Source: a bacterium
GTDB taxonomy: Bacteria > Krumholzibacteriota > Krumholzibacteriia > LZORAL124-64-63
DNA length: 64,000 nt
Direction of reading: 5' to 3'
Assembly (NCBI GenBank): GCA_024231905.1
Contig: JAAEQC010000102.1
Coordinates: forward strand, 234,974 to 298,973
Each line of letters begins with the position of its first letter. The first letter of the stretch is position 1. The notes under the pieces are model-generated. The model did no database searches. It saw only the letters and a program-made list of their open reading frames with translations, and was not told where the DNA came from. Below, piece after piece: positions 1 to 64,000 of the stretch. A program made the translations under genes and the position numbers.

Positions 1-917
1 CGGACTCCCCGGCGGGAGCGGACGATGACGAGGCGGCCTCGGTTCTCGATGCGGCCGGCCGGCGGCAAGCACGGCGTCCCATCCCCGAGCCGCCGCTGCT
101 GGGCGAGGTGGACCGGGTGCGCGACGTGGTCCTGGAACAGGGGGTGGACCTGGTGGTCCTGACCCTGCCCTTCGACCAGCTGTCCCTGGTGCGGAAGGTG
201 GCCGCGGACCTGGCCAACCTCAATGTCGACCTGCAGTTCGTGCCGGACCTGTTTTCCCTCCACACCAGCCGCATGCGCCTGGAGGAGATTGCCGGCCTGC
301 CTTTCATCTCCGTGCGGGAGGAGGCCCTGGGCGGGGTCGACCGCGTGGTGAAGCGCACCTTCGACCTGGTGGCCACGGGTCTGGGACTGCTGCTGCTCTC
401 GCCGGCCCTGGCGGTGCTGGCCATGTTGGTGAAACTGTCCTCGCCAGGACCCGTCTTCTATCGCCAGGAGCGCATCGGGCGGGACGGTCACGAGTTCGCC
501 ATGGTCAAGTTCCGCACCATGCGCAGCGATGCCGAGGCGACCAGCGGTCCCGTGTGGACTGCCGAGGCCGACCCGCGTGTAACGGCGGTGGGGCGCGTGC
601 TGCGCCGGTACAGCCTGGACGAATTACCGCAGCTGTGGAACGTGCTGCGGGGGGACATGAGCCTGGTTGGGCCCCGGCCGGAGCGGCGGATCTTCGTGGA
701 GAAGTTCGCCCAGGAGATGCCGCGCTATTTCGAGCGCCACCGGGTACAGTCGGGCCTGACGGGCTGGGCGCAGGTCCACGGGTTGCGGGGCAACACCAGC
801 ATTGCCGAACGCACGTTGTACGACCTGCACTACATCGAGAACTGGTCATTGCTGCTGGACGTGAGGATCCTACTCATGACCATCCACCACGTGCTACGCG
901 GGGAGAACGCCTACTGA
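1..917 (+). CDS. Polyprenyl glycosylphosphotransferase (bacterial sugar transferase, WcaJ/Bac_transf family), 5'-truncated by window edge
   Basis: Frame is open from position 3 to the stop at 915-917. The translation contains a CoA-binding-like linker ([10 protein letters not shown]...), a TM helix ([14 protein letters not shown]), and the catalytic C-terminal domain with [10 protein letters not shown]..., FAMVKFRTM and [22 protein letters not shown]. The stop overlaps the next start (TGATG). Confidence 0.8.
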
Positions 918-1813
918 TGCCGACGCTGCGCGCATTCCTGGAGAACTTGCGTCCGCGCCAGTGGACCAAGAACCTGCTGCTCTTCGCGGGGGTCATCTTC
1001 GGCCAGCGGCTGGGGGAGGCCGGCTGCGTGGCGCGGGCGGCTGTGGGCGCGTTGGTCTTCTGCCTGGCCTCGGGCGCCATCTACGTCTTCAACGACATCG
1101 CCGACCGCGATCTGGACGCCCGGCATCCCTACAAGAAGCTGCGGCCGATCCCGTCGGGCCGTCTGCCCGTGGCCACGGCCGTACGGGCGGGGACGGCGCT
1201 GGTGGCGGTGGTGCTGGCGGCGGCCTTCTTGCTGGGCCCGCGCTTCGGCATGGTGGTGGCGGTCTTCTTCGCCTGGAACTGGCTGTACACTCAAGTGCTC
1301 AAGGGCATACCGATCCTGGACGTGACCGGCATCGGCATGAGCTTCGTGATCCGGGCCGTGGCCGGCGTCCTGGTGCTCGAGCCCACCTGTCCGGACGTGA
1401 CCATCTCGCCCTGGCTGTTGCTCTGCACCCTCTTCCTCAGTTTCTTTCTGGGGTTCGCCAAGCGCCGGGACGAGTTCCTGAAGATCCTGCCCGAAGGCGG
1501 CGATACGCGACCGGTCCTGCGCGGCTACACCGAGGCTATGCTGAACGCCCTGATCGGTATCAGTTTCGGTCTGACCTCCATGGCCTACGCCCTGTACACG
1601 GTCTGGCCCGACACGGTGGCCCACTTCGGCACCCGGGACCTGGTCTACACCCTACCCTTCGTGCTGGCGGGCATGGGCCGCTACCTGTACCTGGTCTACC
1701 ACGAGGGCCGGGGCGGGCGCCCCCACGAGATTCTCCTCAACGACTCGGTCCTGCAGGTGATCGTCCTCGGTTGGATCATCGCCGCGGTCCGCATCATCGG
1801 AGCCACGCCGTGA
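917..1813 (+). CDS. UbiA-family prenyltransferase, decaprenyl-phosphate phosphoribosyltransferase-like (Rv3806c-like)
   Basis: ATG at 917 overlaps the upstream stop. The protein is polytopic, with the UbiA Asp-rich motif NDIADRDLD (NDxxDxxxD) and a second motif KRRDEF. The long ORF 554..1813 begins in the upstream gene, so 917 is taken as the start. Confidence 0.75.
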   Translation: MPTLRAFLENLRPRQWTKNLLLFAGVIFGQRLGEAGCVARAAVGALVFCLASGAIYVFNDIADRDLDARHPYKKLRPIPSGRLPVATAVRAGTALVAVVLAAAFLLGPRFGMVVAVFFAWNWLYTQVLKGIPILDVTGIGMSFVIRAVAGVLVLEPTCPDVTISPWLLLCTLFLSFFLGFAKRRDEFLKILPEGGDTRPVLRGYTEAMLNALIGISFGLTSMAYALYTVWPDTVAHFGTRDLVYTLPFVLAGMGRYLYLVYHEGRGGRPHEILLNDSVLQVIVLGWIIAAVRIIGATP

Positions 1814-2811
1814 ATTCCCTGCGCAGCACAGTCGCCGTCGTCGAAGCCCGTCCCGAAACCGTCGCCGAGGATTATCGGCGCCTGCTGAAGTTGGCGGGCC
1901 TTGCCGCTGCTTCTCCGGACCGGAGGCTGGTGGCCGACGGGGCGCGCCCGGCGGGTTCCCGGGGCATCCCGGTCTCTCCGTCCCGGCAACTGTCGGCTGT
2001 CCTGGCCGGGGGCCAAGGTTGCGGCCCGGTCTTCGCCCTGGACGGATCCGGCCGCCCGGCGGGAACACCCGCCCCCTGGCGCGATGCCCTGGCGGCGGCG
2101 GGGACGGCCCTGGCCGACCCGGCGGCCTGGCAGTTGCGCCGCGCGGACGCGGGCGGATTGCGGGCCCTGACCGAAGCCCTGAAGGACGGACCACAATTGC
2201 CGCGGGACCTGGCCGGCGGACCGGTGCTGGTGACGGCCGGGCTCGGCGTCGGGGGCGGCTGGCCCGTCCTGGCGGGTGTGGAATTGCTGGCCCGCCTGGT
2301 GGCGCCGCCCCGGCTGCGCCGTCGCCGCTGCCGGGCCACCGGGGCGGAGGTAGTGGCGGAGTCCCTGGCTTTGGTGGCCCGTGAATGCCACATTGAGGGC
2401 ACGGTCATCGACGGTGTCCATTGGCACGTGCGCGCTGGCCGCTGGAAGCGCCGGACCCTGTTGGGCAACATCCTGCTGGCCGGCCGTGACCCGGTGGCCG
2501 TGGATGCAGTGGCCTGCCGGCTCGCCGGCGTGGACCCGCAACGGGTGCCCTGGCTCCGGTTCTGCGCCGAGCGCGGCCTGGGCCGGATCGATCCCGGACG
2601 CGTGGACGTGGTGGGTCGCTCGGACCTGCTCGAACCGGGCCTGGAACTGCCGCCGCGGCTGCTGGTGCCGGCGGGGGAGGGCCCCTGGCCAGGCGCCGGC
2701 GAGGGCGGCGGGTGGTGGCAACGGTTGCGGGTCCGGAGCGCCGCGCCGCGGGCTTCCGCCTGGGACGGCCTGGAGGTCGCTTCCGCTGCGGGCCGCAAGG
2801 AGGAACCATGA
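1810..2811 (+). CDS. DUF362 domain-containing protein
   Basis: GTG at 1810 overlaps the UbiA stop (GTGA). The N-terminus VNSLRSTVAVVEARPETVAEDYRRLLKLAGL is typical of DUF362. The stop at 2809-2811 overlaps the ispE ATG (ATGA). The upstream part of ORF 961..2811 is rejected as an alternate-frame overlap of UbiA. Confidence 0.55.
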   Translation: MNSLRSTVAVVEARPETVAEDYRRLLKLAGLAAASPDRRLVADGARPAGSRGIPVSPSRQLSAVLAGGQGCGPVFALDGSGRPAGTPAPWRDALAAAGTALADPAAWQLRRADAGGLRALTEALKDGPQLPRDLAGGPVLVTAGLGVGGGWPVLAGVELLARLVAPPRLRRRRCRATGAEVVAESLALVARECHIEGTVIDGVHWHVRAGRWKRRTLLGNILLAGRDPVAVDAVACRLAGVDPQRVPWLRFCAERGLGRIDPGRVDVVGRSDLLEPGLELPPRLLVPAGEGPWPGAGEGGGWWQRLRVRSAAPRASAWDGLEVASAAGRKEEP

Positions 2812-3746
2812 GCGACAAGAACTTCGTCAAGGGCCGTCGCCCCGCCGGGCGCCGGGTGACCCTGCGGGCCCCGGCCAAGGTGAACCTCCACCTGGAGGTG
2901 CTGCGGCAGCGCCACGACGGCTACCATGATATCGAGACCATCCTTCAGGCGGTGGGTCTTTTCGACCGGGTCACGGTCGAACTGGCCGAGGAGTACCAGG
3001 GCGGGGAGCCGGATCTGGCCCTCACGGTCTCCGGCGCCCGCGGTTCCGTGCCCACCGACGAGACCAACCTGGCCTGGCAAGCGGCCCGGCTTTTCTGCCG
3101 CGAGACGGGAGTTTCGGGCGCCCTGACCATCCACCTGGAGAAGGCGATTCCCGCCGCGGCGGGCCTGGGCGGAGGCAGCAGCGACGCGGCGGCGGTCCTG
3201 GTGGCGTGCGATCGCCTCTTCGGGACGGGACTCGAGGCGGACCGTCTGGAGCGCCTGGGGGCGGAGATCGGCTCGGACGTGCCATTCTTCGTCAAGGGCG
3301 GGACCGCCCTGGGTCGTGGACGCGGCACCATGCTGACCCAGCTGCCGTCGGTACGAACGGGACAATTCCTTATCGTTAAACCCGACTTGCAGTTGCAGAC
3401 TTCGGACGTATACGGCGCCCTGAAAATGGGATTGACAGTGAACAGCGCCACGGCTAACATCCAGGTGATCAGGCCGATGCTGTCCAGGTTCCCGCAGAAG
3501 ACGTGGCCCGGATTCAATCGGTTGGAGGATGTCGTGCTCCCGGCGCAGCCTGCCTTGCAGCGCCTGGTACTGGGATTACGCCAATTGGCACCGGTTGCCA
3601 TGCTGTCGGGGAGCGGAGCGGCGGTATTCGGCGTGTTTCCAGAGGGACGCGACCTCGCCGATCAAGCGGGGGAATTTGAGCAGACGGGGCTGTTCGTCCG
3701 AACAGTCGCGCCGCATCCGGGGGGAGTCGAGGTCCTGCAGGACTGA
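2808..3746 (+). CDS. ispE: 4-(cytidine 5'-diphospho)-2-C-methyl-D-erythritol kinase
   Basis: GHMP-kinase motifs: KVNLHLEV near the N-terminus and PAAAGLGGGSSDAAA as the ATP-binding loop. ATG at 2808 overlaps the upstream stop. Confidence 0.85.
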   Translation: MSDKNFVKGRRPAGRRVTLRAPAKVNLHLEVLRQRHDGYHDIETILQAVGLFDRVTVELAEEYQGGEPDLALTVSGARGSVPTDETNLAWQAARLFCRETGVSGALTIHLEKAIPAAAGLGGGSSDAAAVLVACDRLFGTGLEADRLERLGAEIGSDVPFFVKGGTALGRGRGTMLTQLPSVRTGQFLIVKPDLQLQTSDVYGALKMGLTVNSATANIQVIRPMLSRFPQKTWPGFNRLEDVVLPAQPALQRLVLGLRQLAPVAMLSGSGAAVFGVFPEGRDLADQAGEFEQTGLFVRTVAPHPGGVEVLQD

Positions 3747-3797
3747 GGCGGGCCCCATCGCGGCAGCCGTGTCCGGCTCGCAGCGAGAGGGAGAACC

Positions 3798-4133
3798 TTG
3801 GAACTCACCGAGATCAGGATCACGTTGCGTGACGACAACAAGCTGAAGGGGTTCGCCAGTATCACGCTCGAGAATGCGTTCGTGATCAGGGGACTCAAGA
3901 TCATCGAGGGCGCCTCCGGACTGTTCATCGCCATGCCGAGCCGCAAGCGACGGGACGGGACGTTCCAGGACATCGCCCACCCGATCAACATGGAGACCCG
4001 GGAGTGGATGGAAAGCCAAGTCATCACCGCCTACCGGCGGGAACTCCAGCGGGTCGAGAACGGGGAGATACCCGCCCCGTCCAACTCTCTTCCCGGAGAC
4101 AACGAGGGCTCCGTGATGGAGGAGAGCTACTAG
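3798..4133 (+). CDS. spoVG: Septation protein SpoVG
   Basis: MELTEIRITL...KGFASITLENAFVIRGLKIIEG...FIAMPSRKRRDGTFQDIAHPIN is a canonical SpoVG. TTG start, with a GGGAGAA RBS 7 nt upstream. Confidence 0.9.
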   Translation: MELTEIRITLRDDNKLKGFASITLENAFVIRGLKIIEGASGLFIAMPSRKRRDGTFQDIAHPINMETREWMESQVITAYRRELQRVENGEIPAPSNSLPGDNEGSVMEESY

Positions 4134-4141
4134 AAGTTGTT

Positions 4142-4218
4142 TGGGGCGTAGTCAAGTGGTCTAAGACACAAGGTTTTGGTCCTTGCATCCGCAGGTTCGA
4201 ATCCTGCCGCCCCAGCCA
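4142..4218 (+). tRNA. tRNA-Gln (anticodon TTG)
   Basis: Manual cloverleaf: acceptor tggggcg/cgcccca, 3-bp D stem gtc/gac, anticodon stem caagg/ccttg with loop ttTTGgt, T arm gcagg-ttcgaat-cctgc, discriminator G, encoded CCA. It lies between spoVG and prs, as in many genomes. Confidence 0.85.
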
Positions 4219-4340
4219 CGTTGCCATGAACCCCCAGCCCGGACCAGCCCGCCCCATGACCACCTTCGCCAGCGCAGTCGCTTTCCGTTCGCATGGCCGT
4301 ACGTCTCCTTGTACCACCGTCTCCGCGGAGGATTGACCCG

Positions 4341-5279
4341 ATGTACAATGCACTCGTGGTGATCGCCGGCACTGCCCACCCGACCATGGCCGAGGCCATC
4401 GCCCGGAACCTGGACATGGAACTGCTGGACGTGGAGGCGAGCCGTTTCTCCGACGGCGAGATCCAGATCAAGATCAAGGAGAACATCCGCGGCACAGACG
4501 TCTTCATCGTGCAGCCGACCATGCCGCCGGCGGAGCACATGATGGAGCTGCTGTTGCTGCTGGATGCGGTGCGGCGGGCGTCCTGTCGGCGGGTCACGGC
4601 GGTCATCCCGTACTTCGGTTACGCGCGGCAGGACCGCAAGGACCAGCCCCGGGTTCCCATCGGTGCGCGACTCATGGCCAATCTCATCACCAAGGCCGGC
4701 GCCGACCGCGTGCTGACCATCGACCTGCACGCGGCCCAGATCCAGGGCTTCTTCGACATCCCCCTGGACCACCTCTACTCGGCGCCCGTGCTGCTGAAGC
4801 ACTTCGAGGACCGTCCGCGGGAGAACCTGGCCGTGGTCGCCCCGGACGTGGGTTCCATCAAGATGACGCGCGCCTTCGCCAAGCGCCTGGACGCCAGCCT
4901 GGCCATCATCGACAAGAGGCGGCCCCGTCCCAACGAGGCGGTGGTCATGAACTTCATCGGCGACGTGGCCGGCAAGGACGTCATCATCTTCGACGACATG
5001 ATCGACACCGCCGGCACCTTGACCGATGCGGCCCGCGTCTGCGTCGAGGAACAGGGCGCCAACTCGGTGACCGCCTGCTGCACTCACCCGATTCTCTCGG
5101 GGCGGGCCCTGGAGAGGCTCAACGCCTCGCCCATCCAGGAAGTCGCCGTCAGTAACACGATTCCCTTCGATCGCTTCGACGAATGTCCGAAAATCACAGT
5201 CCTGGACATGGCGCCGCTGCTGGCCGAGGCCATCGAGCGGATCCACCTGGAGAAGACAGTCAGCGAGCTCTTCCGGTAG
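4341..5279 (+). CDS. prs: Ribose-phosphate pyrophosphokinase (PRPP synthetase)
   Basis: MYNALVVIAG...FSDGEIQIKI... is a canonical Prs, with the PRPP-binding loop DDMIDTAGT. GGAGGA RBS 10 nt upstream of ATG 4341. Confidence 0.9.
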   Translation: MYNALVVIAGTAHPTMAEAIARNLDMELLDVEASRFSDGEIQIKIKENIRGTDVFIVQPTMPPAEHMMELLLLLDAVRRASCRRVTAVIPYFGYARQDRKDQPRVPIGARLMANLITKAGADRVLTIDLHAAQIQGFFDIPLDHLYSAPVLLKHFEDRPRENLAVVAPDVGSIKMTRAFAKRLDASLAIIDKRRPRPNEAVVMNFIGDVAGKDVIIFDDMIDTAGTLTDAARVCVEEQGANSVTACCTHPILSGRALERLNASPIQEVAVSNTIPFDRFDECPKITVLDMAPLLAEAIERIHLEKTVSELFR

Positions 5280-5300
5280 CCGTCGCCCGCCCGCCCGCCT

Positions 5301-5329
5301 TGACACGGCGGTGGCCCGGTGCTTATTTG
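5301..5329 (+). promoter_or_regulatory. Putative sigma70-type promoter upstream of rplY (TTGACA-N17-TTATTT)
   Basis: TTGACA at 5301-5306, a 17-nt spacer, and an AT-rich -10-like hexamer at 5324-5329 inside otherwise GC-rich DNA. This is a sequence match only. Confidence 0.3.
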
Positions 5330-5495
5330 AGCCCTCAATTTGCGGAGTCCGCAGGTTCCCGCCCGGAGTAGCTCTCCCGTGTGGCGGCGGTGCCTCGCGC
5401 TCCATCAGGCCGTTGTGCCAGAAGGTTCCTTGCCACGGCGACGTGGCGAGCCCTTGCCCGGGCCGCTGGGCCCCTCGAAAGTGCGGAGGACAGTC

Positions 5496-6251
5496 ATGGG
5501 TCTCGTGAATCTGAACATCCATCCCCGGTCGACCACCGGCAAGAACGCCAATCGCCGCACCCGCGCCGCGGGTCGCGTGCCGGCCATCGTCTACGGCAAG
5601 GACCGTGAGACGGCCATGGTCGAGCTAGACACCCAGTCCTTCACGGTGGCGCTCAGCCACCTGGGTGGCCGCGCAGCCATCTTCAATCTCGAGCAGGAAG
5701 GCGTCGATGAAGAGCACATCGCCCTGATGCGCGAGGTCCAGCGGAACCCGGTGACCGACGAGATCCTCCACGTGGATCTGATGGAGATTCCCCGCGGCGT
5801 CGACGTTACCGTGGCCGTCTCGGTCGAGGTCGTCGGTGAGCCGCCGGCCGCCGTGAAGAACGGCGAGGGCTCGGTGGCCCTGTCCCTGGACGCCATCGAG
5901 ATCAGCTGCCGCCCCAGCCAGCTGCCCGAGTGCATCGAGGTCGACATCAGCGAACTCGAGCTCAACGACAAGATCTTCGTGCGTGACGTGACCACCCCCG
6001 TGGGTGAGATCATCACCGACGAGGACATGCTCGTGCTGAACATCAAGCCGGCAATCATCTACGTCGAGGAAGAGGAAGAGGAAGAGGGCATCGAGGGCGA
6101 AGAGGGTGCCGAGGGCGAGGAAGGTGCCGAGGGTACCGAGGGCGAAGACGGCGACGCCGCCAAGGGCGAGGACAAGGACAAGGACAAGAGCAAGGACAAG
6201 AGCAAGGACAAGAGCAAGGACAAGAGCAAGGACAAGAAGTCCGGCGACTGA
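5496..6251 (+). CDS. rplY: 50S ribosomal protein L25 / general stress protein Ctc, with a long acidic then KDKS-repeat C-terminal tail
   Basis: MGLVNLNIHPRSTTGKNANRRTRAAGRVPAIVYG... is an L25/Ctc fold. GGAGGA RBS 9 nt upstream of ATG 5496. About 60 C-terminal residues are low-complexity (EEEEEEEGIEGEEGAEG..., then KDKSKDKSKDKSKDK). Confidence 0.85.
   Translation: MGLVNLNIHPRSTTGKNANRRTRAAGRVPAIVYGKDRETAMVELDTQSFTVALSHLGGRAAIFNLEQEGVDEEHIALMREVQRNPVTDEILHVDLMEIPRGVDVTVAVSVEVVGEPPAAVKNGEGSVALSLDAIEISCRPSQLPECIEVDISELELNDKIFVRDVTTPVGEIITDEDMLVLNIKPAIIYVEEEEEEEGIEGEEGAEGEEGAEGTEGEDGDAAKGEDKDKDKSKDKSKDKSKDKSKDKKSGD
6171..6239 (+). repeat. In-frame tandem repeat: 12-nt unit AGCAAGGACAAG x4 flanked by GACAAG hexamers, encoding (KDKS)n
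   Basis: Direct perfect tandem copies are visible in the sequence, inside the rplY 3' end. Confidence 0.8.
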
Positions 6252-6336
6252 TCCTCGCACCCATGGCATGCCATCCGGACAGCCGGCCGCGCTCCGTGGC
6301 CGGCTGTCTGCGTAGGTGACGGAGAAGGCGAACGTG

Positions 6337-6993
6337 ATGACGCAGCTGAGGCTCGTGGTTGGACTGGGCAACCCGGGGGCGGAGTACGCCGCCCACCGCC
6401 ACAACGTGGGCTTCGGCGTGGTTGGCGAGGTCGCTCGCCGCCTGGGAGTGGACTTCACGGTCGGCGGCAGCGGGACCTGGGCCGTGGCGGCGGCCGAACC
6501 GCTGGTCCTGGTCAAACCCCTGACGTACATGAACCGCAGCGGCGAGGCGCTGACGGCCTGGGCCCGGGCGGCCGGGGTTCGGCTGGACGCTCGCCCGGAA
6601 ACACCTCCGGCAGATCCCCTGGACGAAGTCCCGCCGCCGGAGCCCGGTTTGCGTCCCCTGGTAGTGTGCGACGACCTGGCTCTGCCTCTGGGTTCGCTCC
6701 GCTTGCGGCCCCGCGGCAGCAGCGGCGGCCAGAACGGTCTGGGCGACATAATCGACGAACTGGGGGGCGAGGAATTCCCGCGCCTGAGACTGGGCATTGC
6801 TCCTCTTGCAGGTGACTTGGACCCGGCCGTATGGCCGGATTTCGTCCTGGAATCCTTCGCCCCGGAGGAACGGGAGGAAGCCGCGGACCTGGTAGTCCGG
6901 GCGGCCGACGCGGTGGAGAACTGGGCGGTCCAGGGCCTCTCCGACACGGTGAATCGCTACAACCGCCGGGTCCGCCGCCCGGCGGAAGACTGA
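6337..6993 (+). CDS. pth: Peptidyl-tRNA hydrolase
   Basis: MTQLRLVVGLGNPGAEYAAHRHNVGF and ...YMNRSGEA... are canonical Pth. GGAGAAGG RBS upstream of ATG 6337 (an alternative GTG lies at 6316). A Pro-rich insertion PETPPADPLDEVPPPEPGLRP is present relative to typical Pth. Confidence 0.85.
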   Translation: MTQLRLVVGLGNPGAEYAAHRHNVGFGVVGEVARRLGVDFTVGGSGTWAVAAAEPLVLVKPLTYMNRSGEALTAWARAAGVRLDARPETPPADPLDEVPPPEPGLRPLVVCDDLALPLGSLRLRPRGSSGGQNGLGDIIDELGGEEFPRLRLGIAPLAGDLDPAVWPDFVLESFAPEEREEAADLVVRAADAVENWAVQGLSDTVNRYNRRVRRPAED

Positions 6994-7002
6994 CGAATCG
7001 CC

Positions 7003-7031
7003 TTGCGCGGCCCCGTCCTGGGCGGTATATT
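7003..7031 (+). promoter_or_regulatory. Putative sigma70-type promoter of the rpsF-rpsR operon (TTGCGC-N17-TATATT)
   Basis: TTGCGC at 7003-7008, a 17-nt spacer, and TATATT at 7026-7031, about 200 nt upstream of rpsF. Confidence 0.35.
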
Positions 7032-7229
7032 GCCCCGTCGCAAGAGGAACGGCCGGCACCGGGCCCCGCGCCCTGTCCGACCGTCTAAAAAAAACGCCAT
7101 AAACCAGCGCAAGCTGGCGGCATACCATCCCTACCCGGGCTGACGCCGCGCACGGTTCCCCGCTCAGCGGAGCGAATCGTGACGACGAATAGGGACCCGG
7201 GTCGTTCTGTCCGGAGGGAGGTGTTACCA

Positions 7230-7586
7230 GTGAAGAAGTACGAACTTACCTTCATCCTCAAGGCCGACCGGTCCGAGGACGACATGGCGGCGCGCGTGGA
7301 GCGCGTCAAGGAGATCCTCGCCGCCCACGAGGGCGAGATCACCCTGGAGAACCACTGGGGCGTGCGTCGTCTCGCCTACGAGATCGATCACGAGTCCAAG
7401 GGCAACTACATGTTCCTGAAGTTCCGGAGCAAGGGTGCGGCCTGCAACGAACTCGACCGGTTCCTGCGTCTCGACGACCAGGTCCTGCGCCACCTCGTGG
7501 TGGTCGACGAGGAGTGGGACGAGCGCAATCGCGCGGCCATGGCCAAGCGCCGGGAGAAACAGTCCGAGAGCGCGGCACGCGACTAG
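7230..7586 (+). CDS. rpsF: 30S ribosomal protein S6
   Basis: KKYELTFILKAD...ENHWGVRRLAYEI is a canonical S6. GTG at 7230 is preceded by GGAGGGAGG; the ORF is also open from ATG 7179, so the start is uncertain. The C-terminus is acidic. Confidence 0.8.
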   Translation: MKKYELTFILKADRSEDDMAARVERVKEILAAHEGEITLENHWGVRRLAYEIDHESKGNYMFLKFRSKGAACNELDRFLRLDDQVLRHLVVVDEEWDERNRAAMAKRREKQSESAARD

Positions 7587-7655
7587 CATCGCAGGAACAT
7601 CGCCGGTGATGCGGCCGCTACGAGCGGCCCCCGGTGGACTCGAAAGGAAGACGAC

Positions 7656-7922
7656 ATGGCCCGCAAGAACATGCGGATCAAGAAGAAGAAGAAGAAGAGG
7701 CGGCACGGTAAACAGAAGGTCTGTTACTTCTCCAAGACCGGCATGATCACCGTGGATTACAAGGACGACGAGTTCCTGCGCCGTTTCGTGACCGAGCGAG
7801 GCAAGATCGCTCCGCGTCGCAACACGGGCACGAGCCCCAAGTACCAACGGCCGCTGGCGGTGGCGATCAAACGAGCACGCCACCTGGCCCTGCTGCCGTT
7901 CGTGAAGGAATACTACCGGTAG
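7656..7922 (+). CDS. rpsR: 30S ribosomal protein S18 (with an N-terminal poly-Lys tract)
   Basis: CYFSK...DYKD...[15 protein letters not shown]...K.QR.LA.AIKRAR is canonical S18. An (AAG)6 run encodes KKKKKK near the N-terminus. Confidence 0.9.
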
Positions 7923-7928
7923 GATGCC

Positions 7929-8936
7929 GTGACCAGGCCCTGGCCCGGATACCTGCCGCCCCTGGTGGCGGCTACGGCGACGCTGGCGATCTGCCTGCTC
8001 TTCGACGTGGTTTCCCGGGCGGCGACCGACTCGGGTGCGGTCGGTCTGGCGGCGGTCGTGCTATTGCCGCTGCCCTTGCTGGTGTCGGTTCTGTGGTGCG
8101 CCGTGGTAGTCGCGGCCCGTCCCCACTGGCTGGTTTTTCCGGCCCTGGGCGGCTGGCTGGCGGCTGGTTTGGTTCTGTCGTCCGGCGAGACGGTGTGGCC
8201 CCTGGCCTCCCACGCGGCGGCCGGCATGGTCGCGGGTTTTGCCCTGGGGGTGCGCTGGCGGCTGGACGCGGCCCTGGGCGGCATCGTCGTCATGCTCCTG
8301 CCGCTGATCCTGTGGAGCGTGCAGGAACTGCCGGTGGGTGAACAGTTGGACATGCTGGAGGCGGAATTGCTGCCCCAGCTGGAAAGCGCCCTGCCGGAAG
8401 CGGCGAATCCGGAACAGCGGCGGCGCGCTCTCGCCACGGAGCGGGAACGGCTGGGCAGCCTGCTCGACCTGGCGGGCCGGATCTACCCGTTCGTCCTGGC
8501 GGCGGGATTGCTCGGCCAGGCCTTGCTGGTGCTGGTGCTGGGCTGGGTGTCGGTGAGGATCTTCGGCTGGCGGTTGCCCCCGTGGCGGCCCCCGCCCTTC
8601 GCCCGCTGGCGTCTGCCTTTCTACCTTGTGTGGCTGTTGGCCGCGGGGGTAGGGCTGATGATCACGCGGCAGCCCACGGCCGCCGCGGTGGGACTGAACC
8701 TGGCACTGCTGGCGGCGACGGTACTGAGCATCCAGGGCATCGCCGTGCAGTTCCACATGACGGCGCGGTTCCTGTCGCCTCTGGGACGCGTGGTTTTCTG
8801 GACACTGGCCGGAGTGTTCGTGGCACCGATGATCATGGCCGGCGGAGTCCTGCTGGGACTGGCCGACCAGTGGTTGGATCTGCGGAACCTGGATCGCCCT
8901 CCGGGTGGCCCGGACAGCGCCGGGGAAAGCAAATAG
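7929..8936 (+). CDS. DUF2232/YybS-like polytopic membrane protein
   Basis: Multi-pass hydrophobic protein located between rpsR and rplI, where yybS sits in Firmicutes-type arrangements. GTG start, 6 nt after the rpsR stop. Confidence 0.5.
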   Translation: MTRPWPGYLPPLVAATATLAICLLFDVVSRAATDSGAVGLAAVVLLPLPLLVSVLWCAVVVAARPHWLVFPALGGWLAAGLVLSSGETVWPLASHAAAGMVAGFALGVRWRLDAALGGIVVMLLPLILWSVQELPVGEQLDMLEAELLPQLESALPEAANPEQRRRALATERERLGSLLDLAGRIYPFVLAAGLLGQALLVLVLGWVSVRIFGWRLPPWRPPPFARWRLPFYLVWLLAAGVGLMITRQPTAAAVGLNLALLAATVLSIQGIAVQFHMTARFLSPLGRVVFWTLAGVFVAPMIMAGGVLLGLADQWLDLRNLDRPPGGPDSAGESK

Positions 8937-9007
8937 TGAGCTGAGAGGGAGCGACGGGCTGCTCCCACCGCCCGCGGGCGGGAACCATAAAAAGGTGGTT
9001 GATCGAG

Positions 9008-9451
9008 ATGGACGTCATCCTGATGCAGAGCGTGGACAACCTGGGCGCCATGGGCGAGACCGTGGCCGTGGCCCGGGGCTACGCACGGAATTACCTGATC
9101 CCCCAGGGGCTGGCCGTGGAGGCCAGCGAGGGCTCCAAGAAGGTCGTCGAGGAGCACATGCGCCTCGAGGCCAAGCGCGACGGCGTGCGCAAGGCCGGCG
9201 CCGAGGTCCTGGCAGCCGGCATGGGCGAGCTCTCCTGCACCATCACCGTGCAGGCGGACGAAGAGGACAAGCTCTTCGGTTCCGTCACCGCCCGGGACAT
9301 CGCCGAGAACCTGAGCACCGACGCCGCGACCATCGAGCACCGCCAGGTGGAACTCGAGGAGCCCATCAAGCAGTTGGGCGTCTACACCGTGGACATCCGC
9401 CTGCACGCCGAGGTGGCCGTCCCGGCCAAGGTCTGGGTCGTCAAGACTTGA
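9008..9451 (+). CDS. rplI: 50S ribosomal protein L9
   Basis: MDVILMQSVDNLG..G..V.VA.GYARNYLIPQGLA is canonical L9. AAAAGGTGG RBS lies upstream; ATG 9008 is preferred over TTG 8999. Confidence 0.9.
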   Translation: MDVILMQSVDNLGAMGETVAVARGYARNYLIPQGLAVEASEGSKKVVEEHMRLEAKRDGVRKAGAEVLAAGMGELSCTITVQADEEDKLFGSVTARDIAENLSTDAATIEHRQVELEEPIKQLGVYTVDIRLHAEVAVPAKVWVVKT

Positions 9452-9464
9452 GCGGGGTGACGTC

Positions 9465-10565
9465 GTGACGTCCCCCACCGATTCTGTGTCCGCCCGTGTG
9501 CCCGGCGTGTGCGTCATCATGGCCGGTGGCCGTGGCACGCGCTTCTGGCCCCTGAGCCGTGCGGCCCTGCCCAAGCAGTTGCTGCCCCTGGCGACCGGGG
9601 CCAGCCTACTGCGGGACACCTACGACCGTGTGGCGCCCCTGGTGGGCCCCGACCGTATCCTCGTGATCACGGGCGCTGCCCTGGCCGACGACGTGCGCCG
9701 CGAGCTACCCGACCTGCCTGCTGCCCACGTCATCGGCGAACCGGTCGGACGCAACACCGCTCCCTGCGCCGTACTCGGTGCGGGCCTGGCCGGCAGGCTG
9801 GCGCCCGGCGAGCCGGTGGCCCTCTTGCCCGCTGACCACCTCATCCCCGAAAGCGAAATCTTCGCCTCCGAACTGGGTGCCGCCCTGGACCGGGCCGCCG
9901 GCCGGGAGACCGTGGTCACCCTGGGTATCCGCCCGGACCGGCCCGAGACGGGCTACGGCTACCTCCTGGCGGGGACCGAGCCCGACGCCGGCGGTTTCCT
10001 GCCGGGGGAGGCCTTCGTGGAGAAGCCGGACCGGGCCACGGCCGAGACCTACCTGGCCGGTGGCCGCCACTACTGGAACGGCGGCATTTTCGTCTGGAAC
10101 GCCTCCTGGTTCGCTGAGCAGGCGGCCGCGCATCTGCCGGCGGTCACCGACCGCATGGCCCCGGCGGTGGCGGCCTTCGGAACCGACGGCTTCCCTGCGG
10201 CGTTGGAGGATGCCTACGCCGACTGCCCGGCCGACTCCCTGGACTACGCGGTCATGGAGAAGCTCGCGGGCTTCGAGGTGCTGCCGGCCGGCTTCGGCTG
10301 GTCGGACCTGGGCAGCTGGGATGCCTGGGGCGATCTGGCGCCGGAGCTCACGGGAGGCAACCGTGGCCGGGCCCCGCTCGTAGCGGTCGACGCCACCGGC
10401 AACGTGGTGCGGACAGACGGAAAACTGGTGGCGCTGGTGGGCGTGGACGACCTGGTCGTGGTCGATACGCCGGACGCGCTGCTGGTCTGCCGCAAGGAGG
10501 ATGCCCAACGCATCAAGGCGGTCATCGAACACCTGGAAAAAGACAAGCGGCAGGATCTGCTCTGA
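9465..10565 (+). CDS. manC: Mannose-1-phosphate guanylyltransferase (GDP-mannose pyrophosphorylase, short form without a PMI domain)
   Basis: VIMAGGRGTRFWPLSRAALPKQLLPL and ...GEPVGRNTAPC... are nucleotidyltransferase motifs typical of ManC. GTG start. Confidence 0.75.
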   Translation: MTSPTDSVSARVPGVCVIMAGGRGTRFWPLSRAALPKQLLPLATGASLLRDTYDRVAPLVGPDRILVITGAALADDVRRELPDLPAAHVIGEPVGRNTAPCAVLGAGLAGRLAPGEPVALLPADHLIPESEIFASELGAALDRAAGRETVVTLGIRPDRPETGYGYLLAGTEPDAGGFLPGEAFVEKPDRATAETYLAGGRHYWNGGIFVWNASWFAEQAAAHLPAVTDRMAPAVAAFGTDGFPAALEDAYADCPADSLDYAVMEKLAGFEVLPAGFGWSDLGSWDAWGDLAPELTGGNRGRAPLVAVDATGNVVRTDGKLVALVGVDDLVVVDTPDALLVCRKEDAQRIKAVIEHLEKDKRQDLL

Positions 10566-10594
10566 GCCGGCCGCGCAACGTGAAGGAGAGATTC

Positions 10595-11815
10595 ATGTCC
10601 CGGATCCGTTCCATCCTCATCATCCTGGTTCTGCTGGCGAGCTCGCTGGCCCTGGTCGCCTGCCAGGGAGGCGGGTCGGACACGTTCGAATGGCAGCCGA
10701 TCTACGGCGACGGCGGTCAGGACGGAACCGAGGTCCTGGCACGGGTCGGAGACTTGGAGATCACCCAGAAGGATCTCGACCTGCGGTACGACGAACTGCC
10801 GACCCAGGCCCGGTCCCGCTACGATGGCGAGGAGGGGCAGCGCCTGCTGTTGCAGGAGATGACCAACGAGACGCTGCTGGTCCTGGGCGCGGTGGAGCAG
10901 GAGCTCTTCAATACGCGCGAGGTCCAGCGCACGCTCATCACCACCCGGCGCACGACTCTCGAGCGCGCCATGCGCGGCCTCCACATCGTCGGCGACAAGC
11001 AGCCCTCCGACGAGGAGGTCAAGGAGTTCTTCAACCTGAACCGTGCCGACTACCAGGTCATGGGACGGGTGAACCTGCGCCACATCGAGTGCCTGACGCG
11101 CGAAGATGCCGAGGCTGCCTACGAGCGCCTGCAGTCCACGGCCTGGGAAGACAACTTCGCCCACGTGTCCAACGACTTCAACGTCAACAAGCAGACGCGC
11201 GAGAACGAAGGTATCCTCGGCTGGGTGAACAAGGGTTCCTACGTGCCTTTCATCCCCGATTCGGTCGAGTTCACGACCAAGGCCTACGACCTGCCCATGG
11301 GTATCAACCCCCCCATCAGCGTCGGGGACCGCTGGCACGTCGTCCAGGTGGAGACTCGGGAAGAGGACCGCTCCATGACCTTCCAGGAGGCGCGGGACAC
11401 GGCGCGCGAGCACATGCGGGCCGGCTGGCAGGACCAGCTGGGCGCCGTGTGGCTGGACGAGGCCCGCGTGCGGACGGGCGTCACTTTCCACGGCCGTTTC
11501 GCCCCGGGTGGCGGCTTGACCGTCGACCAGATCTTCGCCCGTGCCATGCTGGTGCCGGACCACAAGCAGAAGTACGATCTCTTCCTGATGATCACCAAGG
11601 AGTTCCCCGATTCGGACCGGGCCGACGACGCCTATTATTGGGGCGCCCAGGCCGCCATGGACGCCTGGCAGGATCGGGTGATGGCCGTCGGCCTCCTGTC
11701 CGAGCTCGTCCAGAAATATCCGGACAGCGAATTCATTGAAGATGCGCGCTACATCGTCGACAATGCCTACGACGAAGCTGTCTGGAATCCGCCGGTTCCC
11801 GGGGGCGGCGAATAG
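10595..11815 (+). CDS. Parvulin-type peptidyl-prolyl cis-trans isomerase lipoprotein (SurA/PrsA-like)
   Basis: Signal peptide plus lipobox (LALVAC). PpiC rotamase signature GILGWVNKGSYVPFIPDSVEF...GDRWHVVQV. AAGGAGAG RBS before ATG 10595. Confidence 0.75.
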   Translation: MSRIRSILIILVLLASSLALVACQGGGSDTFEWQPIYGDGGQDGTEVLARVGDLEITQKDLDLRYDELPTQARSRYDGEEGQRLLLQEMTNETLLVLGAVEQELFNTREVQRTLITTRRTTLERAMRGLHIVGDKQPSDEEVKEFFNLNRADYQVMGRVNLRHIECLTREDAEAAYERLQSTAWEDNFAHVSNDFNVNKQTRENEGILGWVNKGSYVPFIPDSVEFTTKAYDLPMGINPPISVGDRWHVVQVETREEDRSMTFQEARDTAREHMRAGWQDQLGAVWLDEARVRTGVTFHGRFAPGGGLTVDQIFARAMLVPDHKQKYDLFLMITKEFPDSDRADDAYYWGAQAAMDAWQDRVMAVGLLSELVQKYPDSEFIEDARYIVDNAYDEAVWNPPVPGGGE

Positions 11816-11852
11816 CCCTCCCCCCGGGCGACCGGGACGAGGAGGGTAATCG

Positions 11853-12260
11853 ATGAGGAAGCCATTCTTGATGTGTGCCCTGGCGGTGCTCCTGGCGGCT
11901 CTCCCCTGCGGGAGCGCCGGGGCCGCCGAGGCGGACAGCGTGCGCGTGGACCTGGTCTTCGGCACGGACGTGGACCGCGAGACCCGCGACATCGTCGGCG
12001 AGGCTGTGTTCTTCGCCCCCGACGTGGAGCGGGTCTTCTGCATGACACGGGTGTGGGGTCTGGCGGGCGATACCAGCGTGACCCACGCCTGGTACCACGA
12101 AGGCGAGACCAAGGCCCGGGTGGATCTGCCCGTGTTCGGCGGGCACTGGCGGACTTGGTCGTCCAAGCTCATCCTGCCGGCCTGGACCGGGGCCTGGGAG
12201 GTCAAGGTGCTGGACGCCGACGGCTCGGTGCTCGCTTCCGCATCTTTCGAGATTCGCTGA
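11853..12260 (+). CDS. Small secreted hypothetical protein (signal peptide; possibly DUF2914-like)
   Basis: N-terminal MRKPFLMCALAVLLAALPCGSAGA signal, GGAGGG RBS, 135 aa, compact coding. Confidence 0.5.
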   Translation: MRKPFLMCALAVLLAALPCGSAGAAEADSVRVDLVFGTDVDRETRDIVGEAVFFAPDVERVFCMTRVWGLAGDTSVTHAWYHEGETKARVDLPVFGGHWRTWSSKLILPAWTGAWEVKVLDADGSVLASASFEIR

Positions 12261-12295
12261 ACCGACGGAATTCGTTGAACGAACCGGGAGACCAC

Positions 12296-14167
12296 ATGAC
12301 GAGGCGCGGGACGGGTCCCATGACGCGGTTTCTGCCGGCCATGCTGGCCGGCCTGGCGGTGTTTCTGGCCGCCGGTTGCGGCGGTACGGGCGGGACCGGG
12401 GCAGGGGGATCCACGACCGGCGCGGGACAGGCCGGGCGCCTGCACTCGCGGGTCGAGACCGCCTACTCTCTCCAACGTGACGGCGAGGTCCTCGACCTCA
12501 TCCGCACCCTGGCCGGACGCTATCCCGGCTACTCCCGCTGCGACGAGGTGCTGGTCATGGGCGTGGGCGCCGCCCGGCGCCTGGACGATACGGACGCGGC
12601 CCTGGCCCTGACCGACCGGCTGCTCCAGCGCCATCCCCACAGTTCGCTCGTGGACCCGGCCCTCCTGCAAGGCGCCGAATTGGCCGTGGCCGCCGGCGAC
12701 ACCCTGCGCGCCTGCAGCTTTCTGCTCGCCTACCATGACCGGGCGCCGAACGGCGGGACCGCTCCGCCGCGCCAGACGTCCTTTTTTCACGGCCTGGGCG
12801 CCGACGACTTGGCCGAACTCGGGACGCACCACGCGAACAGCGAACTCGCTCCCTGGCTGGGTTACCTACGGACCCGCGCCCTGCTCGTGCAGGCCCGTTA
12901 CCCGGCGGCTACGGACCAGGTGGCACGGTTGGAGGCTTCGGCGCCGGAGGCGGACTGGACCGTCCGTGCCCGCGCCCTGCTTTCGGCCCCGACCACGGCC
13001 CTGCGGCGTCCCCTGCCCACCGGTGGCGGCGCCGTGAGCGCCGGCCGCATCGGTGTCTTGGCTCCCCTGACCGGCCGCTATGCCCTCCTGGGCAATGCCT
13101 ACGTGGACGCCTGCATGCTGGCGGTGGTGGCGGCCAACGCCGAGGCCGACAGCGTCTTCGAGCTCCAGGTGGAGGACACGGCCGGTGATCCGGTGGTGGC
13201 GGCTCTGGCCGCACGCCGGCTCTGTGCCGAAGGGGGCAGCATCGCCCTGGTGGGGGCCATGCTGAGTTCCACCACCGCCACGGCCGCCGTGGTGGCCGAC
13301 CAGTGGCAGGTGCCGGTGGTCTCGCCCACGGCTACCAACGACCGGGTGTGGGAACTGGGCGGCGGTATCTACCAGCCGAACCTGACCAGCGTCTACGAGA
13401 TCCGGTTGCTGGCGGAACTGCTGGTGCCGGTTTTGCTGAAAGAGCGCGTGGCGATCCTCCATCCGGACGACCCGGAAGGCCGCCGGCACGCGGAGGTCTT
13501 CCGCACGGAGATCGAATCCGTCGGCGGCGAGATCGTCCACGTGGCCGCCTTCGCTCCCCGCTCGACCGATTTCCGGGCGCCGATCCTGGCCGTGCGCGAA
13601 ACGCGGCCGGAGGTCATCTTCGTGCCGGCCTCCGTGGACCAGATGGCCCTGGTAGCGCCCCAGCTCGACTTCTATCGCTGCGGCTCCCTGGTGGTGGGGT
13701 TGAGCGGCTTCAATAGCCCACGCCTGCTGGAACGGGCCGGCACGGTCCTGGAGGGACTCGTCTTCCCGGACGATCTGGCCCTCTTCCCGGCCAGCTGGAC
13801 CGCCGAATTCAACACGGTCTGGGCCGCGGACGAGCACCCGCAGGAGGCCACGGCCTTGGCCCTGAAGGTGTATCAGGCCACGCGTATGCTGCTGGATACC
13901 CTGCAGCGGAGCGGCGCCGCCGAGCGCTCCCAGTTGACGGCCGCCCTGGGCCTGCGCCTGGCCAACCGGGACGTGGACGCAGCGGGCCCGGAATCCTTCG
14001 CCGAGACCGTGCGCCTGGTGCGCAAGGGTGAGATCGCGCGCTTCCCGGCCGAGGTGTACCGAGAGAGCTGGGAACTCACCGAGGGTGCCCTGGCCGATTC
14101 CCTGGCGGCGGCCGCCGCCGATACGGTCGGGTCCGGATACGACGAGGATCTGTTCGAGGAGGAATGA
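12296..14167 (+). CDS. Lipoprotein with an N-terminal helical TPR-like domain and a C-terminal LivK-type periplasmic-binding fold (LpoA-like architecture)
   Basis: Lipobox LAAGC after the signal peptide, a Gly-rich linker, an alpha-helical repeat region, then a Peripla_BP_6-like domain (GRIGVLAPLTGRYA...VVSPTATNDRV...). The start is placed at ATG 12296; the upstream part of ORF 11873.. overlaps the previous gene. Confidence 0.6.
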   Translation: MTRRGTGPMTRFLPAMLAGLAVFLAAGCGGTGGTGAGGSTTGAGQAGRLHSRVETAYSLQRDGEVLDLIRTLAGRYPGYSRCDEVLVMGVGAARRLDDTDAALALTDRLLQRHPHSSLVDPALLQGAELAVAAGDTLRACSFLLAYHDRAPNGGTAPPRQTSFFHGLGADDLAELGTHHANSELAPWLGYLRTRALLVQARYPAATDQVARLEASAPEADWTVRARALLSAPTTALRRPLPTGGGAVSAGRIGVLAPLTGRYALLGNAYVDACMLAVVAANAEADSVFELQVEDTAGDPVVAALAARRLCAEGGSIALVGAMLSSTTATAAVVADQWQVPVVSPTATNDRVWELGGGIYQPNLTSVYEIRLLAELLVPVLLKERVAILHPDDPEGRRHAEVFRTEIESVGGEIVHVAAFAPRSTDFRAPILAVRETRPEVIFVPASVDQMALVAPQLDFYRCGSLVVGLSGFNSPRLLERAGTVLEGLVFPDDLALFPASWTAEFNTVWAADEHPQEATALALKVYQATRMLLDTLQRSGAAERSQLTAALGLRLANRDVDAAGPESFAETVRLVRKGEIARFPAEVYRESWELTEGALADSLAAAAADTVGSGYDEDLFEEE

Positions 14168-14173
14168 CGTCCG

Positions 14174-14890
14174 TCAGCGTTCGTAATAGGGGCTGCGAAA
14201 ATTCCAGGTCATCTCGATCCAACGCCCGGCCCCGGGATCTACTCGCCAGCCGAAAACCCACTGCCCGATGGCTTCCAGAACCGCCTGGCCGAAGACTTCG
14301 CTGCCGGTGGTGTTGGTGATCATGGCTTCCTGCACCTGGCCGTCGGGCCCCACGAAGACCGCCGCCCGCACCACGATGACCGGCTGGCGCCGCTCGAAGT
14401 CGCTGATGCCGAGGGGATACTCCGGTCGCACCTGGTGGAGGATGAACCAATCGGGATTGGACTGCCGGGGCAGGGCGAGTTCCACCTGGGTGCGCTCGGA
14501 GGTTTCGCCCTCGGCGTAGGTCTCCGAGGGATCGGATTCGCGGCTCTCGTCGGCGCGCTCGGGTGTGGGCTCGGTGGCGTCGGGGGATAGGTCCTCGGGC
14601 TCGATCTCCACCTCGGCCGGCGGCGGCGGAGCCTGCAGGGACTGGGGGAGCTGGTGGATCGCGTCGGAGCCGTCCTCGATGGAGATCTCCGGCATGATGC
14701 GCAGCTCGTCCGGGGCGCCGTAGTATTCGAAGCGCTTCTTGATTTCGTTCTCGTCCGGACCGAGCAGCACCAATCCCACCAGGGCCAGGATCGCTACGGC
14801 CACGGCGGCCAGCAGACGCTTGCCCCCGCCGCTCTTGAAGGCGGCCTGGGCCCGGGTGGTGAAGCTGCGGGGGTGCGACGAAGGGTCCAT
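14174..14890 (-). CDS. TonB-family energy transducer-like protein
   Basis: N-terminal TM anchor, Pro/Glu-rich spacer (PPPPAEVEIEPEDLSPD...), and a C-terminal TonB_C-like domain (VIVVRAAVFVGPDGQV...). The start is placed at MDPSS (ATG complement at 14888-14890). Upstream ORF extensions were rejected. Confidence 0.55.
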   Translation of the reverse strand: MDPSSHPRSFTTRAQAAFKSGGGKRLLAAVAVAILALVGLVLLGPDENEIKKRFEYYGAPDELRIMPEISIEDGSDAIHQLPQSLQAPPPPAEVEIEPEDLSPDATEPTPERADESRESDPSETYAEGETSERTQVELALPRQSNPDWFILHQVRPEYPLGISDFERRQPVIVVRAAVFVGPDGQVQEAMITNTTGSEVFGQAVLEAIGQWVFGWRVDPGAGRWIEMTWNFRSPYYER

Positions 14891-14898
14891 GGTTCCGA

Positions 14899-17265
14899 TC
14901 ACCTGCGCCGCGCCGGGCGTTTCCGGATTTCCACGTAGTCCCATGCGCTTCCGCTTCGTTGCAGTCGTCCCATGCTCCAGCCGTGTCCATCGTGGTATTC
15001 GAGGACGTGTCCGTCCCCGCCCAAGGGAAGTCCGGGCTCTCCCCATGAAACTAGGGCTTCGCCGGGACCGGGACCAACCGGCGCCAGGGGATACCAGGGC
15101 AATTGCCCGTCGATGGTGCCCCAGGTGCGGCCAGGATCGCCGCCATTTCGGGCAGTTAGGCGGTCCAGGACCGCGCTCTCGTAGTGCTTCAGGAGATCCG
15201 GAGTGACCGCGCCGACGATGCCGCGTAACAGGGCGCGGGCCTCGGCCGCCTGCCACGCCGGTCCAGCCAGGCGCAGGCCGTCTGACATGGTCGTTGCATG
15301 GGGCAGGTGGACCTCCAGGGCCGGGCAGGACGTGTGGCGCAGGAGATAGGCCCAGGACGGGCCGACGGTGGTCCGCACGCCGGCGGTCCACAGCAGGCTT
15401 AGGGCGCTGTCGGTGGCCGCGGCCCAGGGCTGGCCCATCCGGCTGCCCGGGTGGTGGAAGAGCCGGGCAGTGTCCGGGTGGGCGCTGCGTCCGATGGTGA
15501 GGAAGAAATCGGCTTCCACGCGCTCGGCCAGGGAGATCTTGGCGGTCCCGCCCAGGACTGCGCTCCCGTCCCTGGTCAGGACGGCCGTGGCCCCGAGCCC
15601 CTGGAGCAGGCGGACCAGCTGACGCGCCGTACCCAGATTCACTTCCGCTCCGCGCAGGCCGCCCGGTCCGGTCCGGTCGGCGTCAGCACCGCCGCCCGCC
15701 GGGTCGATCACGAAGGTGAGCCGTTCGAGGGACGGAGCCAGGGCGATCGTGACCGGAGGATCCGTACGGGAACCATCCCCGGCGGGTCCCCGGGCCAGGG
15801 CCTTGCGGCCTGCCGCGGTCCACAGGGCCGTTCCGCCGTCCCGGCGGGGTATGGCCACGCGGCCGGCCGGTGGCGATGGAGGCTGATCGTTCACGAGCCG
15901 GGCCCGCCAGGGCTCCGCCGGGGGCGGCCCGGCCACCGCGGTCCACTGCCAGCCGGCGGGCAGGGCCGCCGTGGCGATCTCGATGCTCACCGCCGTGCTG
16001 TCGGCGGCCAGGAACGCGGGCGCACCGGACAGGTCGTCGGCGGACAGGAGGGCTTCCGGCACGCCGTGGGGGTGCGCGGCCACGGTCGCTCCGCCGGGCC
16101 AGGTGATCCTGCCGGCCGGCGGCGGTGCGCCGGTGGGCGTCAGCCAGCTGACCAGGGCGAGGGATCCGTCCGTGCCGGGACCGTCGAGAGTCACCGTCAT
16201 TTGGAGCACGGTGGCGGCGGCGGGACGTAGCCAGGTGCGCTGTACGGGGGCCGCCCGGCCGGCCAGGTTGCTGCCGCGCAGGACGAGTTCGGCAGCGACG
16301 CCTCCCGCCTGGGGTGGCGCCGTCCACTGGACCGTGCCGCCGTCGAGGGACCGCCGGTGCGCCACCGTCCGGCCATCCAGTTCCAGGGAGAACGAGGCCG
16401 GGTCGCCGGCGGGAGAACCCTCGGCGCCGGCGCCCGGCCGCCGCTCCGGCGCGAATACCCACTTCAGGTCCGATCCGGCAGGCCCCACGGTCAGCGTGTC
16501 CGGCTGGAGCGCCTGCCAGCCCGGATCGCCGGCGGCGAAGTACTCCAGCAGGCCCAGGAAGTAGGCTTCGGCCTCCAGGCGCTGTTTGGCCGCCCGGGAG
16601 AGCAGGTCGGCAACGCCCGGGTGGGAGATCATGGCCGGTTCGCCCAGGACTGCCGGTACGGTGGCGTCCCGCAGCACCCGGAAATTGCCGGGCAGAATCC
16701 GGGCCGGAGCGATCTCCAGGTTCTTGACCAGGTGGCGGTGGATGGCCCGGGCCAGGTCCAGGGACGCTCCGTCCGCGCCCAGGGGGTGGTAGGTCTGGGT
16801 CTCGTTGATGGTGGGGTCGTACGAGGCATTGCTGTTGTGGTGAATCGAAAGAAAGACATCGGGTTGTATGGAGTCGGTGAAGGAAACCCTGAAGGCGAGG
16901 TCGCCGGCCAGAGTCGAGTCGGCCGGGGTCAGGAAGTCCCGATCGGCCGTGCGGGTGAGGTGGACGCCGGCGCCCGCCCACTCGAGCAGGCCGCGCAGGT
17001 GGAGGGCCACGCCCAGGTTCACCTCTGCTTCCGTCAGGCCGTTGGGACCCAGGGCGCCGCGGAAATGGCCGCCGTGGCCGGGATCCAGCACCACGATGCG
17101 CCCCTGGAGGGGGCCGAAGTCGGCGGGGCCGAAGGTCTCGCGCAGAGCTTCGTAACCCGGGGGAGCGCCCGGGGGGAGGTCCGGGGCGGGTGGTCCGCCG
17201 CAGCCGCCGCCCAGGGCGGCGAGGGCCAGGAGGCAGGTGGTGGCGGGGGCCATGCGTCGCGTCAT
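14899..17265 (-). CDS. Lipoprotein N-acetylmuramoyl-L-alanine amidase (Amidase_3) with a second, degenerate Amidase_3-like domain
   Basis: Start MTRRMAPATT... with lipobox LGGGCGG. Domain 1 is intact (RIVVLDPGHGG, FLSIHHNS, LGEPAMISHPG). The C-terminal domain is IDPAGGG / TIGRSAH and lacks the His ligands. The 1545-aa ORF 14899..19536 is truncated here because its upstream portion is antisense to selA. Confidence 0.8.
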   Translation of the reverse strand: MTRRMAPATTCLLALAALGGGCGGPPAPDLPPGAPPGYEALRETFGPADFGPLQGRIVVLDPGHGGHFRGALGPNGLTEAEVNLGVALHLRGLLEWAGAGVHLTRTADRDFLTPADSTLAGDLAFRVSFTDSIQPDVFLSIHHNSNASYDPTINETQTYHPLGADGASLDLARAIHRHLVKNLEIAPARILPGNFRVLRDATVPAVLGEPAMISHPGVADLLSRAAKQRLEAEAYFLGLLEYFAAGDPGWQALQPDTLTVGPAGSDLKWVFAPERRPGAGAEGSPAGDPASFSLELDGRTVAHRRSLDGGTVQWTAPPQAGGVAAELVLRGSNLAGRAAPVQRTWLRPAAATVLQMTVTLDGPGTDGSLALVSWLTPTGAPPPAGRITWPGGATVAAHPHGVPEALLSADDLSGAPAFLAADSTAVSIEIATAALPAGWQWTAVAGPPPAEPWRARLVNDQPPSPPAGRVAIPRRDGGTALWTAAGRKALARGPAGDGSRTDPPVTIALAPSLERLTFVIDPAGGGADADRTGPGGLRGAEVNLGTARQLVRLLQGLGATAVLTRDGSAVLGGTAKISLAERVEADFFLTIGRSAHPDTARLFHHPGSRMGQPWAAATDSALSLLWTAGVRTTVGPSWAYLLRHTSCPALEVHLPHATTMSDGLRLAGPAWQAAEARALLRGIVGAVTPDLLKHYESAVLDRLTARNGGDPGRTWGTIDGQLPWYPLAPVGPGPGEALVSWGEPGLPLGGDGHVLEYHDGHGWSMGRLQRSGSAWDYVEIRKRPARRR

Positions 17266-17496
17266 GTTCCATCCTTTCGCGGCGTTGGGTCGTGGACCGA
17301 TCCTAGCGCAGGTCCGGGCCGCTGGAAACCGTCTTCCGCACAGGGCTCCCGCCCGGGGCTGGTGCCTGGACAACCCGTGTCCCGTCTGGTAACTTGGGCC
17401 CTTCGCGGAGGCTCGGCGACCGGGTGCTCCCTGGCCGCTGCGGCGGCCGTTTGTCGTAGGGGTCTGATCGCTCTGTCCGGCGACTCCGCTCGACCG

Positions 17497-17519
17497 TTCT
17501 GTCCGATCATTCTGTCCGA
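17497..17519 (+). promoter_or_regulatory. Direct repeat TTCTGTCCGA x2 (13-nt spacing; a third TCTGTCCG copy at 17472) upstream of selA
   Basis: Seen directly in the 276-bp divergent intergenic region between the amidase and selA. Function is unknown. Confidence 0.2.
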
Positions 17520-17541
17520 CCACTGGGGGCCAACCGGTTTC

Positions 17542-18966
17542 ATGAACGACCCTTCGTCCCGTCTGCGGGAGATCCCGCAGGTCAGCGCCCTGCTCGAGCA
17601 TCCGCGCCTGGCGGTCCTCCTGGAGGGTCGACGGCGTTCCTGGCTGCAGCGCGTGATCCAGGACGCCCTGTCGGATCTGCGCCGCGAATTGCTGGAGGAC
17701 GGCGGTACGGTCCGGAAGCGCGACGCCCTCGTGGACCAGGTCGTCGCCCGGGTGGAGGACTCCTACCGCGAACTCACGAATCCCGCCTGGACCCGGGTCC
17801 TGAACGGTACCGGCGTGGTGGTCCACACGAACCTGGGCCGGGCGAACCTGGCGCCGGACGCCGTGGCGGCCATGGCGGCAGTGGCCGGCCACAACACGGA
17901 CCTGGAGTACGATCTGGCGGCCGGGGCCCGCGGACACCGGGGTCGTCAGGTGGAGGCCAAGGCGGCCCTGTTGGCCGGGGCCGAGGACGCCCTGGTCATC
18001 AACAACAACGCCGCGGCCGTCTGGCTCGCCGTGCGCTTCACGGCCGGCGGCGGGCGGGTGGTCATCTCCCGGGGGGAGATCGTGGCCATCGGCGGTTCGT
18101 TCCGCATGAATGAGATCCTGGCCGAGGCGGGTTGCGAACTGGTGGAGGTCGGCACCACCAACCGCACGAGCCTGGCCGACTACGCCGCCGAGCTGGACGT
18201 GCCGGGCACCGCGGTCATCAAGGTGCATCGGAGCAATTTCTCGGTGGAAGGTTTCACCGAGGACGTGTCCCTGGCGGATCTGGCGCAGCTGTGCAGTGAG
18301 CGCGGCCGCCCGCTGGTGTACGACGCCGGCAGCGGTGCCCTCTTTCCCATGGCGGAACTGGGCTTGCCCGCCGGCGAGTTGACCCTGGACCAGGACGTGG
18401 CCTGCGGTCCGGACCTGGTGACCTGCAGCGGAGACAAGCTGCTCGGGGGGTGCCAGGCGGGTATCATCCTGGGCCGGGCCGACCTCATCGCGGGTTTGCG
18501 GAAGCACCCCATGCGCCGGGCCTTCCGCGTGGACAAGACGACCCTGGCAGCCCTGGACGCGGTGCTGAGCGCCTACCTGCGCGCGGTGGATCGTCCCCCG
18601 GTGCCGACCCTGGAGCAACTGGGCGCCGACCTGGAGTCGCTCCAGGACCGGGCCGAGAAACTGCTGGCCGGACTCGCCCCTCTGGCGCCCGCCGGTTGGC
18701 GGGGGGAAGTCGTGCCCGGGGTCTCGAGCGTGGGCGGCGGCTCCTTCAGCACCGCCGCCATCGAATCGCGCCTGGTCCTGTGGCAGGCGGAGAAGACGGA
18801 TCTCGAGGACGTTCACAGGCGATTGCGGACGGGTGACCCGGCCCTGGTGGGCCGGATGAACAACGATGGTTTGGCGGTGGACGTGCGGACCCTCGGGGAC
18901 GACGAATTGCCGCTGGTGATCGCGGCCTTCAGCGCAGCCTGGACCCAGGCCGCTAGGTCGGCATAA
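17542..18966 (+). CDS. selA: L-seryl-tRNA(Sec) selenium transferase
   Basis: SelA signature including the PLP-lysine region SGDKLLGG.QAGIILGR and VHRSNFSVEGFT. ATG at 17542. Confidence 0.8.
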   Translation: MNDPSSRLREIPQVSALLEHPRLAVLLEGRRRSWLQRVIQDALSDLRRELLEDGGTVRKRDALVDQVVARVEDSYRELTNPAWTRVLNGTGVVVHTNLGRANLAPDAVAAMAAVAGHNTDLEYDLAAGARGHRGRQVEAKAALLAGAEDALVINNNAAAVWLAVRFTAGGGRVVISRGEIVAIGGSFRMNEILAEAGCELVEVGTTNRTSLADYAAELDVPGTAVIKVHRSNFSVEGFTEDVSLADLAQLCSERGRPLVYDAGSGALFPMAELGLPAGELTLDQDVACGPDLVTCSGDKLLGGCQAGIILGRADLIAGLRKHPMRRAFRVDKTTLAALDAVLSAYLRAVDRPPVPTLEQLGADLESLQDRAEKLLAGLAPLAPAGWRGEVVPGVSSVGGGSFSTAAIESRLVLWQAEKTDLEDVHRRLRTGDPALVGRMNNDGLAVDVRTLGDDELPLVIAAFSAAWTQAARSA

Positions 18967-18990
18967 CGAAGGAAACGGGAGCGACCGCAC

Positions 18991-20619
18991 ATGAATGATC
19001 AACCCCGTGATCTGCCCGTCTTCATCGCCGGCCTGGAGGCTGCGGAGGCGAGTCTGCAGGGTGGCGAGGGATTCTGGCCCGACGTGGAACGCCTCACCGG
19101 CGGCGACCTTGCCCGTAGCCTGGACGACGCCCTGGCCGGGGCAGCCGCGCCCCGCGTGTGGCTCTTCGTGCACGAGCCCGGCCAGCCCCAACTCGGGGTC
19201 GTGGCGGCCCTGACCTACGCCCGCGTCCTCGGCGGACGGGACCAGGCGGCCATCGTGCTCGACGGGGACGACAGCACCACGGTCCTGTCCCGCTGGTCGG
19301 GGCGGGAGGATGCCGAAGGATGGATCGACATGGTGCGTTACGGCACCTCGGTGCTGACCTCCGGGGTCGCGTTGCCCTTCGCCGGGCGGACCGCCTATCT
19401 GCTGGGCGTAGGCTCCTATGCGCCCACGGACATCACCGCCGGCGAGGTGGACGAGTTCCTGGGACGCCTGCGTCGCCAGGCAGACGACGTGCTCATCGTG
19501 TGCCCGGTGCCGGTGGCCGGCCTGTGGGGCAAGCACGCGGACATCACGCTCATGTGCGTGGACCGCCAGGGGCGGTCCGCGGCGCGGATCGCCGAACTGG
19601 GTGACGAAATGGCTGCCGTCGGCGCGGCGCCGGACGGTCTGGTCGCTTATGGCGAGCCCATGGCAGAGCCTGTGATCGAACCCATGGCCGAGACCGAGGA
19701 CGAGTCGGCCGACGCCCCTGCGGAGGAGACCGTACTACCCCCGGTGGACGACCTCTTCGCCGAAGTGGATGCGGTCGTGGACGAGGAACCGGTGGACGAG
19801 CCGGCGGATGAGCCCGGTAACGAAGCGGAGAGCGAAACGGCCGGTACGGTCGCCGCTGCTCTCGACGCCGCCGAACCGGACGAGCCCTCCGACAGCTTCC
19901 AGGTGGAGGCTCCCACCCGGCGCAGCACCTCGGGCGTGTTCTGGCTCGCGGCCGCCGTCTCGGTGGCGCTTATCGCAGTAGTGTCCATCTACTATTTCAA
20001 GTTCGTGCGCACGGGCGACGACGGCCTGGGCGCTTCGCCTCCGGTGGTGGCCGAGGCGCCTTCGACCGTCGTGCCGGCGGGCGGCCAGGCGGAAGAAACC
20101 GGCGTCGTCCAGGATCAGGGGATCCCTGCGACCGCTGATTCCCAGGCCGTGCTTCCGGTCGGGGATGACCAGGGCACGACGGCGACGGAAGGGGAAACCG
20201 AGGTGCCGGTCCAGGAGACGGACTTGCCGCCGGCGGATCCCACGGCGACCGCGGGCACCGATCCGGCAGCCGGCCCGGCCGACACGACTCCGGAACCGGT
20301 TGCCGATTCCCTGGTGGAGGATCCGGTCTCGTCCGGCGATCCATTCACCGAGCCGGTCGGCCGCGACGGCTGGGCCCTGTGGGTGTACTCGTTCCCCGAG
20401 AGCGAAGACGCCGACCGCCAGGTGTCCGTCCTGCAACGACGGGGCGTCACCGCCACCGTGCGCACGGTCGAGATCGCCGACAAGGGACGCTGGCACCGGA
20501 TCTACATGGGCAACTTCGCATCCCGCGCCGACGCCCGCGACGCCATGCCGGCCCTGCTTGAGCGCCTGCGGACCGACTGGGCCCAGCCCGTGCGGTTCTA
20601 CGCCGCGACCGACGACTGA
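18991..20619 (+). CDS. SPOR-domain membrane protein with an N-terminal cytoplasmic domain and a long acidic/Pro-rich linker (cell-division-associated)
   Basis: One TM segment (VFWLAAAVSVALIAVVSIYYF). C-terminal SPOR-like domain (WALWVYSFPESEDADRQVSVLQRRGVTATVRTVEI...RIYMGNFASRADA). The N-terminal roughly 200 aa resembles a P-loop-less ParA/MinD-like fold. Confidence 0.7.
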   Translation: MNDQPRDLPVFIAGLEAAEASLQGGEGFWPDVERLTGGDLARSLDDALAGAAAPRVWLFVHEPGQPQLGVVAALTYARVLGGRDQAAIVLDGDDSTTVLSRWSGREDAEGWIDMVRYGTSVLTSGVALPFAGRTAYLLGVGSYAPTDITAGEVDEFLGRLRRQADDVLIVCPVPVAGLWGKHADITLMCVDRQGRSAARIAELGDEMAAVGAAPDGLVAYGEPMAEPVIEPMAETEDESADAPAEETVLPPVDDLFAEVDAVVDEEPVDEPADEPGNEAESETAGTVAAALDAAEPDEPSDSFQVEAPTRRSTSGVFWLAAAVSVALIAVVSIYYFKFVRTGDDGLGASPPVVAEAPSTVVPAGGQAEETGVVQDQGIPATADSQAVLPVGDDQGTTATEGETEVPVQETDLPPADPTATAGTDPAAGPADTTPEPVADSLVEDPVSSGDPFTEPVGRDGWALWVYSFPESEDADRQVSVLQRRGVTATVRTVEIADKGRWHRIYMGNFASRADARDAMPALLERLRTDWAQPVRFYAATDD

Positions 20620-20690
20620 ACGACCTGGCGCCCGGCGCCTGGACGGACCTGACACGACAGCATCGAATCACGCAGCGGAAGGTTCCTGGT

Positions 20691-23600
20691 TTGCGTCTGA
20701 AATCCATTGAACTGCAGGGCTTCAAGTCCTTCGTCGAGCGCACGCGCCTCGATTTCGACCACGGCATCACCGCCATTCTCGGCCCCAACGGCTGCGGCAA
20801 GTCCAACGTGGTGGACGCCGTGCGCTGGGTCCTGGGCGAGCAGTCGGCCAAGCAGCTCCGCGGCGGCAAGATGGACGACATCATCTTCAAGGGTTCGACC
20901 AAGCGCCGCCCCGTGGGCATGGCCGAGGTCACCCTGGTCTTCGACAACGAGGACCGGGGGCTGCCCATCGAGTTCTCCGAGGTGGCCATCAAGCGACGGG
21001 TCACCCGCGACGGGGGCAGCGACTACTTCCTCAACGGCTCCCCCTGCCGGCTCAAGGATCTGCGCGACCTCTTCTACGACAGCGGCGTGAACAACACGTC
21101 CTACTCGATCATCGAGGAATCGATGATCAAGCAGATCCTCAACGAGAACAACACGGAGCTGCGCAACCTCCTGGAAGAGGGCTCGGGCATCACCAAGTAC
21201 AAGGCCCGGCGCAAGGAGACCCAGCGCAAGCTCGACCGCACCCGCGCCGACCTGACGCGTCTCTACGACATCGTCGAGGAGATCGGGCGGGAGGTGCGCT
21301 CCCTTCAGCGCCAGGTGGGCAAGGCCCGCCGGCACCAGAAGCTCTTCAAGGAGATCCGTGCCCTGGACCTGCTCCTGGCCGGCCGCAGACGCGGCGAACT
21401 GGACCGGGAAGAAACGGCTGCCCGCGAACGCCTCGAGGAATTCCGCACCCAGGCCGAGGCCGGGGTGGGCGAGCTTGCCGAGTTGCAGGCCAATACCGCC
21501 GCCGCCCGTCCCCAGGTGGACGAGCGCGAGGCCGAGAGACGTCAGCTGGAGGAAGCGCTGCAGGCCTTCGAGGAGGAGCTTCAGGAGACCGAGCGCCAGG
21601 TCCTCCTGCTGCAGACGCGCAGCGAGGAACATGCCCGGCGGGTTCAGGACAACGAGAGCTCGGCCGAGGAAACTCTCACGCGACAGCAGGAGCTGGAAGG
21701 CCGCATCCGGCGCCTGGACGAGCATCTGCTTCAGGTGGGCCAGGAAAAGGACGCGGCCGAGCGGCAGTTGGCCGAGCGCAGCGAGAGTCTGCGGGTCCTG
21801 GAGGACCGTCTCGAGCACGACCGGGCCGCCCTGGACGAGGCCACGCGCCTGAACCTGGAAGTCATCGAGAGCGACGCCTCCAGCCGCAGCCAGCTCCGGG
21901 AGCTGCAGGTCAAGCAGGAGAATCGCCGCGAACGCATCTCGATCCTGGAGACCGAACGCGAAGAGTTGCTGCAAGCCGGTCGCGAAGCCGACGAGCAGGC
22001 GACCACCCTGCGCGCCGAACGCGAGGAGTCCCTGGTCCGGCGGCGCGGCATGCTGGAAGCCCTGGCCGGCCACGAGCGCGAGGAGACCGAGCTGGAGGCG
22101 TCGTCGGTGGCGCTCCAGGACGATCTGGCCGGCGCCCGGGCCAAGGCCGAAGCGGCCCGTTCCACCCGCGACCTGCTGCGGGGCCTGCAGGAGGATTACG
22201 AAGGCTACGGCCAGGGTCCACGCGAGATGCTCAAGCGCCATGGCGGCGAGGACCGGATTACCGGCGGCGTGGTCGACCAGATCAACGTTCCCGCCGCGGA
22301 CCGGGTCGCCCTGGAGGCCCTGCTGGCGGACCTGCTGGACGCGGTGGTGGTGGACGGCCCCGATACGGCGTTGCAACTGGTGGACGAGCTCCGCGGCGAA
22401 CGGCTGGGCCAGGCGAGTTTCCTCTGTGGCGATGGTTTCGCCGCCGCCGGCGAGATTCCCGATCTGGCGGCGACCGGCGGCCGGCCGGCGGACGAAGTCA
22501 TCACCGGGCCGGGCGCCCGGTTGCCGGCCCTGCGCCGCCTGCTGGTGGGTACGGTCATCTTCGAAGACGACACAGCCGCGGTGGCCGCCGCCCGCGGCTG
22601 GAACGGCGCCGGCGTGTTGACCTGTGTCAGCCGCGGTGGCCTGCTCGTACGCAGCGACGGCACCATGCGCGGCGGCGCGGCCGACGCCGGAGAGAATGGC
22701 GACAGCGGCCTGCTGGGCCGCAAGGAACAGCTCGAACGGCTGGAGCAGGAGATCTCCGGCCTGGAGCGGCGGGAGACCACCGCCCAGGAGAAGCTGGTGG
22801 CCAACCGTGACCGGCGTGAGACCGTACGCGAGGCCCTCATCGCCGGCCGCGGCGACCTGTCCACCCTGGACGAGGAACTGGGCCGCCAGGAGGTCGTCCT
22901 GGCCCGGGCCGAGCACACCCGCGGCACCGCTGCCCAGCGGGCCGGCCAGATGGAGGAGGAGCGCACGCGCCTGACGGCCGAGGTCCAGACCCTGGCGGTC
23001 GAGGAGGAGACCCTCACGGACGTGCTCTCGGCCAGCGGCCGAGAACGGCAGGACACGACCACCCGCCGGGACGACCTGCGCAAGCAGGTCCAGGAGGCGG
23101 AACTGGTCCGGGACGAGGCGCGGGCCGGCGTGGAGGAACTGCGCCTGACCGAGCAGAAGAAACAGAGCGAGCAGCGGGAGGGCGACGCGGCACTCCAGCA
23201 CCTGCGCGACAACGTGGCCGAGCTCTTCGCCCGCCGGGAACGGCTGGCCGAGGAGAGCGAGATGGCCCGGGAGTCCATCACGGTGCTCGAGGAGGAGCTC
23301 GCGGCCAAGCGCGAGATCCTCGGCAAGGCCATGGAGGAGCGGACCCGGCGCCGGCAGGTGGTGCACGCGGCGGCCGAGGGCATTCACACCCTCCACGACC
23401 AGATGAACGGCTGGAACGATCGCATCCAGCTCATCGAGAAGCAGCGCGGCGGCTTCCGCGACCAGGCCCACGAGATGGAGACCCTGCTGGCGACCCTGGA
23501 CGTGCGCCGTAACAACCTGGAGGAACGGGTCGAGGAGCAGCACAAGGGCAGCTTCCAGGACCTGATCGACTCGGTGAAGGAAGAGGACCTGCCCCGGGAA

Positions 23601-24539
23601 CTGGAGATGGACGAAGGCGTCTTCCAGACCGACCAGGCGGAGAACCTGCTCGAGCTGAAACGCGGCAAGCTGGGCTCCCTCGGTCCCATCAATCACCTGG
23701 CCCTCGAGGAATTCGAGACCAAGAAGGAGCGCCTGGATTTCCTGGAGCAGCAGCGGGACGACGTGGAGAAGGCCCGGGACGACCTGGAAAAGGCCATCAC
23801 CGAGATCAACCGCACCGCCCGCAAGCGCTTCGTCCAGACCTTCGAGGAGGTCAGGAGGAACTACGTGGCGGTCTTCCAGACCCTCTTCAAGGGCGGACGC
23901 GCGGACCTGGAACTCATCCGCACCGACGACCCCCTGGAGAGCCACATCCACGTAAAGGCCCAGCCCACGGGCAAGGTCGTCGACCACGTGTCGCTGCTGT
24001 CGGGCGGCGAGCGCTGCCTGACGGCCCTGTCGCTGCTGTTCGCCGTGTACCTGGTGAAGCCCTCACCCTTCTGCATGCTGGACGAGGCCGACGCGCCCCT
24101 GGACGACGCCAACATCCAGCGCTTCGTCAACATGCTCCGGGAGTTCAGCCGTAACACCCAGTTCCTGGTCATCACCCACAACAAGCTGACCATGGAGACG
24201 GCGAATCACCTGTACGGCGTGACCATGATGGAGCCCGGGTGCTCGTCCATCGTGTCGGTGAGCTTCCACGACGTGGCCGAAACCCAGTCCGATACGGAAC
24301 TGGCCGGGGCCATCGCAGCCCGGCGCCGGAAGATCGACAAGCGGGAGGAGACCCGCGCTCTGGACCTGGCCCTGGAGGTGAAGGAGGAGGTCGTCGAGAC
24401 GGTGGACGCCGACGACCCAGCTGCCGCCGATGACCCCGCCGCTGATGACCCCGCCGACGGTCAGGACGCCGATGCGGACGACACCAGCGCCGACGACGCC
24501 GACCGGGCCACCGCCGGCGAACTGGAGGCCAGCGAATGA
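20691..24539 (+). CDS. smc: Chromosome segregation protein SMC
   Basis: N-terminal Walker A (GPNGCGKSNVVDAVRWVLGEQS), long coiled coils, C-terminal signature LSGGERCLTALSLLFA and Walker B CMLDEADAPLDD. TTG start with a GGAAGG RBS. Acidic D/A-rich tail. Confidence 0.9.
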   Translation: MRLKSIELQGFKSFVERTRLDFDHGITAILGPNGCGKSNVVDAVRWVLGEQSAKQLRGGKMDDIIFKGSTKRRPVGMAEVTLVFDNEDRGLPIEFSEVAIKRRVTRDGGSDYFLNGSPCRLKDLRDLFYDSGVNNTSYSIIEESMIKQILNENNTELRNLLEEGSGITKYKARRKETQRKLDRTRADLTRLYDIVEEIGREVRSLQRQVGKARRHQKLFKEIRALDLLLAGRRRGELDREETAARERLEEFRTQAEAGVGELAELQANTAAARPQVDEREAERRQLEEALQAFEEELQETERQVLLLQTRSEEHARRVQDNESSAEETLTRQQELEGRIRRLDEHLLQVGQEKDAAERQLAERSESLRVLEDRLEHDRAALDEATRLNLEVIESDASSRSQLRELQVKQENRRERISILETEREELLQAGREADEQATTLRAEREESLVRRRGMLEALAGHEREETELEASSVALQDDLAGARAKAEAARSTRDLLRGLQEDYEGYGQGPREMLKRHGGEDRITGGVVDQINVPAADRVALEALLADLLDAVVVDGPDTALQLVDELRGERLGQASFLCGDGFAAAGEIPDLAATGGRPADEVITGPGARLPALRRLLVGTVIFEDDTAAVAAARGWNGAGVLTCVSRGGLLVRSDGTMRGGAADAGENGDSGLLGRKEQLERLEQEISGLERRETTAQEKLVANRDRRETVREALIAGRGDLSTLDEELGRQEVVLARAEHTRGTAAQRAGQMEEERTRLTAEVQTLAVEEETLTDVLSASGRERQDTTTRRDDLRKQVQEAELVRDEARAGVEELRLTEQKKQSEQREGDAALQHLRDNVAELFARRERLAEESEMARESITVLEEELAAKREILGKAMEERTRRRQVVHAAAEGIHTLHDQMNGWNDRIQLIEKQRGGFRDQAHEMETLLATLDVRRNNLEERVEEQHKGSFQDLIDSVKEEDLPRELEMDEGVFQTDQAENLLELKRGKLGSLGPINHLALEEFETKKERLDFLEQQRDDVEKARDDLEKAITEINRTARKRFVQTFEEVRRNYVAVFQTLFKGGRADLELIRTDDPLESHIHVKAQPTGKVVDHVSLLSGGERCLTALSLLFAVYLVKPSPFCMLDEADAPLDDANIQRFVNMLREFSRNTQFLVITHNKLTMETANHLYGVTMMEPGCSSIVSVSFHDVAETQSDTELAGAIAARRRKIDKREETRALDLALEVKEEVVETVDADDPAAADDPAADDPADGQDADADDTSADDADRATAGELEASE

Positions 24540-25576
24540 TCCGCGGCGCCCTGGCGAATCTGCGGCGCGGCCTGAGCCGGACGCGCGAGAGCGTGGTCGG
24601 CAGCCTGCGCGGCATCCTGGGCCGGCGCGTGCGTCTGGACCAGGACACTCTCGACCGCATCGAGGAACTCCTCATCTCCGCGGACATGGGCGTCCAATCG
24701 GCGGTGGCCATTACCGGCAGCATCGAGAAGCGGCTCAAGGAGGAGGGCGGCGAGGCCTCCCTCGAGTCGGTCCTCGAGGTCATCCGCGGCGACGTCACCG
24801 AAATCCTCACCAGCGCCACGCCCCGGGTCCGGCCCCTGACCTGGGACGAGGAGGACGGCGGCCGGAAGAAGAAAAAGAAGAAGAAGGGGAAGCCTGCTCC
24901 GGAGCCGGAGACCGCCGAGGCGACAACCGCCGGTCCCCGGGTGATCTTCGTGGTGGGGGTCAACGGGACGGGCAAGACCACGACCATCGCCAAGCTCGCG
25001 CACCTGTTCAAGGCCGAGGGCGAACAGGTCCTCCTGGCCGCCGGCGACACCTTCCGCGCCGCGGCCGTGGCCCAGCTCAGCGTGTGGGCCGAGCGCGTCG
25101 AAGTGGACTGCGTGCAGCAGGGCCAGGGCGCCGACCCGGCGGCGGTGGTCTTCGACGCCCTGCAGGCGGCGGCGGCCCGCGAGTCCGACGTGGTCATCGT
25201 CGATACGGCCGGCCGCCTCCACACCAGATCCAACCTCATGGACGAACTGGGCAAGGTGGCGCGGGTGATCCGCAAGCAGACCGGGCGCGACCCGGAGACC
25301 TTGTTGGTGGTGGACGCCAACACGGGCCAGAACGGCCTGGCCCAGGCCAAGGTCTTCGCTGAGACCATCCCCGTGGAGGGCCTCGTGCTCACCAAACTCG
25401 ACGGCACGGCCAAGGGCGGCATCGTCGTGGCCATCGCTGAAACCCTGGGCCTGCCCGTGCGCTACGTGGGCACGGGCGAACAGGTGGAGGACCTGGCAAT
25501 CTTCGATCCCCTGACCTTCGTGGACGCCCTCTTCGCCGATTGGACCGATGGTGCCGAAGCGCAAGAGGGGGACTAG
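24536..25576 (+). CDS. ftsY: Signal recognition particle receptor FtsY
   Basis: SRP-GTPase motifs: GVNGTGKTTTIAKLA, DTAGR and TKLDGTAKGG. ATG overlaps the smc stop (ATGA). Contains a KKKKKKK insertion. Confidence 0.9.
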   Translation: MIRGALANLRRGLSRTRESVVGSLRGILGRRVRLDQDTLDRIEELLISADMGVQSAVAITGSIEKRLKEEGGEASLESVLEVIRGDVTEILTSATPRVRPLTWDEEDGGRKKKKKKKGKPAPEPETAEATTAGPRVIFVVGVNGTGKTTTIAKLAHLFKAEGEQVLLAAGDTFRAAAVAQLSVWAERVEVDCVQQGQGADPAAVVFDALQAAAARESDVVIVDTAGRLHTRSNLMDELGKVARVIRKQTGRDPETLLVVDANTGQNGLAQAKVFAETIPVEGLVLTKLDGTAKGGIVVAIAETLGLPVRYVGTGEQVEDLAIFDPLTFVDALFADWTDGAEAQEGD

Positions 25577-26933
25577 GCGCCCCGCAGCCCGACCGGGCCC
25601 GCGGCGGGGTTCCACGCGACCCCGTAATCGCCGCGGCCGCCGCCGCGCTGCCGCCGACCGGGTGCAGGCCCTCCTGTCCAGTTCCCAGGGTCGGTCCGAC
25701 GACTCCCGCGACCACCGACGTCCCGAACAGCGCTGGGCCGGTTTCCGCTCCCTCGACGTGCAACGGGACCGCGAACTCTTCGCCGGCCTGGTGGCCCTGG
25801 ACTTCGACTACCTCCTGGGACTGCGCTTCGCCGCCGGTCCGCGCACCCTCATGGACCTGCTGCCCCAGTCGGTGGTGGGCCGGGCCCAGAACGGCCACGG
25901 CTGGTTCAGCGACGAGTACGGCACGGCCCTCCGCTTTCCCGACGCCACCTTCGAGCGCGTGCTGTCGGTCCTGGAGAAATCCGATCCCAATCTGCGCCCC
26001 GCCGCGGTCCGCAAGCGCCGCACGTCCATGCTCCACAACTTCGGCGCCTGGCTGTTCGAGCGTCTGGAGGCGCCGGAACTGGACCTGGTCTTTGCCGACG
26101 GTCCCCTGCTGGGCGTGGACTTCCTGGCCGACCGGACCTGGGACACGCGGGCCTTCCTGAAGGGCATGGTGCTGGCTGGCCACATGGACGACTGGTCCTT
26201 CCGCGCCACCTCCATGCTCCAGTACAAGCGAACCTTCGGCGGCTTCCCCTACCAGATCGGCGGGGGGGAGATCATGGTGGTGGACCCGGATCGCCTGGCG
26301 CTTCTCGGCCTGGGGGACACGGGGCAGTCGGTCTTCACGGACGACCACCTGCGGCAACTGCGCGACTTGGGCGCCATCGTCGATGACCCCGCCGGCGAAC
26401 ACCGCTTCCCGGACCGGGACCAGGCCTTCTTCCGTCGCCGCCTGGGCGACGGCGTGTGCGACGACATGGCCATGGTCCTGGTGGGGGCGCGCCACGGTCT
26501 GGACGCCATGATGGGCGCCTTCGTCATGGACGCGGCCGACACCTACGACAAGTACCTGCTGGAGATGACCTGGGGCGGCTACGACGGCTGGCTGGCCGGC
26601 GGTATCCAGTCGCGGATCCTCGAGCGGGAGGGCAGCCCCCTGGTGGGCGACGAGGAGATTCTCGATCTCATCCACTTCGCGGCCAAGCGCAACGACCCGC
26701 CCGTTCCCTTCAGTTCGTCCCACCGGCGGCTCATCCAGTACGAAAAGAACGCGACCACGCCCACGTTCCTGAACCACTGGCGTTTCCTGCAGGGGGACCC
26801 CCTGGACGACATCAAGCTCGGTTTCAACCGCGTGCCCGCCCGGGATTTCTACACAGCGGCGCGGGACCGGCTCGCGGCGGTGGGTATCAACGTACCCGTC
26901 CCGACCTACCTGGCGCTCCGCCGCGGGCGTTGA
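25548..26933 (+). CDS. Hypothetical protein with an Arg/Lys-rich N-terminus (start uncertain)
   Basis: 461-codon ORF with coding-like codon usage and no motifs I recognise. ATG 25548 overlaps the ftsY 3' end by 29 nt; in-frame GTGs at 25656 and 25746 are alternative starts. The 3' end is convergent with the histidine kinase gene. Confidence 0.45.
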   Translation: MVPKRKRGTRRPAARPGPRRGSTRPRNRRGRRRAAADRVQALLSSSQGRSDDSRDHRRPEQRWAGFRSLDVQRDRELFAGLVALDFDYLLGLRFAAGPRTLMDLLPQSVVGRAQNGHGWFSDEYGTALRFPDATFERVLSVLEKSDPNLRPAAVRKRRTSMLHNFGAWLFERLEAPELDLVFADGPLLGVDFLADRTWDTRAFLKGMVLAGHMDDWSFRATSMLQYKRTFGGFPYQIGGGEIMVVDPDRLALLGLGDTGQSVFTDDHLRQLRDLGAIVDDPAGEHRFPDRDQAFFRRRLGDGVCDDMAMVLVGARHGLDAMMGAFVMDAADTYDKYLLEMTWGGYDGWLAGGIQSRILEREGSPLVGDEEILDLIHFAAKRNDPPVPFSSSHRRLIQYEKNATTPTFLNHWRFLQGDPLDDIKLGFNRVPARDFYTAARDRLAAVGINVPVPTYLALRRGR

Positions 26934-26939
26934 ATCTTC

Positions 26940-29900
26940 TTAGCTGAGGACATGATCCAGGGTGGCCAGGAGCTGGGCGCCGGTGAAGGGCTTCCGGACC
27001 GCCGCGGCGAAGCCGTGGGCGCCGGGATCGCTCAGGTGCGGTCCGTCGCTGTAGCCGCTGATCACGACGGCGCGCACGTCCGGATCGATGGTGCGCAGGT
27101 GGGCCAGGGTGTCGGCACCGCCCATGCCGCCGGGCACGATCAGGTCCAGGAGCACCGCGTCGAAGGGTTCGCCGCGGTCGCGGGCGCCGGTGAAGGACTC
27201 GACGGCGGTCCGGCCGTCCGCCACGCATTCGCACACATAGCCCCGGTCCACGAGCACACGTTCGATGATCTCGCGTACCCCGGCCTCGTCGTCGAGGACG
27301 AGGATTCGTCCCGACCGGCGGCGGGGCGGACGCGGCGCCGCCGCCACGGGCACGGCCTGGCGTTCGCTGGCCGGGAGCAGGACCGTGAAACGGGCGCCGC
27401 CGCCGGGCGCCTCGTCCACAGTCAGGCGTCCATCGTGACGGTGGATCACCGAATGGGCCACGGCCAGCCCCAAACCCGTGCGGGCGTCCTTGGTGCTGTA
27501 GTAGGGTTCGAAAACGCGCTCCCGGTCCTCCACGGGTACGCCGGGGCCTTCGTCGCCGATCTCGATGGCCAGATCGTCGGCTACGGGTGTTTGCCGGTGG
27601 GTGACGCGCACGGTGACCAAACCGCCGCGGGGCATGGCCTGGCGCGCATTGATCAGGATGTTGCTCAGGACCTGTTCGATCTGTCCTACATCGATCTCCG
27701 TGTGGGGCAGGTCCGCCGGCAGGTGCAGGTCCGCCGAGACGTTGGTACCGCTGAGCACGAGATTCGTAACGCTGCGCACCAGGGCACCCAGGTCGGATAG
27801 TTCCTTCCGGGGGGCGCCGCCGCGGGCGAAAGTGAGGAGTTGGTCCGTGAGGTTGCGCGCCCGGACGGAAGCCTCGTTGATGGCCACCAGGTAGTGCTCG
27901 GCGTCCGGACCGTCACGGTCGTCGGCGGCGAGGGAGGCATTGCCCATGATGATCATCAGCAGGTTGTTGAAGTCGTGGGCGATTCCGCCGGCGAGCAGGC
28001 CCAGGGACTCGAGACGCTGGGCGCGGCGTCTTTCCTCGGCCAGTTCGTTGCGGTCGGTCACGTCGTCGAACACCAGGAAACGAGCGCCGGTCGTCATACC
28101 AGGCGCTTCGTAGGTGGCGGTCCGGACTTCCAGGCAGCGGCGGGCCCCGTTGCCGTCGGCGGACCGGTCGATGACGAGTTCGTGGGGTTGGGGGGAGTCG
28201 TGCTCCGCCGGAACGAATTCGGGGAGGATATCCGGGAGCGAGCGCCCTTCGAGCCGGGTCCGGCCCGTGCCCAGGACCCGTGATGCGCCGGGATTCGCCT
28301 GCAGGATGCACCCGTTGCCGTCCACGACGAGCACGCCGTCGGTGATGCCGTCGAGGACCGCCGTCAAGCGGGCGGACTCGGTCCGGTACCGCAACTCGGA
28401 GGCGCGCAACTCCGCCGTCCGGTCGGCCACCTCGCGGCCGAGCCGTTCGGCGAAACGGCGGTTGGCCACGGCGAAGACGAGCAGGGCCAGCAGGGCGAGC
28501 ACAGCCAGGACCACGCCGGCGACGAACCAGGGGGTCCGCCACACCGGTGGGCGGAGGCGCAGGTCGGGTGAGACCAACACTTCGCTCACGTTGCCCTCCA
28601 CGTCCACCGCCTGCAGGTGCAGCCGGTGCAGGCCCGGCGGCAGGTTGGTGTAGCGGAGGGAATGGTCCGGGATGATCCGGGCCGGGGTCCAAGCGGACTG
28701 CAGGGGTTCGAACCGGGTGCGGAAGCGCAGGTGTTGCTCGTCCCGGAAGGCGTAGGCGGTGAAGCGGAAGACGACCTCGTGGGTGTTGGCGGGCAACTCC
28801 AGGAGGCCGGCGGGGGGGACCTCGCGGCCGTCCACCTCGACGCTCGTGAAACGGACAGGCAGGTCCACGGTCGGCTGCGCGTCGTGGAGGGGATCGAAGA
28901 CCGACACGCCGCGGTCAGTGCCGATCCAGATCCGGCCCGAGGCATCCTCGGCCAGGGCGTCCCGGTTGGTCTCGTTGCCGGCCAAACCGTCCGTGGTCCG
29001 CCAGGCGCGCAGCTTGCCGTCCTGCCAGCAGCGCACGCCGCGATCGGTGCCGAACCAGACACGGCCTGCCCGGTCGGCCAGCATGCCGAAGATCATGTCG
29101 TTGATGCGGGGGGCCGTCTCTGCGACCAGGCTGTCCCCCTCGATCCGGGCCAGTCCTCCGGCGGTTCCCACCCACACGCGGTCGTCCCGTTCGAGGACCG
29201 CGTAGGCCTGGCCGAGACGGGAGGACGACGGACCGCCGTACCATTCCTGCTCGTCGCCGCGTATGCGCAGCACCCCCAACCGGGGGGTGGTCACCCAGAT
29301 GCCTCCCCCGACTGCCGGTTCGATGCGGCGTACCGAGATTTTCTCGACCACGAGTTCGAAGGTGGCCGTGCCGGCCACGATGGCGTCGCGATCGACCCGG
29401 AAAAGGCCCCGCACCGTGCCCACCCAGAGTTTGCCCGCGTCGTCGGCGTGGAGGGCGAAGATGGGTAAGGGGGGAGTGCTCGGATTACCGTGCCAGGTGA
29501 GGCGGCCGTTGTTCTGGTAGCGGGCGATGCCCACGCGCTCGGCGGCCACCCAGTACCCGCCCTCCGGGTCAGGAGCGATATCCATGGTCCGGCACCGTCC
29601 GGTGCCGACATCCGTGTCGATAACCTGCTGGACTTCGTCGCCCACGAAGCGGGTCAGTCCATGGGGGTGGCCCAGCAGAACTCCGCCGTCCGGCAGGGGT
29701 TGCACCGCGCAGACCTCGTCGTCGGGGAAGCCGCTGTCGGCGTCGAAGTTGGTGAAACGGCGGGACACGATCTTGGTGACCCCGCGTAGGCCGGCGATCC
29801 ACACCAGCCCCTCACGATCGACGAGGATGTCGTAGGCGCCGGGGGCGGCGAAGTCCCGGGTGTCCAGGATTTCCCAGCCACGCCGGGGGTGCCGGTAGCG

Positions 29901-30773
29901 AATGCCGTCGGCGTCGCCGAGGTAGATGCCGCCCACGTGATCGGTGGCCACGGTCACCTCGTGGGACAGCTGTTTGACGCGGATCATCTCGTCGCGCTCC
30001 AGCACCTGGCAACCGGTCCGGTCGAGGCGACTCAGCCAGTGCTCGCCGGCCACGAGCACGGCGCCGTCGGTCCCGTCGGGCACCATGCCGTAGGCCGGTC
30101 CCGGCGGCATTCCCGGGACGGCCGCTACCGTCGGCAGAGGGGTTCCGGTCCTGATGCGCAGGAGGCCGGCCGAGGTGGCCACCAGGAAGCCGTCCGCCAG
30201 CGGGTGGGCAGAGTAGATGATGAAGCGTTGCCCGGCCGTAGCGACCAATTGCCAGCGTTCTTCGTCGAAGAGGTACAGGTGGTTGGCCGGAGTCCAGGCC
30301 AGGACCGCGGGAGCACCCTCGGAACCGCCCACGGCGAAACCGCGGGCCGTCCAATCCGCGCCGGATTGCCGGCACGGCGGGAGCAGGCGCCAGGCGCCGT
30401 CCACGCGGACCGAAACGCTGAGCGGGGTCTTGCCGTGCAGAATCCACAGACGCCCGTCCGCGCCCACCTCCACGTCGGCCACTCCCGGCAGCATGGTCGC
30501 GGGTACGGCCTCGGGCAGCCAACGGAATCCGTCATACCGGACCAGTCCATTGCGGGTGGCCATCCAGATGGCGCCGTCGCCGTCCTGGGCGATCCCGCTG
30601 ACGGAGCTGCTGGGCAACCCGTCGGTTTCGTCGTAGGTATGGAAGTGGTAGGATTGCCCGCGGACCGCCCCGGCGACCAGGGTGGCCAAGAGCAGAGTTC
30701 CCAGGAAGGCTGACCTCACGCGACGCGCCCCCGGATTCCTGGCACCCGATGCAGTTGTTTGAGCCGGGTCCAT
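26940..30773 (-). CDS. Hybrid sensor histidine kinase/response regulator with a periplasmic two-component-regulator-propeller (Reg_prop/Y_Y_Y) sensor
   Basis: Signal peptide, roughly 700 aa of beta-propeller repeats (GLPSSSV..I.QD.DG.IW..T..GL..), TM helix, PAS-like region, HisKA (GGIAHDFNNLLMII), HATPase_c (GLGLAVAHSVIHRHDG), and a C-terminal REC domain (ILVLDDE...LLDLIVPGGMGG). Start placed at MDPAQ (30771-30773). Confidence 0.8.
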   Translation of the reverse strand: MDPAQTTASGARNPGARRVRSAFLGTLLLATLVAGAVRGQSYHFHTYDETDGLPSSSVSGIAQDGDGAIWMATRNGLVRYDGFRWLPEAVPATMLPGVADVEVGADGRLWILHGKTPLSVSVRVDGAWRLLPPCRQSGADWTARGFAVGGSEGAPAVLAWTPANHLYLFDEERWQLVATAGQRFIIYSAHPLADGFLVATSAGLLRIRTGTPLPTVAAVPGMPPGPAYGMVPDGTDGAVLVAGEHWLSRLDRTGCQVLERDEMIRVKQLSHEVTVATDHVGGIYLGDADGIRYRHPRRGWEILDTRDFAAPGAYDILVDREGLVWIAGLRGVTKIVSRRFTNFDADSGFPDDEVCAVQPLPDGGVLLGHPHGLTRFVGDEVQQVIDTDVGTGRCRTMDIAPDPEGGYWVAAERVGIARYQNNGRLTWHGNPSTPPLPIFALHADDAGKLWVGTVRGLFRVDRDAIVAGTATFELVVEKISVRRIEPAVGGGIWVTTPRLGVLRIRGDEQEWYGGPSSSRLGQAYAVLERDDRVWVGTAGGLARIEGDSLVAETAPRINDMIFGMLADRAGRVWFGTDRGVRCWQDGKLRAWRTTDGLAGNETNRDALAEDASGRIWIGTDRGVSVFDPLHDAQPTVDLPVRFTSVEVDGREVPPAGLLELPANTHEVVFRFTAYAFRDEQHLRFRTRFEPLQSAWTPARIIPDHSLRYTNLPPGLHRLHLQAVDVEGNVSEVLVSPDLRLRPPVWRTPWFVAGVVLAVLALLALLVFAVANRRFAERLGREVADRTAELRASELRYRTESARLTAVLDGITDGVLVVDGNGCILQANPGASRVLGTGRTRLEGRSLPDILPEFVPAEHDSPQPHELVIDRSADGNGARRCLEVRTATYEAPGMTTGARFLVFDDVTDRNELAEERRRAQRLESLGLLAGGIAHDFNNLLMIIMGNASLAADDRDGPDAEHYLVAINEASVRARNLTDQLLTFARGGAPRKELSDLGALVRSVTNLVLSGTNVSADLHLPADLPHTEIDVGQIEQVLSNILINARQAMPRGGLVTVRVTHRQTPVADDLAIEIGDEGPGVPVEDRERVFEPYYSTKDARTGLGLAVAHSVIHRHDGRLTVDEAPGGGARFTVLLPASERQAVPVAAAPRPPRRRSGRILVLDDEAGVREIIERVLVDRGYVCECVADGRTAVESFTGARDRGEPFDAVLLDLIVPGGMGGADTLAHLRTIDPDVRAVVISGYSDGPHLSDPGAHGFAAAVRKPFTGAQLLATLDHVLS

Positions 30774-30846
30774 TATGCGTGACCGCGGGCCGTGCGGCAA
30801 GACGGTTTCGCGGACCGGCAAGCCGGAATCGGAAGGATGCAAGATC

Positions 30847-31188
30847 ATGTCCAGGATGACGATCCCCGAGTTCCTGAAAGCGAATCCCGAGATCGACCTG
30901 CCCCTGCCGGGCGTGACCGGCTGGCTGCTCCAGGGTGAACGGCAGCAAGCGGTGGTCGTGGAATTCAACGAGACGGTGGAGGTGGCCGAGCACGATCACG
31001 CCGACCAATGGGAGATTGCGTTGTCCGGCCAGGTGGAATTGCATCGGGCGGGCGGCACCGAGGTCTACGAGGCGGGCGAGAACTTCCACATCCCGGCTGG
31101 ACAGCCCCACGGCGCCACGGTCCACGCCGGCTACAAGGCGCTCATCTTCTTTGACGAACCGGATCGATATCAGCCCAAGAAGGGTTGA
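30847..31188 (+). CDS. Cupin domain protein
   Basis: Small beta-barrel cupin motif (EHDHADQWEIALSGQVEL...GENFHIPAGQPHG). GGAAGGA RBS before ATG 30847. Confidence 0.6.
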   Translation: MSRMTIPEFLKANPEIDLPLPGVTGWLLQGERQQAVVVEFNETVEVAEHDHADQWEIALSGQVELHRAGGTEVYEAGENFHIPAGQPHGATVHAGYKALIFFDEPDRYQPKKG

Positions 31189-31219
31189 TAACGGCCATCC
31201 CCGACCCCGGAGGTGGACC

Positions 31220-31624
31220 ATGGCCCGCGTACTGGGTCTCGGCGGCGTATTCTTCAAGGTGGCGGATCCCGAGGCCCTGGGCGCCTGGTATCGCCGGTGG
31301 CTCGACGTGCCGGTCCAAGTGCCCTACGGCGCCAGTTTCCTGCCCATGGGCATGCCTCCCGGCGGTTACCAGATCTGGTCGCCCTTCGCGGCCGACACGG
31401 ACTACTTCGCCCCGTCCGGGAGCGATTTCATGTTCAACCTGGTGGTGGACGATCTGGAAGGCTGCCTGGCCCGGGTGGCCGAGGGTGGGGCGGAGATCCT
31501 GCCCGACCGGCAGGACGGTGACTACGGCCGCTTCGGGTGGTTCCTGGACCCGGCCGGCCACAAGGTCGAGCTGTGGCAGCCGCCGGCCGTATTGCCCTCC
31601 GACGTGGCTCCGGAAGGCTCCTGA
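31220..31624 (+). CDS. VOC/glyoxalase-family protein
   Basis: MARVLGLGGVFFKVADPEALGAWY...GHKVELWQ is a VOC-fold signature. GGAGGTGG RBS. Confidence 0.6.
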   Translation: MARVLGLGGVFFKVADPEALGAWYRRWLDVPVQVPYGASFLPMGMPPGGYQIWSPFAADTDYFAPSGSDFMFNLVVDDLEGCLARVAEGGAEILPDRQDGDYGRFGWFLDPAGHKVELWQPPAVLPSDVAPEGS

Positions 31625-31834
31625 AACGTTTTTAACGACCGTTTTCATCTTTTATGTGTCTCGGTGCCAACGGCTTGATGCAGCACCCGGTCCAAGGGGG
31701 TCCTGCGGGCTGGCGCGGGGGTAGGGCGTTCCGTACCGTTCACGCGGATGACGTGTCGGGTGGAGACGGAGAGAGCCCTGTCACGTCCGCGCCTACCGGG
31801 CGGTGCGGATGCGCCATATGCCCAAGGATTCCTC

Positions 31835-32179
31835 ATGAAGCGTTTTCTGATCCTCCTGTTGATGTTGGCTGCCGGCGACCTCGCGGCCCAGACCCTGCCT
31901 CCCCAGCGATTCGCCTGGACCCGGCCCACCGCGGGCGAGCCGGCGGTGAGTTATGTGGTGCAGACCCGTGAGAACAGTGGCCCCTGGGTCACGGCTGGCG
32001 CCGCGACCGACACCTTCTATGTCTTCGACGACCTGCTGGCCGCCAGTTCCTGGGAGATCCGGGTGGCGGGCGTCGACGGCCAGGGACGCCAGGGCGTCTA
32101 CTCCTTGCCGTCCCTGCCTATCGTGGGCGACGAGGGACCTCCGGGACCGCCGGGCGTGCCCGAACTCCAGACCCCTTAA
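31835..32179 (+). CDS. Small secreted protein with an FN3-like domain and a collagen-like GPPGPPG tail
   Basis: Signal peptide MKRFLILLLMLAAGDLAAQ, FN3-like core (VSYVVQTRENSGPW...SWEIRVAGVDGQG), AAGGA RBS. Confidence 0.5.
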   Translation: MKRFLILLLMLAAGDLAAQTLPPQRFAWTRPTAGEPAVSYVVQTRENSGPWVTAGAATDTFYVFDDLLAASSWEIRVAGVDGQGRQGVYSLPSLPIVGDEGPPGPPGVPELQTP

Positions 32180-32271
32180 GACAGCACGCGTGGGGGCCGT
32201 CCTTGACCGGTACGGCGCCACCGGCTAACTTTGGCGGGACATTCCAACGGGTCCGGCTCGGCCGGACCCGC

Positions 32272-32414
32272 GACCTCAACTTCAGGGCGGGGTGAAATTC
32301 CCCACCGGCGGTGAAAGCCCGCGAGCTACCGCCACCGACGGCCCGGCCGTCCGGCGGATGCTGACCCGGTGAAATTCCGGGGCCGACGGTGAAAGTCCGG
32401 ATGGGAGAAGTTGG
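32272..32414 (+). ncRNA. FMN riboswitch (RFN element) upstream of the rib operon
   Basis: Conserved RFN core TTCAGGGCGGGGTGAAATTCCCCACCGGCGGTGAAAGCCCGCGAGC ... GGTGAAATTCCGGGGCCGACGGTGAAAGTCCGGATGGGAGAAG immediately 5' of ribD. The boundaries are approximate. Confidence 0.8.
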
Positions 32415-32420
32415 CGGTTC

Positions 32421-33644
32421 ATGCCGCGGTGTCCGCATGCCCGTTCGGGTGCGGCGGACCGTTCTTCTCCCTATGACATGCCCTGCCGGGATTCCATGGC
32501 CGACCCGTTCGCCAGCGACACCCGCGACGAAGCCCCCATGGCCGAGGCCCTTGCTCTGGCCCGGGCCACCGCGCGCCGTACGTGGCCCAACCCGCCGGTG
32601 GGCGCGGTGGTCGTGCGCGACGGGGAAGTAGTCGGCCGGGGCGCCCACGCCGGAGCCGGTTCGCCCCATGCCGAACCCTTGGCCCTGGCCGACGCCGGCG
32701 CGGCCGCTCGCGGCGCCACCCTCTACGTCACCCTCGAGCCCTGCAACCACCAGGGGCGCACGCCGCCCTGTGCCGCGGCCGTCTATGAAGCGGGCATAGC
32801 CCGCGTGGTCGTGGCCATGCGGGATCCGAATCCCCAGGTGACCGGCGGCGGTTGCCGTTGGCTGCGGGACCGAGGCCTGGCCGTGGACGTGGGCGTGGGA
32901 GCCGCCGAAGCACTCGAACTGGTGTGGCCTTTCGCCGCCGGCGGAGGATTCCCGCGGCCCTGGATCGAACTCAAGACGGCCACGACCCTGGACGGGCGCT
33001 TCGCCCCGCCGGACACGACCCGGGACGCGGCGGCGCCCTTCTTCCTCACCGGCCCCGACGCACGCCGCGACGTGCACCGGCGCCGGCGCCGGGTGGATGT
33101 GGTGCTGGTGGGCGAGGGCACCGTCCGCGCCGACCGGCCCCGGCTGGATGGCCGTGGCGCCGCCGGCCAGAACGACGTGCCGCAAGCAGAACCGCTGGCC
33201 GCCTACTGCGATACGGACCTCAGCTGGACCGGCGGTTTCGCCCGGGAGACATACCTGGTCCTGGCCGGGGAACAAGCCGCCGCGGATGCCGCCCGGGTGG
33301 CGGCCATCACCGCCGACGGCGGCAAAGTCGTGGCCTGCCGCACCTCCGACGGGCGCCTGGACCTGCCGGACGTGCTACGGAAATTCGCGGCGCGGGACCT
33401 GGTGACGGTCATGGTCGAGGGCGGGCCGCGCCTGGCCGCGTCCTTCCTGGGGGCCGGGCTGGTGGACCGCTGGCTGCGCTACGAGGCGCCGCGGGTCCTG
33501 GGTGCGGGTATCGGCTGGCCGGCGGATCTGGCGCCGGGTGCGGAGGACTTCCACGTCACCCGCATCGAACGCCACGGCGATGACCTTCTGACGATCCTGG
33601 ACCGCCGGGACTTCCGGTCCCTGCTGACGGAGGTGACGGCCTGA
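32421..33644 (+). CDS. ribD: Bifunctional diaminohydroxyphosphoribosylaminopyrimidine deaminase / 5-amino-6-(5-phosphoribosylamino)uracil reductase
   Basis: CMP/dCMP deaminase zinc motifs (HAEPLAL...LEPCNHQGRTPPC) plus a RibD_C reductase domain. ATG 32421 sits 9 nt after GGGAGAAG of the riboswitch 3' end. ATG 32496 (MADPF...) is an alternative start that would remove a 25-aa extension. Confidence 0.8.
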   Translation: MPRCPHARSGAADRSSPYDMPCRDSMADPFASDTRDEAPMAEALALARATARRTWPNPPVGAVVVRDGEVVGRGAHAGAGSPHAEPLALADAGAAARGATLYVTLEPCNHQGRTPPCAAAVYEAGIARVVVAMRDPNPQVTGGGCRWLRDRGLAVDVGVGAAEALELVWPFAAGGGFPRPWIELKTATTLDGRFAPPDTTRDAAAPFFLTGPDARRDVHRRRRRVDVVLVGEGTVRADRPRLDGRGAAGQNDVPQAEPLAAYCDTDLSWTGGFARETYLVLAGEQAAADAARVAAITADGGKVVACRTSDGRLDLPDVLRKFAARDLVTVMVEGGPRLAASFLGAGLVDRWLRYEAPRVLGAGIGWPADLAPGAEDFHVTRIERHGDDLLTILDRRDFRSLLTEVTA

Positions 33645-34342
33645 TGTTTACCGGCATGATCAAGGAGATCGGACGCCTCAGGGGCCTGGTCCCAGCCGGC
33701 GGTGTGGTGCGCGTGGATATCGACGGTCCGCAGACCGCCCGGGCCGCGTCCCTCGGGGACAGCATCGCCGTGGACGGCATCTGCCTCACGGTGACCGCGG
33801 TCCGGGGACGGTCCTTCTCGGCGGAAGCCGCCACCGAAACCCGCCGCCTGACCACCTTGCGCGATTGGCGCCCGGGCCGCCGCCTGCACCTGGAGCCCGC
33901 CCTGCGCGCGGGTGATCCCCTGGACGGCCACCTGGTGCAGGGTCATGTGGACGGCGTGGGCCGCGTGGTCAAGGTGGCCCGCGCGGGCCGCGACCTGCTG
34001 GTGACCGTGGGCCTGGACCGTAAAATGGCCCGCTACCTCACGCCCAAGGGCTCGGTGGCCGTGGACGGCGTGAGCCTCACGGTGGACCAGGGACCCCACA
34101 CCGACCGCTTCACCGTCAACTTCATTCCCCACACCCTGGCCTGGACCCACTTCGACGGCATCCGTTCCGGACGCCGCGTGAACCTGGAGATGGACGTGCT
34201 GGTGAAAGCCGCCCGGGCCGGCGGTTTCGCCGACCTGCCTGCGGTGGACGCCGCGCCGGCGCCGGACGCCGGGACACCCCTCACCCTGGAGCGTCTGCTG
34301 GGGGCGGGCTTCCGCCGCCGCGGCACGAAAGGATCGACATGA
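33644..34342 (+). CDS. ribE: Riboflavin synthase (alpha subunit)
   Basis: MFTGMIKEIG...GDSIAVDGICLTV... and the duplicated lumazine-binding half GSVAVDGVSLTV. ATG overlaps the ribD stop. Confidence 0.9.
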   Translation: MFTGMIKEIGRLRGLVPAGGVVRVDIDGPQTARAASLGDSIAVDGICLTVTAVRGRSFSAEAATETRRLTTLRDWRPGRRLHLEPALRAGDPLDGHLVQGHVDGVGRVVKVARAGRDLLVTVGLDRKMARYLTPKGSVAVDGVSLTVDQGPHTDRFTVNFIPHTLAWTHFDGIRSGRRVNLEMDVLVKAARAGGFADLPAVDAAPAPDAGTPLTLERLLGAGFRRRGTKGST

Positions 34343-35553
34343 GCGAGCAACCCCGCATCGACACCATCGACGAGGCCCTGGACGCTCTGCGCGCCGGGGA
34401 GATCGTCGTCGTCGTGGACGACGAGGACCGGGAAAACGAGGGCGACTTCATCGTCGCCGCCGAGAAGGTCACGCCCCAGATCGTGAACTTCATCGCCAAG
34501 CACGGCCGCGGCCTCATCTGCCTCTCGGCCACGGGCGAGCGTCTGCAGGAACTGGACATCGAGCCCATGGTGGCCCGCAACACCGCCAGTCTGGGCACGG
34601 CCTTCACCGTGAGCATCGACGCCGCCACCGGCGTCACCACGGGCATCTCGGCCGCCGACCGGTCCCGCACGGTCGAGGTCTTCATCGATCCGAAGACCCG
34701 GCCCCGCGACCTCTCCCGGCCCGGTCACATCTTCCCCCTGGAAGCCATGCCCGGCGGCGTGCTCAAGCGGGCCGGCCACACGGAAGCCGTGGTGGACATG
34801 TGCGAGGCCGCCGGCCTGTACCCGGCAGGCCTGCTCTGCGAGATCATGGACGAGGACGGGGAAATGGCGCGGTTGCCCCGCCTCGGGGAAATCGCTCGGG
34901 AGCACGGACTCAAGCTGGTGACCATCGCCGACCTCATCAAGTGGCGCCGCGGCCACGAGCGCCTGGTGGACCGGGAGGCCGAAGTGCCCCTGCCCACGTC
35001 CTTCGGCGAGTTCCGCATGGTGGCCTACTCCACCAAGGTGGACGCGGCCACCCACGTGGCCCTGATCAAGGGCGACATCAGCCCCGACGAGCCCACCCTG
35101 GTGCGCGTCCACAGCGAGTGCATGACCGGCGACCTCTTCCACAGCATGCGCTGCGACTGCGGCCAGCAGATGGAGGCCGCCCTGTCCATAATCGAGGCCG
35201 AGGGCAAGGGTGTCTTCCTGTACATGCGCCAGGAGGGACGCGGCATCGGCCTGGTGAACAAGATGAAGGCCTACGTGCTCCAGGATGAGGGCGCCGACAC
35301 GGTGGAGGCCAACGAGAAGCTGGGCTTCCCGCCGGACCTCAGGGAGTACGGCATCGGCGCGCAGATCCTCAGGGATTTGGGCGTCAAGCGCATGCGCCTG
35401 ATGACGAACAACCCCCGCAAGATCGTGGGGTTGGAGAGCTACAAGCTGGAGATCGTCGACCGGGTGGCGGTCGAGGTCGAACCGAACGTGAAGAACGCCA
35501 GATACCTGCAGACCAAGAAGGCCCGCATGGGGCACCTGCTCGACCACCTCTAG
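34339..35553 (+). CDS. ribBA: Bifunctional 3,4-dihydroxy-2-butanone-4-phosphate synthase / GTP cyclohydrolase II
   Basis: DHBP synthase motifs (DDEDRENEGDF, RGHTEA) and GTP cyclohydrolase II zinc Cys motif (CMTGDLFHSMRCDCG). ATGA overlap with ribE. Confidence 0.9.
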   Translation: MSEQPRIDTIDEALDALRAGEIVVVVDDEDRENEGDFIVAAEKVTPQIVNFIAKHGRGLICLSATGERLQELDIEPMVARNTASLGTAFTVSIDAATGVTTGISAADRSRTVEVFIDPKTRPRDLSRPGHIFPLEAMPGGVLKRAGHTEAVVDMCEAAGLYPAGLLCEIMDEDGEMARLPRLGEIAREHGLKLVTIADLIKWRRGHERLVDREAEVPLPTSFGEFRMVAYSTKVDAATHVALIKGDISPDEPTLVRVHSECMTGDLFHSMRCDCGQQMEAALSIIEAEGKGVFLYMRQEGRGIGLVNKMKAYVLQDEGADTVEANEKLGFPPDLREYGIGAQILRDLGVKRMRLMTNNPRKIVGLESYKLEIVDRVAVEVEPNVKNARYLQTKKARMGHLLDHL

Positions 35554-35565
35554 GAGGAACGTACG

Positions 35566-36039
35566 ATGGGTAAGAAATTCGAGGGCAAGTTCGACGCGCG
35601 GGGCAAGCGGATCGCCGTCGTCGGCAGCCGCTTCAACGACTTCTTCACCAGCGAGCTCATGGACGGGGCCCTGGACTGCCTGGCCCGCCACGGCGTGGAG
35701 GATGACCAGATCGACACGGCCTGGGTCCCCGGCGGTTTCGAGATCCCCATCGCCGCCAAGCGCTTCGTGGCCACCGGCCGTTACGCCGCCGTCATCTGTG
35801 TGGGCTGCATCATCCAGGGCGACACGCCCCACTTCCACTACGTGTCCAGCGAGGTCACCAAGGGCATCGCCCAGGTTTCCCTGGACTCGGACATTCCCGT
35901 GGTGTACGGCATCGTCACCGCTGAGACCCTGGACCAGGCCATCGAACGGTCCGGCACCAAGGCCGGCAACAAGGGCTTCGACGCGGCGCTCACTGCGCTG
36001 GAGATGATCGACCTCTGCGCCGAGATCGACGCGGGCTGA
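35566..36039 (+). CDS. ribH: 6,7-dimethyl-8-ribityllumazine synthase
   Basis: GKRIAVVGSRFNDF...WVPGGFEIP...GCIIQGDTPHFHYV is a canonical lumazine synthase. Confidence 0.9.
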   Translation: MGKKFEGKFDARGKRIAVVGSRFNDFFTSELMDGALDCLARHGVEDDQIDTAWVPGGFEIPIAAKRFVATGRYAAVICVGCIIQGDTPHFHYVSSEVTKGIAQVSLDSDIPVVYGIVTAETLDQAIERSGTKAGNKGFDAALTALEMIDLCAEIDAG

Positions 36040-36062
36040 CGACACCGCCGAGGAGGACAACC

Positions 36063-36593
36063 ATGACCGAGTTCGCGCGTCCGGCGCCGGACGAGTATGC
36101 GCCCTACTTCCAGACCTACCTGGACAAGGTGCCCTCCGGCGTGACCGACATCCTGGGCCACCTGAAGAGCCAGGGGTTGATCTGGCTGAACCTGCTGCGC
36201 ACCCTGGACGATGCCGGAGCCGAGTACCGGTACGCCGAGGGCAAGTGGTCGGTGAAGGAAATGGTCGGGCATCTCATAGACACCGAGCGCACCTTCACCT
36301 TCCGCGCCCTGTGGATCGGCCGTGGGGCGCCCGAGGACCAGCCGGGCATGGACCAGGATCTGTGGGTCGAGAGAGCAGGCTCCCACGACCGGCCCCTGGC
36401 CGCCCTCTGGCGGGAGCAGCACGTGTGCCGCACGGACCACGTCTACCTCTTCCGCAGCCTGGACCAGACGGCGATCGAACGCCGGGGCACGGCCGACAAC
36501 AAGGCCCTCAGCGTGCGCGCCATCCCCTGGGTCATCGCCGGGCACGAGAAGCACCATCTGGACGTGCTGAAGGAGCGGTACGGGCTCGGCTGA
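36063..36593 (+). CDS. DinB/YfiT-family (DinB_2) metal-dependent hydrolase-like protein
   Basis: 176 aa with a DinB_2-type His pattern (MVGHLIDTER...AGHEKHHLDVL). GAGGAGGA RBS before ATG 36063. Confidence 0.6.
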   Translation: MTEFARPAPDEYAPYFQTYLDKVPSGVTDILGHLKSQGLIWLNLLRTLDDAGAEYRYAEGKWSVKEMVGHLIDTERTFTFRALWIGRGAPEDQPGMDQDLWVERAGSHDRPLAALWREQHVCRTDHVYLFRSLDQTAIERRGTADNKALSVRAIPWVIAGHEKHHLDVLKERYGLG

Positions 36594-36624
36594 GCCCGCG
36601 GTTTTTCGTATGGTAGTTCGTAGA

Positions 36625-36648
36625 CCGGCGGCCCATTGCGGCCGCCGG
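36625..36648 (+). terminator. GC-rich hairpin (CCGGCGGCC-cattgc-GGCCGCCGG) downstream of the DinB-family gene; weak intrinsic-terminator or attenuator candidate
   Basis: A perfect 9-bp inverted repeat is visible. Only TT follows, so the rho-independent call is weak. Confidence 0.25.
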
Positions 36649-36767
36649 TTGCCTTCCATCCCCGGGTGGTTTACAATTGTGTCCGGGGTACGGCACTGCC
36701 GTCCCCCTTTGTGCAAACGCGCCGCGCGCACCCCGCGCCGGCCTCGTTCTTTGACAGGAGCATAGAC

Positions 36768-37202
36768 GTGGGCAAACGCAGAAAGGGCCGTGAGATCGTT
36801 CTCCAGTCCCTGTACGCCTCGCTGATCAACGGCGGGCCGCTGAGGGACGTGCTGGACGACCAGCTCCGGCAGCGTGAATCCGCCACCGACACGGTGGAAT
36901 TCGCCCGCGATCTGGCCCTGAAGATCTCCACCCACAAGACGGAACTCGAGACCTGGCTGGGGCAGCTCGTCAGCGGCGGCTGGAGCCCCGAGCGCGTGGG
37001 CATGGTCGAGAAGATCGTCATCACCATGGGGCTGGCGGAACTCCGATACAGCCCGGACGTTCCCTGGCGCGCGGTCATCAACGAAGCCCTCGAACTGGCT
37101 CGCCGTTTCTGCGACGAGGACGCGGTGGGGTTCGTCAACGGCGTCCTGGACAAGGCCGCCGCCCAGACCTACCCCGAGATCCGCGGCAAGGAGACCACGT
37201 GA
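36768..37202 (+). CDS. nusB: Transcription antitermination factor NusB
   Basis: GKRRKGREIVLQSLYA... is a NusB fold. GTG at 36768 with an AGGAG RBS 7 nt upstream. Sits downstream of ribH, as is common. Confidence 0.85.
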   Translation: MGKRRKGREIVLQSLYASLINGGPLRDVLDDQLRQRESATDTVEFARDLALKISTHKTELETWLGQLVSGGWSPERVGMVEKIVITMGLAELRYSPDVPWRAVINEALELARRFCDEDAVGFVNGVLDKAAAQTYPEIRGKETT

Positions 37203-37987
37203 GGGCCTCGACCCCCGGGCACTGGCAGCGCTTCTGGGAGCAGGCCGACGGCCTGGAACTGGAGGACGTCTACGGGACCGACGGCCGCATGGTACGCGAG
37301 GTCCTGAATCTGGGCGACCCGGCGGGCAAGCGCATCCTCGAGGTGGGGGCGGGCACGGGCCGCGACGCGGTGACCCTGGCCGCAGCCGGGGCCGAGGTCC
37401 TGACCCTGGACTACGTGGCCGGTTCGCTCCACCTGACCGCCAAGGCCGCCGCGGGCGCCGGCGTCACCGTGGCCACGGTCTGCGGCGACGCCCTGGATTC
37501 GCCTTTCGCCGACGGCACCTTCGACGTGGTCTTCCACCAGGGGCTCCTGGAACATTTTCGGGACACGACACCCTTGCTGACGGACAACGCCCGCCTGCTG
37601 GCGGCCGGTGGCCACCTCATCGTGGACGTACCCCAGACCTTCCACTACTACACCGTGGGCAAGAAGCTGCTCATCGCTCTGGACCGCTGGTTCGCCGGCT
37701 GGGAGACCCAGTTCACCATGGCCCAACTCGAGCAGCTGGCCGAGGCGCGCGGTCTGGAAGTCGTCCGCAGCTACGGCGACTGGATGGTGCCGGGCCTCTG
37801 GTACCGCGCCCTGCGCAAGCTCCTGCTGACCCGCCTGGGCTGGAAGCTGCCCATGCACCCGGAACCCGTGCCCGCCCTGGCGCGCCTGGGTGAACGGTGG
37901 CGCCGGTTGTTCGCCACCAAGAGACTCTCGCTGTACACCATGCCGACCATCGGGGTGGTGGCTCGCAAACCGGAGGCGAAGTCCTGA
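37199..37987 (+). CDS. Class I SAM-dependent methyltransferase
   Basis: SAM-binding motif I ILEVGAGTGRD and an acidic loop. GTG overlaps the nusB stop (GTGA). Confidence 0.7.
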   Translation: MRASTPGHWQRFWEQADGLELEDVYGTDGRMVREVLNLGDPAGKRILEVGAGTGRDAVTLAAAGAEVLTLDYVAGSLHLTAKAAAGAGVTVATVCGDALDSPFADGTFDVVFHQGLLEHFRDTTPLLTDNARLLAAGGHLIVDVPQTFHYYTVGKKLLIALDRWFAGWETQFTMAQLEQLAEARGLEVVRSYGDWMVPGLWYRALRKLLLTRLGWKLPMHPEPVPALARLGERWRRLFATKRLSLYTMPTIGVVARKPEAKS

Positions 37988-39108
37988 GACTGCTGGCCCT
38001 CAACTGGCGGGACATCAACGACCCCCTCGGCGGCGGGGCCGAGTTGCACCTGCACAAGATCCTCGCGGGGGCTGTCCAGGCGGGCTGGCACGTGGACCAG
38101 GTCTGCTGCACCTACGAAGGGGCGGAAGCGGCCGAGACGGTGGATGGGATCCACATCCACCGCCGGGGCCACTGGTCCGTGGCCAACTTCGTTCTGCCCG
38201 GGGTGGTGCGCGGCCTGCTCAAGGAGCACCGCTACGACCTGCTCCTGGAGGACATCAACAAGCTGCCCTTCTACACCCCCCTGTACAGTGGCGGCGTGCC
38301 CGTGCTGGCGGTGGTCCCGCACCTCTTCGGCACCACCGTGTACCGGGAGGCCAACGCGGTGCTGGCGTCCTACGTCTGGCTGGCCGAGCAGCTCATTCCA
38401 CCGGTCTACCGGAACGTGGACTTCGAGGTCATCAGTCCCTCCACCCGGGACGACCTGATCGCCCGCGGCCTGGACGGCGATCGCATCCGCACCGTCTACT
38501 GCGGCCTGGAGCACGAACGTTTCGCACTGGCGGACCCGCCGCCGCGTTCGGCGACGCCCCTCGTGGTTTGCTGGAGCCGCCTGCGCCGCTACAAGAGCAC
38601 CGACGTGGCCATCCGGGCCTTCGCGCGCATCCACCGGGAACTGGCCGACGCCCGTATGCTGGTCATGGGACGGGGGCCGGACGAGGAACGTTTGCGCAAG
38701 CTGGTGACCAAGCTCGGCCTGGACGACGTGGTGGACTTCCATGGCTTCATGCCCTGGGAAGAGCTCGTGGGCCATCTGCACCGGGCCCACGTCTTCCTCA
38801 ACCCGAGTCCCAAGGAGGGCTGGGGCCTGACCGTGGTCGAAGCCAACGCCTGCGGTCTGCCCGTGGTGGCCAGCGACCGGCCGGGGCTGAAGGACTCGGT
38901 GCGCGACGGGGAGACCGGCGACCTGGTGCCCTACGCCGACGACGCAGCCTTCGCCGCCAAGGCCCTCGAACTGCTGCGCGATCCGGAGCTGTGGCGGCGC
39001 CGCAGCGAGGCAGCCCGCGCCTGGGCCCGCACCTTCAGCTGGGAGCGTTGTGCCCAGGAATCCCTGGAGATCTTCGACCAGGTGGCAACCCGGGGGGCGC
39101 AGTCGTGA
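37897..39108 (+). CDS. Glycosyltransferase family 4 (retaining, GT-B)
   Basis: C-terminal EX7E-type motif (EGWGLTVVEANACGLPVVASD...GETG). The only canonical in-frame start is GTG 37897, which overlaps the methyltransferase 3' end by 91 nt, so the start is uncertain. Confidence 0.7.
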   Translation: MAPVVRHQETLAVHHADHRGGGSQTGGEVLRLLALNWRDINDPLGGGAELHLHKILAGAVQAGWHVDQVCCTYEGAEAAETVDGIHIHRRGHWSVANFVLPGVVRGLLKEHRYDLLLEDINKLPFYTPLYSGGVPVLAVVPHLFGTTVYREANAVLASYVWLAEQLIPPVYRNVDFEVISPSTRDDLIARGLDGDRIRTVYCGLEHERFALADPPPRSATPLVVCWSRLRRYKSTDVAIRAFARIHRELADARMLVMGRGPDEERLRKLVTKLGLDDVVDFHGFMPWEELVGHLHRAHVFLNPSPKEGWGLTVVEANACGLPVVASDRPGLKDSVRDGETGDLVPYADDAAFAAKALELLRDPELWRRRSEAARAWARTFSWERCAQESLEIFDQVATRGAQS

Positions 39109-40100
39109 AGCGGATCCTGGGCTTCCTGGCCAAGAGCGTGGTGAGCGGCGGTCTCATCTGGTACCTGCTCGCGCAAAGGCTCTCCCTCGACGACGTCACC
39201 GACGCGGTGGCCTCTCCCCGCTGGGGTTGGCTGGTGGCAGCCATGGTGGTCTACGGCCTGTCGGCCTTCGGGGGCGCCCTGCAGTGGTCCTGGCTGCTGC
39301 GGACGGCGGGGATCCGCGCCGCCGGCAGCGAGATCCGCCGTCTCTACTTCATCGGGCTCTTCATCAATAATTTCCTGCCGGCCAACGTGGGCGGGGACGC
39401 CTGGAAGATTGTCGATCTGGGCCGCCAGGAACAGCGCTCCTTGGGGGTCTTCTGCGCCACGCTCCTGGACCGCCTGCTCGGGTTGACGGCCCTGACCCTG
39501 CTGGCGGTGCTGGTCCTGCTGGGCGCCAGCGGCATCGGCGTACCCTTGCCGCGGACCGCCCTGTGGCTCGTGGCGGCATTGGGATTGTTGGGGGGCGGAC
39601 TGGCATTCCTGCTGTCCCGGCGTCTGGGACGCCTGTTGCCGGCCACCGCCCTGCGCTTCGGCTGGCAGAAGGGCGCGGCACGGCTGGCCCGGATCACGGG
39701 CGAATTCTCCCGCTATCGGGAGCGGGTCGCCTGGCTGAACGGCATCCTGGCCTTCAGCGTCGGCGTCCAGTTCATGCGCATGGCCACCCACGTGCTGGTG
39801 GCCTGGGGACTGGGTTTCGAACTGACCTTCGAGCAGGTGGTGCAGCTCTTCGTGCTGGTCCCGTTGCTGGCCATCAGCCTCACCCTGCCCATCGCCATCA
39901 ACGGCATCGGCCTGCGCGAATCCGTGTCGGCGAACCTGCTCACCTGGGCGGGCCTGGCCGCGCCCCAGGCCGTGGCCATGGAAGTGGCCGCCTTCCTGGT
40001 CCAGGTGATCTTCAGCCTGCAGGGCGGCGTGTTGCTCTGGCTGGGCCGGTGGCGTCGTCGAGACCCCGTAGCAGAGGAGTCGCGGAACTCCGCCGGGTGA
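39105..40100 (+). CDS. Flippase-like / lysylphosphatidylglycerol-synthase-TM-region-like membrane protein (UPF0104)
   Basis: Polytopic, roughly 8 TM helices, with motif FINNFLPANVGGDAWKI. GTG overlaps the GT4 stop (GTGA). The upstream part of ORF 37890..40100 is rejected as an alternate-frame run-on. Confidence 0.6.
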   Translation: MKRILGFLAKSVVSGGLIWYLLAQRLSLDDVTDAVASPRWGWLVAAMVVYGLSAFGGALQWSWLLRTAGIRAAGSEIRRLYFIGLFINNFLPANVGGDAWKIVDLGRQEQRSLGVFCATLLDRLLGLTALTLLAVLVLLGASGIGVPLPRTALWLVAALGLLGGGLAFLLSRRLGRLLPATALRFGWQKGAARLARITGEFSRYRERVAWLNGILAFSVGVQFMRMATHVLVAWGLGFELTFEQVVQLFVLVPLLAISLTLPIAINGIGLRESVSANLLTWAGLAAPQAVAMEVAAFLVQVIFSLQGGVLLWLGRWRRRDPVAEESRNSAG

Positions 40101-40181
40101 TTGTTGTTGCCCGGGAGGCCGTGTGTTAGCTTGGGCCGGTCCGAGGCCCTTTGGAGTCATCAGAGAGACGATCCGGGTACC

Positions 40182-42932
40182 ATGGAACCGCTGTTGAACC
40201 GGCTGCGCCGGCCCCACATCCTCATCGCCGCCGGCGTCTTCGCCCTCACCTTGGGCGTGTACGTCACCACTCTCGGACCCACCATGGAGTTCTGGGACTG
40301 TGGCGAATTCATCACCACCAGCCACATCGTCGGCATCCCGCACCAGCCGGGTACGCCCATGTACGTGCTCATGGGGCGCGTCTTCGACGTGATCTTCGGC
40401 AGTCCACAGATCGACGAACCCGCCTTCCGCACCGCCTGGGCCCTGAACTTCATGTCGGCCTTCTTCAGCGCGTTGGCGGTGACCTTCGTCTTCCTGCTCA
40501 TCCGCGACCTGGCCCGGCGGGCCGACCCGGACGTCAAGTGGCTGCCCGAACTGGGCGGCGTGGTGGGCGCCCTTTTTCTGGCCTTCAGCCAGACCTACTG
40601 GAACAACGCCATCGAGGCGGAGGTGTACGGCCTGTCGGCCTTCATGCTGGCGGTGCTCTCCTGGCTGGCCGTGCGCTGGTACGACCACCGAGACCACGAT
40701 TCCAGCAACCACCTGCTCTTCCTTATGATCTACTTGCTGGGCCTGGGCGTGGGCTTCCACCTGGGCAGCGTGCTGGTCTATCCCGGCGTCTTCCTCATGG
40801 TGCTGCTGGCCAGCCGCCGCCAGTTGCCGGTCCTGGACCTCTTCCTCATGAGCGCCGGCCTGTTCGTTTTCCTGCTCTCGACCACGACCCGGGACAACGG
40901 CCTGGTCCTGCTGCTGCTCCTGGCGTACGCGGTGGTCGTGGGCGTGCGCGCCATGCAGGGCCATCGCTTCGCCCTGGTGGGCAGCGCCCTGTTCTTCGTG
41001 GGTCTGACCGTGCACGTCATGATGCTCGTGCGCGCTGGCGCCAACCCGGAGCCCCTGATCAACCAGACCGATCCGGACAACTTCGCCGCTCTCATGACCG
41101 TGATCCGGCGCGAGCAGTACCCGCCCCTGAACCCTTTCCAGCGGCAGGCGGACCTGGGCTGGCAGTACGGCTACTACTACGGCTTCCTGTTCAAGCAATT
41201 CTACTTCCTGGGCCCGGGCCACGGCCTGCTGACCGTGGTGACGACGGTGCTGGGTCCCATCTTCCTGGCCCTGGTGGGGCTCTTCCACGGGGTGCGGCGT
41301 CTCTTCCCGCTGGTGCTGATCCCCCTGGCCGGCTACCTCTTCAACGGCGAGATCCTCACCCTCTACCTGAATTTCACAGACCACGAAGTGCGCGAGCGCG
41401 ACTACTTCTATTTCGCGGCTTTCCTGTTCATGGCGGTCTTCATCGGACTGGGTGCCGCGGCGCTCATGCGCTACGCCCAGGGCGGGGAGGGCAAGAGCGC
41501 GGACCAGGTTGAGCGGGACGACGCCGACTGGCGCCGGGTGGTGCGCGCGACTCCCAGGTGGTCCGTATGGCTGGTTGCCGGAGTGCTGTTGGTAGCGGCG
41601 TTGCTACCCATAGCGCCGGGTAGCGTCAAGTACTGGGAGCACGACCGCTCCGAGAACCATCTGGCCTACGACTACGCCTGGAACATCCTGGCCGGGCTGG
41701 ACGAGAACGCCATCATCTTCACCAACGGGGACAACGACACCTTCCCCATCTGGTATCTGCAGATGGTGGAGAAATTCCGTACGGACGTGACGGTGGTGAA
41801 CCTCTCCCTGGTGAACCTGCCCTGGTACATCAAACAGCTCCGCTACCATCACGGCCTCGAGTTTTCCCGCACGGACGAAGAGGTGGACCGCCTGCGCCAC
41901 CGCATGTTCGAGGACCCGGAAACCGGGCAACGCGAACTGGTCATGATCAAGGACTACGTCGTACACGACATCATCACCACCAACCTGAGCCAGGTCGGAC
42001 GGCCCCTCTTCTTCGCTGTGACCATCCCGCAGGACAACATGAAGCGCTACTTCGCCAACCTGCGCATGGAGGGCATGGCCTACCGGCTGGTGCGGGAGAC
42101 CGCCCCGGACAACCTGCCCACCACCAACGCCGATAAGGTCATGGAGAACATGCTGGGCGTGTACCGGCTGGATTCGGTGCAGTCCGGCGATTCCGAAGAG
42201 CGCCAGCGCCGCTACGCCGCCATGGCCGGCCGTGCCTCCGACGACGGCACGATCATTCTGGGCCGGCCGGGCAAGCGGCTGAGCGCCGCGGACATGGCCG
42301 ACCTGGCCGCCGGTCTGGGCCAGCGCCGCCGGGACACCTTCCGCAGCATCAACGCCCGCCACCTGCTGGGCAACTATCCCACGGCATTCAACCGGGCGGG
42401 CTTCGACTTCATCCAGCAGTCCGAGCTGGTGGCCGAGACCGACTCGGTGGCCTACCGGGAATTGCTGGCCAAGGCGGCGACGGCCTTCGAGGCGAGTCTG
42501 GCCTTGGAGCCGTTCAACGACCACGCCATGGACTTCTACCCCCTGTTGCTGGTGCAGCTCTATCGGGACGACGACGCCCGCGACTTCCTGATCTCCCTGC
42601 GCGGCAACGTGGACGAGGCGCTGGAGGAGCAGATCATCTTCCGCACCTTCCAGGGACTGATCCAGGGCGGGTTGTCGCCCATCGCCCTGGGCTGGGCCCG
42701 CCAGTGGCGGCAGGACGATCCCGGGCGGGGTTTCTATTACATGCTCGAGTTCCGTCTCTACGAAGCCATGGACGAGCTGGCGGCCGCCAGTGCTATCGCC
42801 GACGAGTGGGCGACCGTGGACGGCGCACGCAACGCAGAGATGGACCGGTCCCTGGCCGAGATGCAGCAGCGGGCTCGGGCGCGGGATCTGGAGAACGTAC
42901 CGGCAACCGGCGGAGGCACTGATGGACAGTAG
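40182..42932 (+). CDS. DUF2723-family GT-C fold membrane glycosyltransferase (protein-O-mannosyltransferase-like / TMEM260-like) with a C-terminal helical repeat domain
   Basis: N-terminal polytopic region with the conserved FWDCGEFITTSHIVGIPHQPGTPMY segment and about 11 TM helices, followed by a large soluble C-terminal domain. Start placed at MEPLL (40182). Confidence 0.65.
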   Translation: MEPLLNRLRRPHILIAAGVFALTLGVYVTTLGPTMEFWDCGEFITTSHIVGIPHQPGTPMYVLMGRVFDVIFGSPQIDEPAFRTAWALNFMSAFFSALAVTFVFLLIRDLARRADPDVKWLPELGGVVGALFLAFSQTYWNNAIEAEVYGLSAFMLAVLSWLAVRWYDHRDHDSSNHLLFLMIYLLGLGVGFHLGSVLVYPGVFLMVLLASRRQLPVLDLFLMSAGLFVFLLSTTTRDNGLVLLLLLAYAVVVGVRAMQGHRFALVGSALFFVGLTVHVMMLVRAGANPEPLINQTDPDNFAALMTVIRREQYPPLNPFQRQADLGWQYGYYYGFLFKQFYFLGPGHGLLTVVTTVLGPIFLALVGLFHGVRRLFPLVLIPLAGYLFNGEILTLYLNFTDHEVRERDYFYFAAFLFMAVFIGLGAAALMRYAQGGEGKSADQVERDDADWRRVVRATPRWSVWLVAGVLLVAALLPIAPGSVKYWEHDRSENHLAYDYAWNILAGLDENAIIFTNGDNDTFPIWYLQMVEKFRTDVTVVNLSLVNLPWYIKQLRYHHGLEFSRTDEEVDRLRHRMFEDPETGQRELVMIKDYVVHDIITTNLSQVGRPLFFAVTIPQDNMKRYFANLRMEGMAYRLVRETAPDNLPTTNADKVMENMLGVYRLDSVQSGDSEERQRRYAAMAGRASDDGTIILGRPGKRLSAADMADLAAGLGQRRRDTFRSINARHLLGNYPTAFNRAGFDFIQQSELVAETDSVAYRELLAKAATAFEASLALEPFNDHAMDFYPLLLVQLYRDDDARDFLISLRGNVDEALEEQIIFRTFQGLIQGGLSPIALGWARQWRQDDPGRGFYYMLEFRLYEAMDELAAASAIADEWATVDGARNAEMDRSLAEMQQRARARDLENVPATGGGTDGQ

Positions 42933-43968
42933 GGAACGGACGGAGATCGTCGCTGGGCTGCCCGACACGGTGCGGCGGATCCTGGCCCCGGGGACGCCGG
43001 TGGTGGTCACCGGTTGCGCCGGCTTCATCGGCAGTTCCCTGACCGAGGTCCTGCTGGAGGCGGGTTGTGCGGTCACGGGGGTCGACTGCCTCACCGACTA
43101 CTACGACCCGGCCCAGAAACTCGAGCACATGGCCGGTTTCGCCGACCATCCGGACTTTACCTTCGTGCGCAAGGACCTGAACGACCTGGATGCCGAGGAA
43201 CTCCTGCGCGGCAAACGCGCCGTCTTCCACCTGGCCGCCCAGGCCGGGGTGCGCGCCAGCTGGGGCCGGACCTTCGACGACTACGTGGCCTTCAACATCA
43301 CCGCCACCCAGCGCCTGCTCGAGGCCTGCAAGGCACCGGATGTGGCCGCCGACCTGGTGCGCTTCGTCTACTCGAGCAGCAGCTCCGTCTACGGCGATCA
43401 GCCGGAATTGCCGGTCACGGAGAAGGCGCTGCCCCAGCCGCGCTCCCCCTACGGCGTGACCAAGATGGCCGCCGAGCACCTGAGCGTGCTCTACGCCATG
43501 AACTACGGCGTGCCCACCAGCAGCCTGCGCTACTTCACGGTCTACGGTCCCCGCCAGAGGCCGGACATGGCCTTCCGCAAGTACATCGAGGCGGCCCTGG
43601 ACGGCCGCGTCTTCCAGGTGTACGGCGACGGTGGCCAGACCCGCGACTTCACCTACGTGGGCGACGCCGTGCGCTCCAACCTCCTGGCCGTGGCCTGCGA
43701 CGAGCCTTGGGGGGTCTTCAACACCGGCGGCGGCAGCCGGGTGGCCTTCGGCGAAACCCTGGACCTGCTGCAGGAGATCCTGCGCGAGCGCGTGCCGGGT
43801 CTGGAAGCTACCGTCGAATACACCGAGACCGCCCGTGGCGACGTCCGCGACACCTTCGCCGACCGGGCCCACGTGGAAGCGGCCATCGGCTACAAGCCCA
43901 CCGTGGGTATGGCCGAGGGTCTGGCCCGCGAAGTGGACTGGGCCATGGCCAGGAGGCGTCAGGCATGA
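42922..43968 (+). CDS. NAD-dependent nucleotide-sugar epimerase/dehydratase (SDR family)
   Basis: Rossmann motif VVVTGCAGFIGSSL and catalytic YGVTK (YxxxK). Overlaps the upstream stop by 11 nt. Confidence 0.8.
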   Translation: MDSRERTEIVAGLPDTVRRILAPGTPVVVTGCAGFIGSSLTEVLLEAGCAVTGVDCLTDYYDPAQKLEHMAGFADHPDFTFVRKDLNDLDAEELLRGKRAVFHLAAQAGVRASWGRTFDDYVAFNITATQRLLEACKAPDVAADLVRFVYSSSSSVYGDQPELPVTEKALPQPRSPYGVTKMAAEHLSVLYAMNYGVPTSSLRYFTVYGPRQRPDMAFRKYIEAALDGRVFQVYGDGGQTRDFTYVGDAVRSNLLAVACDEPWGVFNTGGGSRVAFGETLDLLQEILRERVPGLEATVEYTETARGDVRDTFADRAHVEAAIGYKPTVGMAEGLAREVDWAMARRRQA

Positions 43969-44915
43969 GCGAGGGCGCAGGAAACACCGTACGCAGCGAC
44001 ATCGCCGTGGTGGTGCCCGCCTTCGACGAAGCCGAGTCCCTGCCCGAACTGGTGGAGCGCATCGCCGCGGCCATCGACGCCATGGGCCGGACCTGGGAGG
44101 TGTGGATCGTCGACGACGGTTCCGCTGACGGGACCTTCGCCGTGGTGGAGCGCTTGGCCCAGGATCGTCCGCAGGTCCACGGCCTCAGCTTCGGTCGCAA
44201 CTTCGGCAAGGCGGCGGCCCTGGCCGCGGGCTTCGAGGCCGCGTCGGCTGAACTCGTCGTCACCATGGACGCCGACCTCCAGGACGACCCGGCGGAGATC
44301 CCCCACCTGGTGGCCAAGCTGGAGGAGGGCTGGGACCTGGTCTCCGGCTGGAAGCAGGACCGCCAGGACAGTTTCATCAAGAACAACACCAGCAAGATCT
44401 TCAACTGGTTCACCAGCCGCATGTGCGGGCTCAAGCTCCACGACTTCAACTGCGGCCTGAAGATCTATCGCCGCCAGGTGACTGAACGGGTCAAGCTGTA
44501 CGGCGAGATGCACCGCTACGTGCCGGCCCTGGCCCACCTGGACGGCTTCCGGGTAGCCGAACTGCCGGTGAGGCACGCGGCCCGCAAGTACGGCTCCACC
44601 AAGTACGGCATGGCCCGCTTCATTAACGGTTTCCTGGATCTGCTGACGGTGTATTTCCTGCACGCGCGCCGCACCTCGCCCCTGCATTTCTTCGGGCGCG
44701 GAGGCATGACCTTCCTGGGTGCCGGCGGGGCGATCAGTCTCTATTTCCTGGCCTGGTGGCTCATGGGCCACGGCCTGCGCGTGCGTCCGGTCCTCGTGCT
44801 CGGACTGGTGTTCATCATCGTGGGTTTCCAGTTCATCAGCCTGGGCCTCATCGCCGAACTGGTGGTATCCGGGCGCCATCCCGAAACCGCCTACCGCATA
44901 GCCCGGCGTGTCTGA
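43965..44915 (+). CDS. GT2 polyprenol-phosphate glycosyltransferase (GtrB/ArnC/CsbB-like, membrane-anchored)
   Basis: VVVPAFDEAESL...VDDGSADGT...DADLQDDP are DXD motifs. Two C-terminal TM helices. ATGA overlap with the epimerase; AGGAGG RBS. Confidence 0.8.
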   Translation: MSEGAGNTVRSDIAVVVPAFDEAESLPELVERIAAAIDAMGRTWEVWIVDDGSADGTFAVVERLAQDRPQVHGLSFGRNFGKAAALAAGFEAASAELVVTMDADLQDDPAEIPHLVAKLEEGWDLVSGWKQDRQDSFIKNNTSKIFNWFTSRMCGLKLHDFNCGLKIYRRQVTERVKLYGEMHRYVPALAHLDGFRVAELPVRHAARKYGSTKYGMARFINGFLDLLTVYFLHARRTSPLHFFGRGGMTFLGAGGAISLYFLAWWLMGHGLRVRPVLVLGLVFIIVGFQFISLGLIAELVVSGRHPETAYRIARRV

Positions 44916-45840
44916 ACGGCGCTGCATCCCCGACCGCCGCCAGGGTTTGCCCCCCCTGGTGGCCCTGGTCGTCAACTGGAATGGACGCGACGTCCTGCCC
45001 GAATGCCTGGCCTCCCTCCAGGACGGAGGCTATCCCGGTCTCAGGGTGCTGGTGGTGGACAACGGCTCCGTCGACGACTCGGTGGCCTGGACCCGCGAAC
45101 ACCACCCGGAATGCGAGATTCTCGAGACCGGCCGCAACCTGCGCTGGGCCGGCGGCAACAACGCGGGACTCCGTTACCTGGCTGATGGGGGATACGAGGG
45201 CCACGTCCTGCTCCTGAACAATGACACGGTAGTCCCCGAGGGTAGCCTGCGGCGCCTGGTGGTGGCCCTGGACGCCAACGAGGAGGCCTGGGCGGCCACA
45301 CCACGCATCTGCTACGCCCACGACCCGGCCAGGGCCTGGTACGACGGCGGCACTGTGGGCCGGTGGAGCGGCTGGGTGCGCCATGCGGGGATCCGCAAAT
45401 TGACGGGCAAGCTGCGCATGGAAGAACGCTACGTGGACTGGGGGACCGGCTGCGCCCTGCTGCTGTCCCCGGGGGCCCTGGACGCAGTGGGCGAGTTGGA
45501 CGAGGAGTTCCACTTCTACGGCGAGGACACGGACTACTCCCTGCGCATCACCGCGGCCGGGGGCCGCATCCTGCACGTGCCGCGCTCCCTGGTCCTGCAC
45601 AAGGTGAGCGCCTCGGTGGGCGGGACCACTCCCCTGAAGCTGTGGCTGCGTAGCCGCAGCCATTTGCGCCTGCTGCGCAAGCACTGGCCCGCGCGCAGTT
45701 GGCCCGTGCTGATTCCCCTGCAGGTGGGCTACCTGGCGGGCCACGCGGGCTGGCAATTGTGGCACGGCCGGCCCGAGGCGGCCTGGGCTGTGTGGCAGGG
45801 GGTCCTGGACGAATTGAGGGGCCGGCCCTACGTGGGCTGA
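44908..45840 (+). CDS. Glycosyltransferase family 2
   Basis: LVALVVNWNGRDVL...VVDNGSVDDS...FYGEDTDYSLR is a GT2 rhamnosyltransferase-like fold. GTG start overlaps the upstream stop. Confidence 0.7.
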   Translation: MSERRCIPDRRQGLPPLVALVVNWNGRDVLPECLASLQDGGYPGLRVLVVDNGSVDDSVAWTREHHPECEILETGRNLRWAGGNNAGLRYLADGGYEGHVLLLNNDTVVPEGSLRRLVVALDANEEAWAATPRICYAHDPARAWYDGGTVGRWSGWVRHAGIRKLTGKLRMEERYVDWGTGCALLLSPGALDAVGELDEEFHFYGEDTDYSLRITAAGGRILHVPRSLVLHKVSASVGGTTPLKLWLRSRSHLRLLRKHWPARSWPVLIPLQVGYLAGHAGWQLWHGRPEAAWAVWQGVLDELRGRPYVG

Positions 45841-45895
45841 GGTTTACAGGTGCGCGCCGTCAGTGGTATCATGGTAGCTGAACAACGACAATGAC

Positions 45896-48532
45896 TTGAG
45901 CGCAATGGCGGCGCCTTCCGGGCGGCGTCCGTCGCGCCGTTGCGGATTCTGCCCGGGGGTGGATCCGGAACTTGCCCGCCGGGAGATCTCTTTGGCCAAA
46001 CGCCGCACGGACCAGGAGCGCAGCACCGCCGCGAAACCGGCGGTGCCAGCGTCCCAGTCGCCCAGGCTCCGTACCTGGCTCCTGGTGACGGGCGCCCTCC
46101 TGCTGACCCTGCTCCTGCTCTATCCCGGGGCCGCGTTCCGCGGCGAGATCTTTGGCAGCAGCGACGCGGCCAACTCCGACGCCTTCCGCCTGGCCGGCGA
46201 CCGGTCCCTGGCCGAGGGCTCATACCCCTTGTGGAATCCCTACCTCTTCGCGGGCATGCCCACCTTCGGCTCCCTGTCCTACGTACGATTCCTGTATCCG
46301 CCTTCCATCCTGCTGATGCTCCTGCAGGAAAGCCTGGGATTCCCGCCGTTGACCTGGCTGCTGGCCCACCTGCTCTTTGGCGGCCTGGGCATGGCCTGGT
46401 TCCTGTCCCGCTGGCGGTTGCCGGTGGCTACCCTCGTTCTGGGCGGCGTACTGTGGCTGTTGCTGCCCAAGGTCGTGGCTTGGGGCGTCCACGGTCACGG
46501 CACCAAACTCGGCGCTGCCATGTACCTGCCCTGGATCGTGGGCTGGGCCTGGCGGGTCCTGGACGGTGGCGGCGCCCGGGCGGTGGGCATGACGGGGCTC
46601 CTGCTGGGCCTGCAACTGCTACGGGGCCACGTGCAAATCACCTACTACACCCTGCTGCTGGTGGGGTGGCTGGCCGTGTGGAACGGCCTGTGGCCCCTGG
46701 AGGCGGCGGTCCGCGCCAGGATGGCCGTCCGCTGGCGGCGCTGCGCCATGCTGGGGGGCGGTCTGGCTCTGGGCTTCCTGGTGGGCGCCCTGCTGCTGGT
46801 GCCCGTCCACGGCTACGCGGACCTGTCCATCCGCGGCCAGGATACCTCCGGCGGCGGGGGTGTGGGCATGGACTACGCCACGGGCTGGTCCCTGGCCCCG
46901 GCGGAACTGGGCACCTTCGTGCTGCCGGCGGCGGCGGGCTTCGGGCAGGCCACCTACATGGGCCTCATGCCGTTCACCGACTACCCCAACTATCTTGGCA
47001 TCCTGTTGCTCGCATTGGCGGCCGCCGGTTGGTGGCGCGGCGACCGCAGCCTGACCGTGGCCCTGGCCGTGGCGGCGCTGCTGGCGGTGTTCGTTTCCTT
47101 CGGACGGTACGGCTTCGGTTTCTATGAACTGCTCTACCGCCTGTTGCCCTACTTCAACAAGTTCCGCATCCCGTCGATGATCCTGGTGCTCACGGGATTC
47201 GTGGCCATCGTGCTGGCGGCGCGCGGGGTCGCGGCCTGGCGCGAGGGGACGACGCCCTGGAACCGTCCAGTGGTGCTGCCGGCGGTCCTGGGCCTGGCGG
47301 GGGTGGCCCTGCTCCTGGCGGGAGCTGCGGAATTGGCCAAGGGGACCTACGCCTCCGGTCTGGAGTCCCTGGCCGCCAGGGCTGGCCGTACGGCGGTCCC
47401 GGTGCTTCTGGACACGGCGTGGGATCTGCACAAGGCCAGCCTGGTACGCATCGGCCTGATTCTCATGGCCGCCGCCTCGGCCTTGTTCTACTCCACGCGC
47501 TCGGAGGCCTTCCGCCGCGGCGGTCTGGCCTGGGTGCTGCTCGGATTGCTGGCGGTGGATCTGGCGGGCGTCGATCGCCTCGTGATCCACCCGGAAAAGG
47601 GACTGTCCACGGTGGTCGCCGACGGCTCCGGCGGCGGGCGCCTGGTATCCGCGACCAAGCTCACGGGGCTGCCGACGCGCCAGTCCGCTGAGAGTTCCCC
47701 CTTGGCCCGGACCCTGCTCGCCGAGACGGGCCACGACCGCGTGTGGCCCCTGGGACGGCAGAGCGGCATGAACACCTGGATGGCCGACGGCGTGCATTCC
47801 CTGGGCGGCTACCACCCGGCCAAGCTTGCGGGCTACGAGCAGATCCGCCGCCGCCTCTTCGGCGCCGAGCCCGCCGGCCGCCTGGCCAACTGGCTGGGGG
47901 CACGCGTGGTGGCCTGGGAGGGGACCCTCTCCCCGGCGGACCTGGACTTTCTGGACGCCACGGGCCTGGACCTGGAACGCGCCTCCCGCGGCGACGGCCG
48001 CACAGCCTTGCACCGCAACCGCGCCGCCCTGCCGCGGGCGCGTCTCGTGACCGCCTGGCGCAGGGCATCCGCGTTGCCGGAAGGGGACGCCCTGGAGCCG
48101 TTCCTGGACGCGATCCAGGCCGGCCGCCTGGACGTGACATCCACCGTGACCCTGGACCGGGAGCCCGTGCCGGCCCCCGGCGAGACCGCGAATCCCTTGC
48201 CGGCGGTGGAGTTCCTGACCGACGGCCTCAACGAGGTCGTCCTGGAAACGACGGCCCCGGTCCCGGCCCTGCTCTTGCTTGCGGACATGATGGCTCCTGG
48301 TTGGCGCGTCGAGGTGGACGGCCGCCCGGCCGAGCTGCTGACGGCCGACCTGGTGCTGCGGGCGGTGGCCCTGGAGGCCGGCCGCCACACGGTGCGCTTC
48401 CATTACAGCGACCCGTCGGTGCGGACGGGCCTCCTGCTCAGTCTGACCGGACTCCTGGGAGTCGCGGTCCTGATCCTGTTCCCCTTCCTGCGCCGCCGGC
48501 TGGCGGCGTCCCCGGGTGGCGACCATGAGTGA
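45896..48532 (+). CDS. YfhO-family GT-C membrane glycosyltransferase
   Basis: About 13 TM helices followed by a large extracytoplasmic C-terminal domain, consistent with YfhO. TTG 45896; ATG 45905 is an alternative start. Confidence 0.65.
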   Translation: MSAMAAPSGRRPSRRCGFCPGVDPELARREISLAKRRTDQERSTAAKPAVPASQSPRLRTWLLVTGALLLTLLLLYPGAAFRGEIFGSSDAANSDAFRLAGDRSLAEGSYPLWNPYLFAGMPTFGSLSYVRFLYPPSILLMLLQESLGFPPLTWLLAHLLFGGLGMAWFLSRWRLPVATLVLGGVLWLLLPKVVAWGVHGHGTKLGAAMYLPWIVGWAWRVLDGGGARAVGMTGLLLGLQLLRGHVQITYYTLLLVGWLAVWNGLWPLEAAVRARMAVRWRRCAMLGGGLALGFLVGALLLVPVHGYADLSIRGQDTSGGGGVGMDYATGWSLAPAELGTFVLPAAAGFGQATYMGLMPFTDYPNYLGILLLALAAAGWWRGDRSLTVALAVAALLAVFVSFGRYGFGFYELLYRLLPYFNKFRIPSMILVLTGFVAIVLAARGVAAWREGTTPWNRPVVLPAVLGLAGVALLLAGAAELAKGTYASGLESLAARAGRTAVPVLLDTAWDLHKASLVRIGLILMAAASALFYSTRSEAFRRGGLAWVLLGLLAVDLAGVDRLVIHPEKGLSTVVADGSGGGRLVSATKLTGLPTRQSAESSPLARTLLAETGHDRVWPLGRQSGMNTWMADGVHSLGGYHPAKLAGYEQIRRRLFGAEPAGRLANWLGARVVAWEGTLSPADLDFLDATGLDLERASRGDGRTALHRNRAALPRARLVTAWRRASALPEGDALEPFLDAIQAGRLDVTSTVTLDREPVPAPGETANPLPAVEFLTDGLNEVVLETTAPVPALLLLADMMAPGWRVEVDGRPAELLTADLVLRAVALEAGRHTVRFHYSDPSVRTGLLLSLTGLLGVAVLILFPFLRRRLAASPGGDHE

Positions 48533-49250
48533 GCGTGTGGTGAACAAGGCCGTGGTGATCGTTCCGACCTACAACGAGGCGGAGAACGTGGGCCGCCTGC
48601 TGCCGGCCATCCTCGAGCGGGACGAGCGGCTGTCGGTGCTCGTGGTGGACGACAACTCCCCGGACGGCACGGCGGACGTGGTCAAGGCCCTGCCCGGGTT
48701 CGGCGACCGGATCATGATCCTCGAACGGCCCTGCAAGGCGGGCCTGGGCGCCGCCTACATCGCCGGCTTCCAGTGGGTGCTGGCCAATACGGAGGCCGAC
48801 GCCGTCTTCGAGATGGACGCGGACTTCAGCCACGCCCCCGACGCCCTGGACGAGTTTCTGGTGGAGATCGAAACCCACGACCTGGTCCTGGGCAGCCGCT
48901 ATCTGGGCGGCATCACCGTGGTGAACTGGCCCCTGTCCCGCCTCTTCCTCTCGGTGGGTGCGAACCTCTACGCCCGCGTCGTCACCGGCATGCCCATCCG
49001 CGATTGCACCGGCGGCTTCAAATGTTTCCGCCGCACGACCCTCGAACAACTCCCCCTGGGGGAGATCAAGAGCGACGGCTATTCCTTCCAGATCGAACTC
49101 AATTACCACTGCTGGCGCCGGGGGCTGACCATCAAGGAGATCCCCATCATCTTCACGGACCGTGTGGTGGGCGTCTCCAAGATGTCGCGCCGCATCATCG
49201 CCGAGGCCATGTGGATGGTGTGGGCCCTGCGCCTGAGGCGAATCCCTTGA
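48525..49250 (+). CDS. Polyprenol-monophosphomannose synthase-like GT2 (Ppm1/DPM1-like, soluble)
   Basis: VVIVPTYNEAENV...VVDDNSPDGT...EMDADFSHAP...GSRY is a DPM1-like catalytic domain without a TM anchor. Overlaps the YfhO stop by 8 nt. Confidence 0.8.
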   Translation: MSERVVNKAVVIVPTYNEAENVGRLLPAILERDERLSVLVVDDNSPDGTADVVKALPGFGDRIMILERPCKAGLGAAYIAGFQWVLANTEADAVFEMDADFSHAPDALDEFLVEIETHDLVLGSRYLGGITVVNWPLSRLFLSVGANLYARVVTGMPIRDCTGGFKCFRRTTLEQLPLGEIKSDGYSFQIELNYHCWRRGLTIKEIPIIFTDRVVGVSKMSRRIIAEAMWMVWALRLRRIP

Positions 49251-49270
49251 CCGGGGGCAACCTGTTTCCG

Positions 49271-51382
49271 GTGAAGCTGGCCGTGGTCATCGTCCACTAC
49301 AACACGAGCGACGACCTGGCCCGCTGTCTGGAATCCCTGAACGCCTACGGGCCGCCGGACGACTTCCGGATCGTGGTGGTGGACAACGCCTCCCGCGACG
49401 AGGGCCTGGCCGAGGTGCACCGCCGCTTCCCCGACTGTGAGTGGATCTTCAACGCGGACAACCAGGGCTACTCCCGCGGCTGCAACCGGGGCCTCGCCGC
49501 AGTGGAGGCCGAGTACTACCTGCTGCTCAACCCGGACGTGGTGGTCAAGCCCGGGGCCCTGGCCCGCCTGCTGGAATTCGCCGACGCCCACCCGCGGGCG
49601 GGCATCATCGGTCCCCAGTTGTTGAACGAGGACGGCACCATCCAGCATTCGTGCCGGCGCTTCTACACCTTCTGGACCCTGGTCCTGCGCCGCACCTTCC
49701 TGGGCAGGCTCTTCCCGGACAGCCGGCCGGTCCGGCGCCATCTCATGCAGGACTTCGACCACCGCTCGGCCCGTCCGGTGGACTGGCTCCTGGGCGGCTG
49801 CCTGCTTGTGCGCCGCAGCGCCGTCGATCGTACCGGCCCCATGGACGAGCGTTTCTTCCTCTACTTCGAGGACGTGGACTGGTGCTACCGCATGTGGCGC
49901 GCGGGCTGCGAGGTTCTCTACACCCCCGACGCGCGCTTCGTCCACCGACACAGGCGTTCCAGCGCCCAGGGCGCCACGAGCCGTTCCTTCTGGTTGCATC
50001 TGGGCTCCCTCATCTCCTTCTACGAGAAGTGGGGCGCGCTGGTGTGGCTGTTCAAGAAGTGGCGGGATCCCCTGCTGCTGTTCGTCATGTGGCTGCTGGA
50101 CATGACCGGCCTGGCGGCAGCCTTCGGACTGGCCTACGGGCTGCGAAATCTGGGGCACGACCTCTTCCCCGAGCAACTCTACCCCTTCGCCGAGTACCGG
50201 CCCCTGCTCCTGTTCGGGCTACTGCTGGCGACCCTCACCTTCGTCCTGGCGGGACGCTACCGCGGCGAGCATCTGCGCCGGCGGCGATCCGTGGTTGAAC
50301 ACCTGCAACAGACGGGCATCGTGGCGGTGCTCATGCTGGCCAGCACGTACCTGGGACACCTGGAGGTGGTCAGCCGGGCGGTGCTCCTGATGTTCGTGCC
50401 GCTGCTGGTGGTTTTCACGGCCCTGGGGGACGGTCTGGTGCGGCGCGTGCTGCGGCGGCTGGAACGCGGACACCTCTCCCTGGAACGCACGCTGCTGGTG
50501 GGACCGGCAGCGGTCTGGCGCACCTGGCTCGACCGGGCCGGGGACCTGGCGGCCCAGGGGGTCGACGTGGCCGGCTTCGTGGACGATCCGGGCGCCCTGG
50601 AATCGTTGCCGCCCCTGGCGGGTGGCACGGTGCCCTGGCTGGGCCGCCCGGCCGAGGCCGCGGACGTGGCCGAGCGGTACCGCATATCCCAGGTAGTGTT
50701 CCGGGATCTGCCGCCGCCGGGCGATCCCCTGTGGACGGCCGTGGGTGCCCTGCGCCGCATGCGAGTCCGCCTGCGCTGGCAGGGGGACGGCGTGTGGCTC
50801 CTGGCGGCTGCCACGCGCATGGAAGTCTTCGGAGGCGGGCTGAGCGCAGTTCAGGGCCAGGCGGGACGGCGAGCGGCCGGAGCCCTGGGGCGCCGTTTGT
50901 GCGGCGCGGTGGCGGGACTGCTGCTGGGCGTGGCGGCAGCGCTGCCCTGGGCCTGGTTGCGGCTGGTGGATGTTCGGCAAGGGCGTGCGCGGATCGACCG
51001 TGTGACCGCCTGGGACCGCTGGCGCGGGGGCACGCCCCTGGTACTCGCCTTGGCCACCGACGGCCAGGTGAAAGGTCTGGTCTGGCAGTGGCCGCTGGCC
51101 TGGTCCCTCCTGACCGGACGGGTGGCCATGTGGGGCGAACAAGCCCGGGCGGACGGGCCGCCGCCTCCGCCGCCGACCACCGGGGACCTCATGGATTTCT
51201 GGCGCGCCGAACCGGCGCCGCCGGGTTTGACGGGCGCCTGGGCGGCAGCCGGGGGAGGCGGCCGGCTGCGGGCGATCTGCGCTCGCCTGTGGCGCGATCC
51301 GGGCGGATTCGGTAACGTCGCGGAAACAGTACGAGCTAGGGAAGTCGTCGAGAAGGACCCTCCGGGCACCGAGGTGGAATGA
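49271..51382 (+). CDS. Fusion protein: N-terminal GT2 glycosyltransferase plus C-terminal multi-TM and CoA-binding-like module resembling the non-catalytic N-terminal half of WcaJ-type sugar transferases
   Basis: GT2 motifs (VVIVHYNTSDD, VVVDNASRDEG, FYFEDVDWCYR). Then 4-5 TM helices and LLVGPAAVWRTWLDRAGDLAAQGVDVAGFVDD...RISQVVF. No Bac_transf catalytic domain. GTG 49271; TTG 49247 is an alternative start. Confidence 0.65.
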   Translation: MKLAVVIVHYNTSDDLARCLESLNAYGPPDDFRIVVVDNASRDEGLAEVHRRFPDCEWIFNADNQGYSRGCNRGLAAVEAEYYLLLNPDVVVKPGALARLLEFADAHPRAGIIGPQLLNEDGTIQHSCRRFYTFWTLVLRRTFLGRLFPDSRPVRRHLMQDFDHRSARPVDWLLGGCLLVRRSAVDRTGPMDERFFLYFEDVDWCYRMWRAGCEVLYTPDARFVHRHRRSSAQGATSRSFWLHLGSLISFYEKWGALVWLFKKWRDPLLLFVMWLLDMTGLAAAFGLAYGLRNLGHDLFPEQLYPFAEYRPLLLFGLLLATLTFVLAGRYRGEHLRRRRSVVEHLQQTGIVAVLMLASTYLGHLEVVSRAVLLMFVPLLVVFTALGDGLVRRVLRRLERGHLSLERTLLVGPAAVWRTWLDRAGDLAAQGVDVAGFVDDPGALESLPPLAGGTVPWLGRPAEAADVAERYRISQVVFRDLPPPGDPLWTAVGALRRMRVRLRWQGDGVWLLAAATRMEVFGGGLSAVQGQAGRRAAGALGRRLCGAVAGLLLGVAAALPWAWLRLVDVRQGRARIDRVTAWDRWRGGTPLVLALATDGQVKGLVWQWPLAWSLLTGRVAMWGEQARADGPPPPPPTTGDLMDFWRAEPAPPGLTGAWAAAGGGGRLRAICARLWRDPGGFGNVAETVRAREVVEKDPPGTEVE

Positions 51383-53787
51383 GCATGCGGCACACAGGAA
51401 GCGGAAGACTCATGACGGCCTGCGCCCTGGCGTTGCTGGCGGTGGCGGCCGCCACGGCGGCAGCGGCGCCCGTATTCGAGCCCCTGACCCGGGCCCGCGA
51501 AGTAAGCACCCTGCTCGAACTGGACGGAAAGGTCTTCGGGGGCACGGGCGACGGCGGCGTGTTCGTATGGGACGCCGACGATCCCGGGCAGTTCGAACGC
51601 TGGACCGCCGGCACCCAACTGGGCAGCGCCCGGGTAGTGGATCTGGCCTGGACCGGACGCTACCTGTGGGTCGCCACCGACGACGGCGGCCTGACCCGGG
51701 TGGAGGACCCGGCCTCGGACGCACCGTCTTTCCGGCAGATCGGCTCGACCATGTCCACCTTCGCCACCACCGCCGTGGCCGGTCTATTGCGGGGCGACCA
51801 GGAACGGGTCTGGTACGGTCTGGGTGACGGCGGTCTGGGGGAGATCACCGACGGCTTCGACGGTTCGGTTTATACCACCAGCGACGGTCTGGTCAGCGAC
51901 ACGATCCGGGCGCTCCACATCCACGACGGTGAACTGTGGATCGGAACGCCCGCCGGCATCTCCCGTTTCGCCGACGGGGTCTTCCACGACGCCACCGCCG
52001 GCCTGGCCGGCCTGAACACCCGCGTCTTCGTCACCGACACCGCCGGCGATCTCTTCGCCGCCGGCAGCGGCGGTGTCCATCGCTGGGACTCCTCCGGGGA
52101 GGCCTGGGTATCCCTGGGCGGTATCGGCCGTACAGTGGTCGGCCTGGCGGTGGTGGCCGACGATCTCTACGCGCTGGGCGCCTACGCCGGCGGAACGGCG
52201 ACCCTGCACCGGTGGAACGGCACCGGATTCGACGACCTGGCTCTGCCCGAGCCCCGGACCCTGGCCACCGGCGGCGGCACGGCGGTCTGGCTGGGCGGCC
52301 GGATCGACGAACCCGGCATGCAGGTGAACCGTTCGGGACTGGCCTTCTACGCACGTCTGGACGCGGGCGGCGCGACCACGGTCTGGCAGCCGGCCCTGAC
52401 CCTGCCCGCCAACTGCGCGGGGGTGACTTTCGGCGCCGACGGCCGCCCGTGGCTCGGCTCCCGCTGGGGCGAGGCCTTCTCCGGTCGCCGGGATGACGGT
52501 ACCTGGGAAAACATCTACGAGATAGCCACGGTGGCCAACGACTCCTCCGGTCTCATCAACCAGATCGCACCCATTCTGGCCATGGCCACCGGCGCCGATG
52601 GCGTGGTCTGGGTGCCCCAGACCGGCTCCGGCGTGCTACGCCACGATCCGGCCACGGGCCGAACCGACCAGATCCGCCCCTTCAACAGCGGCCTGTCAGG
52701 GAATTCGCTGATCGGCGCCGTGGGGCATCCGGACGGCCCGGTTCTTTTCCTGCACGACTGGCTGGACACGGACGACAAGGTGGACGTGCTGGTGGACCCG
52801 GTCCACTGGCGCAATCCGGCGAACTGGCTCAGCCTGCCCCTGGGATCGGGCGGCCTGGGCGACGGTCCCAACGTATGGGACGCCCACGTGGCGCGGCGCG
52901 ACCAGATCTGGTTCGCTGTGGAGGGCACGGGTCTGGTGCGCTGGGACGTCAACGGCCTGAGCGCCGGACCCGACGATCCGCTGACCTGGCTCGATCAGTC
53001 CGACGACCACTGGACCGCACCCGTGAACGACTTCCCGAATACCTTCCTCGACCCGACCCAGGCGCGAGGCATCGACGACGGCCCAGGCGGTTCCCTGTGG
53101 GTGGGCGGCAACGGCGTGGTGCGCTTCCGCTACGACGGCGGCCTGATCACCACCCTGGACGACCTGGGCACGGCCGCCGGCGACGAGGGCGGCCTGAGCA
53201 ACAGCCGCGTGTACGACGTGGCCACCGACCGCCACGGGTACCTGTGGGTGGCGAACGCCTCGGGTCTGGACCGGGTCCGGCTCGGAGCGGGCGACCCTGT
53301 GGTGGACTCGTGGTTCGACGCCCTGACCTATGCCACGGACGGCGGCATCAACGGCCGCTACCTGTCCACCGCCATCGCCGACATGCCTGGCTCGAACTAC
53401 GACTTCGCGCGCCTGGCCCTGGATTCCGACCGCGGGCGCCTCCTGCACAGCGGCGACCGGGGTGTGTCCCTGGTCGACGTGGGCGGGCCGGTGGGTGCGG
53501 CGAGCGGCTCCGCATCGGCGCAACTCTATCCGAATCCCTGGCGCCCGGAACTGGGCGACGGTCTGCTCAGGATCGGCGGTCTGGGCGTGGAACCGGGGGA
53601 GACGGTCGAGGTGGGCATCTACACCGTCGAAGGCCAGCTGGTCTACCAGGATCCGACAGTGGCGCCGGACACGGGCTTCTGGCGAGGCGTCAACCGGGTG
53701 GGCAACCCGGTGGCGACGGGCCTGTACGTGGTGAAGGTGTCCTGGCGCGGAGAACACCTGATGCGGACCCTGGCGGTGGTCAGGTGA
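51379..53787 (+). CDS. Secreted beta-propeller (Reg_prop-like repeat) protein with a C-terminal T9SS-type / FlgD-Ig-like sorting domain
   Basis: Signal peptide (LALLAVAAATAAAAP). Repeated GG..R.D..G.LW.G. propeller-blade motifs. C-terminal roughly 90 aa LYPNPWRPELGDG...GLYVVKVSWRGEHLMRTLAVVR matches the Por/T9SS C-terminal-domain pattern. ATGA overlap upstream. Confidence 0.65.
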   Translation: MSMRHTGSGRLMTACALALLAVAAATAAAAPVFEPLTRAREVSTLLELDGKVFGGTGDGGVFVWDADDPGQFERWTAGTQLGSARVVDLAWTGRYLWVATDDGGLTRVEDPASDAPSFRQIGSTMSTFATTAVAGLLRGDQERVWYGLGDGGLGEITDGFDGSVYTTSDGLVSDTIRALHIHDGELWIGTPAGISRFADGVFHDATAGLAGLNTRVFVTDTAGDLFAAGSGGVHRWDSSGEAWVSLGGIGRTVVGLAVVADDLYALGAYAGGTATLHRWNGTGFDDLALPEPRTLATGGGTAVWLGGRIDEPGMQVNRSGLAFYARLDAGGATTVWQPALTLPANCAGVTFGADGRPWLGSRWGEAFSGRRDDGTWENIYEIATVANDSSGLINQIAPILAMATGADGVVWVPQTGSGVLRHDPATGRTDQIRPFNSGLSGNSLIGAVGHPDGPVLFLHDWLDTDDKVDVLVDPVHWRNPANWLSLPLGSGGLGDGPNVWDAHVARRDQIWFAVEGTGLVRWDVNGLSAGPDDPLTWLDQSDDHWTAPVNDFPNTFLDPTQARGIDDGPGGSLWVGGNGVVRFRYDGGLITTLDDLGTAAGDEGGLSNSRVYDVATDRHGYLWVANASGLDRVRLGAGDPVVDSWFDALTYATDGGINGRYLSTAIADMPGSNYDFARLALDSDRGRLLHSGDRGVSLVDVGGPVGAASGSASAQLYPNPWRPELGDGLLRIGGLGVEPGETVEVGIYTVEGQLVYQDPTVAPDTGFWRGVNRVGNPVATGLYVVKVSWRGEHLMRTLAVVR

Positions 53788-55226
53788 TGCCCCCGTCCCG
53801 CCTGCTCGTGGTCGGGGCGGGAGTGGCCGGCCAGACCCTGGTGCGCGAGATCCTGCGGGACCGCTTGCCCGCCGAACCGGTGGCTTTCCTGGACGACGAC
53901 GAAAGCCTGGCCGGACAGACCGTCTGCGGGTTGCCGGTGCTGGGCACCTCCGAGGACCTGGAGCGCGTGGCCAGCGAAGTGGACGCCCAGGAGGTCCTGC
54001 TGGCGATTCCCTCGTCGGGCGGACGCCTCGTTCGGCGCCTGGTCATCCTCTGCAAGCGTGCCGGACTGCCCTTCCGCATCGTGCCCGGCCTACGCGACAT
54101 CATTCTCGGCGACGTGAGCTTCGCCCAGGTGAGCCACGTGGAGCCGGAGCATCTGCTTGGCCGGGAGTCTGTGGACTTCAAGGACGAGGAGGCCAGCCGG
54201 GTGGTGGCTGGAAGGCGGGTCCTGGTGACCGGCGCCGGCGGTTCCATCGGCTCCGAACTGTGTCGGCACCTGCTGGACCTCGAACCGGCGGAGCTGATCC
54301 TGCTGGGCCGGGGGGAGAACAGCCTCTTCGACATCGGCACCGAGTTGGAGTCGCAGCGCGGCGAAACGCGCTTGCAGACGGTCATCGCCGACGTGCGGGA
54401 CCGGGCGCGGCTGAGGGTTCTCGCCGGCCGCCTGCAACCGGATCTCATCCTGCACGCGGCCGCCCACAAGCACGTTCCCTTCATGGAGGACAACCCGGAG
54501 GAGGCGGTGGCCGTCAATGTGGGGGGCACGGCCAACCTCATCGAGTTCGCCAGGACCGTGGGGGCAGAGCGCTTCGTGCTGATCAGCACCGACAAGGCGG
54601 TCATGCCCTCGAGCATCATGGGCGCCACCAAGAAGCTCGCCGAACAACTGGTGCGGCAGGCGGCGGCCGATGGCGATGGCACGCGCTTCATGACCGTGCG
54701 CTTCGGCAACGTCCTGGGCAGCCGCGGTTCGGTGGTCCCCTTCTTCATGAAGCGGATCGCCGCGGGTCAGCCCCTGCCCATCACCGACCCCCAGATGACC
54801 CGCTACTTCATGACCATCAAGGAGGCGGCGCTGCTGGTCATCGAGGCCATGGTGCTGGGGGAACGGGGTGCCACCTACATCCTGGAGATGGGCAACGCGG
54901 TCTCGATTCTGGAGCTCGCCCGGAACCTGCTCGTGCTGTCGGGCTACGATCCGGCGGGCGGCGACGACGGCCCCGGCATCGAGATCACCGGTCTCCGGCC
55001 CGGAGAACGCCTGCACGAAGTGCTCCACGAACCCGACGAGCAACTCCTGCCCAGCGAGAATCCCCTGATCCGGCGCGCGGTGGCCGGCGACACGGATCCG
55101 GCCCGGGTGGCCGCGGCCGTGGACGACCTGCTGGCCCTGGCCGTGGCCGGGGATACGGGCGGACTACGCCGCCTACTGGCCGATCTCACCGGGCGCGCCG
55201 TCCTCGTGGCGCCGCCACTCGAGTAG
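53787..55226 (+). CDS. Polysaccharide biosynthesis protein CapD / UDP-GlcNAc 4,6-dehydratase (PglF/WbpM-like, soluble form)
   Basis: Two Rossmann-like regions (LLVVGAGVAGQ, VLVTGAGGSIGSEL) and a catalytic region (FVLISTDKAV...MGATKKLAE). Start at ATG 53787 or GTG 53784, overlapping the upstream stop. Confidence 0.8.
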   Translation: MPPSRLLVVGAGVAGQTLVREILRDRLPAEPVAFLDDDESLAGQTVCGLPVLGTSEDLERVASEVDAQEVLLAIPSSGGRLVRRLVILCKRAGLPFRIVPGLRDIILGDVSFAQVSHVEPEHLLGRESVDFKDEEASRVVAGRRVLVTGAGGSIGSELCRHLLDLEPAELILLGRGENSLFDIGTELESQRGETRLQTVIADVRDRARLRVLAGRLQPDLILHAAAHKHVPFMEDNPEEAVAVNVGGTANLIEFARTVGAERFVLISTDKAVMPSSIMGATKKLAEQLVRQAAADGDGTRFMTVRFGNVLGSRGSVVPFFMKRIAAGQPLPITDPQMTRYFMTIKEAALLVIEAMVLGERGATYILEMGNAVSILELARNLLVLSGYDPAGGDDGPGIEITGLRPGERLHEVLHEPDEQLLPSENPLIRRAVAGDTDPARVAAAVDDLLALAVAGDTGGLRRLLADLTGRAVLVAPPLE

Positions 55227-55236
55227 GGGCGCGGCG

Positions 55237-56301
55237 GTGGAGGTCGGCATCCAGGCGACAACGCCCGCGGATTGGCCCGCCCTGGTGGCGGCCGATCCGG
55301 CGGCCGACTACTTCCATACCGCTGCCTGGAGTTCCATCGTCGCCCGTCACGTGCCCGGCGCCCGCGCCCTGTGGATCACCGTGCGCGACGCCGGCGAACT
55401 CGTGGGCGGCCTGGCTGCCGTTGCCCTGGGCGGTACGGTGCGACGCTGCCACTCGGGAGCCTTCGGTTGTGCCGGCGGACCCCTGGTGGCCGACGGCGAC
55501 GCCCGCCGCGGCCCGGTCATCGCCGGCCATCTCCTGGACGAACTGGTCGGTCGGCGGGGCGGTCTCCTGGCATCGGTCGGCGTCTCCCTCAATCCGGACC
55601 ACGAAGAACGCTGGGGCGGACGCCTCGCTGCCGACGCCCGTTTCCGGCGGGTCGACACTCCCGCGGCCGTGGTCTCCCTGGACGGCGGACCTGACGCCGT
55701 CGCCGCCCGCATGCGCAAGAGCAAGCGCAACGAACGCAACCGCGGCCTGCGGCGCGGTGCCGAATTCCTGGTGACCCGGGACCCGGATCACCTGGCGGCC
55801 TACCATCGCATCCACGTGCAGGCAGCCGGCGCCTGGGGCCAACCGGCGGTCCCTTTGGCCATGCTGCAGGACCTGCTCGACCAGGGGGCGGGCCCCGAGG
55901 GGGGCGAAGCCTACTTCGTAGCCGTGCGCTGCGAGGGACGGATCGTGGGCGGGCACCTGAACTTCCACCTGGGCGGGTCGGTCACCGCCTGGCATGGCGT
56001 CACCGATCCGGTCCTGGCCCGCACCCACTTCCCGTCCACCGTGGCCGTGTGGGGGGACGCGGTGGAGGCCTGCCGCCGCGGTGCGACCAGCCTGGATCTG
56101 GGGGGCAGCGGCGGCATCCCCTCCCTGGAGTCCTTCAAGCGGGGCTTCGGCGCCGAACGCCGGGAGCGTGGCTGGTACGTGGCGGAAACGGCGCCGCTGC
56201 GGCTGCTGCGGAGCCTGCGCGGCCTGGTCCGGCGCAAGGAAGGCAACGGGCGACGCTGGCACGACGGCGCCACCGGCGCGTCCGGTGGAGGTACGCCGTG
56301 A
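55237..56301 (+). CDS. FemAB-like / GNAT-fold (Acetyltransf_6) acyl- or aminoacyl-transferase
   Basis: Duplicated GNAT-like halves (YFHTAAWSSIV...; VTAWHGVTDP...LDLGGSG...SLESFKRGFGA), as in FemAB-family proteins. GTG start. Confidence 0.55.
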   Translation: MEVGIQATTPADWPALVAADPAADYFHTAAWSSIVARHVPGARALWITVRDAGELVGGLAAVALGGTVRRCHSGAFGCAGGPLVADGDARRGPVIAGHLLDELVGRRGGLLASVGVSLNPDHEERWGGRLAADARFRRVDTPAAVVSLDGGPDAVAARMRKSKRNERNRGLRRGAEFLVTRDPDHLAAYHRIHVQAAGAWGQPAVPLAMLQDLLDQGAGPEGGEAYFVAVRCEGRIVGGHLNFHLGGSVTAWHGVTDPVLARTHFPSTVAVWGDAVEACRRGATSLDLGGSGGIPSLESFKRGFGAERRERGWYVAETAPLRLLRSLRGLVRRKEGNGRRWHDGATGASGGGTP

Positions 56302-57611
56302 GACTCCTGGCCGCGGGCGCCCGCATCCTGTCCGGCCGCGTGGCCCAGATCCTGGCCAACGCCGCAGTGGTTTTCTGGGTGGCCAAGACCCTGGGACCCA
56401 CGGGGCAGGGCCACTACAGTCTCACCGTGGCCGTGGCCCAGCTCGCGGCTGCCCTCCTGGCCGGCGGCATGGGCCTGGCGGCGGTGCCACCCCTGCGCCG
56501 GGACCGCATCCCGGCGGCCCGCATGGTCTCGGTCCAGGCCGGCTGGGCCGGCGCTACGGGGCTGGTGCTGCTGGGCGTGGCCGCCCTGGCCGGCGGTGGG
56601 GCGGTGGGCGCCTTCTTCGCCCGGCATCTGGGCTGGTCGCCGGGGCTGGCCTTCGCCGTGGCCATCGGCGCCACCGGATTGCTCACCTTCGAGATCTTCT
56701 CCTACGACCTGCTGGCCCGTGGCAGGCTGGTCATCGGTTCGGCCATCAACGGCTGGCGCGCCGCCGGCCACCTGGTGATCGTCGGCACCGCGGGCCTGGC
56801 CGGGATGCTCGGCTTCGCCCAGGCGGTGGGGGCCTTCGCCCTGGCCCAGTGTGCGGGCGCGGCGGTCCTGGTGGGGGTCGTCCTGCGGGAGATCCGCCGG
56901 CCTTGGCCCCGGCCCGGCGCCAAGCCCGGTCCGCCCGCGCCCCTGCGCGACAAGGAGCTCCCGGCGGACCTGGCGTCCTACTCCCGCCTGCGGTTGGTCC
57001 TGTTCAACCTTCAGCGGGGTTGGCTGGGACAGCTCTCGGCCGTGGCCTACTTTCTGCTGCTGCGCCTGGACCAGGGACTGCTGGCCCGCTACCACGGTGC
57101 AGCGGAGGTGGGGGTGTACTCGGTGGCGGTGCATCTGGGCGAGATGCTGTGGTTGTTGCCCGGGGCCATGACGCCTCTGCTGGTCCATACCTCGGCGGCC
57201 GACGCCGGCGATCCGGACCGTAACCGCACGGCCGTGCGGGCCGTGGGCATCGGCATGGTCGTGACCCTGGCCGCGGCGGTACCCCTGGCCCTGGTGGCGG
57301 GTCCCCTGCTGTCCCTGTTGGCCGGCGGCGCCTATGCCGGCGCGGTTCCGGCCCTGCGGGCCCTGCTGCCCGGCATCGTGGCCTTCGCCCCGGGGGCGGT
57401 CCTGGCCGGCGACTTCATCGGTCGCGGTAAACCCCATTGGAACACCCAGGCCAGCCTGTTGACCGTGGTGGTGAACCTGGCAGCGGGCCTGTGGCTCATC
57501 CCCGAGCACGGGGCCGTGGGCGCGGCCTGGTCCAGCACGGTGGCCTATGCCTGCGGGTCGGCTCTGATGCTGATTCGCTTCCGGCAAGCGATCCGCCGCG
57601 ACCAGGCCTGA
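56298..57611 (+). CDS. MOP-superfamily polysaccharide flippase (Wzx-like)
   Basis: About 12-14 TM helices with Wzx-like topology. GTG overlaps the upstream stop (GTGA). Confidence 0.65.
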   Translation: MRLLAAGARILSGRVAQILANAAVVFWVAKTLGPTGQGHYSLTVAVAQLAAALLAGGMGLAAVPPLRRDRIPAARMVSVQAGWAGATGLVLLGVAALAGGGAVGAFFARHLGWSPGLAFAVAIGATGLLTFEIFSYDLLARGRLVIGSAINGWRAAGHLVIVGTAGLAGMLGFAQAVGAFALAQCAGAAVLVGVVLREIRRPWPRPGAKPGPPAPLRDKELPADLASYSRLRLVLFNLQRGWLGQLSAVAYFLLLRLDQGLLARYHGAAEVGVYSVAVHLGEMLWLLPGAMTPLLVHTSAADAGDPDRNRTAVRAVGIGMVVTLAAAVPLALVAGPLLSLLAGGAYAGAVPALRALLPGIVAFAPGAVLAGDFIGRGKPHWNTQASLLTVVVNLAAGLWLIPEHGAVGAAWSSTVAYACGSALMLIRFRQAIRRDQA

Positions 57612-57653
57612 TAGGCCTCTAATTCCCCTTTTTCGCACCTGCCTGTTTTTTTT
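57604..57653 (+). terminator. Palindromic hairpin AGGCCT-gat-AGGCCT followed 27 nt later by a T8 run; weak terminator candidate after the glycosylation operon
   Basis: The inverted repeat and the T tract are seen directly. Their geometry is non-canonical, so confidence is low. Confidence 0.2.
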
Positions 57654-57674
57654 CGACTTTCCTGGAAAAGGAGG

Positions 57675-57703
57675 TTGACACTCCTGTGGTGGCGTCCTAC
57701 AGT
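57675..57703 (+). promoter_or_regulatory. P_mra-like sigma70 promoter (TTGACA-N17-TACAGT), followed by GTGG-containing direct repeats that are candidate MraZ boxes
   Basis: Perfect -35 at 57675-57680, a 17-nt spacer, and a -10-like TACAGT at 57698-57703, about 125 nt upstream of mraZ. GTGG motifs at 57717, 57737 and 57746. Confidence 0.5.
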
Positions 57704-57827
57704 GCGGAGGTGATCAGTGGGGAAAAAGGGTTAGATGTGGTGAAAGTGGCGGGAGGCCGAAGGAGCGGCATAAAACTCAAAGGATTGAGCGTAACTCCCG
57801 CCACTAAAACCACTTGAACGGATTGAG

Positions 57828-58304
57828 ATGACCGACCAAACCCACAGCACGGACCAGGGCGCGGCCTTCACCTTTCATGGCTCCTACACGCGAGCGGTGG
57901 ATGTGAAAGGCCGTTTCAACCTGCCCTTCCGGTTCCGGCACCAGGGCGCCGACGACGAGAAATACGTGGTCTCCAAGGGACCTGACGGCAATCTGGCCGT
58001 CCATCCCCACAGCGCCTGGATTGCCGCCTACAACCGGATGATGAATGGTGCGCCCGGACCCGAGCTGCGGAGGAACCTGCGGCGCATGAGCCGGGACAGC
58101 TCCCCGGTCCAGCCCGACGCCCAGGGGCGGATCGCTGTGCCGGCGGAACTGCTGGCGGGCGTGGGGATCGGTCGCAAGGTGACCGTCATCGGAGTCGGCG
58201 CCTACATGGAACTCTGGGATCCGGAAGCCCTCGATACGGGCGACGCCGTGGCCGGCGAACCGGATACCGCGTTCAACGACCTCTTCTTCGGGGGAGGGAG
58301 CTGA
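57828..58304 (+). CDS. mraZ: Transcriptional regulator MraZ
   Basis: Duplicated MraZ halves (VDVKGRFNLP...; AQGRIAVPAELL...), first gene of the dcw cluster. Confidence 0.85.
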   Translation: MTDQTHSTDQGAAFTFHGSYTRAVDVKGRFNLPFRFRHQGADDEKYVVSKGPDGNLAVHPHSAWIAAYNRMMNGAPGPELRRNLRRMSRDSSPVQPDAQGRIAVPAELLAGVGIGRKVTVIGVGAYMELWDPEALDTGDAVAGEPDTAFNDLFFGGGS

Positions 58305-58450
58305 CGCACCACGATGTCCGGCGGCAAGGATGCCAAGCCGGGATCGGCCGGGCGGTGAACGCTGATGGAGCGGCGACCGCCCGGCCCGGGCAAACCAACG
58401 AGCAACGACATCCGCCCACGGAAGGGCGACACTTGGGAAGGAGCCCGCAA

Positions 58451-58864
58451 ATGCCGAGAGAGACGACCCGTCAGGCCGCGAGGCAGGAGGCCGCACGCAG
58501 CACGATGGAGATTCAGGTCCAGCACCAGGAACGGACTGTGCGGGTCTCTCTCTCGGGAATCCTCGATCGCGAAGGGGTCGCCGCACTGGCCGCCCGGGTG
58601 GCTCCCGGGCTGGCCGGCCGCGGTTGTCACGTCGTGCTCGATGGAACGGGCTTGACCCACATGGACTACCGTGCTACCCGCCCGTTCATAACCTGGCACC
58701 GCCGCCTGCGCACCTACGGCCACGAACTCTTCCTGCAGGGCTGGAGTGATTACCTCAAAGCCATCCTGGTCATGGAAGACTGGGACGTGGCTCCAGGCGA
58801 TCCGCCGGCCGGCTTGCCCACCCTCCGTCACCTGGGGAGCATCGCCGCCGTACGGATGCCATGA
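58451..58864 (+). CDS. STAS-domain protein (anti-sigma-factor-antagonist-like) inserted between mraZ and rsmH
   Basis: MEIQVQHQERTVRVSLSGILDREGVAALAARV...VVLDGTGLTHMDYRATRPFITW is a SpoIIAA-like STAS fold. GGAAGGA RBS 9 nt before ATG 58451; the stop overlaps the rsmH ATG (ATGA). The ORF is open from 58355, so the start is uncertain. Confidence 0.5.
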   Translation: MPRETTRQAARQEAARSTMEIQVQHQERTVRVSLSGILDREGVAALAARVAPGLAGRGCHVVLDGTGLTHMDYRATRPFITWHRRLRTYGHELFLQGWSDYLKAILVMEDWDVAPGDPPAGLPTLRHLGSIAAVRMP

Positions 58865-59781
58865 CCTCCGCGCCCCACGTCCCGGTGCTGCTGGAGGAGA
58901 CCATCGAGCTGCTCCAGCCCCGACCGGGCCGGCGCTACGTGGACGGTACTTTCGGATTCGGCGGCCACGCGACCGCCCTGCTGGACGCCGGAGCCGAGGT
59001 CCTGGGTCTCGACCTGGACGACCGGGCCCTGGCCACCTGCCGCGATCTGGCCGCCGCACGGCCGGAATGTCACTGCCACTACGGATCCTTCCGCGACCTG
59101 TCCGGGGCGCTGGCCGCCTGCGGCTGGCGCCGGGTGGACGGTGTCCTGCTCGATCTGGGCGTGAACTCCCTCCAGCTGGACGATCCGGAACTGGGCTTCA
59201 GCTATCGGGCCGACGGTCCCCTGGATCTACGATTCGACCGGGAGCAGGGGCGGCCCGCCGCCGCCCTGGTGGCCGAACTCGACGAGACGGCTCTGGCGGA
59301 CATCTTCTGGAAATGGGGCGAGGAAAGGGCCAGTCGGCGGTTGGCCAGGGCCGTGGTCCGGGCGCGGGCGGAGGAGCCAGTGGACACCACCGGCCGCCTG
59401 GCCGCGGTGATCACGGACACCCTGCCCCGGGGTGTGAAGCCCATGCCGACCCTGAGCCGGGTTTTCCAGGCCCTGCGCATCGCCGTCAACGAGGAACTGG
59501 AAGCGCTGGACGAGGCCGTCGAGAGTCTGCCTGGAGTGCTGAACGCCGGCGGGCGCTTCGTCGTCATCGCCTACCACTCCCTGGAGGACCGCCTGGTCAA
59601 GCGCTTCATCGACCGCGAGCGGAAGGACTGCCTGTGTCCGACCGAGCTTCCGGTGTGCGCCTGCAAACACGCCCGGAGCCTGCGCCGCCTGACCCGGGGC
59701 GCGGTGAAGGCCGGTCCCGACGAGGCCGCCCGCAATCCCCGTTCCCGCAGCGCGCGGCTGCGCGCCGCGGAACGTCTTTGA
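58861..59781 (+). CDS. rsmH: 16S rRNA (cytosine1402-N4)-methyltransferase
   Basis: HVPVLLEE...YVDGTFGFGGH...DLGVNSLQLDDPELGFS...ALRIAVNEEL is a canonical RsmH/MraW. Confidence 0.9.
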   Translation: MTSAPHVPVLLEETIELLQPRPGRRYVDGTFGFGGHATALLDAGAEVLGLDLDDRALATCRDLAAARPECHCHYGSFRDLSGALAACGWRRVDGVLLDLGVNSLQLDDPELGFSYRADGPLDLRFDREQGRPAAALVAELDETALADIFWKWGEERASRRLARAVVRARAEEPVDTTGRLAAVITDTLPRGVKPMPTLSRVFQALRIAVNEELEALDEAVESLPGVLNAGGRFVVIAYHSLEDRLVKRFIDRERKDCLCPTELPVCACKHARSLRRLTRGAVKAGPDEAARNPRSRSARLRAAERL

Positions 59782-59802
59782 CCGATTGCCCGAGGAGGGA
59801 CG

Positions 59803-60318
59803 ATGCACCGCCAAGACGCCAACGGCTGGACCATGGGTCCGGCGAACGTCCAGCGGGTAGGGGCCGCCATGGCCCACCGCCGCGGATTGCGCCACAGCCG
59901 CATCCTGCGCTGGCTGCTGGGAGGCAGCGCCCTGGCTTCGTCGCTGGCCGTGGCCCTGGTGGTGACCGTGCAGGTGACGGATCTGCGCGAGTCCGTGGCC
60001 ATCCTCACCGACCGCCAGGCCTGCCTGGCCGCTCGCAATGCGGGGCTCCAGGCCGACTGGGCCTGCTCCACTCGGCCAGAGGTGGTGCGTGAGCGCGCCT
60101 CGCGCGAGCTGGGCCTGATCGTACCCGCCGAACCGGAATTCGTACTCGTGGCCCGCCGTAGCGTCCCGGAAGCCGGACCGCGCCTGTGGCGGCGGGTCCT
60201 GGAAGGGTTAGGCGGCGGCACGTCGGCCCATGCGGCCACGGCGGTAGCTACGCCCCTGCGCACCGGCATGATCTCCGTCCTGCCCCTGGCCGCTCCGCGG
60301 GCCGGGAGCGGATCGTGA
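59803..60318 (+). CDS. ftsL: Cell division protein FtsL-like (single TM)
   Basis: Position between rsmH and ftsI, one TM helix (LASSLAVALVVTVQV), GGAGGGA RBS. There is essentially no sequence conservation, as is usual for FtsL. Confidence 0.55.
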   Translation: MHRQDANGWTMGPANVQRVGAAMAHRRGLRHSRILRWLLGGSALASSLAVALVVTVQVTDLRESVAILTDRQACLAARNAGLQADWACSTRPEVVRERASRELGLIVPAEPEFVLVARRSVPEAGPRLWRRVLEGLGGGTSAHAATAVATPLRTGMISVLPLAAPRAGSGS

Positions 60319-62423
60319 CGGCCGACGGCGGACGTTGGCGCTTCGCGGTCCTGCGGCTCGGCGTGGCGGTGCTGGCGGTGGTCCTGGCCGTGCGCGTGCT
60401 GCATATCCAGGTCTTCCGTCACGACGAATTCCACGCCATCGGACAGGGACAATGGTGGCAGGAAAGCGCCATTCCCGCCGTCCGCGGTGACCTGCTCGAC
60501 CGCCGGGGCCGGCCCCAGGCCATCTCGGTGATCACCTGGAGCGTGGGGGTGGCGGGCTCGTTGGTGGAGGACGCCGGTGAACTGGCCAGCACCCTCGGAC
60601 CGATCCTCGACTGCGACACGGGCCGCCTCGAACGGCGCCTGGTCCAGGCCGGTGACGCCCACGTGGTCCTGGACCGCGAAGTGGTACTCACCCGGGAACA
60701 GAAAACCACCCTGCGGCGCTTCAAGGCCGTGACCGTGGACACGGTGCGCTCGCGGGTCTACCCGGCCAACGGCGTGGGCGCGTCCTACATCGGTTTCTGC
60801 CGGCAGGGACCGGACACGACCATCTCTACCGGACTGGAACACAGCCTGCGCCACGTGCTGGCCGGCAAGCCGGGACGGTCCCAGGCAGTGGCCACGGCAA
60901 TTCCGGGCCGGGACCTGGGCCACGTGGTGGTCCGCGAGGCCGTCCATGGCCACGACGTGGTGCTCACCCTGGACGGGGAACTGCAGGCCATCGCCGAGCG
61001 CCGCCTGGCCGAAGCGGTGGAACGGTACGGGGCCAAAGGCGGCTCGGTGCTCGTCATGACACCCACCGGCGGCGACGTGCTCGCCGCCGCCAGCTGGCCG
61101 CTGGTGGCCGACCGGGACGCGCGCCAGGAGGACGGGGCGGTCTGGCAGAATCGCAACTTCAACTGGATGTTCGAGCCGGGCTCGGTGGCGAAGATCTTCA
61201 CCACCGCCTCGCTGCTCAGACACGCCGCCATCGACACGGGCTCGATCTTCGACTGCAGCGACCCCTGGATCGACGGCGTGAAGATCACCAATGACGGCGA
61301 TCACCAGTACGGCGACCTGGCCCTGCTGCCGGCTTTTGCCAAGTCCAGCAACATCTACTTCGCACGGGCCGTGGCCAACCTGGGAACCGAGGAATTCCAC
61401 CGGGACCTGCTGGACTTCGGCTTCGGCCAGCTCACGGGGGCGCCCTATCCAGGCCAACCCCGGGGTCTGTTGCGGGAGCCGTCCCGGTGGTCGGGACGCT
61501 CCAAGCCCACCCTGGCCATCGGCCAGGAACTGGCGGTCACGCCGCTGCAGTTGGGGTTGGCCGTGTGCGCCGTGGCCAACGGCGGCACGCTCTATGCGCC
61601 GCGCCTGGTACGCGAGATGCGCGACCCGGTTACCGGTCGGCTCGAACGGTGTCCCGAAGTGGCCTTGCGGCGGGTCATGGCCGAACCCCTGGCCGCCCTG
61701 CTCAGGCAGGCCATGGGCCGCGTCGTGGAGCAGGGGACCGGCATCGGCACGCGCCTGGACTGGATCGACATCGGCGGCAAGACCGGCACGGCCCAGAAGA
61801 GCTGCGACGGCCGGGGCTACACCCGGGGCGCCTACGTATCGAGCTTCGCGGCCATCGTGCCCTGGCAGGATCCGCGGCTGGTGGTGCTGACGGTGCTCGA
61901 CGAACCCCGTGGCGTCCACCATTACGCGGCCGAGAGCACCGTGCCCCTGTGCCGGGACATCCTGGAGGACGTGCGCCGCAGCACCGACTGGCTCACCGAC
62001 GCCCCCGGCGGCCGCACCATCATCAGGACCGACGACAGGTGGGCCCGGGCGGGCCGAGTGCCCGATGTGCTGCATCTCTCGTCGGCCCGGGCGGTCCAGC
62101 GGTTGGCCGCCGCCGGGCTGGCGGCCACCGGCGCCGAGCGCGAAGGAGTGGTCGTGGACCAGGTTCCGGCGGCGGGCACCCGTTGCTCCGAGGGCTCGTC
62201 CGTGGAGCTCGTGGTGGCCGGCCGTTCCGACCCGGGTACGGGCAACGCCCTGTGCCCCGACTTTTCCGGACTCAGCAACCGCCAGGTTCGCGGTCTCGCC
62301 GCGCGCCTGGGTATCCCGGTACGCATCGCGGGTGCCGGTTATGTCAAGAACCAGACCCCGCGCCCGGGGACCGTCCTGGACCGGGCTCCGGTGATCCTGC
62401 GGATGGAAGCGCCATGGCGGTGA
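60315..62423 (+). CDS. ftsI: Peptidoglycan D,D-transpeptidase FtsI (class B PBP) with a C-terminal PASTA domain
   Basis: N-terminal TM helix, dimerisation domain, transpeptidase motifs SVAK (SxxK), SSN and KTGTA, and a C-terminal PASTA-like segment (VPDVLHLSSARAVQRLAAAGL...VVDQVPAAG). GTG overlaps the ftsL stop. Confidence 0.85.
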   Translation: MTADGGRWRFAVLRLGVAVLAVVLAVRVLHIQVFRHDEFHAIGQGQWWQESAIPAVRGDLLDRRGRPQAISVITWSVGVAGSLVEDAGELASTLGPILDCDTGRLERRLVQAGDAHVVLDREVVLTREQKTTLRRFKAVTVDTVRSRVYPANGVGASYIGFCRQGPDTTISTGLEHSLRHVLAGKPGRSQAVATAIPGRDLGHVVVREAVHGHDVVLTLDGELQAIAERRLAEAVERYGAKGGSVLVMTPTGGDVLAAASWPLVADRDARQEDGAVWQNRNFNWMFEPGSVAKIFTTASLLRHAAIDTGSIFDCSDPWIDGVKITNDGDHQYGDLALLPAFAKSSNIYFARAVANLGTEEFHRDLLDFGFGQLTGAPYPGQPRGLLREPSRWSGRSKPTLAIGQELAVTPLQLGLAVCAVANGGTLYAPRLVREMRDPVTGRLERCPEVALRRVMAEPLAALLRQAMGRVVEQGTGIGTRLDWIDIGGKTGTAQKSCDGRGYTRGAYVSSFAAIVPWQDPRLVVLTVLDEPRGVHHYAAESTVPLCRDILEDVRRSTDWLTDAPGGRTIIRTDDRWARAGRVPDVLHLSSARAVQRLAAAGLAATGAEREGVVVDQVPAAGTRCSEGSSVELVVAGRSDPGTGNALCPDFSGLSNRQVRGLAARLGIPVRIAGAGYVKNQTPRPGTVLDRAPVILRMEAPWR

Positions 62424-63907
62424 GCCTCGCCGACCTGGCCGCCGTGTTTCCCGGGGCGAAGCTCCTGGGCGACGGCAAGGAGATCGTGACGGCGGTGACC
62501 GCCGATTCGCGGGAGGCCGGTCCCGGCGTACTCTTCGTGGCCGTGCGCGGCACCGGCGGCGACGGCCACGGTTTCCTGGACGCCGCCGTGGCTGCTGGAT
62601 GCGCCGCGGTGGCGGTCATGGACCCGCAGGCGGCGGACGGAATCCAGGACCGGGTGAACTGTCTGCTCCTGGACGATACGCGGCCGGCACCGGCTCTGGC
62701 GGCCCGCCGGCTCCACGGGGAGCCCGATACGAAACTGCGCACGGCGGCCGTGACCGGCACCAACGGCAAGACCACCGTGTCCTACCTTCTGCAGGCCATG
62801 CTGGGCATCCTGGACGGTCCTTGTGGTTTGCTGGGGACAATTCGTTACGACGACGGCGAGGTATGCGAGACCGCGCCGTTGACCACCCCGGGCGGGCCTG
62901 TCCTGCACGCCTGGCTCGCCCGGATGGTGGATACCGGCTGCCGCAGCGTGGCCATGGAACTGTCGTCCCACGCCCTGGCTCAGGACCGGGCCGCGGGGCT
63001 CGGCCTGGACGTGGCGATCATGACCAATCTGGGGCGGGACCACCTGGACTACCACGCCACTGCGGACGGATACCTGGCCGCCAAGGCGCGCATCCTGGAA
63101 CTGCTGCGGCCGGGCGGCGTCCTGGTGTTGAACGCCGCGGACCCGGTTCTGTCGACCCTGGCGACCGGCGACCACCCAGTTGTGCGGTTCGCTGCGGAGC
63201 GCGCTGCCGGTCCGGTGGACCTGCAGGTGACGGACGCCCGGCTAGGGCTGACGGGGACTCGTCTGGAACTGGATTGGCGCGACACGGCTTTGGAACTGGA
63301 CAGCCCCCTGGTGGGCCGCTTCAACGTGGAGAACCTGACGGCGGCCCTGGCGGCGGGGCTCGCCCTGGGCCACGACGCGGAGGCCTGTCTGCAGGCTTTG
63401 TCGCGACTGGACCAGGTGCCCGGGCGGCTGGAACGTTTCGACCTGCCGCGGGGCGGTCTGGCGGTGGTGGACTACGCCCACACCCATGACGCTCTGGGTG
63501 CGGTTCTCGCCGCCTGCGACGAATTGACCGACGGCGTCCTGTTGGCCGTCTTCGGCTGCGGCGGCGATCGGGACCGGGGCAAGCGGCCCCTCATGGGCCA
63601 GGTGGCCGCCCTCGGCGCCGATCGCGTGTGGATCACCAACGATAATCCCCGCGGGGAGGATCCGGAGGTCATCGCCGCCGCCGTTCTGGCCGGGCACGAT
63701 GGTGTGGCCTCGCCGCGCTCGACCGGTTGCCGCGTGGTGCTGGACCGGCCCGCGGCCATCGGTCAGGCCCTGGCTGCCGCGGGAAACGGCGACCTCGTGG
63801 TCGTCGCCGGCAAGGGACATGAGGACTATCAACTCGTAGGCGACGAGGTGCTCCACCTGGACGACCGCGAGATCATCCGCCATTGGATCGAGGAGAACGC
63901 CCCGTGA
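62414..63907 (+). CDS. murE: UDP-N-acetylmuramoyl-L-alanyl-D-glutamate--2,6-diaminopimelate ligase
   Basis: Mur ligase motifs: TGTNGKTTV, DNPR and GKGHEDYQ. Overlaps the ftsI stop by 10 nt. Confidence 0.9.
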   Translation: MAVSLADLAAVFPGAKLLGDGKEIVTAVTADSREAGPGVLFVAVRGTGGDGHGFLDAAVAAGCAAVAVMDPQAADGIQDRVNCLLLDDTRPAPALAARRLHGEPDTKLRTAAVTGTNGKTTVSYLLQAMLGILDGPCGLLGTIRYDDGEVCETAPLTTPGGPVLHAWLARMVDTGCRSVAMELSSHALAQDRAAGLGLDVAIMTNLGRDHLDYHATADGYLAAKARILELLRPGGVLVLNAADPVLSTLATGDHPVVRFAAERAAGPVDLQVTDARLGLTGTRLELDWRDTALELDSPLVGRFNVENLTAALAAGLALGHDAEACLQALSRLDQVPGRLERFDLPRGGLAVVDYAHTHDALGAVLAACDELTDGVLLAVFGCGGDRDRGKRPLMGQVAALGADRVWITNDNPRGEDPEVIAAAVLAGHDGVASPRSTGCRVVLDRPAAIGQALAAAGNGDLVVVAGKGHEDYQLVGDEVLHLDDREIIRHWIEENAP

Positions 63908-64000
63908 GCGCCGCCAGCTATCCGGCAGCCACCGCCGCGGTCGACATCCTCGGCGCCGGCCTGGACTGCACGGTCCTGGCCGCAGCCGGGGATCGCCTCG
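63904..64000 (+). CDS. murF: UDP-N-acetylmuramoyl-tripeptide--D-alanyl-D-alanine ligase, 5' fragment (3'-truncated by window edge)
   Basis: GTG at 63904 overlaps the murE stop (GTGA). The assignment rests on conserved dcw order; only 32 codons are visible. Confidence 0.4.
   Translation, partial: MSAASYPAATAAVDILGAGLDCTVLAAAGDRL

Follow-up and report, generated by a model that had tools for sequence, protein, structure and literature searches.

A conserved STAS-domain gene between mraZ and rsmH in Krumholzibacteriota, with its translation start inside an array of GGA-loop hairpins

In the Krumholzibacteriota-type loci examined here, a gene encoding a STAS-domain protein is a fixed component of the mraZ-rsmH-ftsL-ftsI operon, and translation of it begins within a conserved array of hairpins that carry GGA in hexaloops. 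Few gene orders in bacteria are as well conserved as mraZ-rsmH-ftsL-ftsI. We analysed the insertion in a 64,000-nucleotide stretch of one contig, hereafter the window, together with related loci (features in Table 1). The explanation that best accounts jointly for what we found, and which we hold tentatively, is that the STAS protein is an adaptor, most likely for RsmH, which we infer to be its partner, and that its synthesis is gated at the RNA level, probably by a CsrA-type protein.

Table 1. Features of the mraZ-STAS-rsmH region, in positions of the window
Feature	Position	Strand	Details
Sigma-70-like promoter upstream of mraZ	57675..57703	+	TTGACA, 17 nt, TACAGT; 10 of 12 matches
mraZ-leader hairpin GCCG-AAGGAG-CGGC	57756-57769	+	pattern scan
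mraZ-leader hairpin CTCA-AAGGAT-TGAG	57776-57789	+	pattern scan
ACGGAT motif	57818-57823	+	just 5' of mraZ ATG
mraZ	57828..58304	+	158 aa; Pfam MraZ 59.6 bits, two repeats
mraZ-STAS spacer	58305..58450	+	146 nt, four GGA-loop hairpins
Spacer hairpin GGC-AAGGAT-GCC	58323-58334	+	
ORF as first called	58355..58864	+	169 aa from GTG; TGA stop
Spacer hairpin CGCTG-ATGGAG-CGGCG	58360-58375	+	
H1, CGCCC-ACGGAA-GGGCG	58413-58428	+	stem covaries
H2, TGGG-AAGGAG-CCCG	58434-58447	+	loop is the STAS Shine-Dalgarno
STAS-domain gene, corrected start (most likely)	58451..58864	+	137 aa; from homologue lengths, N-terminus, RBS and composition
ATGA, STAS stop/rsmH start overlap	58861..58864	+	exactly 4 nt
rsmH	58861..59781	+	306 aa, 16S rRNA m4C1402 methyltransferase; Methyltransf_5 308 bits; TIGR00006 288 against a cutoff of 154

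The ORF that the original prediction placed between mraZ and rsmH exists, with a corrected start. Homologue searches yielded 147 clusters with a single sequence and 219 with a profile, all from Krumholzibacteriota-type MAGs; nearly all members are 136-140 aa long and begin with MPRE, and in the examined loci the protein is stand-alone and 129-145 aa long. In the related loci an invariant GGGAAGGAGCCC forms the ribosome-binding site 3-7 nt 5' of the ATG that begins this N-terminus (58451 in the window). Just 5' of this ATG, stop codons close the upstream frame in many related loci, and the 96-nt N-terminal extension between GTG and ATG is non-coding-like in composition (position-3 GC of 0.66, against 0.78 in the ORF) and holds an RNA hairpin of the conserved type. 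Because of the homologue lengths and MPRE N-terminus, the invariant binding site, the upstream stops and the composition and hairpin of the extension, ATG 58451 is most likely the true start, and GTG 58355 was rejected. An apparent STAS-RsmH fusion (P0122, 436 aa) loses the reading frame past STAS residue ~87 and a second time past the RsmH N-terminus, and was set aside as a frameshifted gene call; P0135 looks chimeric.

The genome has a GC content of 69%, and many long spurious ORFs overlap the region on both strands; the ORF could on this ground be taken for a spurious one, or for a mere leader cistron whose peptide sequence is irrelevant, the more so as rsmH does appear to depend on its translation. 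Against this stand a protein identity of 42-94% across 55 species, synonymous sites that are free to vary in the conserved core codons, significant Pfam matches and a confidently predicted fold; dN/dS between the window gene and its near relatives is 0.22-0.39, a rough value with dS near saturation. We give a spurious or leader ORF next to no chance, as the evidence of conservation and fold has already refuted it: judged by its sequence, the ORF is a genuine protein-coding gene, far beyond chance. The original prediction had named the lack of both a STAS fold and conservation in relatives as the result that would count against it, and both were clearly found.

The STAS assignment itself held up. 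Both Pfam models score above their gathering thresholds (STAS_2, PF13466, 45.1 bits against 29.2; STAS, PF01740, 27.9 against 22.6), and PF13466 matches are precomputed for all homologues listed. AlphaFold2 predicts the core with confidence (residues 20-112, pLDDT >90; element order b1-b2-a1-b3-a2-b4-a3), and Foldseek matches the model to the STAS structures 1vc1, 6m36 and 1tid with a probability of 1.00, the top matches being TM1442, RsbV and SpoIIAA (E about 3e-6). By sequence and structural model, this is a single-domain STAS protein of 137 aa that is strongly conserved. A conserved N-terminal tail, MPRExTRQxxRQEAA (residues 1-18), precedes the STAS core (~19-112), and the C-terminal tail is variable. 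Three segments are invariant or nearly so, namely LSGxLD (beta2-alpha1), the HLDYRAT loop (beta3-alpha2) and WSDYLKAI (alpha3 start), and conservation is highest on the canonical face by which STAS proteins interact. The family is basic, with a median pI of 10.2. The protein stands alone, without the fusion to a membrane anion transporter that defines SLC26/SulP transporter domains, and the label "sulfate permease" that a few sources give to homologues is an automatic name; several sources use 'anti-anti-sigma factor' or 'MlaB'.

Among 63 related loci (55 from GTDB species genomes and eight from other contigs), the order mraZ-STAS-rsmH was found in all except one, which is cut before mraZ, and the insertion, as the original prediction suspected, is thus fixed and conserved in the dcw clusters of relatives. 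Divergence is slower in the STAS protein (mean pairwise distance 0.70) than in FtsI (0.76) or MraZ (0.89). A literature search for STAS together with mraZ found nothing relevant. The mraZ-STAS spacer ranges from 33 to 219 nt across loci, and other operon junctions vary too, the rsmH-ftsL junction in three genomes being +119, -4 and +18 nt. The STAS stop and the rsmH start overlap, as had been predicted, and the overlap (ATGA or GTGA) is exactly 4 nt in 64 of 64 loci. A Shine-Dalgarno core 5-16 nt upstream of rsmH is present in only three of 53 loci and absent in the other 50. Since rsmH mostly lacks a Shine-Dalgarno of its own and overlaps the upstream gene by 4 nt, RsmH synthesis appears to depend on translation of the STAS cistron, in agreement with the co-translation with dcw genes that was first proposed. 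When bacterial genes overlap they do so most often by 4 nt, and such an overlap alone is no proof of a complex between the products.

The only promoter-like site in positions 57500-59000, where shuffled sequences would be expected to give 0.1, lies upstream of mraZ, and no terminator-like site was found between mraZ and the STAS gene. The promoter is followed by GTGG repeats that look like MraZ boxes. A new observation is the array of GGA-loop hairpins in the mraZ leader and the mraZ-STAS spacer. Folding of the leader (57704-57840) is predicted to place both of its hairpins within a long enclosing stem (z-score -4.4; none of 200 shuffles was as stable), and the mraZ leaders of most related loci have equivalent hairpins, with stems that are different yet complementary. 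Hairpins with an ANGGAN hexaloop occur at 10.4 per kb in leaders and spacers, whereas the rest of that strand has 0.21 per kb (57 loci), an enrichment of about 50-fold, and GGA loops were the most frequent in an unselected tally of hairpin loops. Across 38 aligned loci the A-N-G-G-A of the H1 loop never varies and all four core pairs of its stem show compensatory changes, a level of covariation reached by none of 500 shuffles and far above that of slid controls. Among the distal hairpins, some have GC stems of 8-9 bp; the 8-bp set was collected by requiring pairing and serves as description only. A search of Rfam returned no family match to the region at E up to 1, a chance snoRNA match aside.

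Most loci have C-ACGGAG-G as the H1 element, where the window has C-ACGGAA-G; the element fits CANGGANG, reportedly the CsrA core published by Schubert et al. in 2007. CsrA sites have GGA in hexaloops, with one site on the Shine-Dalgarno and bridging over 10-63 nt (PMC7652899); measured against this description, the H1 loop is invariant and its stem covaries, the H2 loop, AAGGAG, is the Shine-Dalgarno of the STAS gene, and the two GGAs are about 20 nt apart. The predicted hairpin architecture thus matches that of CsrA-type targets, and CsrA binding and repression are candidate functions here. A CsrA-type protein would bind the GGA of H1 and from there bridge some 20 nt downstream to that of the Shine-Dalgarno hairpin H2; synthesis of both the STAS protein and RsmH would then be gated after transcription. 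What counts against CsrA control is that some distal stems (8-9 bp, GC) are more stable than typical SELEX-selected CsrA sites, and loops with GGAG or GGAT could instead act as Shine-Dalgarno-like ribosome standby sites. Homologues of CsrA are reported in the phylum Krumholzibacteriota, few of which were predicted to work in a B. subtilis assay (PMC13443453), and no csrA gene was found by tblastn in the window or in any fetched locus or flank. Our literature search found no report of CsrA-type control of a dcw operon.

As to what the STAS protein does, the original prediction had proposed a SpoIIAA-like, phosphorylation-driven partner switch, and this part did not survive. A classical SpoIIAA/RsbV antagonist would be phosphorylated by an anti-sigma factor with serine kinase activity and reactivated by a PP2C phosphatase, which would link division to a sigma factor. 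SpoIIAA, RsbV and TM1442 are indeed both the nearest solved structures and the best sequence matches in the PDB, and SpoIIAA has segments similar to LSGxLD and LDxxxLxxxD. In the HMMER alignment, however, the MDSSG of 1th8_B, whose Ser is phosphorylated by SpoIIAB, lies opposite LDYRAT, so that Tyr73 takes the place of the acceptor. Of 58 distinct loci, 82% have Tyr at this position and the others Phe; one degenerate member has Pro, and Ser or Thr was never seen there in alignments of 30 and 14 members; the conserved phosphorylatable Ser that was looked for is absent. Thr76 is frequent among the homologues. The protein also scores 31.5 bits against TIGR00377, the NCBIfam anti-sigma-factor antagonist family, below the cutoff of 53.45. 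Neither the 34 proteins Pfam-scanned across the 64-kb window nor the gene calls read for related loci include an anti-sigma kinase (HATPase_c), a PP2C phosphatase or a sigma factor; the search of the window for partner-switch genes turned up only housekeeping, riboflavin, ribosomal-protein and glycosyltransferase genes. Because the Ser is replaced by Tyr or Phe, TIGR00377 falls below its cutoff and the window has no kinase or PP2C gene, classical phospho-dependent partner switching is not supported; the missing Ser largely refutes it, and we consider it very improbable. A non-phosphorylatable antagonist or decoy, with an unlinked partner (an anti-sigma factor, kinase or other regulator) and an activity set only by its abundance, and so by expression of the mra operon, is unlikely but less easily dismissed. 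The M. tuberculosis RsfA and E. coli MlaB are STAS proteins regulated without Ser phosphorylation, the canonical interaction face is the most conserved here, and expression would follow MraZ-controlled transcription and possibly CsrA-type control; yet coupling to rsmH never varies and the distance to mraZ does, which points to a relationship within the operon, and neither the window nor the related loci show a candidate partner.

Within the operon, MraZ is one potential partner. The STAS protein might bind MraZ and relieve or tune autorepression of the operon, taking over or assisting the MraZ-antagonising role of RsmH: co-expression of the downstream rsmH rescues E. coli cells from the lethal effect of excess MraZ, by a mechanism that is unknown (10.1101/2022.02.09.479790). 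The STAS gene directly follows mraZ in every locus that reaches mraZ, and the GTGG repeats 3' of the promoter would fit such a role. However, the mraZ-STAS spacing of variable length is full of putative regulatory hairpins that would uncouple the two cistrons, and MraZ evolves much faster than the STAS protein. With FtsI controlled for, the partial correlation of pairwise distances is also weaker for STAS-MraZ (0.29) than for STAS-RsmH (0.53), although this mirror-tree signal is weak evidence, since shared phylogeny confounds it, as does the low noise of RsmH as a marker. We therefore regard an anti-repressor of MraZ as doubtful. An accessory subunit that, as MlaB does, binds and stabilises the ATPase of an ABC transporter, for example FtsE of the divisome FtsEX, would agree with STAS_2 as best Pfam match, with the MlaB labels that some sources give and with MlaB chains among the Foldseek matches (E about 3e-4), and MlaB too works without regulatory phosphorylation. 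It is nonetheless a most improbable role: the operon and its flanks hold no ABC transporter gene in loci with gene calls read, the profile comparison with E. coli MlaB is insignificant (probability 4%, E 0.01), and the structure is nearer to RsbV and SpoIIAA. The adaptor reading that we prefer would have the STAS protein bind independently of phosphorylation, through the three near-invariant segments of its canonical face, with RsmH, or RsmH on the 30S subunit, as the likeliest partner because coupled cistrons would favour a fixed STAS:RsmH ratio. We know of no STAS-methyltransferase complex.

To our knowledge, no explanation has been settled for the association of a 16S rRNA methyltransferase gene with that of a division repressor, or for how RsmH and MraZ counteract one another. 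Krumholzibacteriota, a whole candidate phylum, have apparently fixed an extra protein at the mraZ/rsmH junction and made RsmH synthesis depend on it, and the STAS gene would be a lineage-specific control point in the dcw cluster. The identity of its partner would show which neighbour, MraZ or RsmH, needs an adaptor; as a separate matter, the hairpin array makes this dcw operon a testable candidate for CsrA-type control. It is conceivable, though we think it unlikely, that the mra operon here forms a three-part module, in which a phosphorylation-independent STAS protein serves as a dedicated subunit or regulator of RsmH, or as the missing link in the antagonism of MraZ and RsmH, with a CsrA-type protein on the GGA array switching the synthesis of both the STAS protein and RsmH; if so, nutritional or post-transcriptional control would be tied directly to ribosome modification and division-gene expression. 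The protein also offers what seems a clear example of loss of the phospho-switch in a STAS protein, and this helps annotation given the labels 'anti-anti-sigma factor' and 'MlaB'.

Compared with known systems, the protein resembles SpoIIAA, RsbV and TM1442 in size, single STAS domain, element order and the LSGxLD and beta3-alpha2 loop segments. It differs from them in having Tyr or Phe in place of the phosphorylatable Ser, no linked kinase, phosphatase or sigma genes, a TIGR00377 score under the cutoff, a conserved tail of 18 residues at the N-terminus, a location in the dcw operon with coupling to rsmH, and a far higher pI (about 5.9 for a B. subtilis SpoIIAA sequence). With MlaB, a subunit of the MlaFEDB lipid transporter, it shares STAS_2, a small stand-alone STAS protein and, presumably, action by binding without a phospho-switch, whereas MlaB is encoded with its ABC transporter; sequence similarity to MlaB is insignificant, and structural similarity is weaker than to RsbV.

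The RNA array is like the CsrA/RsmA-repressed leaders of glgC and hcnA and the sponge RNAs CsrB, RsmY and RsmZ in having several short hairpins with an A(N)GGA six-base loop, and like the repressed leaders in having one GGA in the Shine-Dalgarno, here within bridging range of H1. In contrast to those targets, some of the stems here have a far greater length and GC content, the sites are candidates with no Rfam family match, the array is inside a polycistronic dcw mRNA and the CsrA homologues of the lineage are divergent. UpsM of Rhodobacter sphaeroides, a terminator-derived sRNA dependent on Hfq and RNase E, likewise comes from an extended 5' leader of the dcw cluster upstream of mraZ, but has neither a GGA-hairpin array nor an extra protein gene. 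The canonical mraZ-rsmH(mraW)-ftsL-ftsI operon of E. coli, B. subtilis and Mycoplasma has the same genes in the same order, with mraZ first and a promoter followed by GTGG repeats; the operon of Krumholzibacteriota differs in its long, structured leader and spacer, in an extra conserved cistron between mraZ and rsmH, and in the apparent slaving of rsmH translation to that cistron.

The original prediction placed a STAS-domain gene between mraZ and rsmH, with its stop codon overlapping the rsmH start, and both features are present in the sequence: the ORF lies where it was described, and its TGA shares an ATGA (58861-58864) with the ATG of rsmH, which is followed in the window by an ftsL-like gene, ftsI and murE. 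The GTG start at 58355 was rejected, because almost all homologues are 136-140 aa long with the N-terminus MPRE, GGGAAGGAGCCC is invariant ahead of the MPRE ATG in related loci, stop codons close the frame just 5' of that ATG in many of these loci, and the 96-nt extension upstream of it has a non-coding-like composition; on the same grounds we assign the gene to the shorter frame (see table). Relative to near relatives, its dN/dS is 0.22-0.39, with dS near saturation, and synonymous sites vary freely in the conserved core codons. Together with the conservation and fold described below, this excludes a spurious ORF. The gene is certain.

Coordinates of the STAS gene, its neighbours and the hairpins of the mraZ leader and mraZ-STAS spacer
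Feature	Position	Strand	Remark
STAS ORF as first described	58355-58864	+	169 aa from GTG
STAS gene, corrected	58451-58864	+	137 aa
mraZ	57828-58304	+	upstream neighbour of STAS ORF
rsmH	58861-59781	+	downstream neighbour of STAS ORF
ftsI	60186-62423		counterpart of ftsI in L002, L004 and L006
Sigma-70-like promoter	57675-57703		single, upstream of mraZ
GCCG-AAGGAG-CGGC	57756-57769		mraZ leader
CTCA-AAGGAT-TGAG	57776-57789		mraZ leader
GGC-AAGGAT-GCC	58323-58334		mraZ-STAS spacer
CGCTG-ATGGAG-CGGCG	58360-58375		mraZ-STAS spacer
H1, CGCCC-ACGGAA-GGGCG	58413-58428		mraZ-STAS spacer
H2, TGGG-AAGGAG-CCCG	58434-58447		mraZ-STAS spacer

The proposed STAS domain is borne out by HMM searches, in which both curated Pfam thresholds are passed (STAS_2, 45.1 bits against 29.2; STAS, 27.9 against 22.6), and by structure prediction. 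AlphaFold2 with a 30-sequence alignment yields a confident core (pLDDT >90 at residues ~20-112; order b1-b2-a1-b3-a2-b4-a3), whose best Foldseek matches in the PDB are the anti-sigma-factor antagonists TM1442 (1vc1), RsbV (6m36) and SpoIIAA (1tid/1th8), at E ~3e-6; MlaB and SLC26 STAS domains rank below these. The segments LSGILD (b2-a1), LDGxxLxHLDYRAT (b3-a2) and WSDYLKAI (start of a3) are invariant or nearly so, and form the face used by SpoIIAA/RsbV-type proteins for partner binding. The N-terminal tail, MPRExTRQxxRQEAA, is also conserved, and is modelled at low confidence; overall, the family is basic, with a median pI of 10.2. Word-indexed searching of 5.8 billion proteins returned 147 homologue clusters at 52-94% identity, and a profile search returned 219; the few that bear a name are Candidatus Krumholzibacteriota/-ia MAGs. 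When 1.84 billion representatives at 50% identity were scanned with an HMM in filter-only mode, just 54 matched at E<=1e-3, of which about 22 are family members or their fragments, followed after a score gap by generic STAS proteins at <=45 bits. The STAS subfamily to which the gene belongs is narrow and isolated. Two apparent fusions among the database homologues were set aside: P0122 (436 aa), seemingly STAS-RsmH, results from a gene call with two frameshifts, and P0135 (181 aa), a STAS protein with a foreign N-terminus, probably comes from a chimeric contig. Neither supports a natural fusion.

The insertion is shared by relatives. Context look-ups found mraZ-STAS-rsmH-ftsL-ftsI-murE around all three homologues examined at 57-66% identity, scanning a single genome for each GTDB species recovered 55 loci, and tblastn with the window proteins showed the mraZ-STAS-rsmH order in all 63 fetched loci (L001-L063), the single locus without mraZ ending at a contig edge. 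STAS evolves more slowly (mean Kimura distance 0.70) than FtsI (0.76) or MraZ (0.89). Some records carry unexpected organism names: 'uncultured Fibrobacteraceae' (L016, L023, L031, L033, L044, L046, L048, L050, L055, L056, L058), 'Gemmatimonadales' (L037), 'Gemmatimonas sp.' (L052), 'Fibrobacter sp.' (L057) and 'Latescibacterota' (L061). As these loci are collinear with Krumholzibacteriia MAGs and their RsmH is 57-62% identical, these MAGs have probably been labelled loosely or wrongly. L052-L054, L057, L059 and L061 have identical coordinates.

Directly 5' of mraZ lie genes for a FemAB-like acetyltransferase (Acetyltransf_6; 55237-56301) and a MurJ/Wzx-type flippase (56049-57611), overlapping by ~250 nt, so that the flippase probably starts further downstream; the same pair precedes mraZ in L001-L007, relatives at 57-66% STAS identity, and the conserved block therefore reaches 5' of the dcw cluster. 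Precomputed Pfam hits for the relatives L002, L004 and L006 show the transpeptidase domain of the dcw FtsI/PBP3 homologues followed by a C-terminal PASTA domain, an arrangement more familiar in PBP2x/PBP2B-type enzymes of Gram-positive bacteria. A long same-strand cluster (37897-53787) that leads into the dcw cluster encodes glycosyltransferases (GT2, GT4), a sugar epimerase/dehydratase, a Reg_prop-repeat protein, a TMEM260-like protein O-mannosyltransferase (40101-42932) and a membrane protein whose weak match to YfhO falls short of the Pfam cutoff; its gene content suggests a locus for envelope glycosylation or polysaccharide. Elsewhere, the SelA (selenocysteine synthase) domain occupies residues 481-846 of an 869-aa maximal ORF (16357-18966), which has either an over-extended start, common at 69% GC, or a large N-terminal extension.

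The STAS gene is predicted to be co-transcribed with mraZ and rsmH: there is a single promoter, and no terminator-like site was found between mraZ and the STAS gene. Three GTGG(G/T/C)G repeats lie 3' of the -10 box, 20 and 9 nt apart (GTGGGG 57717, GTGGTG 57737, GTGGCG 57746), with a further GTGGTG (57686) between -35 and -10; these are similar to the repeats that MraZ binds (GTGG[A/T]G in B. subtilis; 10.1101/2022.02.09.479790). Co-translation with the dcw genes had also been predicted, and the comparative evidence supports it. All 64 loci, which represent 58 distinct coding sequences, have a STAS-rsmH overlap of exactly 4 nt, ATGA or GTGA, and just 3 of 53 have a Shine-Dalgarno core 5-16 nt 5' of rsmH; an invariant AAGGAG stands ahead of the STAS gene. 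The mraZ-STAS spacer varies from 33 to 219 nt, and the rsmH-ftsL junction measures +119, -4 and +18 nt in three genomes. On a plain reading, ribosomes that terminate on the STAS cistron, by this evidence an obligatory upstream cistron, would reinitiate on rsmH, and both proteins would then be controlled from the STAS initiation region.

This region is itself constrained. Synonymous sites are almost fixed over the first ~8 STAS codons, with CCG in 46 of 49 prolines, the rare AGA in 43 of 49 arginines, GAG in 55/55 and ACC in 45/45; the constraint on codons 2-8 (CCG, AGA, GAG, ACC, CAG) holds across 58 distinct loci, codons 14 and 16 are fixed as GCC and GGC, and the core residues Gly65, Leu68 and Arg74 use 4-5 codons each. 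Nucleotide-level constraint thus extends into the ORF, and RNAalifold found no pairing partner for the first ~16 codons (58451-58498). Two hairpins emerged when positions -50 to +30 relative to the STAS start were aligned across 38 loci. The first, H1, reads GCCC-ACGGAG-GGGC in most loci, with invariant A-N-G-G-A loop bases and compensatory changes in all four core pairs (e.g. CACTC/GAGTG, GGATCC/GGATCC, GCCGCCG/CGGCGGC); 88% of cells pair in a MAFFT alignment not fitted to structure, and its covariation was reached by none of 500 shuffles (0.28, against about 0.05-0.09 for slid controls). H2, GGG-AAGGAG-CCC, holds the Shine-Dalgarno in its loop, ~20 nt 3' of the H1 GGA. Seven of the 12 plus-strand ANGGAN-hexaloop hairpins in the 64-kb window fall within 57760-58772. 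In 57 distinct loci, such hairpins are about 50-fold denser in leaders and spacers (10.4 per kb) than on the remainder of that strand (0.21 per kb). When all leader and spacer hairpins with stems of >=5 bp were tallied regardless of loop, CGGA, ACGGAG, AGGA and AAGGAG were commonest, and control regions gave random GC triloops. Many loci also have a distal hairpin (6-9 bp stem) with lineage-variable, still complementary arms, a complementarity that is descriptive only, as these hairpins were selected on pairing. The region has no Rfam match.

GGA lies in a six-base hairpin loop in 44 of 55 SELEX ligands of CsrA/RsmA, and CsrA targets have one site on the Shine-Dalgarno, the dimer bridging sites 10-63 nt apart (PMC7652899). 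GGA hexaloops, a Shine-Dalgarno site and a GGA spacing inside the bridging range are common to such targets and to our array, which is a candidate CsrA-type binding platform. A 2026 survey (PMC13443453) lists CsrA homologues in Krumholzibacteriota, few of them predicted to be functional in a B. subtilis assay. CsrA-type control is a well-founded hypothesis and no stronger, since tblastn found no csrA within the window or the flanks of the fetched loci; alternatively, the loops may act as Shine-Dalgarno-like ribosome standby sites, or the array may be bound by another RNA-binding protein.

The suggestion of SpoIIAA-like partner switching fared less well. HMMER aligns SpoIIAA MDSSG with LDYRAT, which puts the phospho-acceptor serine at Tyr73; this position is Tyr in 82% of 58 distinct loci and otherwise Phe, and is never Ser or Thr in 30- and 14-member alignments (Pro occurs in a single degenerate member). 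The match to TIGR00377, the anti-sigma-factor antagonist model, reaches 31.5 bits, below the cutoff of 53.45. Among 34 window proteins scanned with Pfam, which include ribosomal and riboflavin-synthesis proteins, FtsY, SelA and products of the long glycosyltransferase/polysaccharide cluster, there was no HATPase_c kinase, no PP2C phosphatase and no sigma factor. The product is a conserved STAS protein without the canonical phospho-site, and may be a phosphorylation-independent adaptor. We favour RsmH as its partner, because coupling to rsmH is invariant, the link to mraZ is variable and uncoupled, the protein is basic, and, weakly, the FtsI-controlled partial correlation of distances is higher with RsmH (0.53) than with MraZ (0.29). 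RsmH opposes MraZ toxicity in E. coli by an unknown route (10.1101/2022.02.09.479790), and mRNAs whose starts are structured are translated differently once RsmH is lost (PMC13317604); this background makes an RsmH partner plausible. The variable mraZ link counts against an MraZ anti-repressor, which, despite the putative MraZ sites at the promoter, we consider unlikely. An abundance-controlled antagonist of an unlinked partner would suit the conserved binding face, and is rather unlikely. A MlaB-like ATPase accessory shares the STAS fold, but no transporter is encoded nearby and similarity to MlaB is insignificant, making it the least likely of the three.

In full-text searches, no paper turned up that describes this gene or connects a STAS protein with mraZ or rsmH, and the Krumholzibacteriota genomic papers concern metabolism. 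The STAS fold is already known; as far as can be told, there is no earlier description of the subfamily, of its constant position in the dcw operon, of the putative dependence of rsmH translation on STAS or of the GGA-hairpin array. Compared with the SpoIIAA/RsbV family, the STAS protein has the antagonist fold and the partner-binding face in common, yet fails on two defining features, the phosphorylatable serine and the TIGR00377 score.
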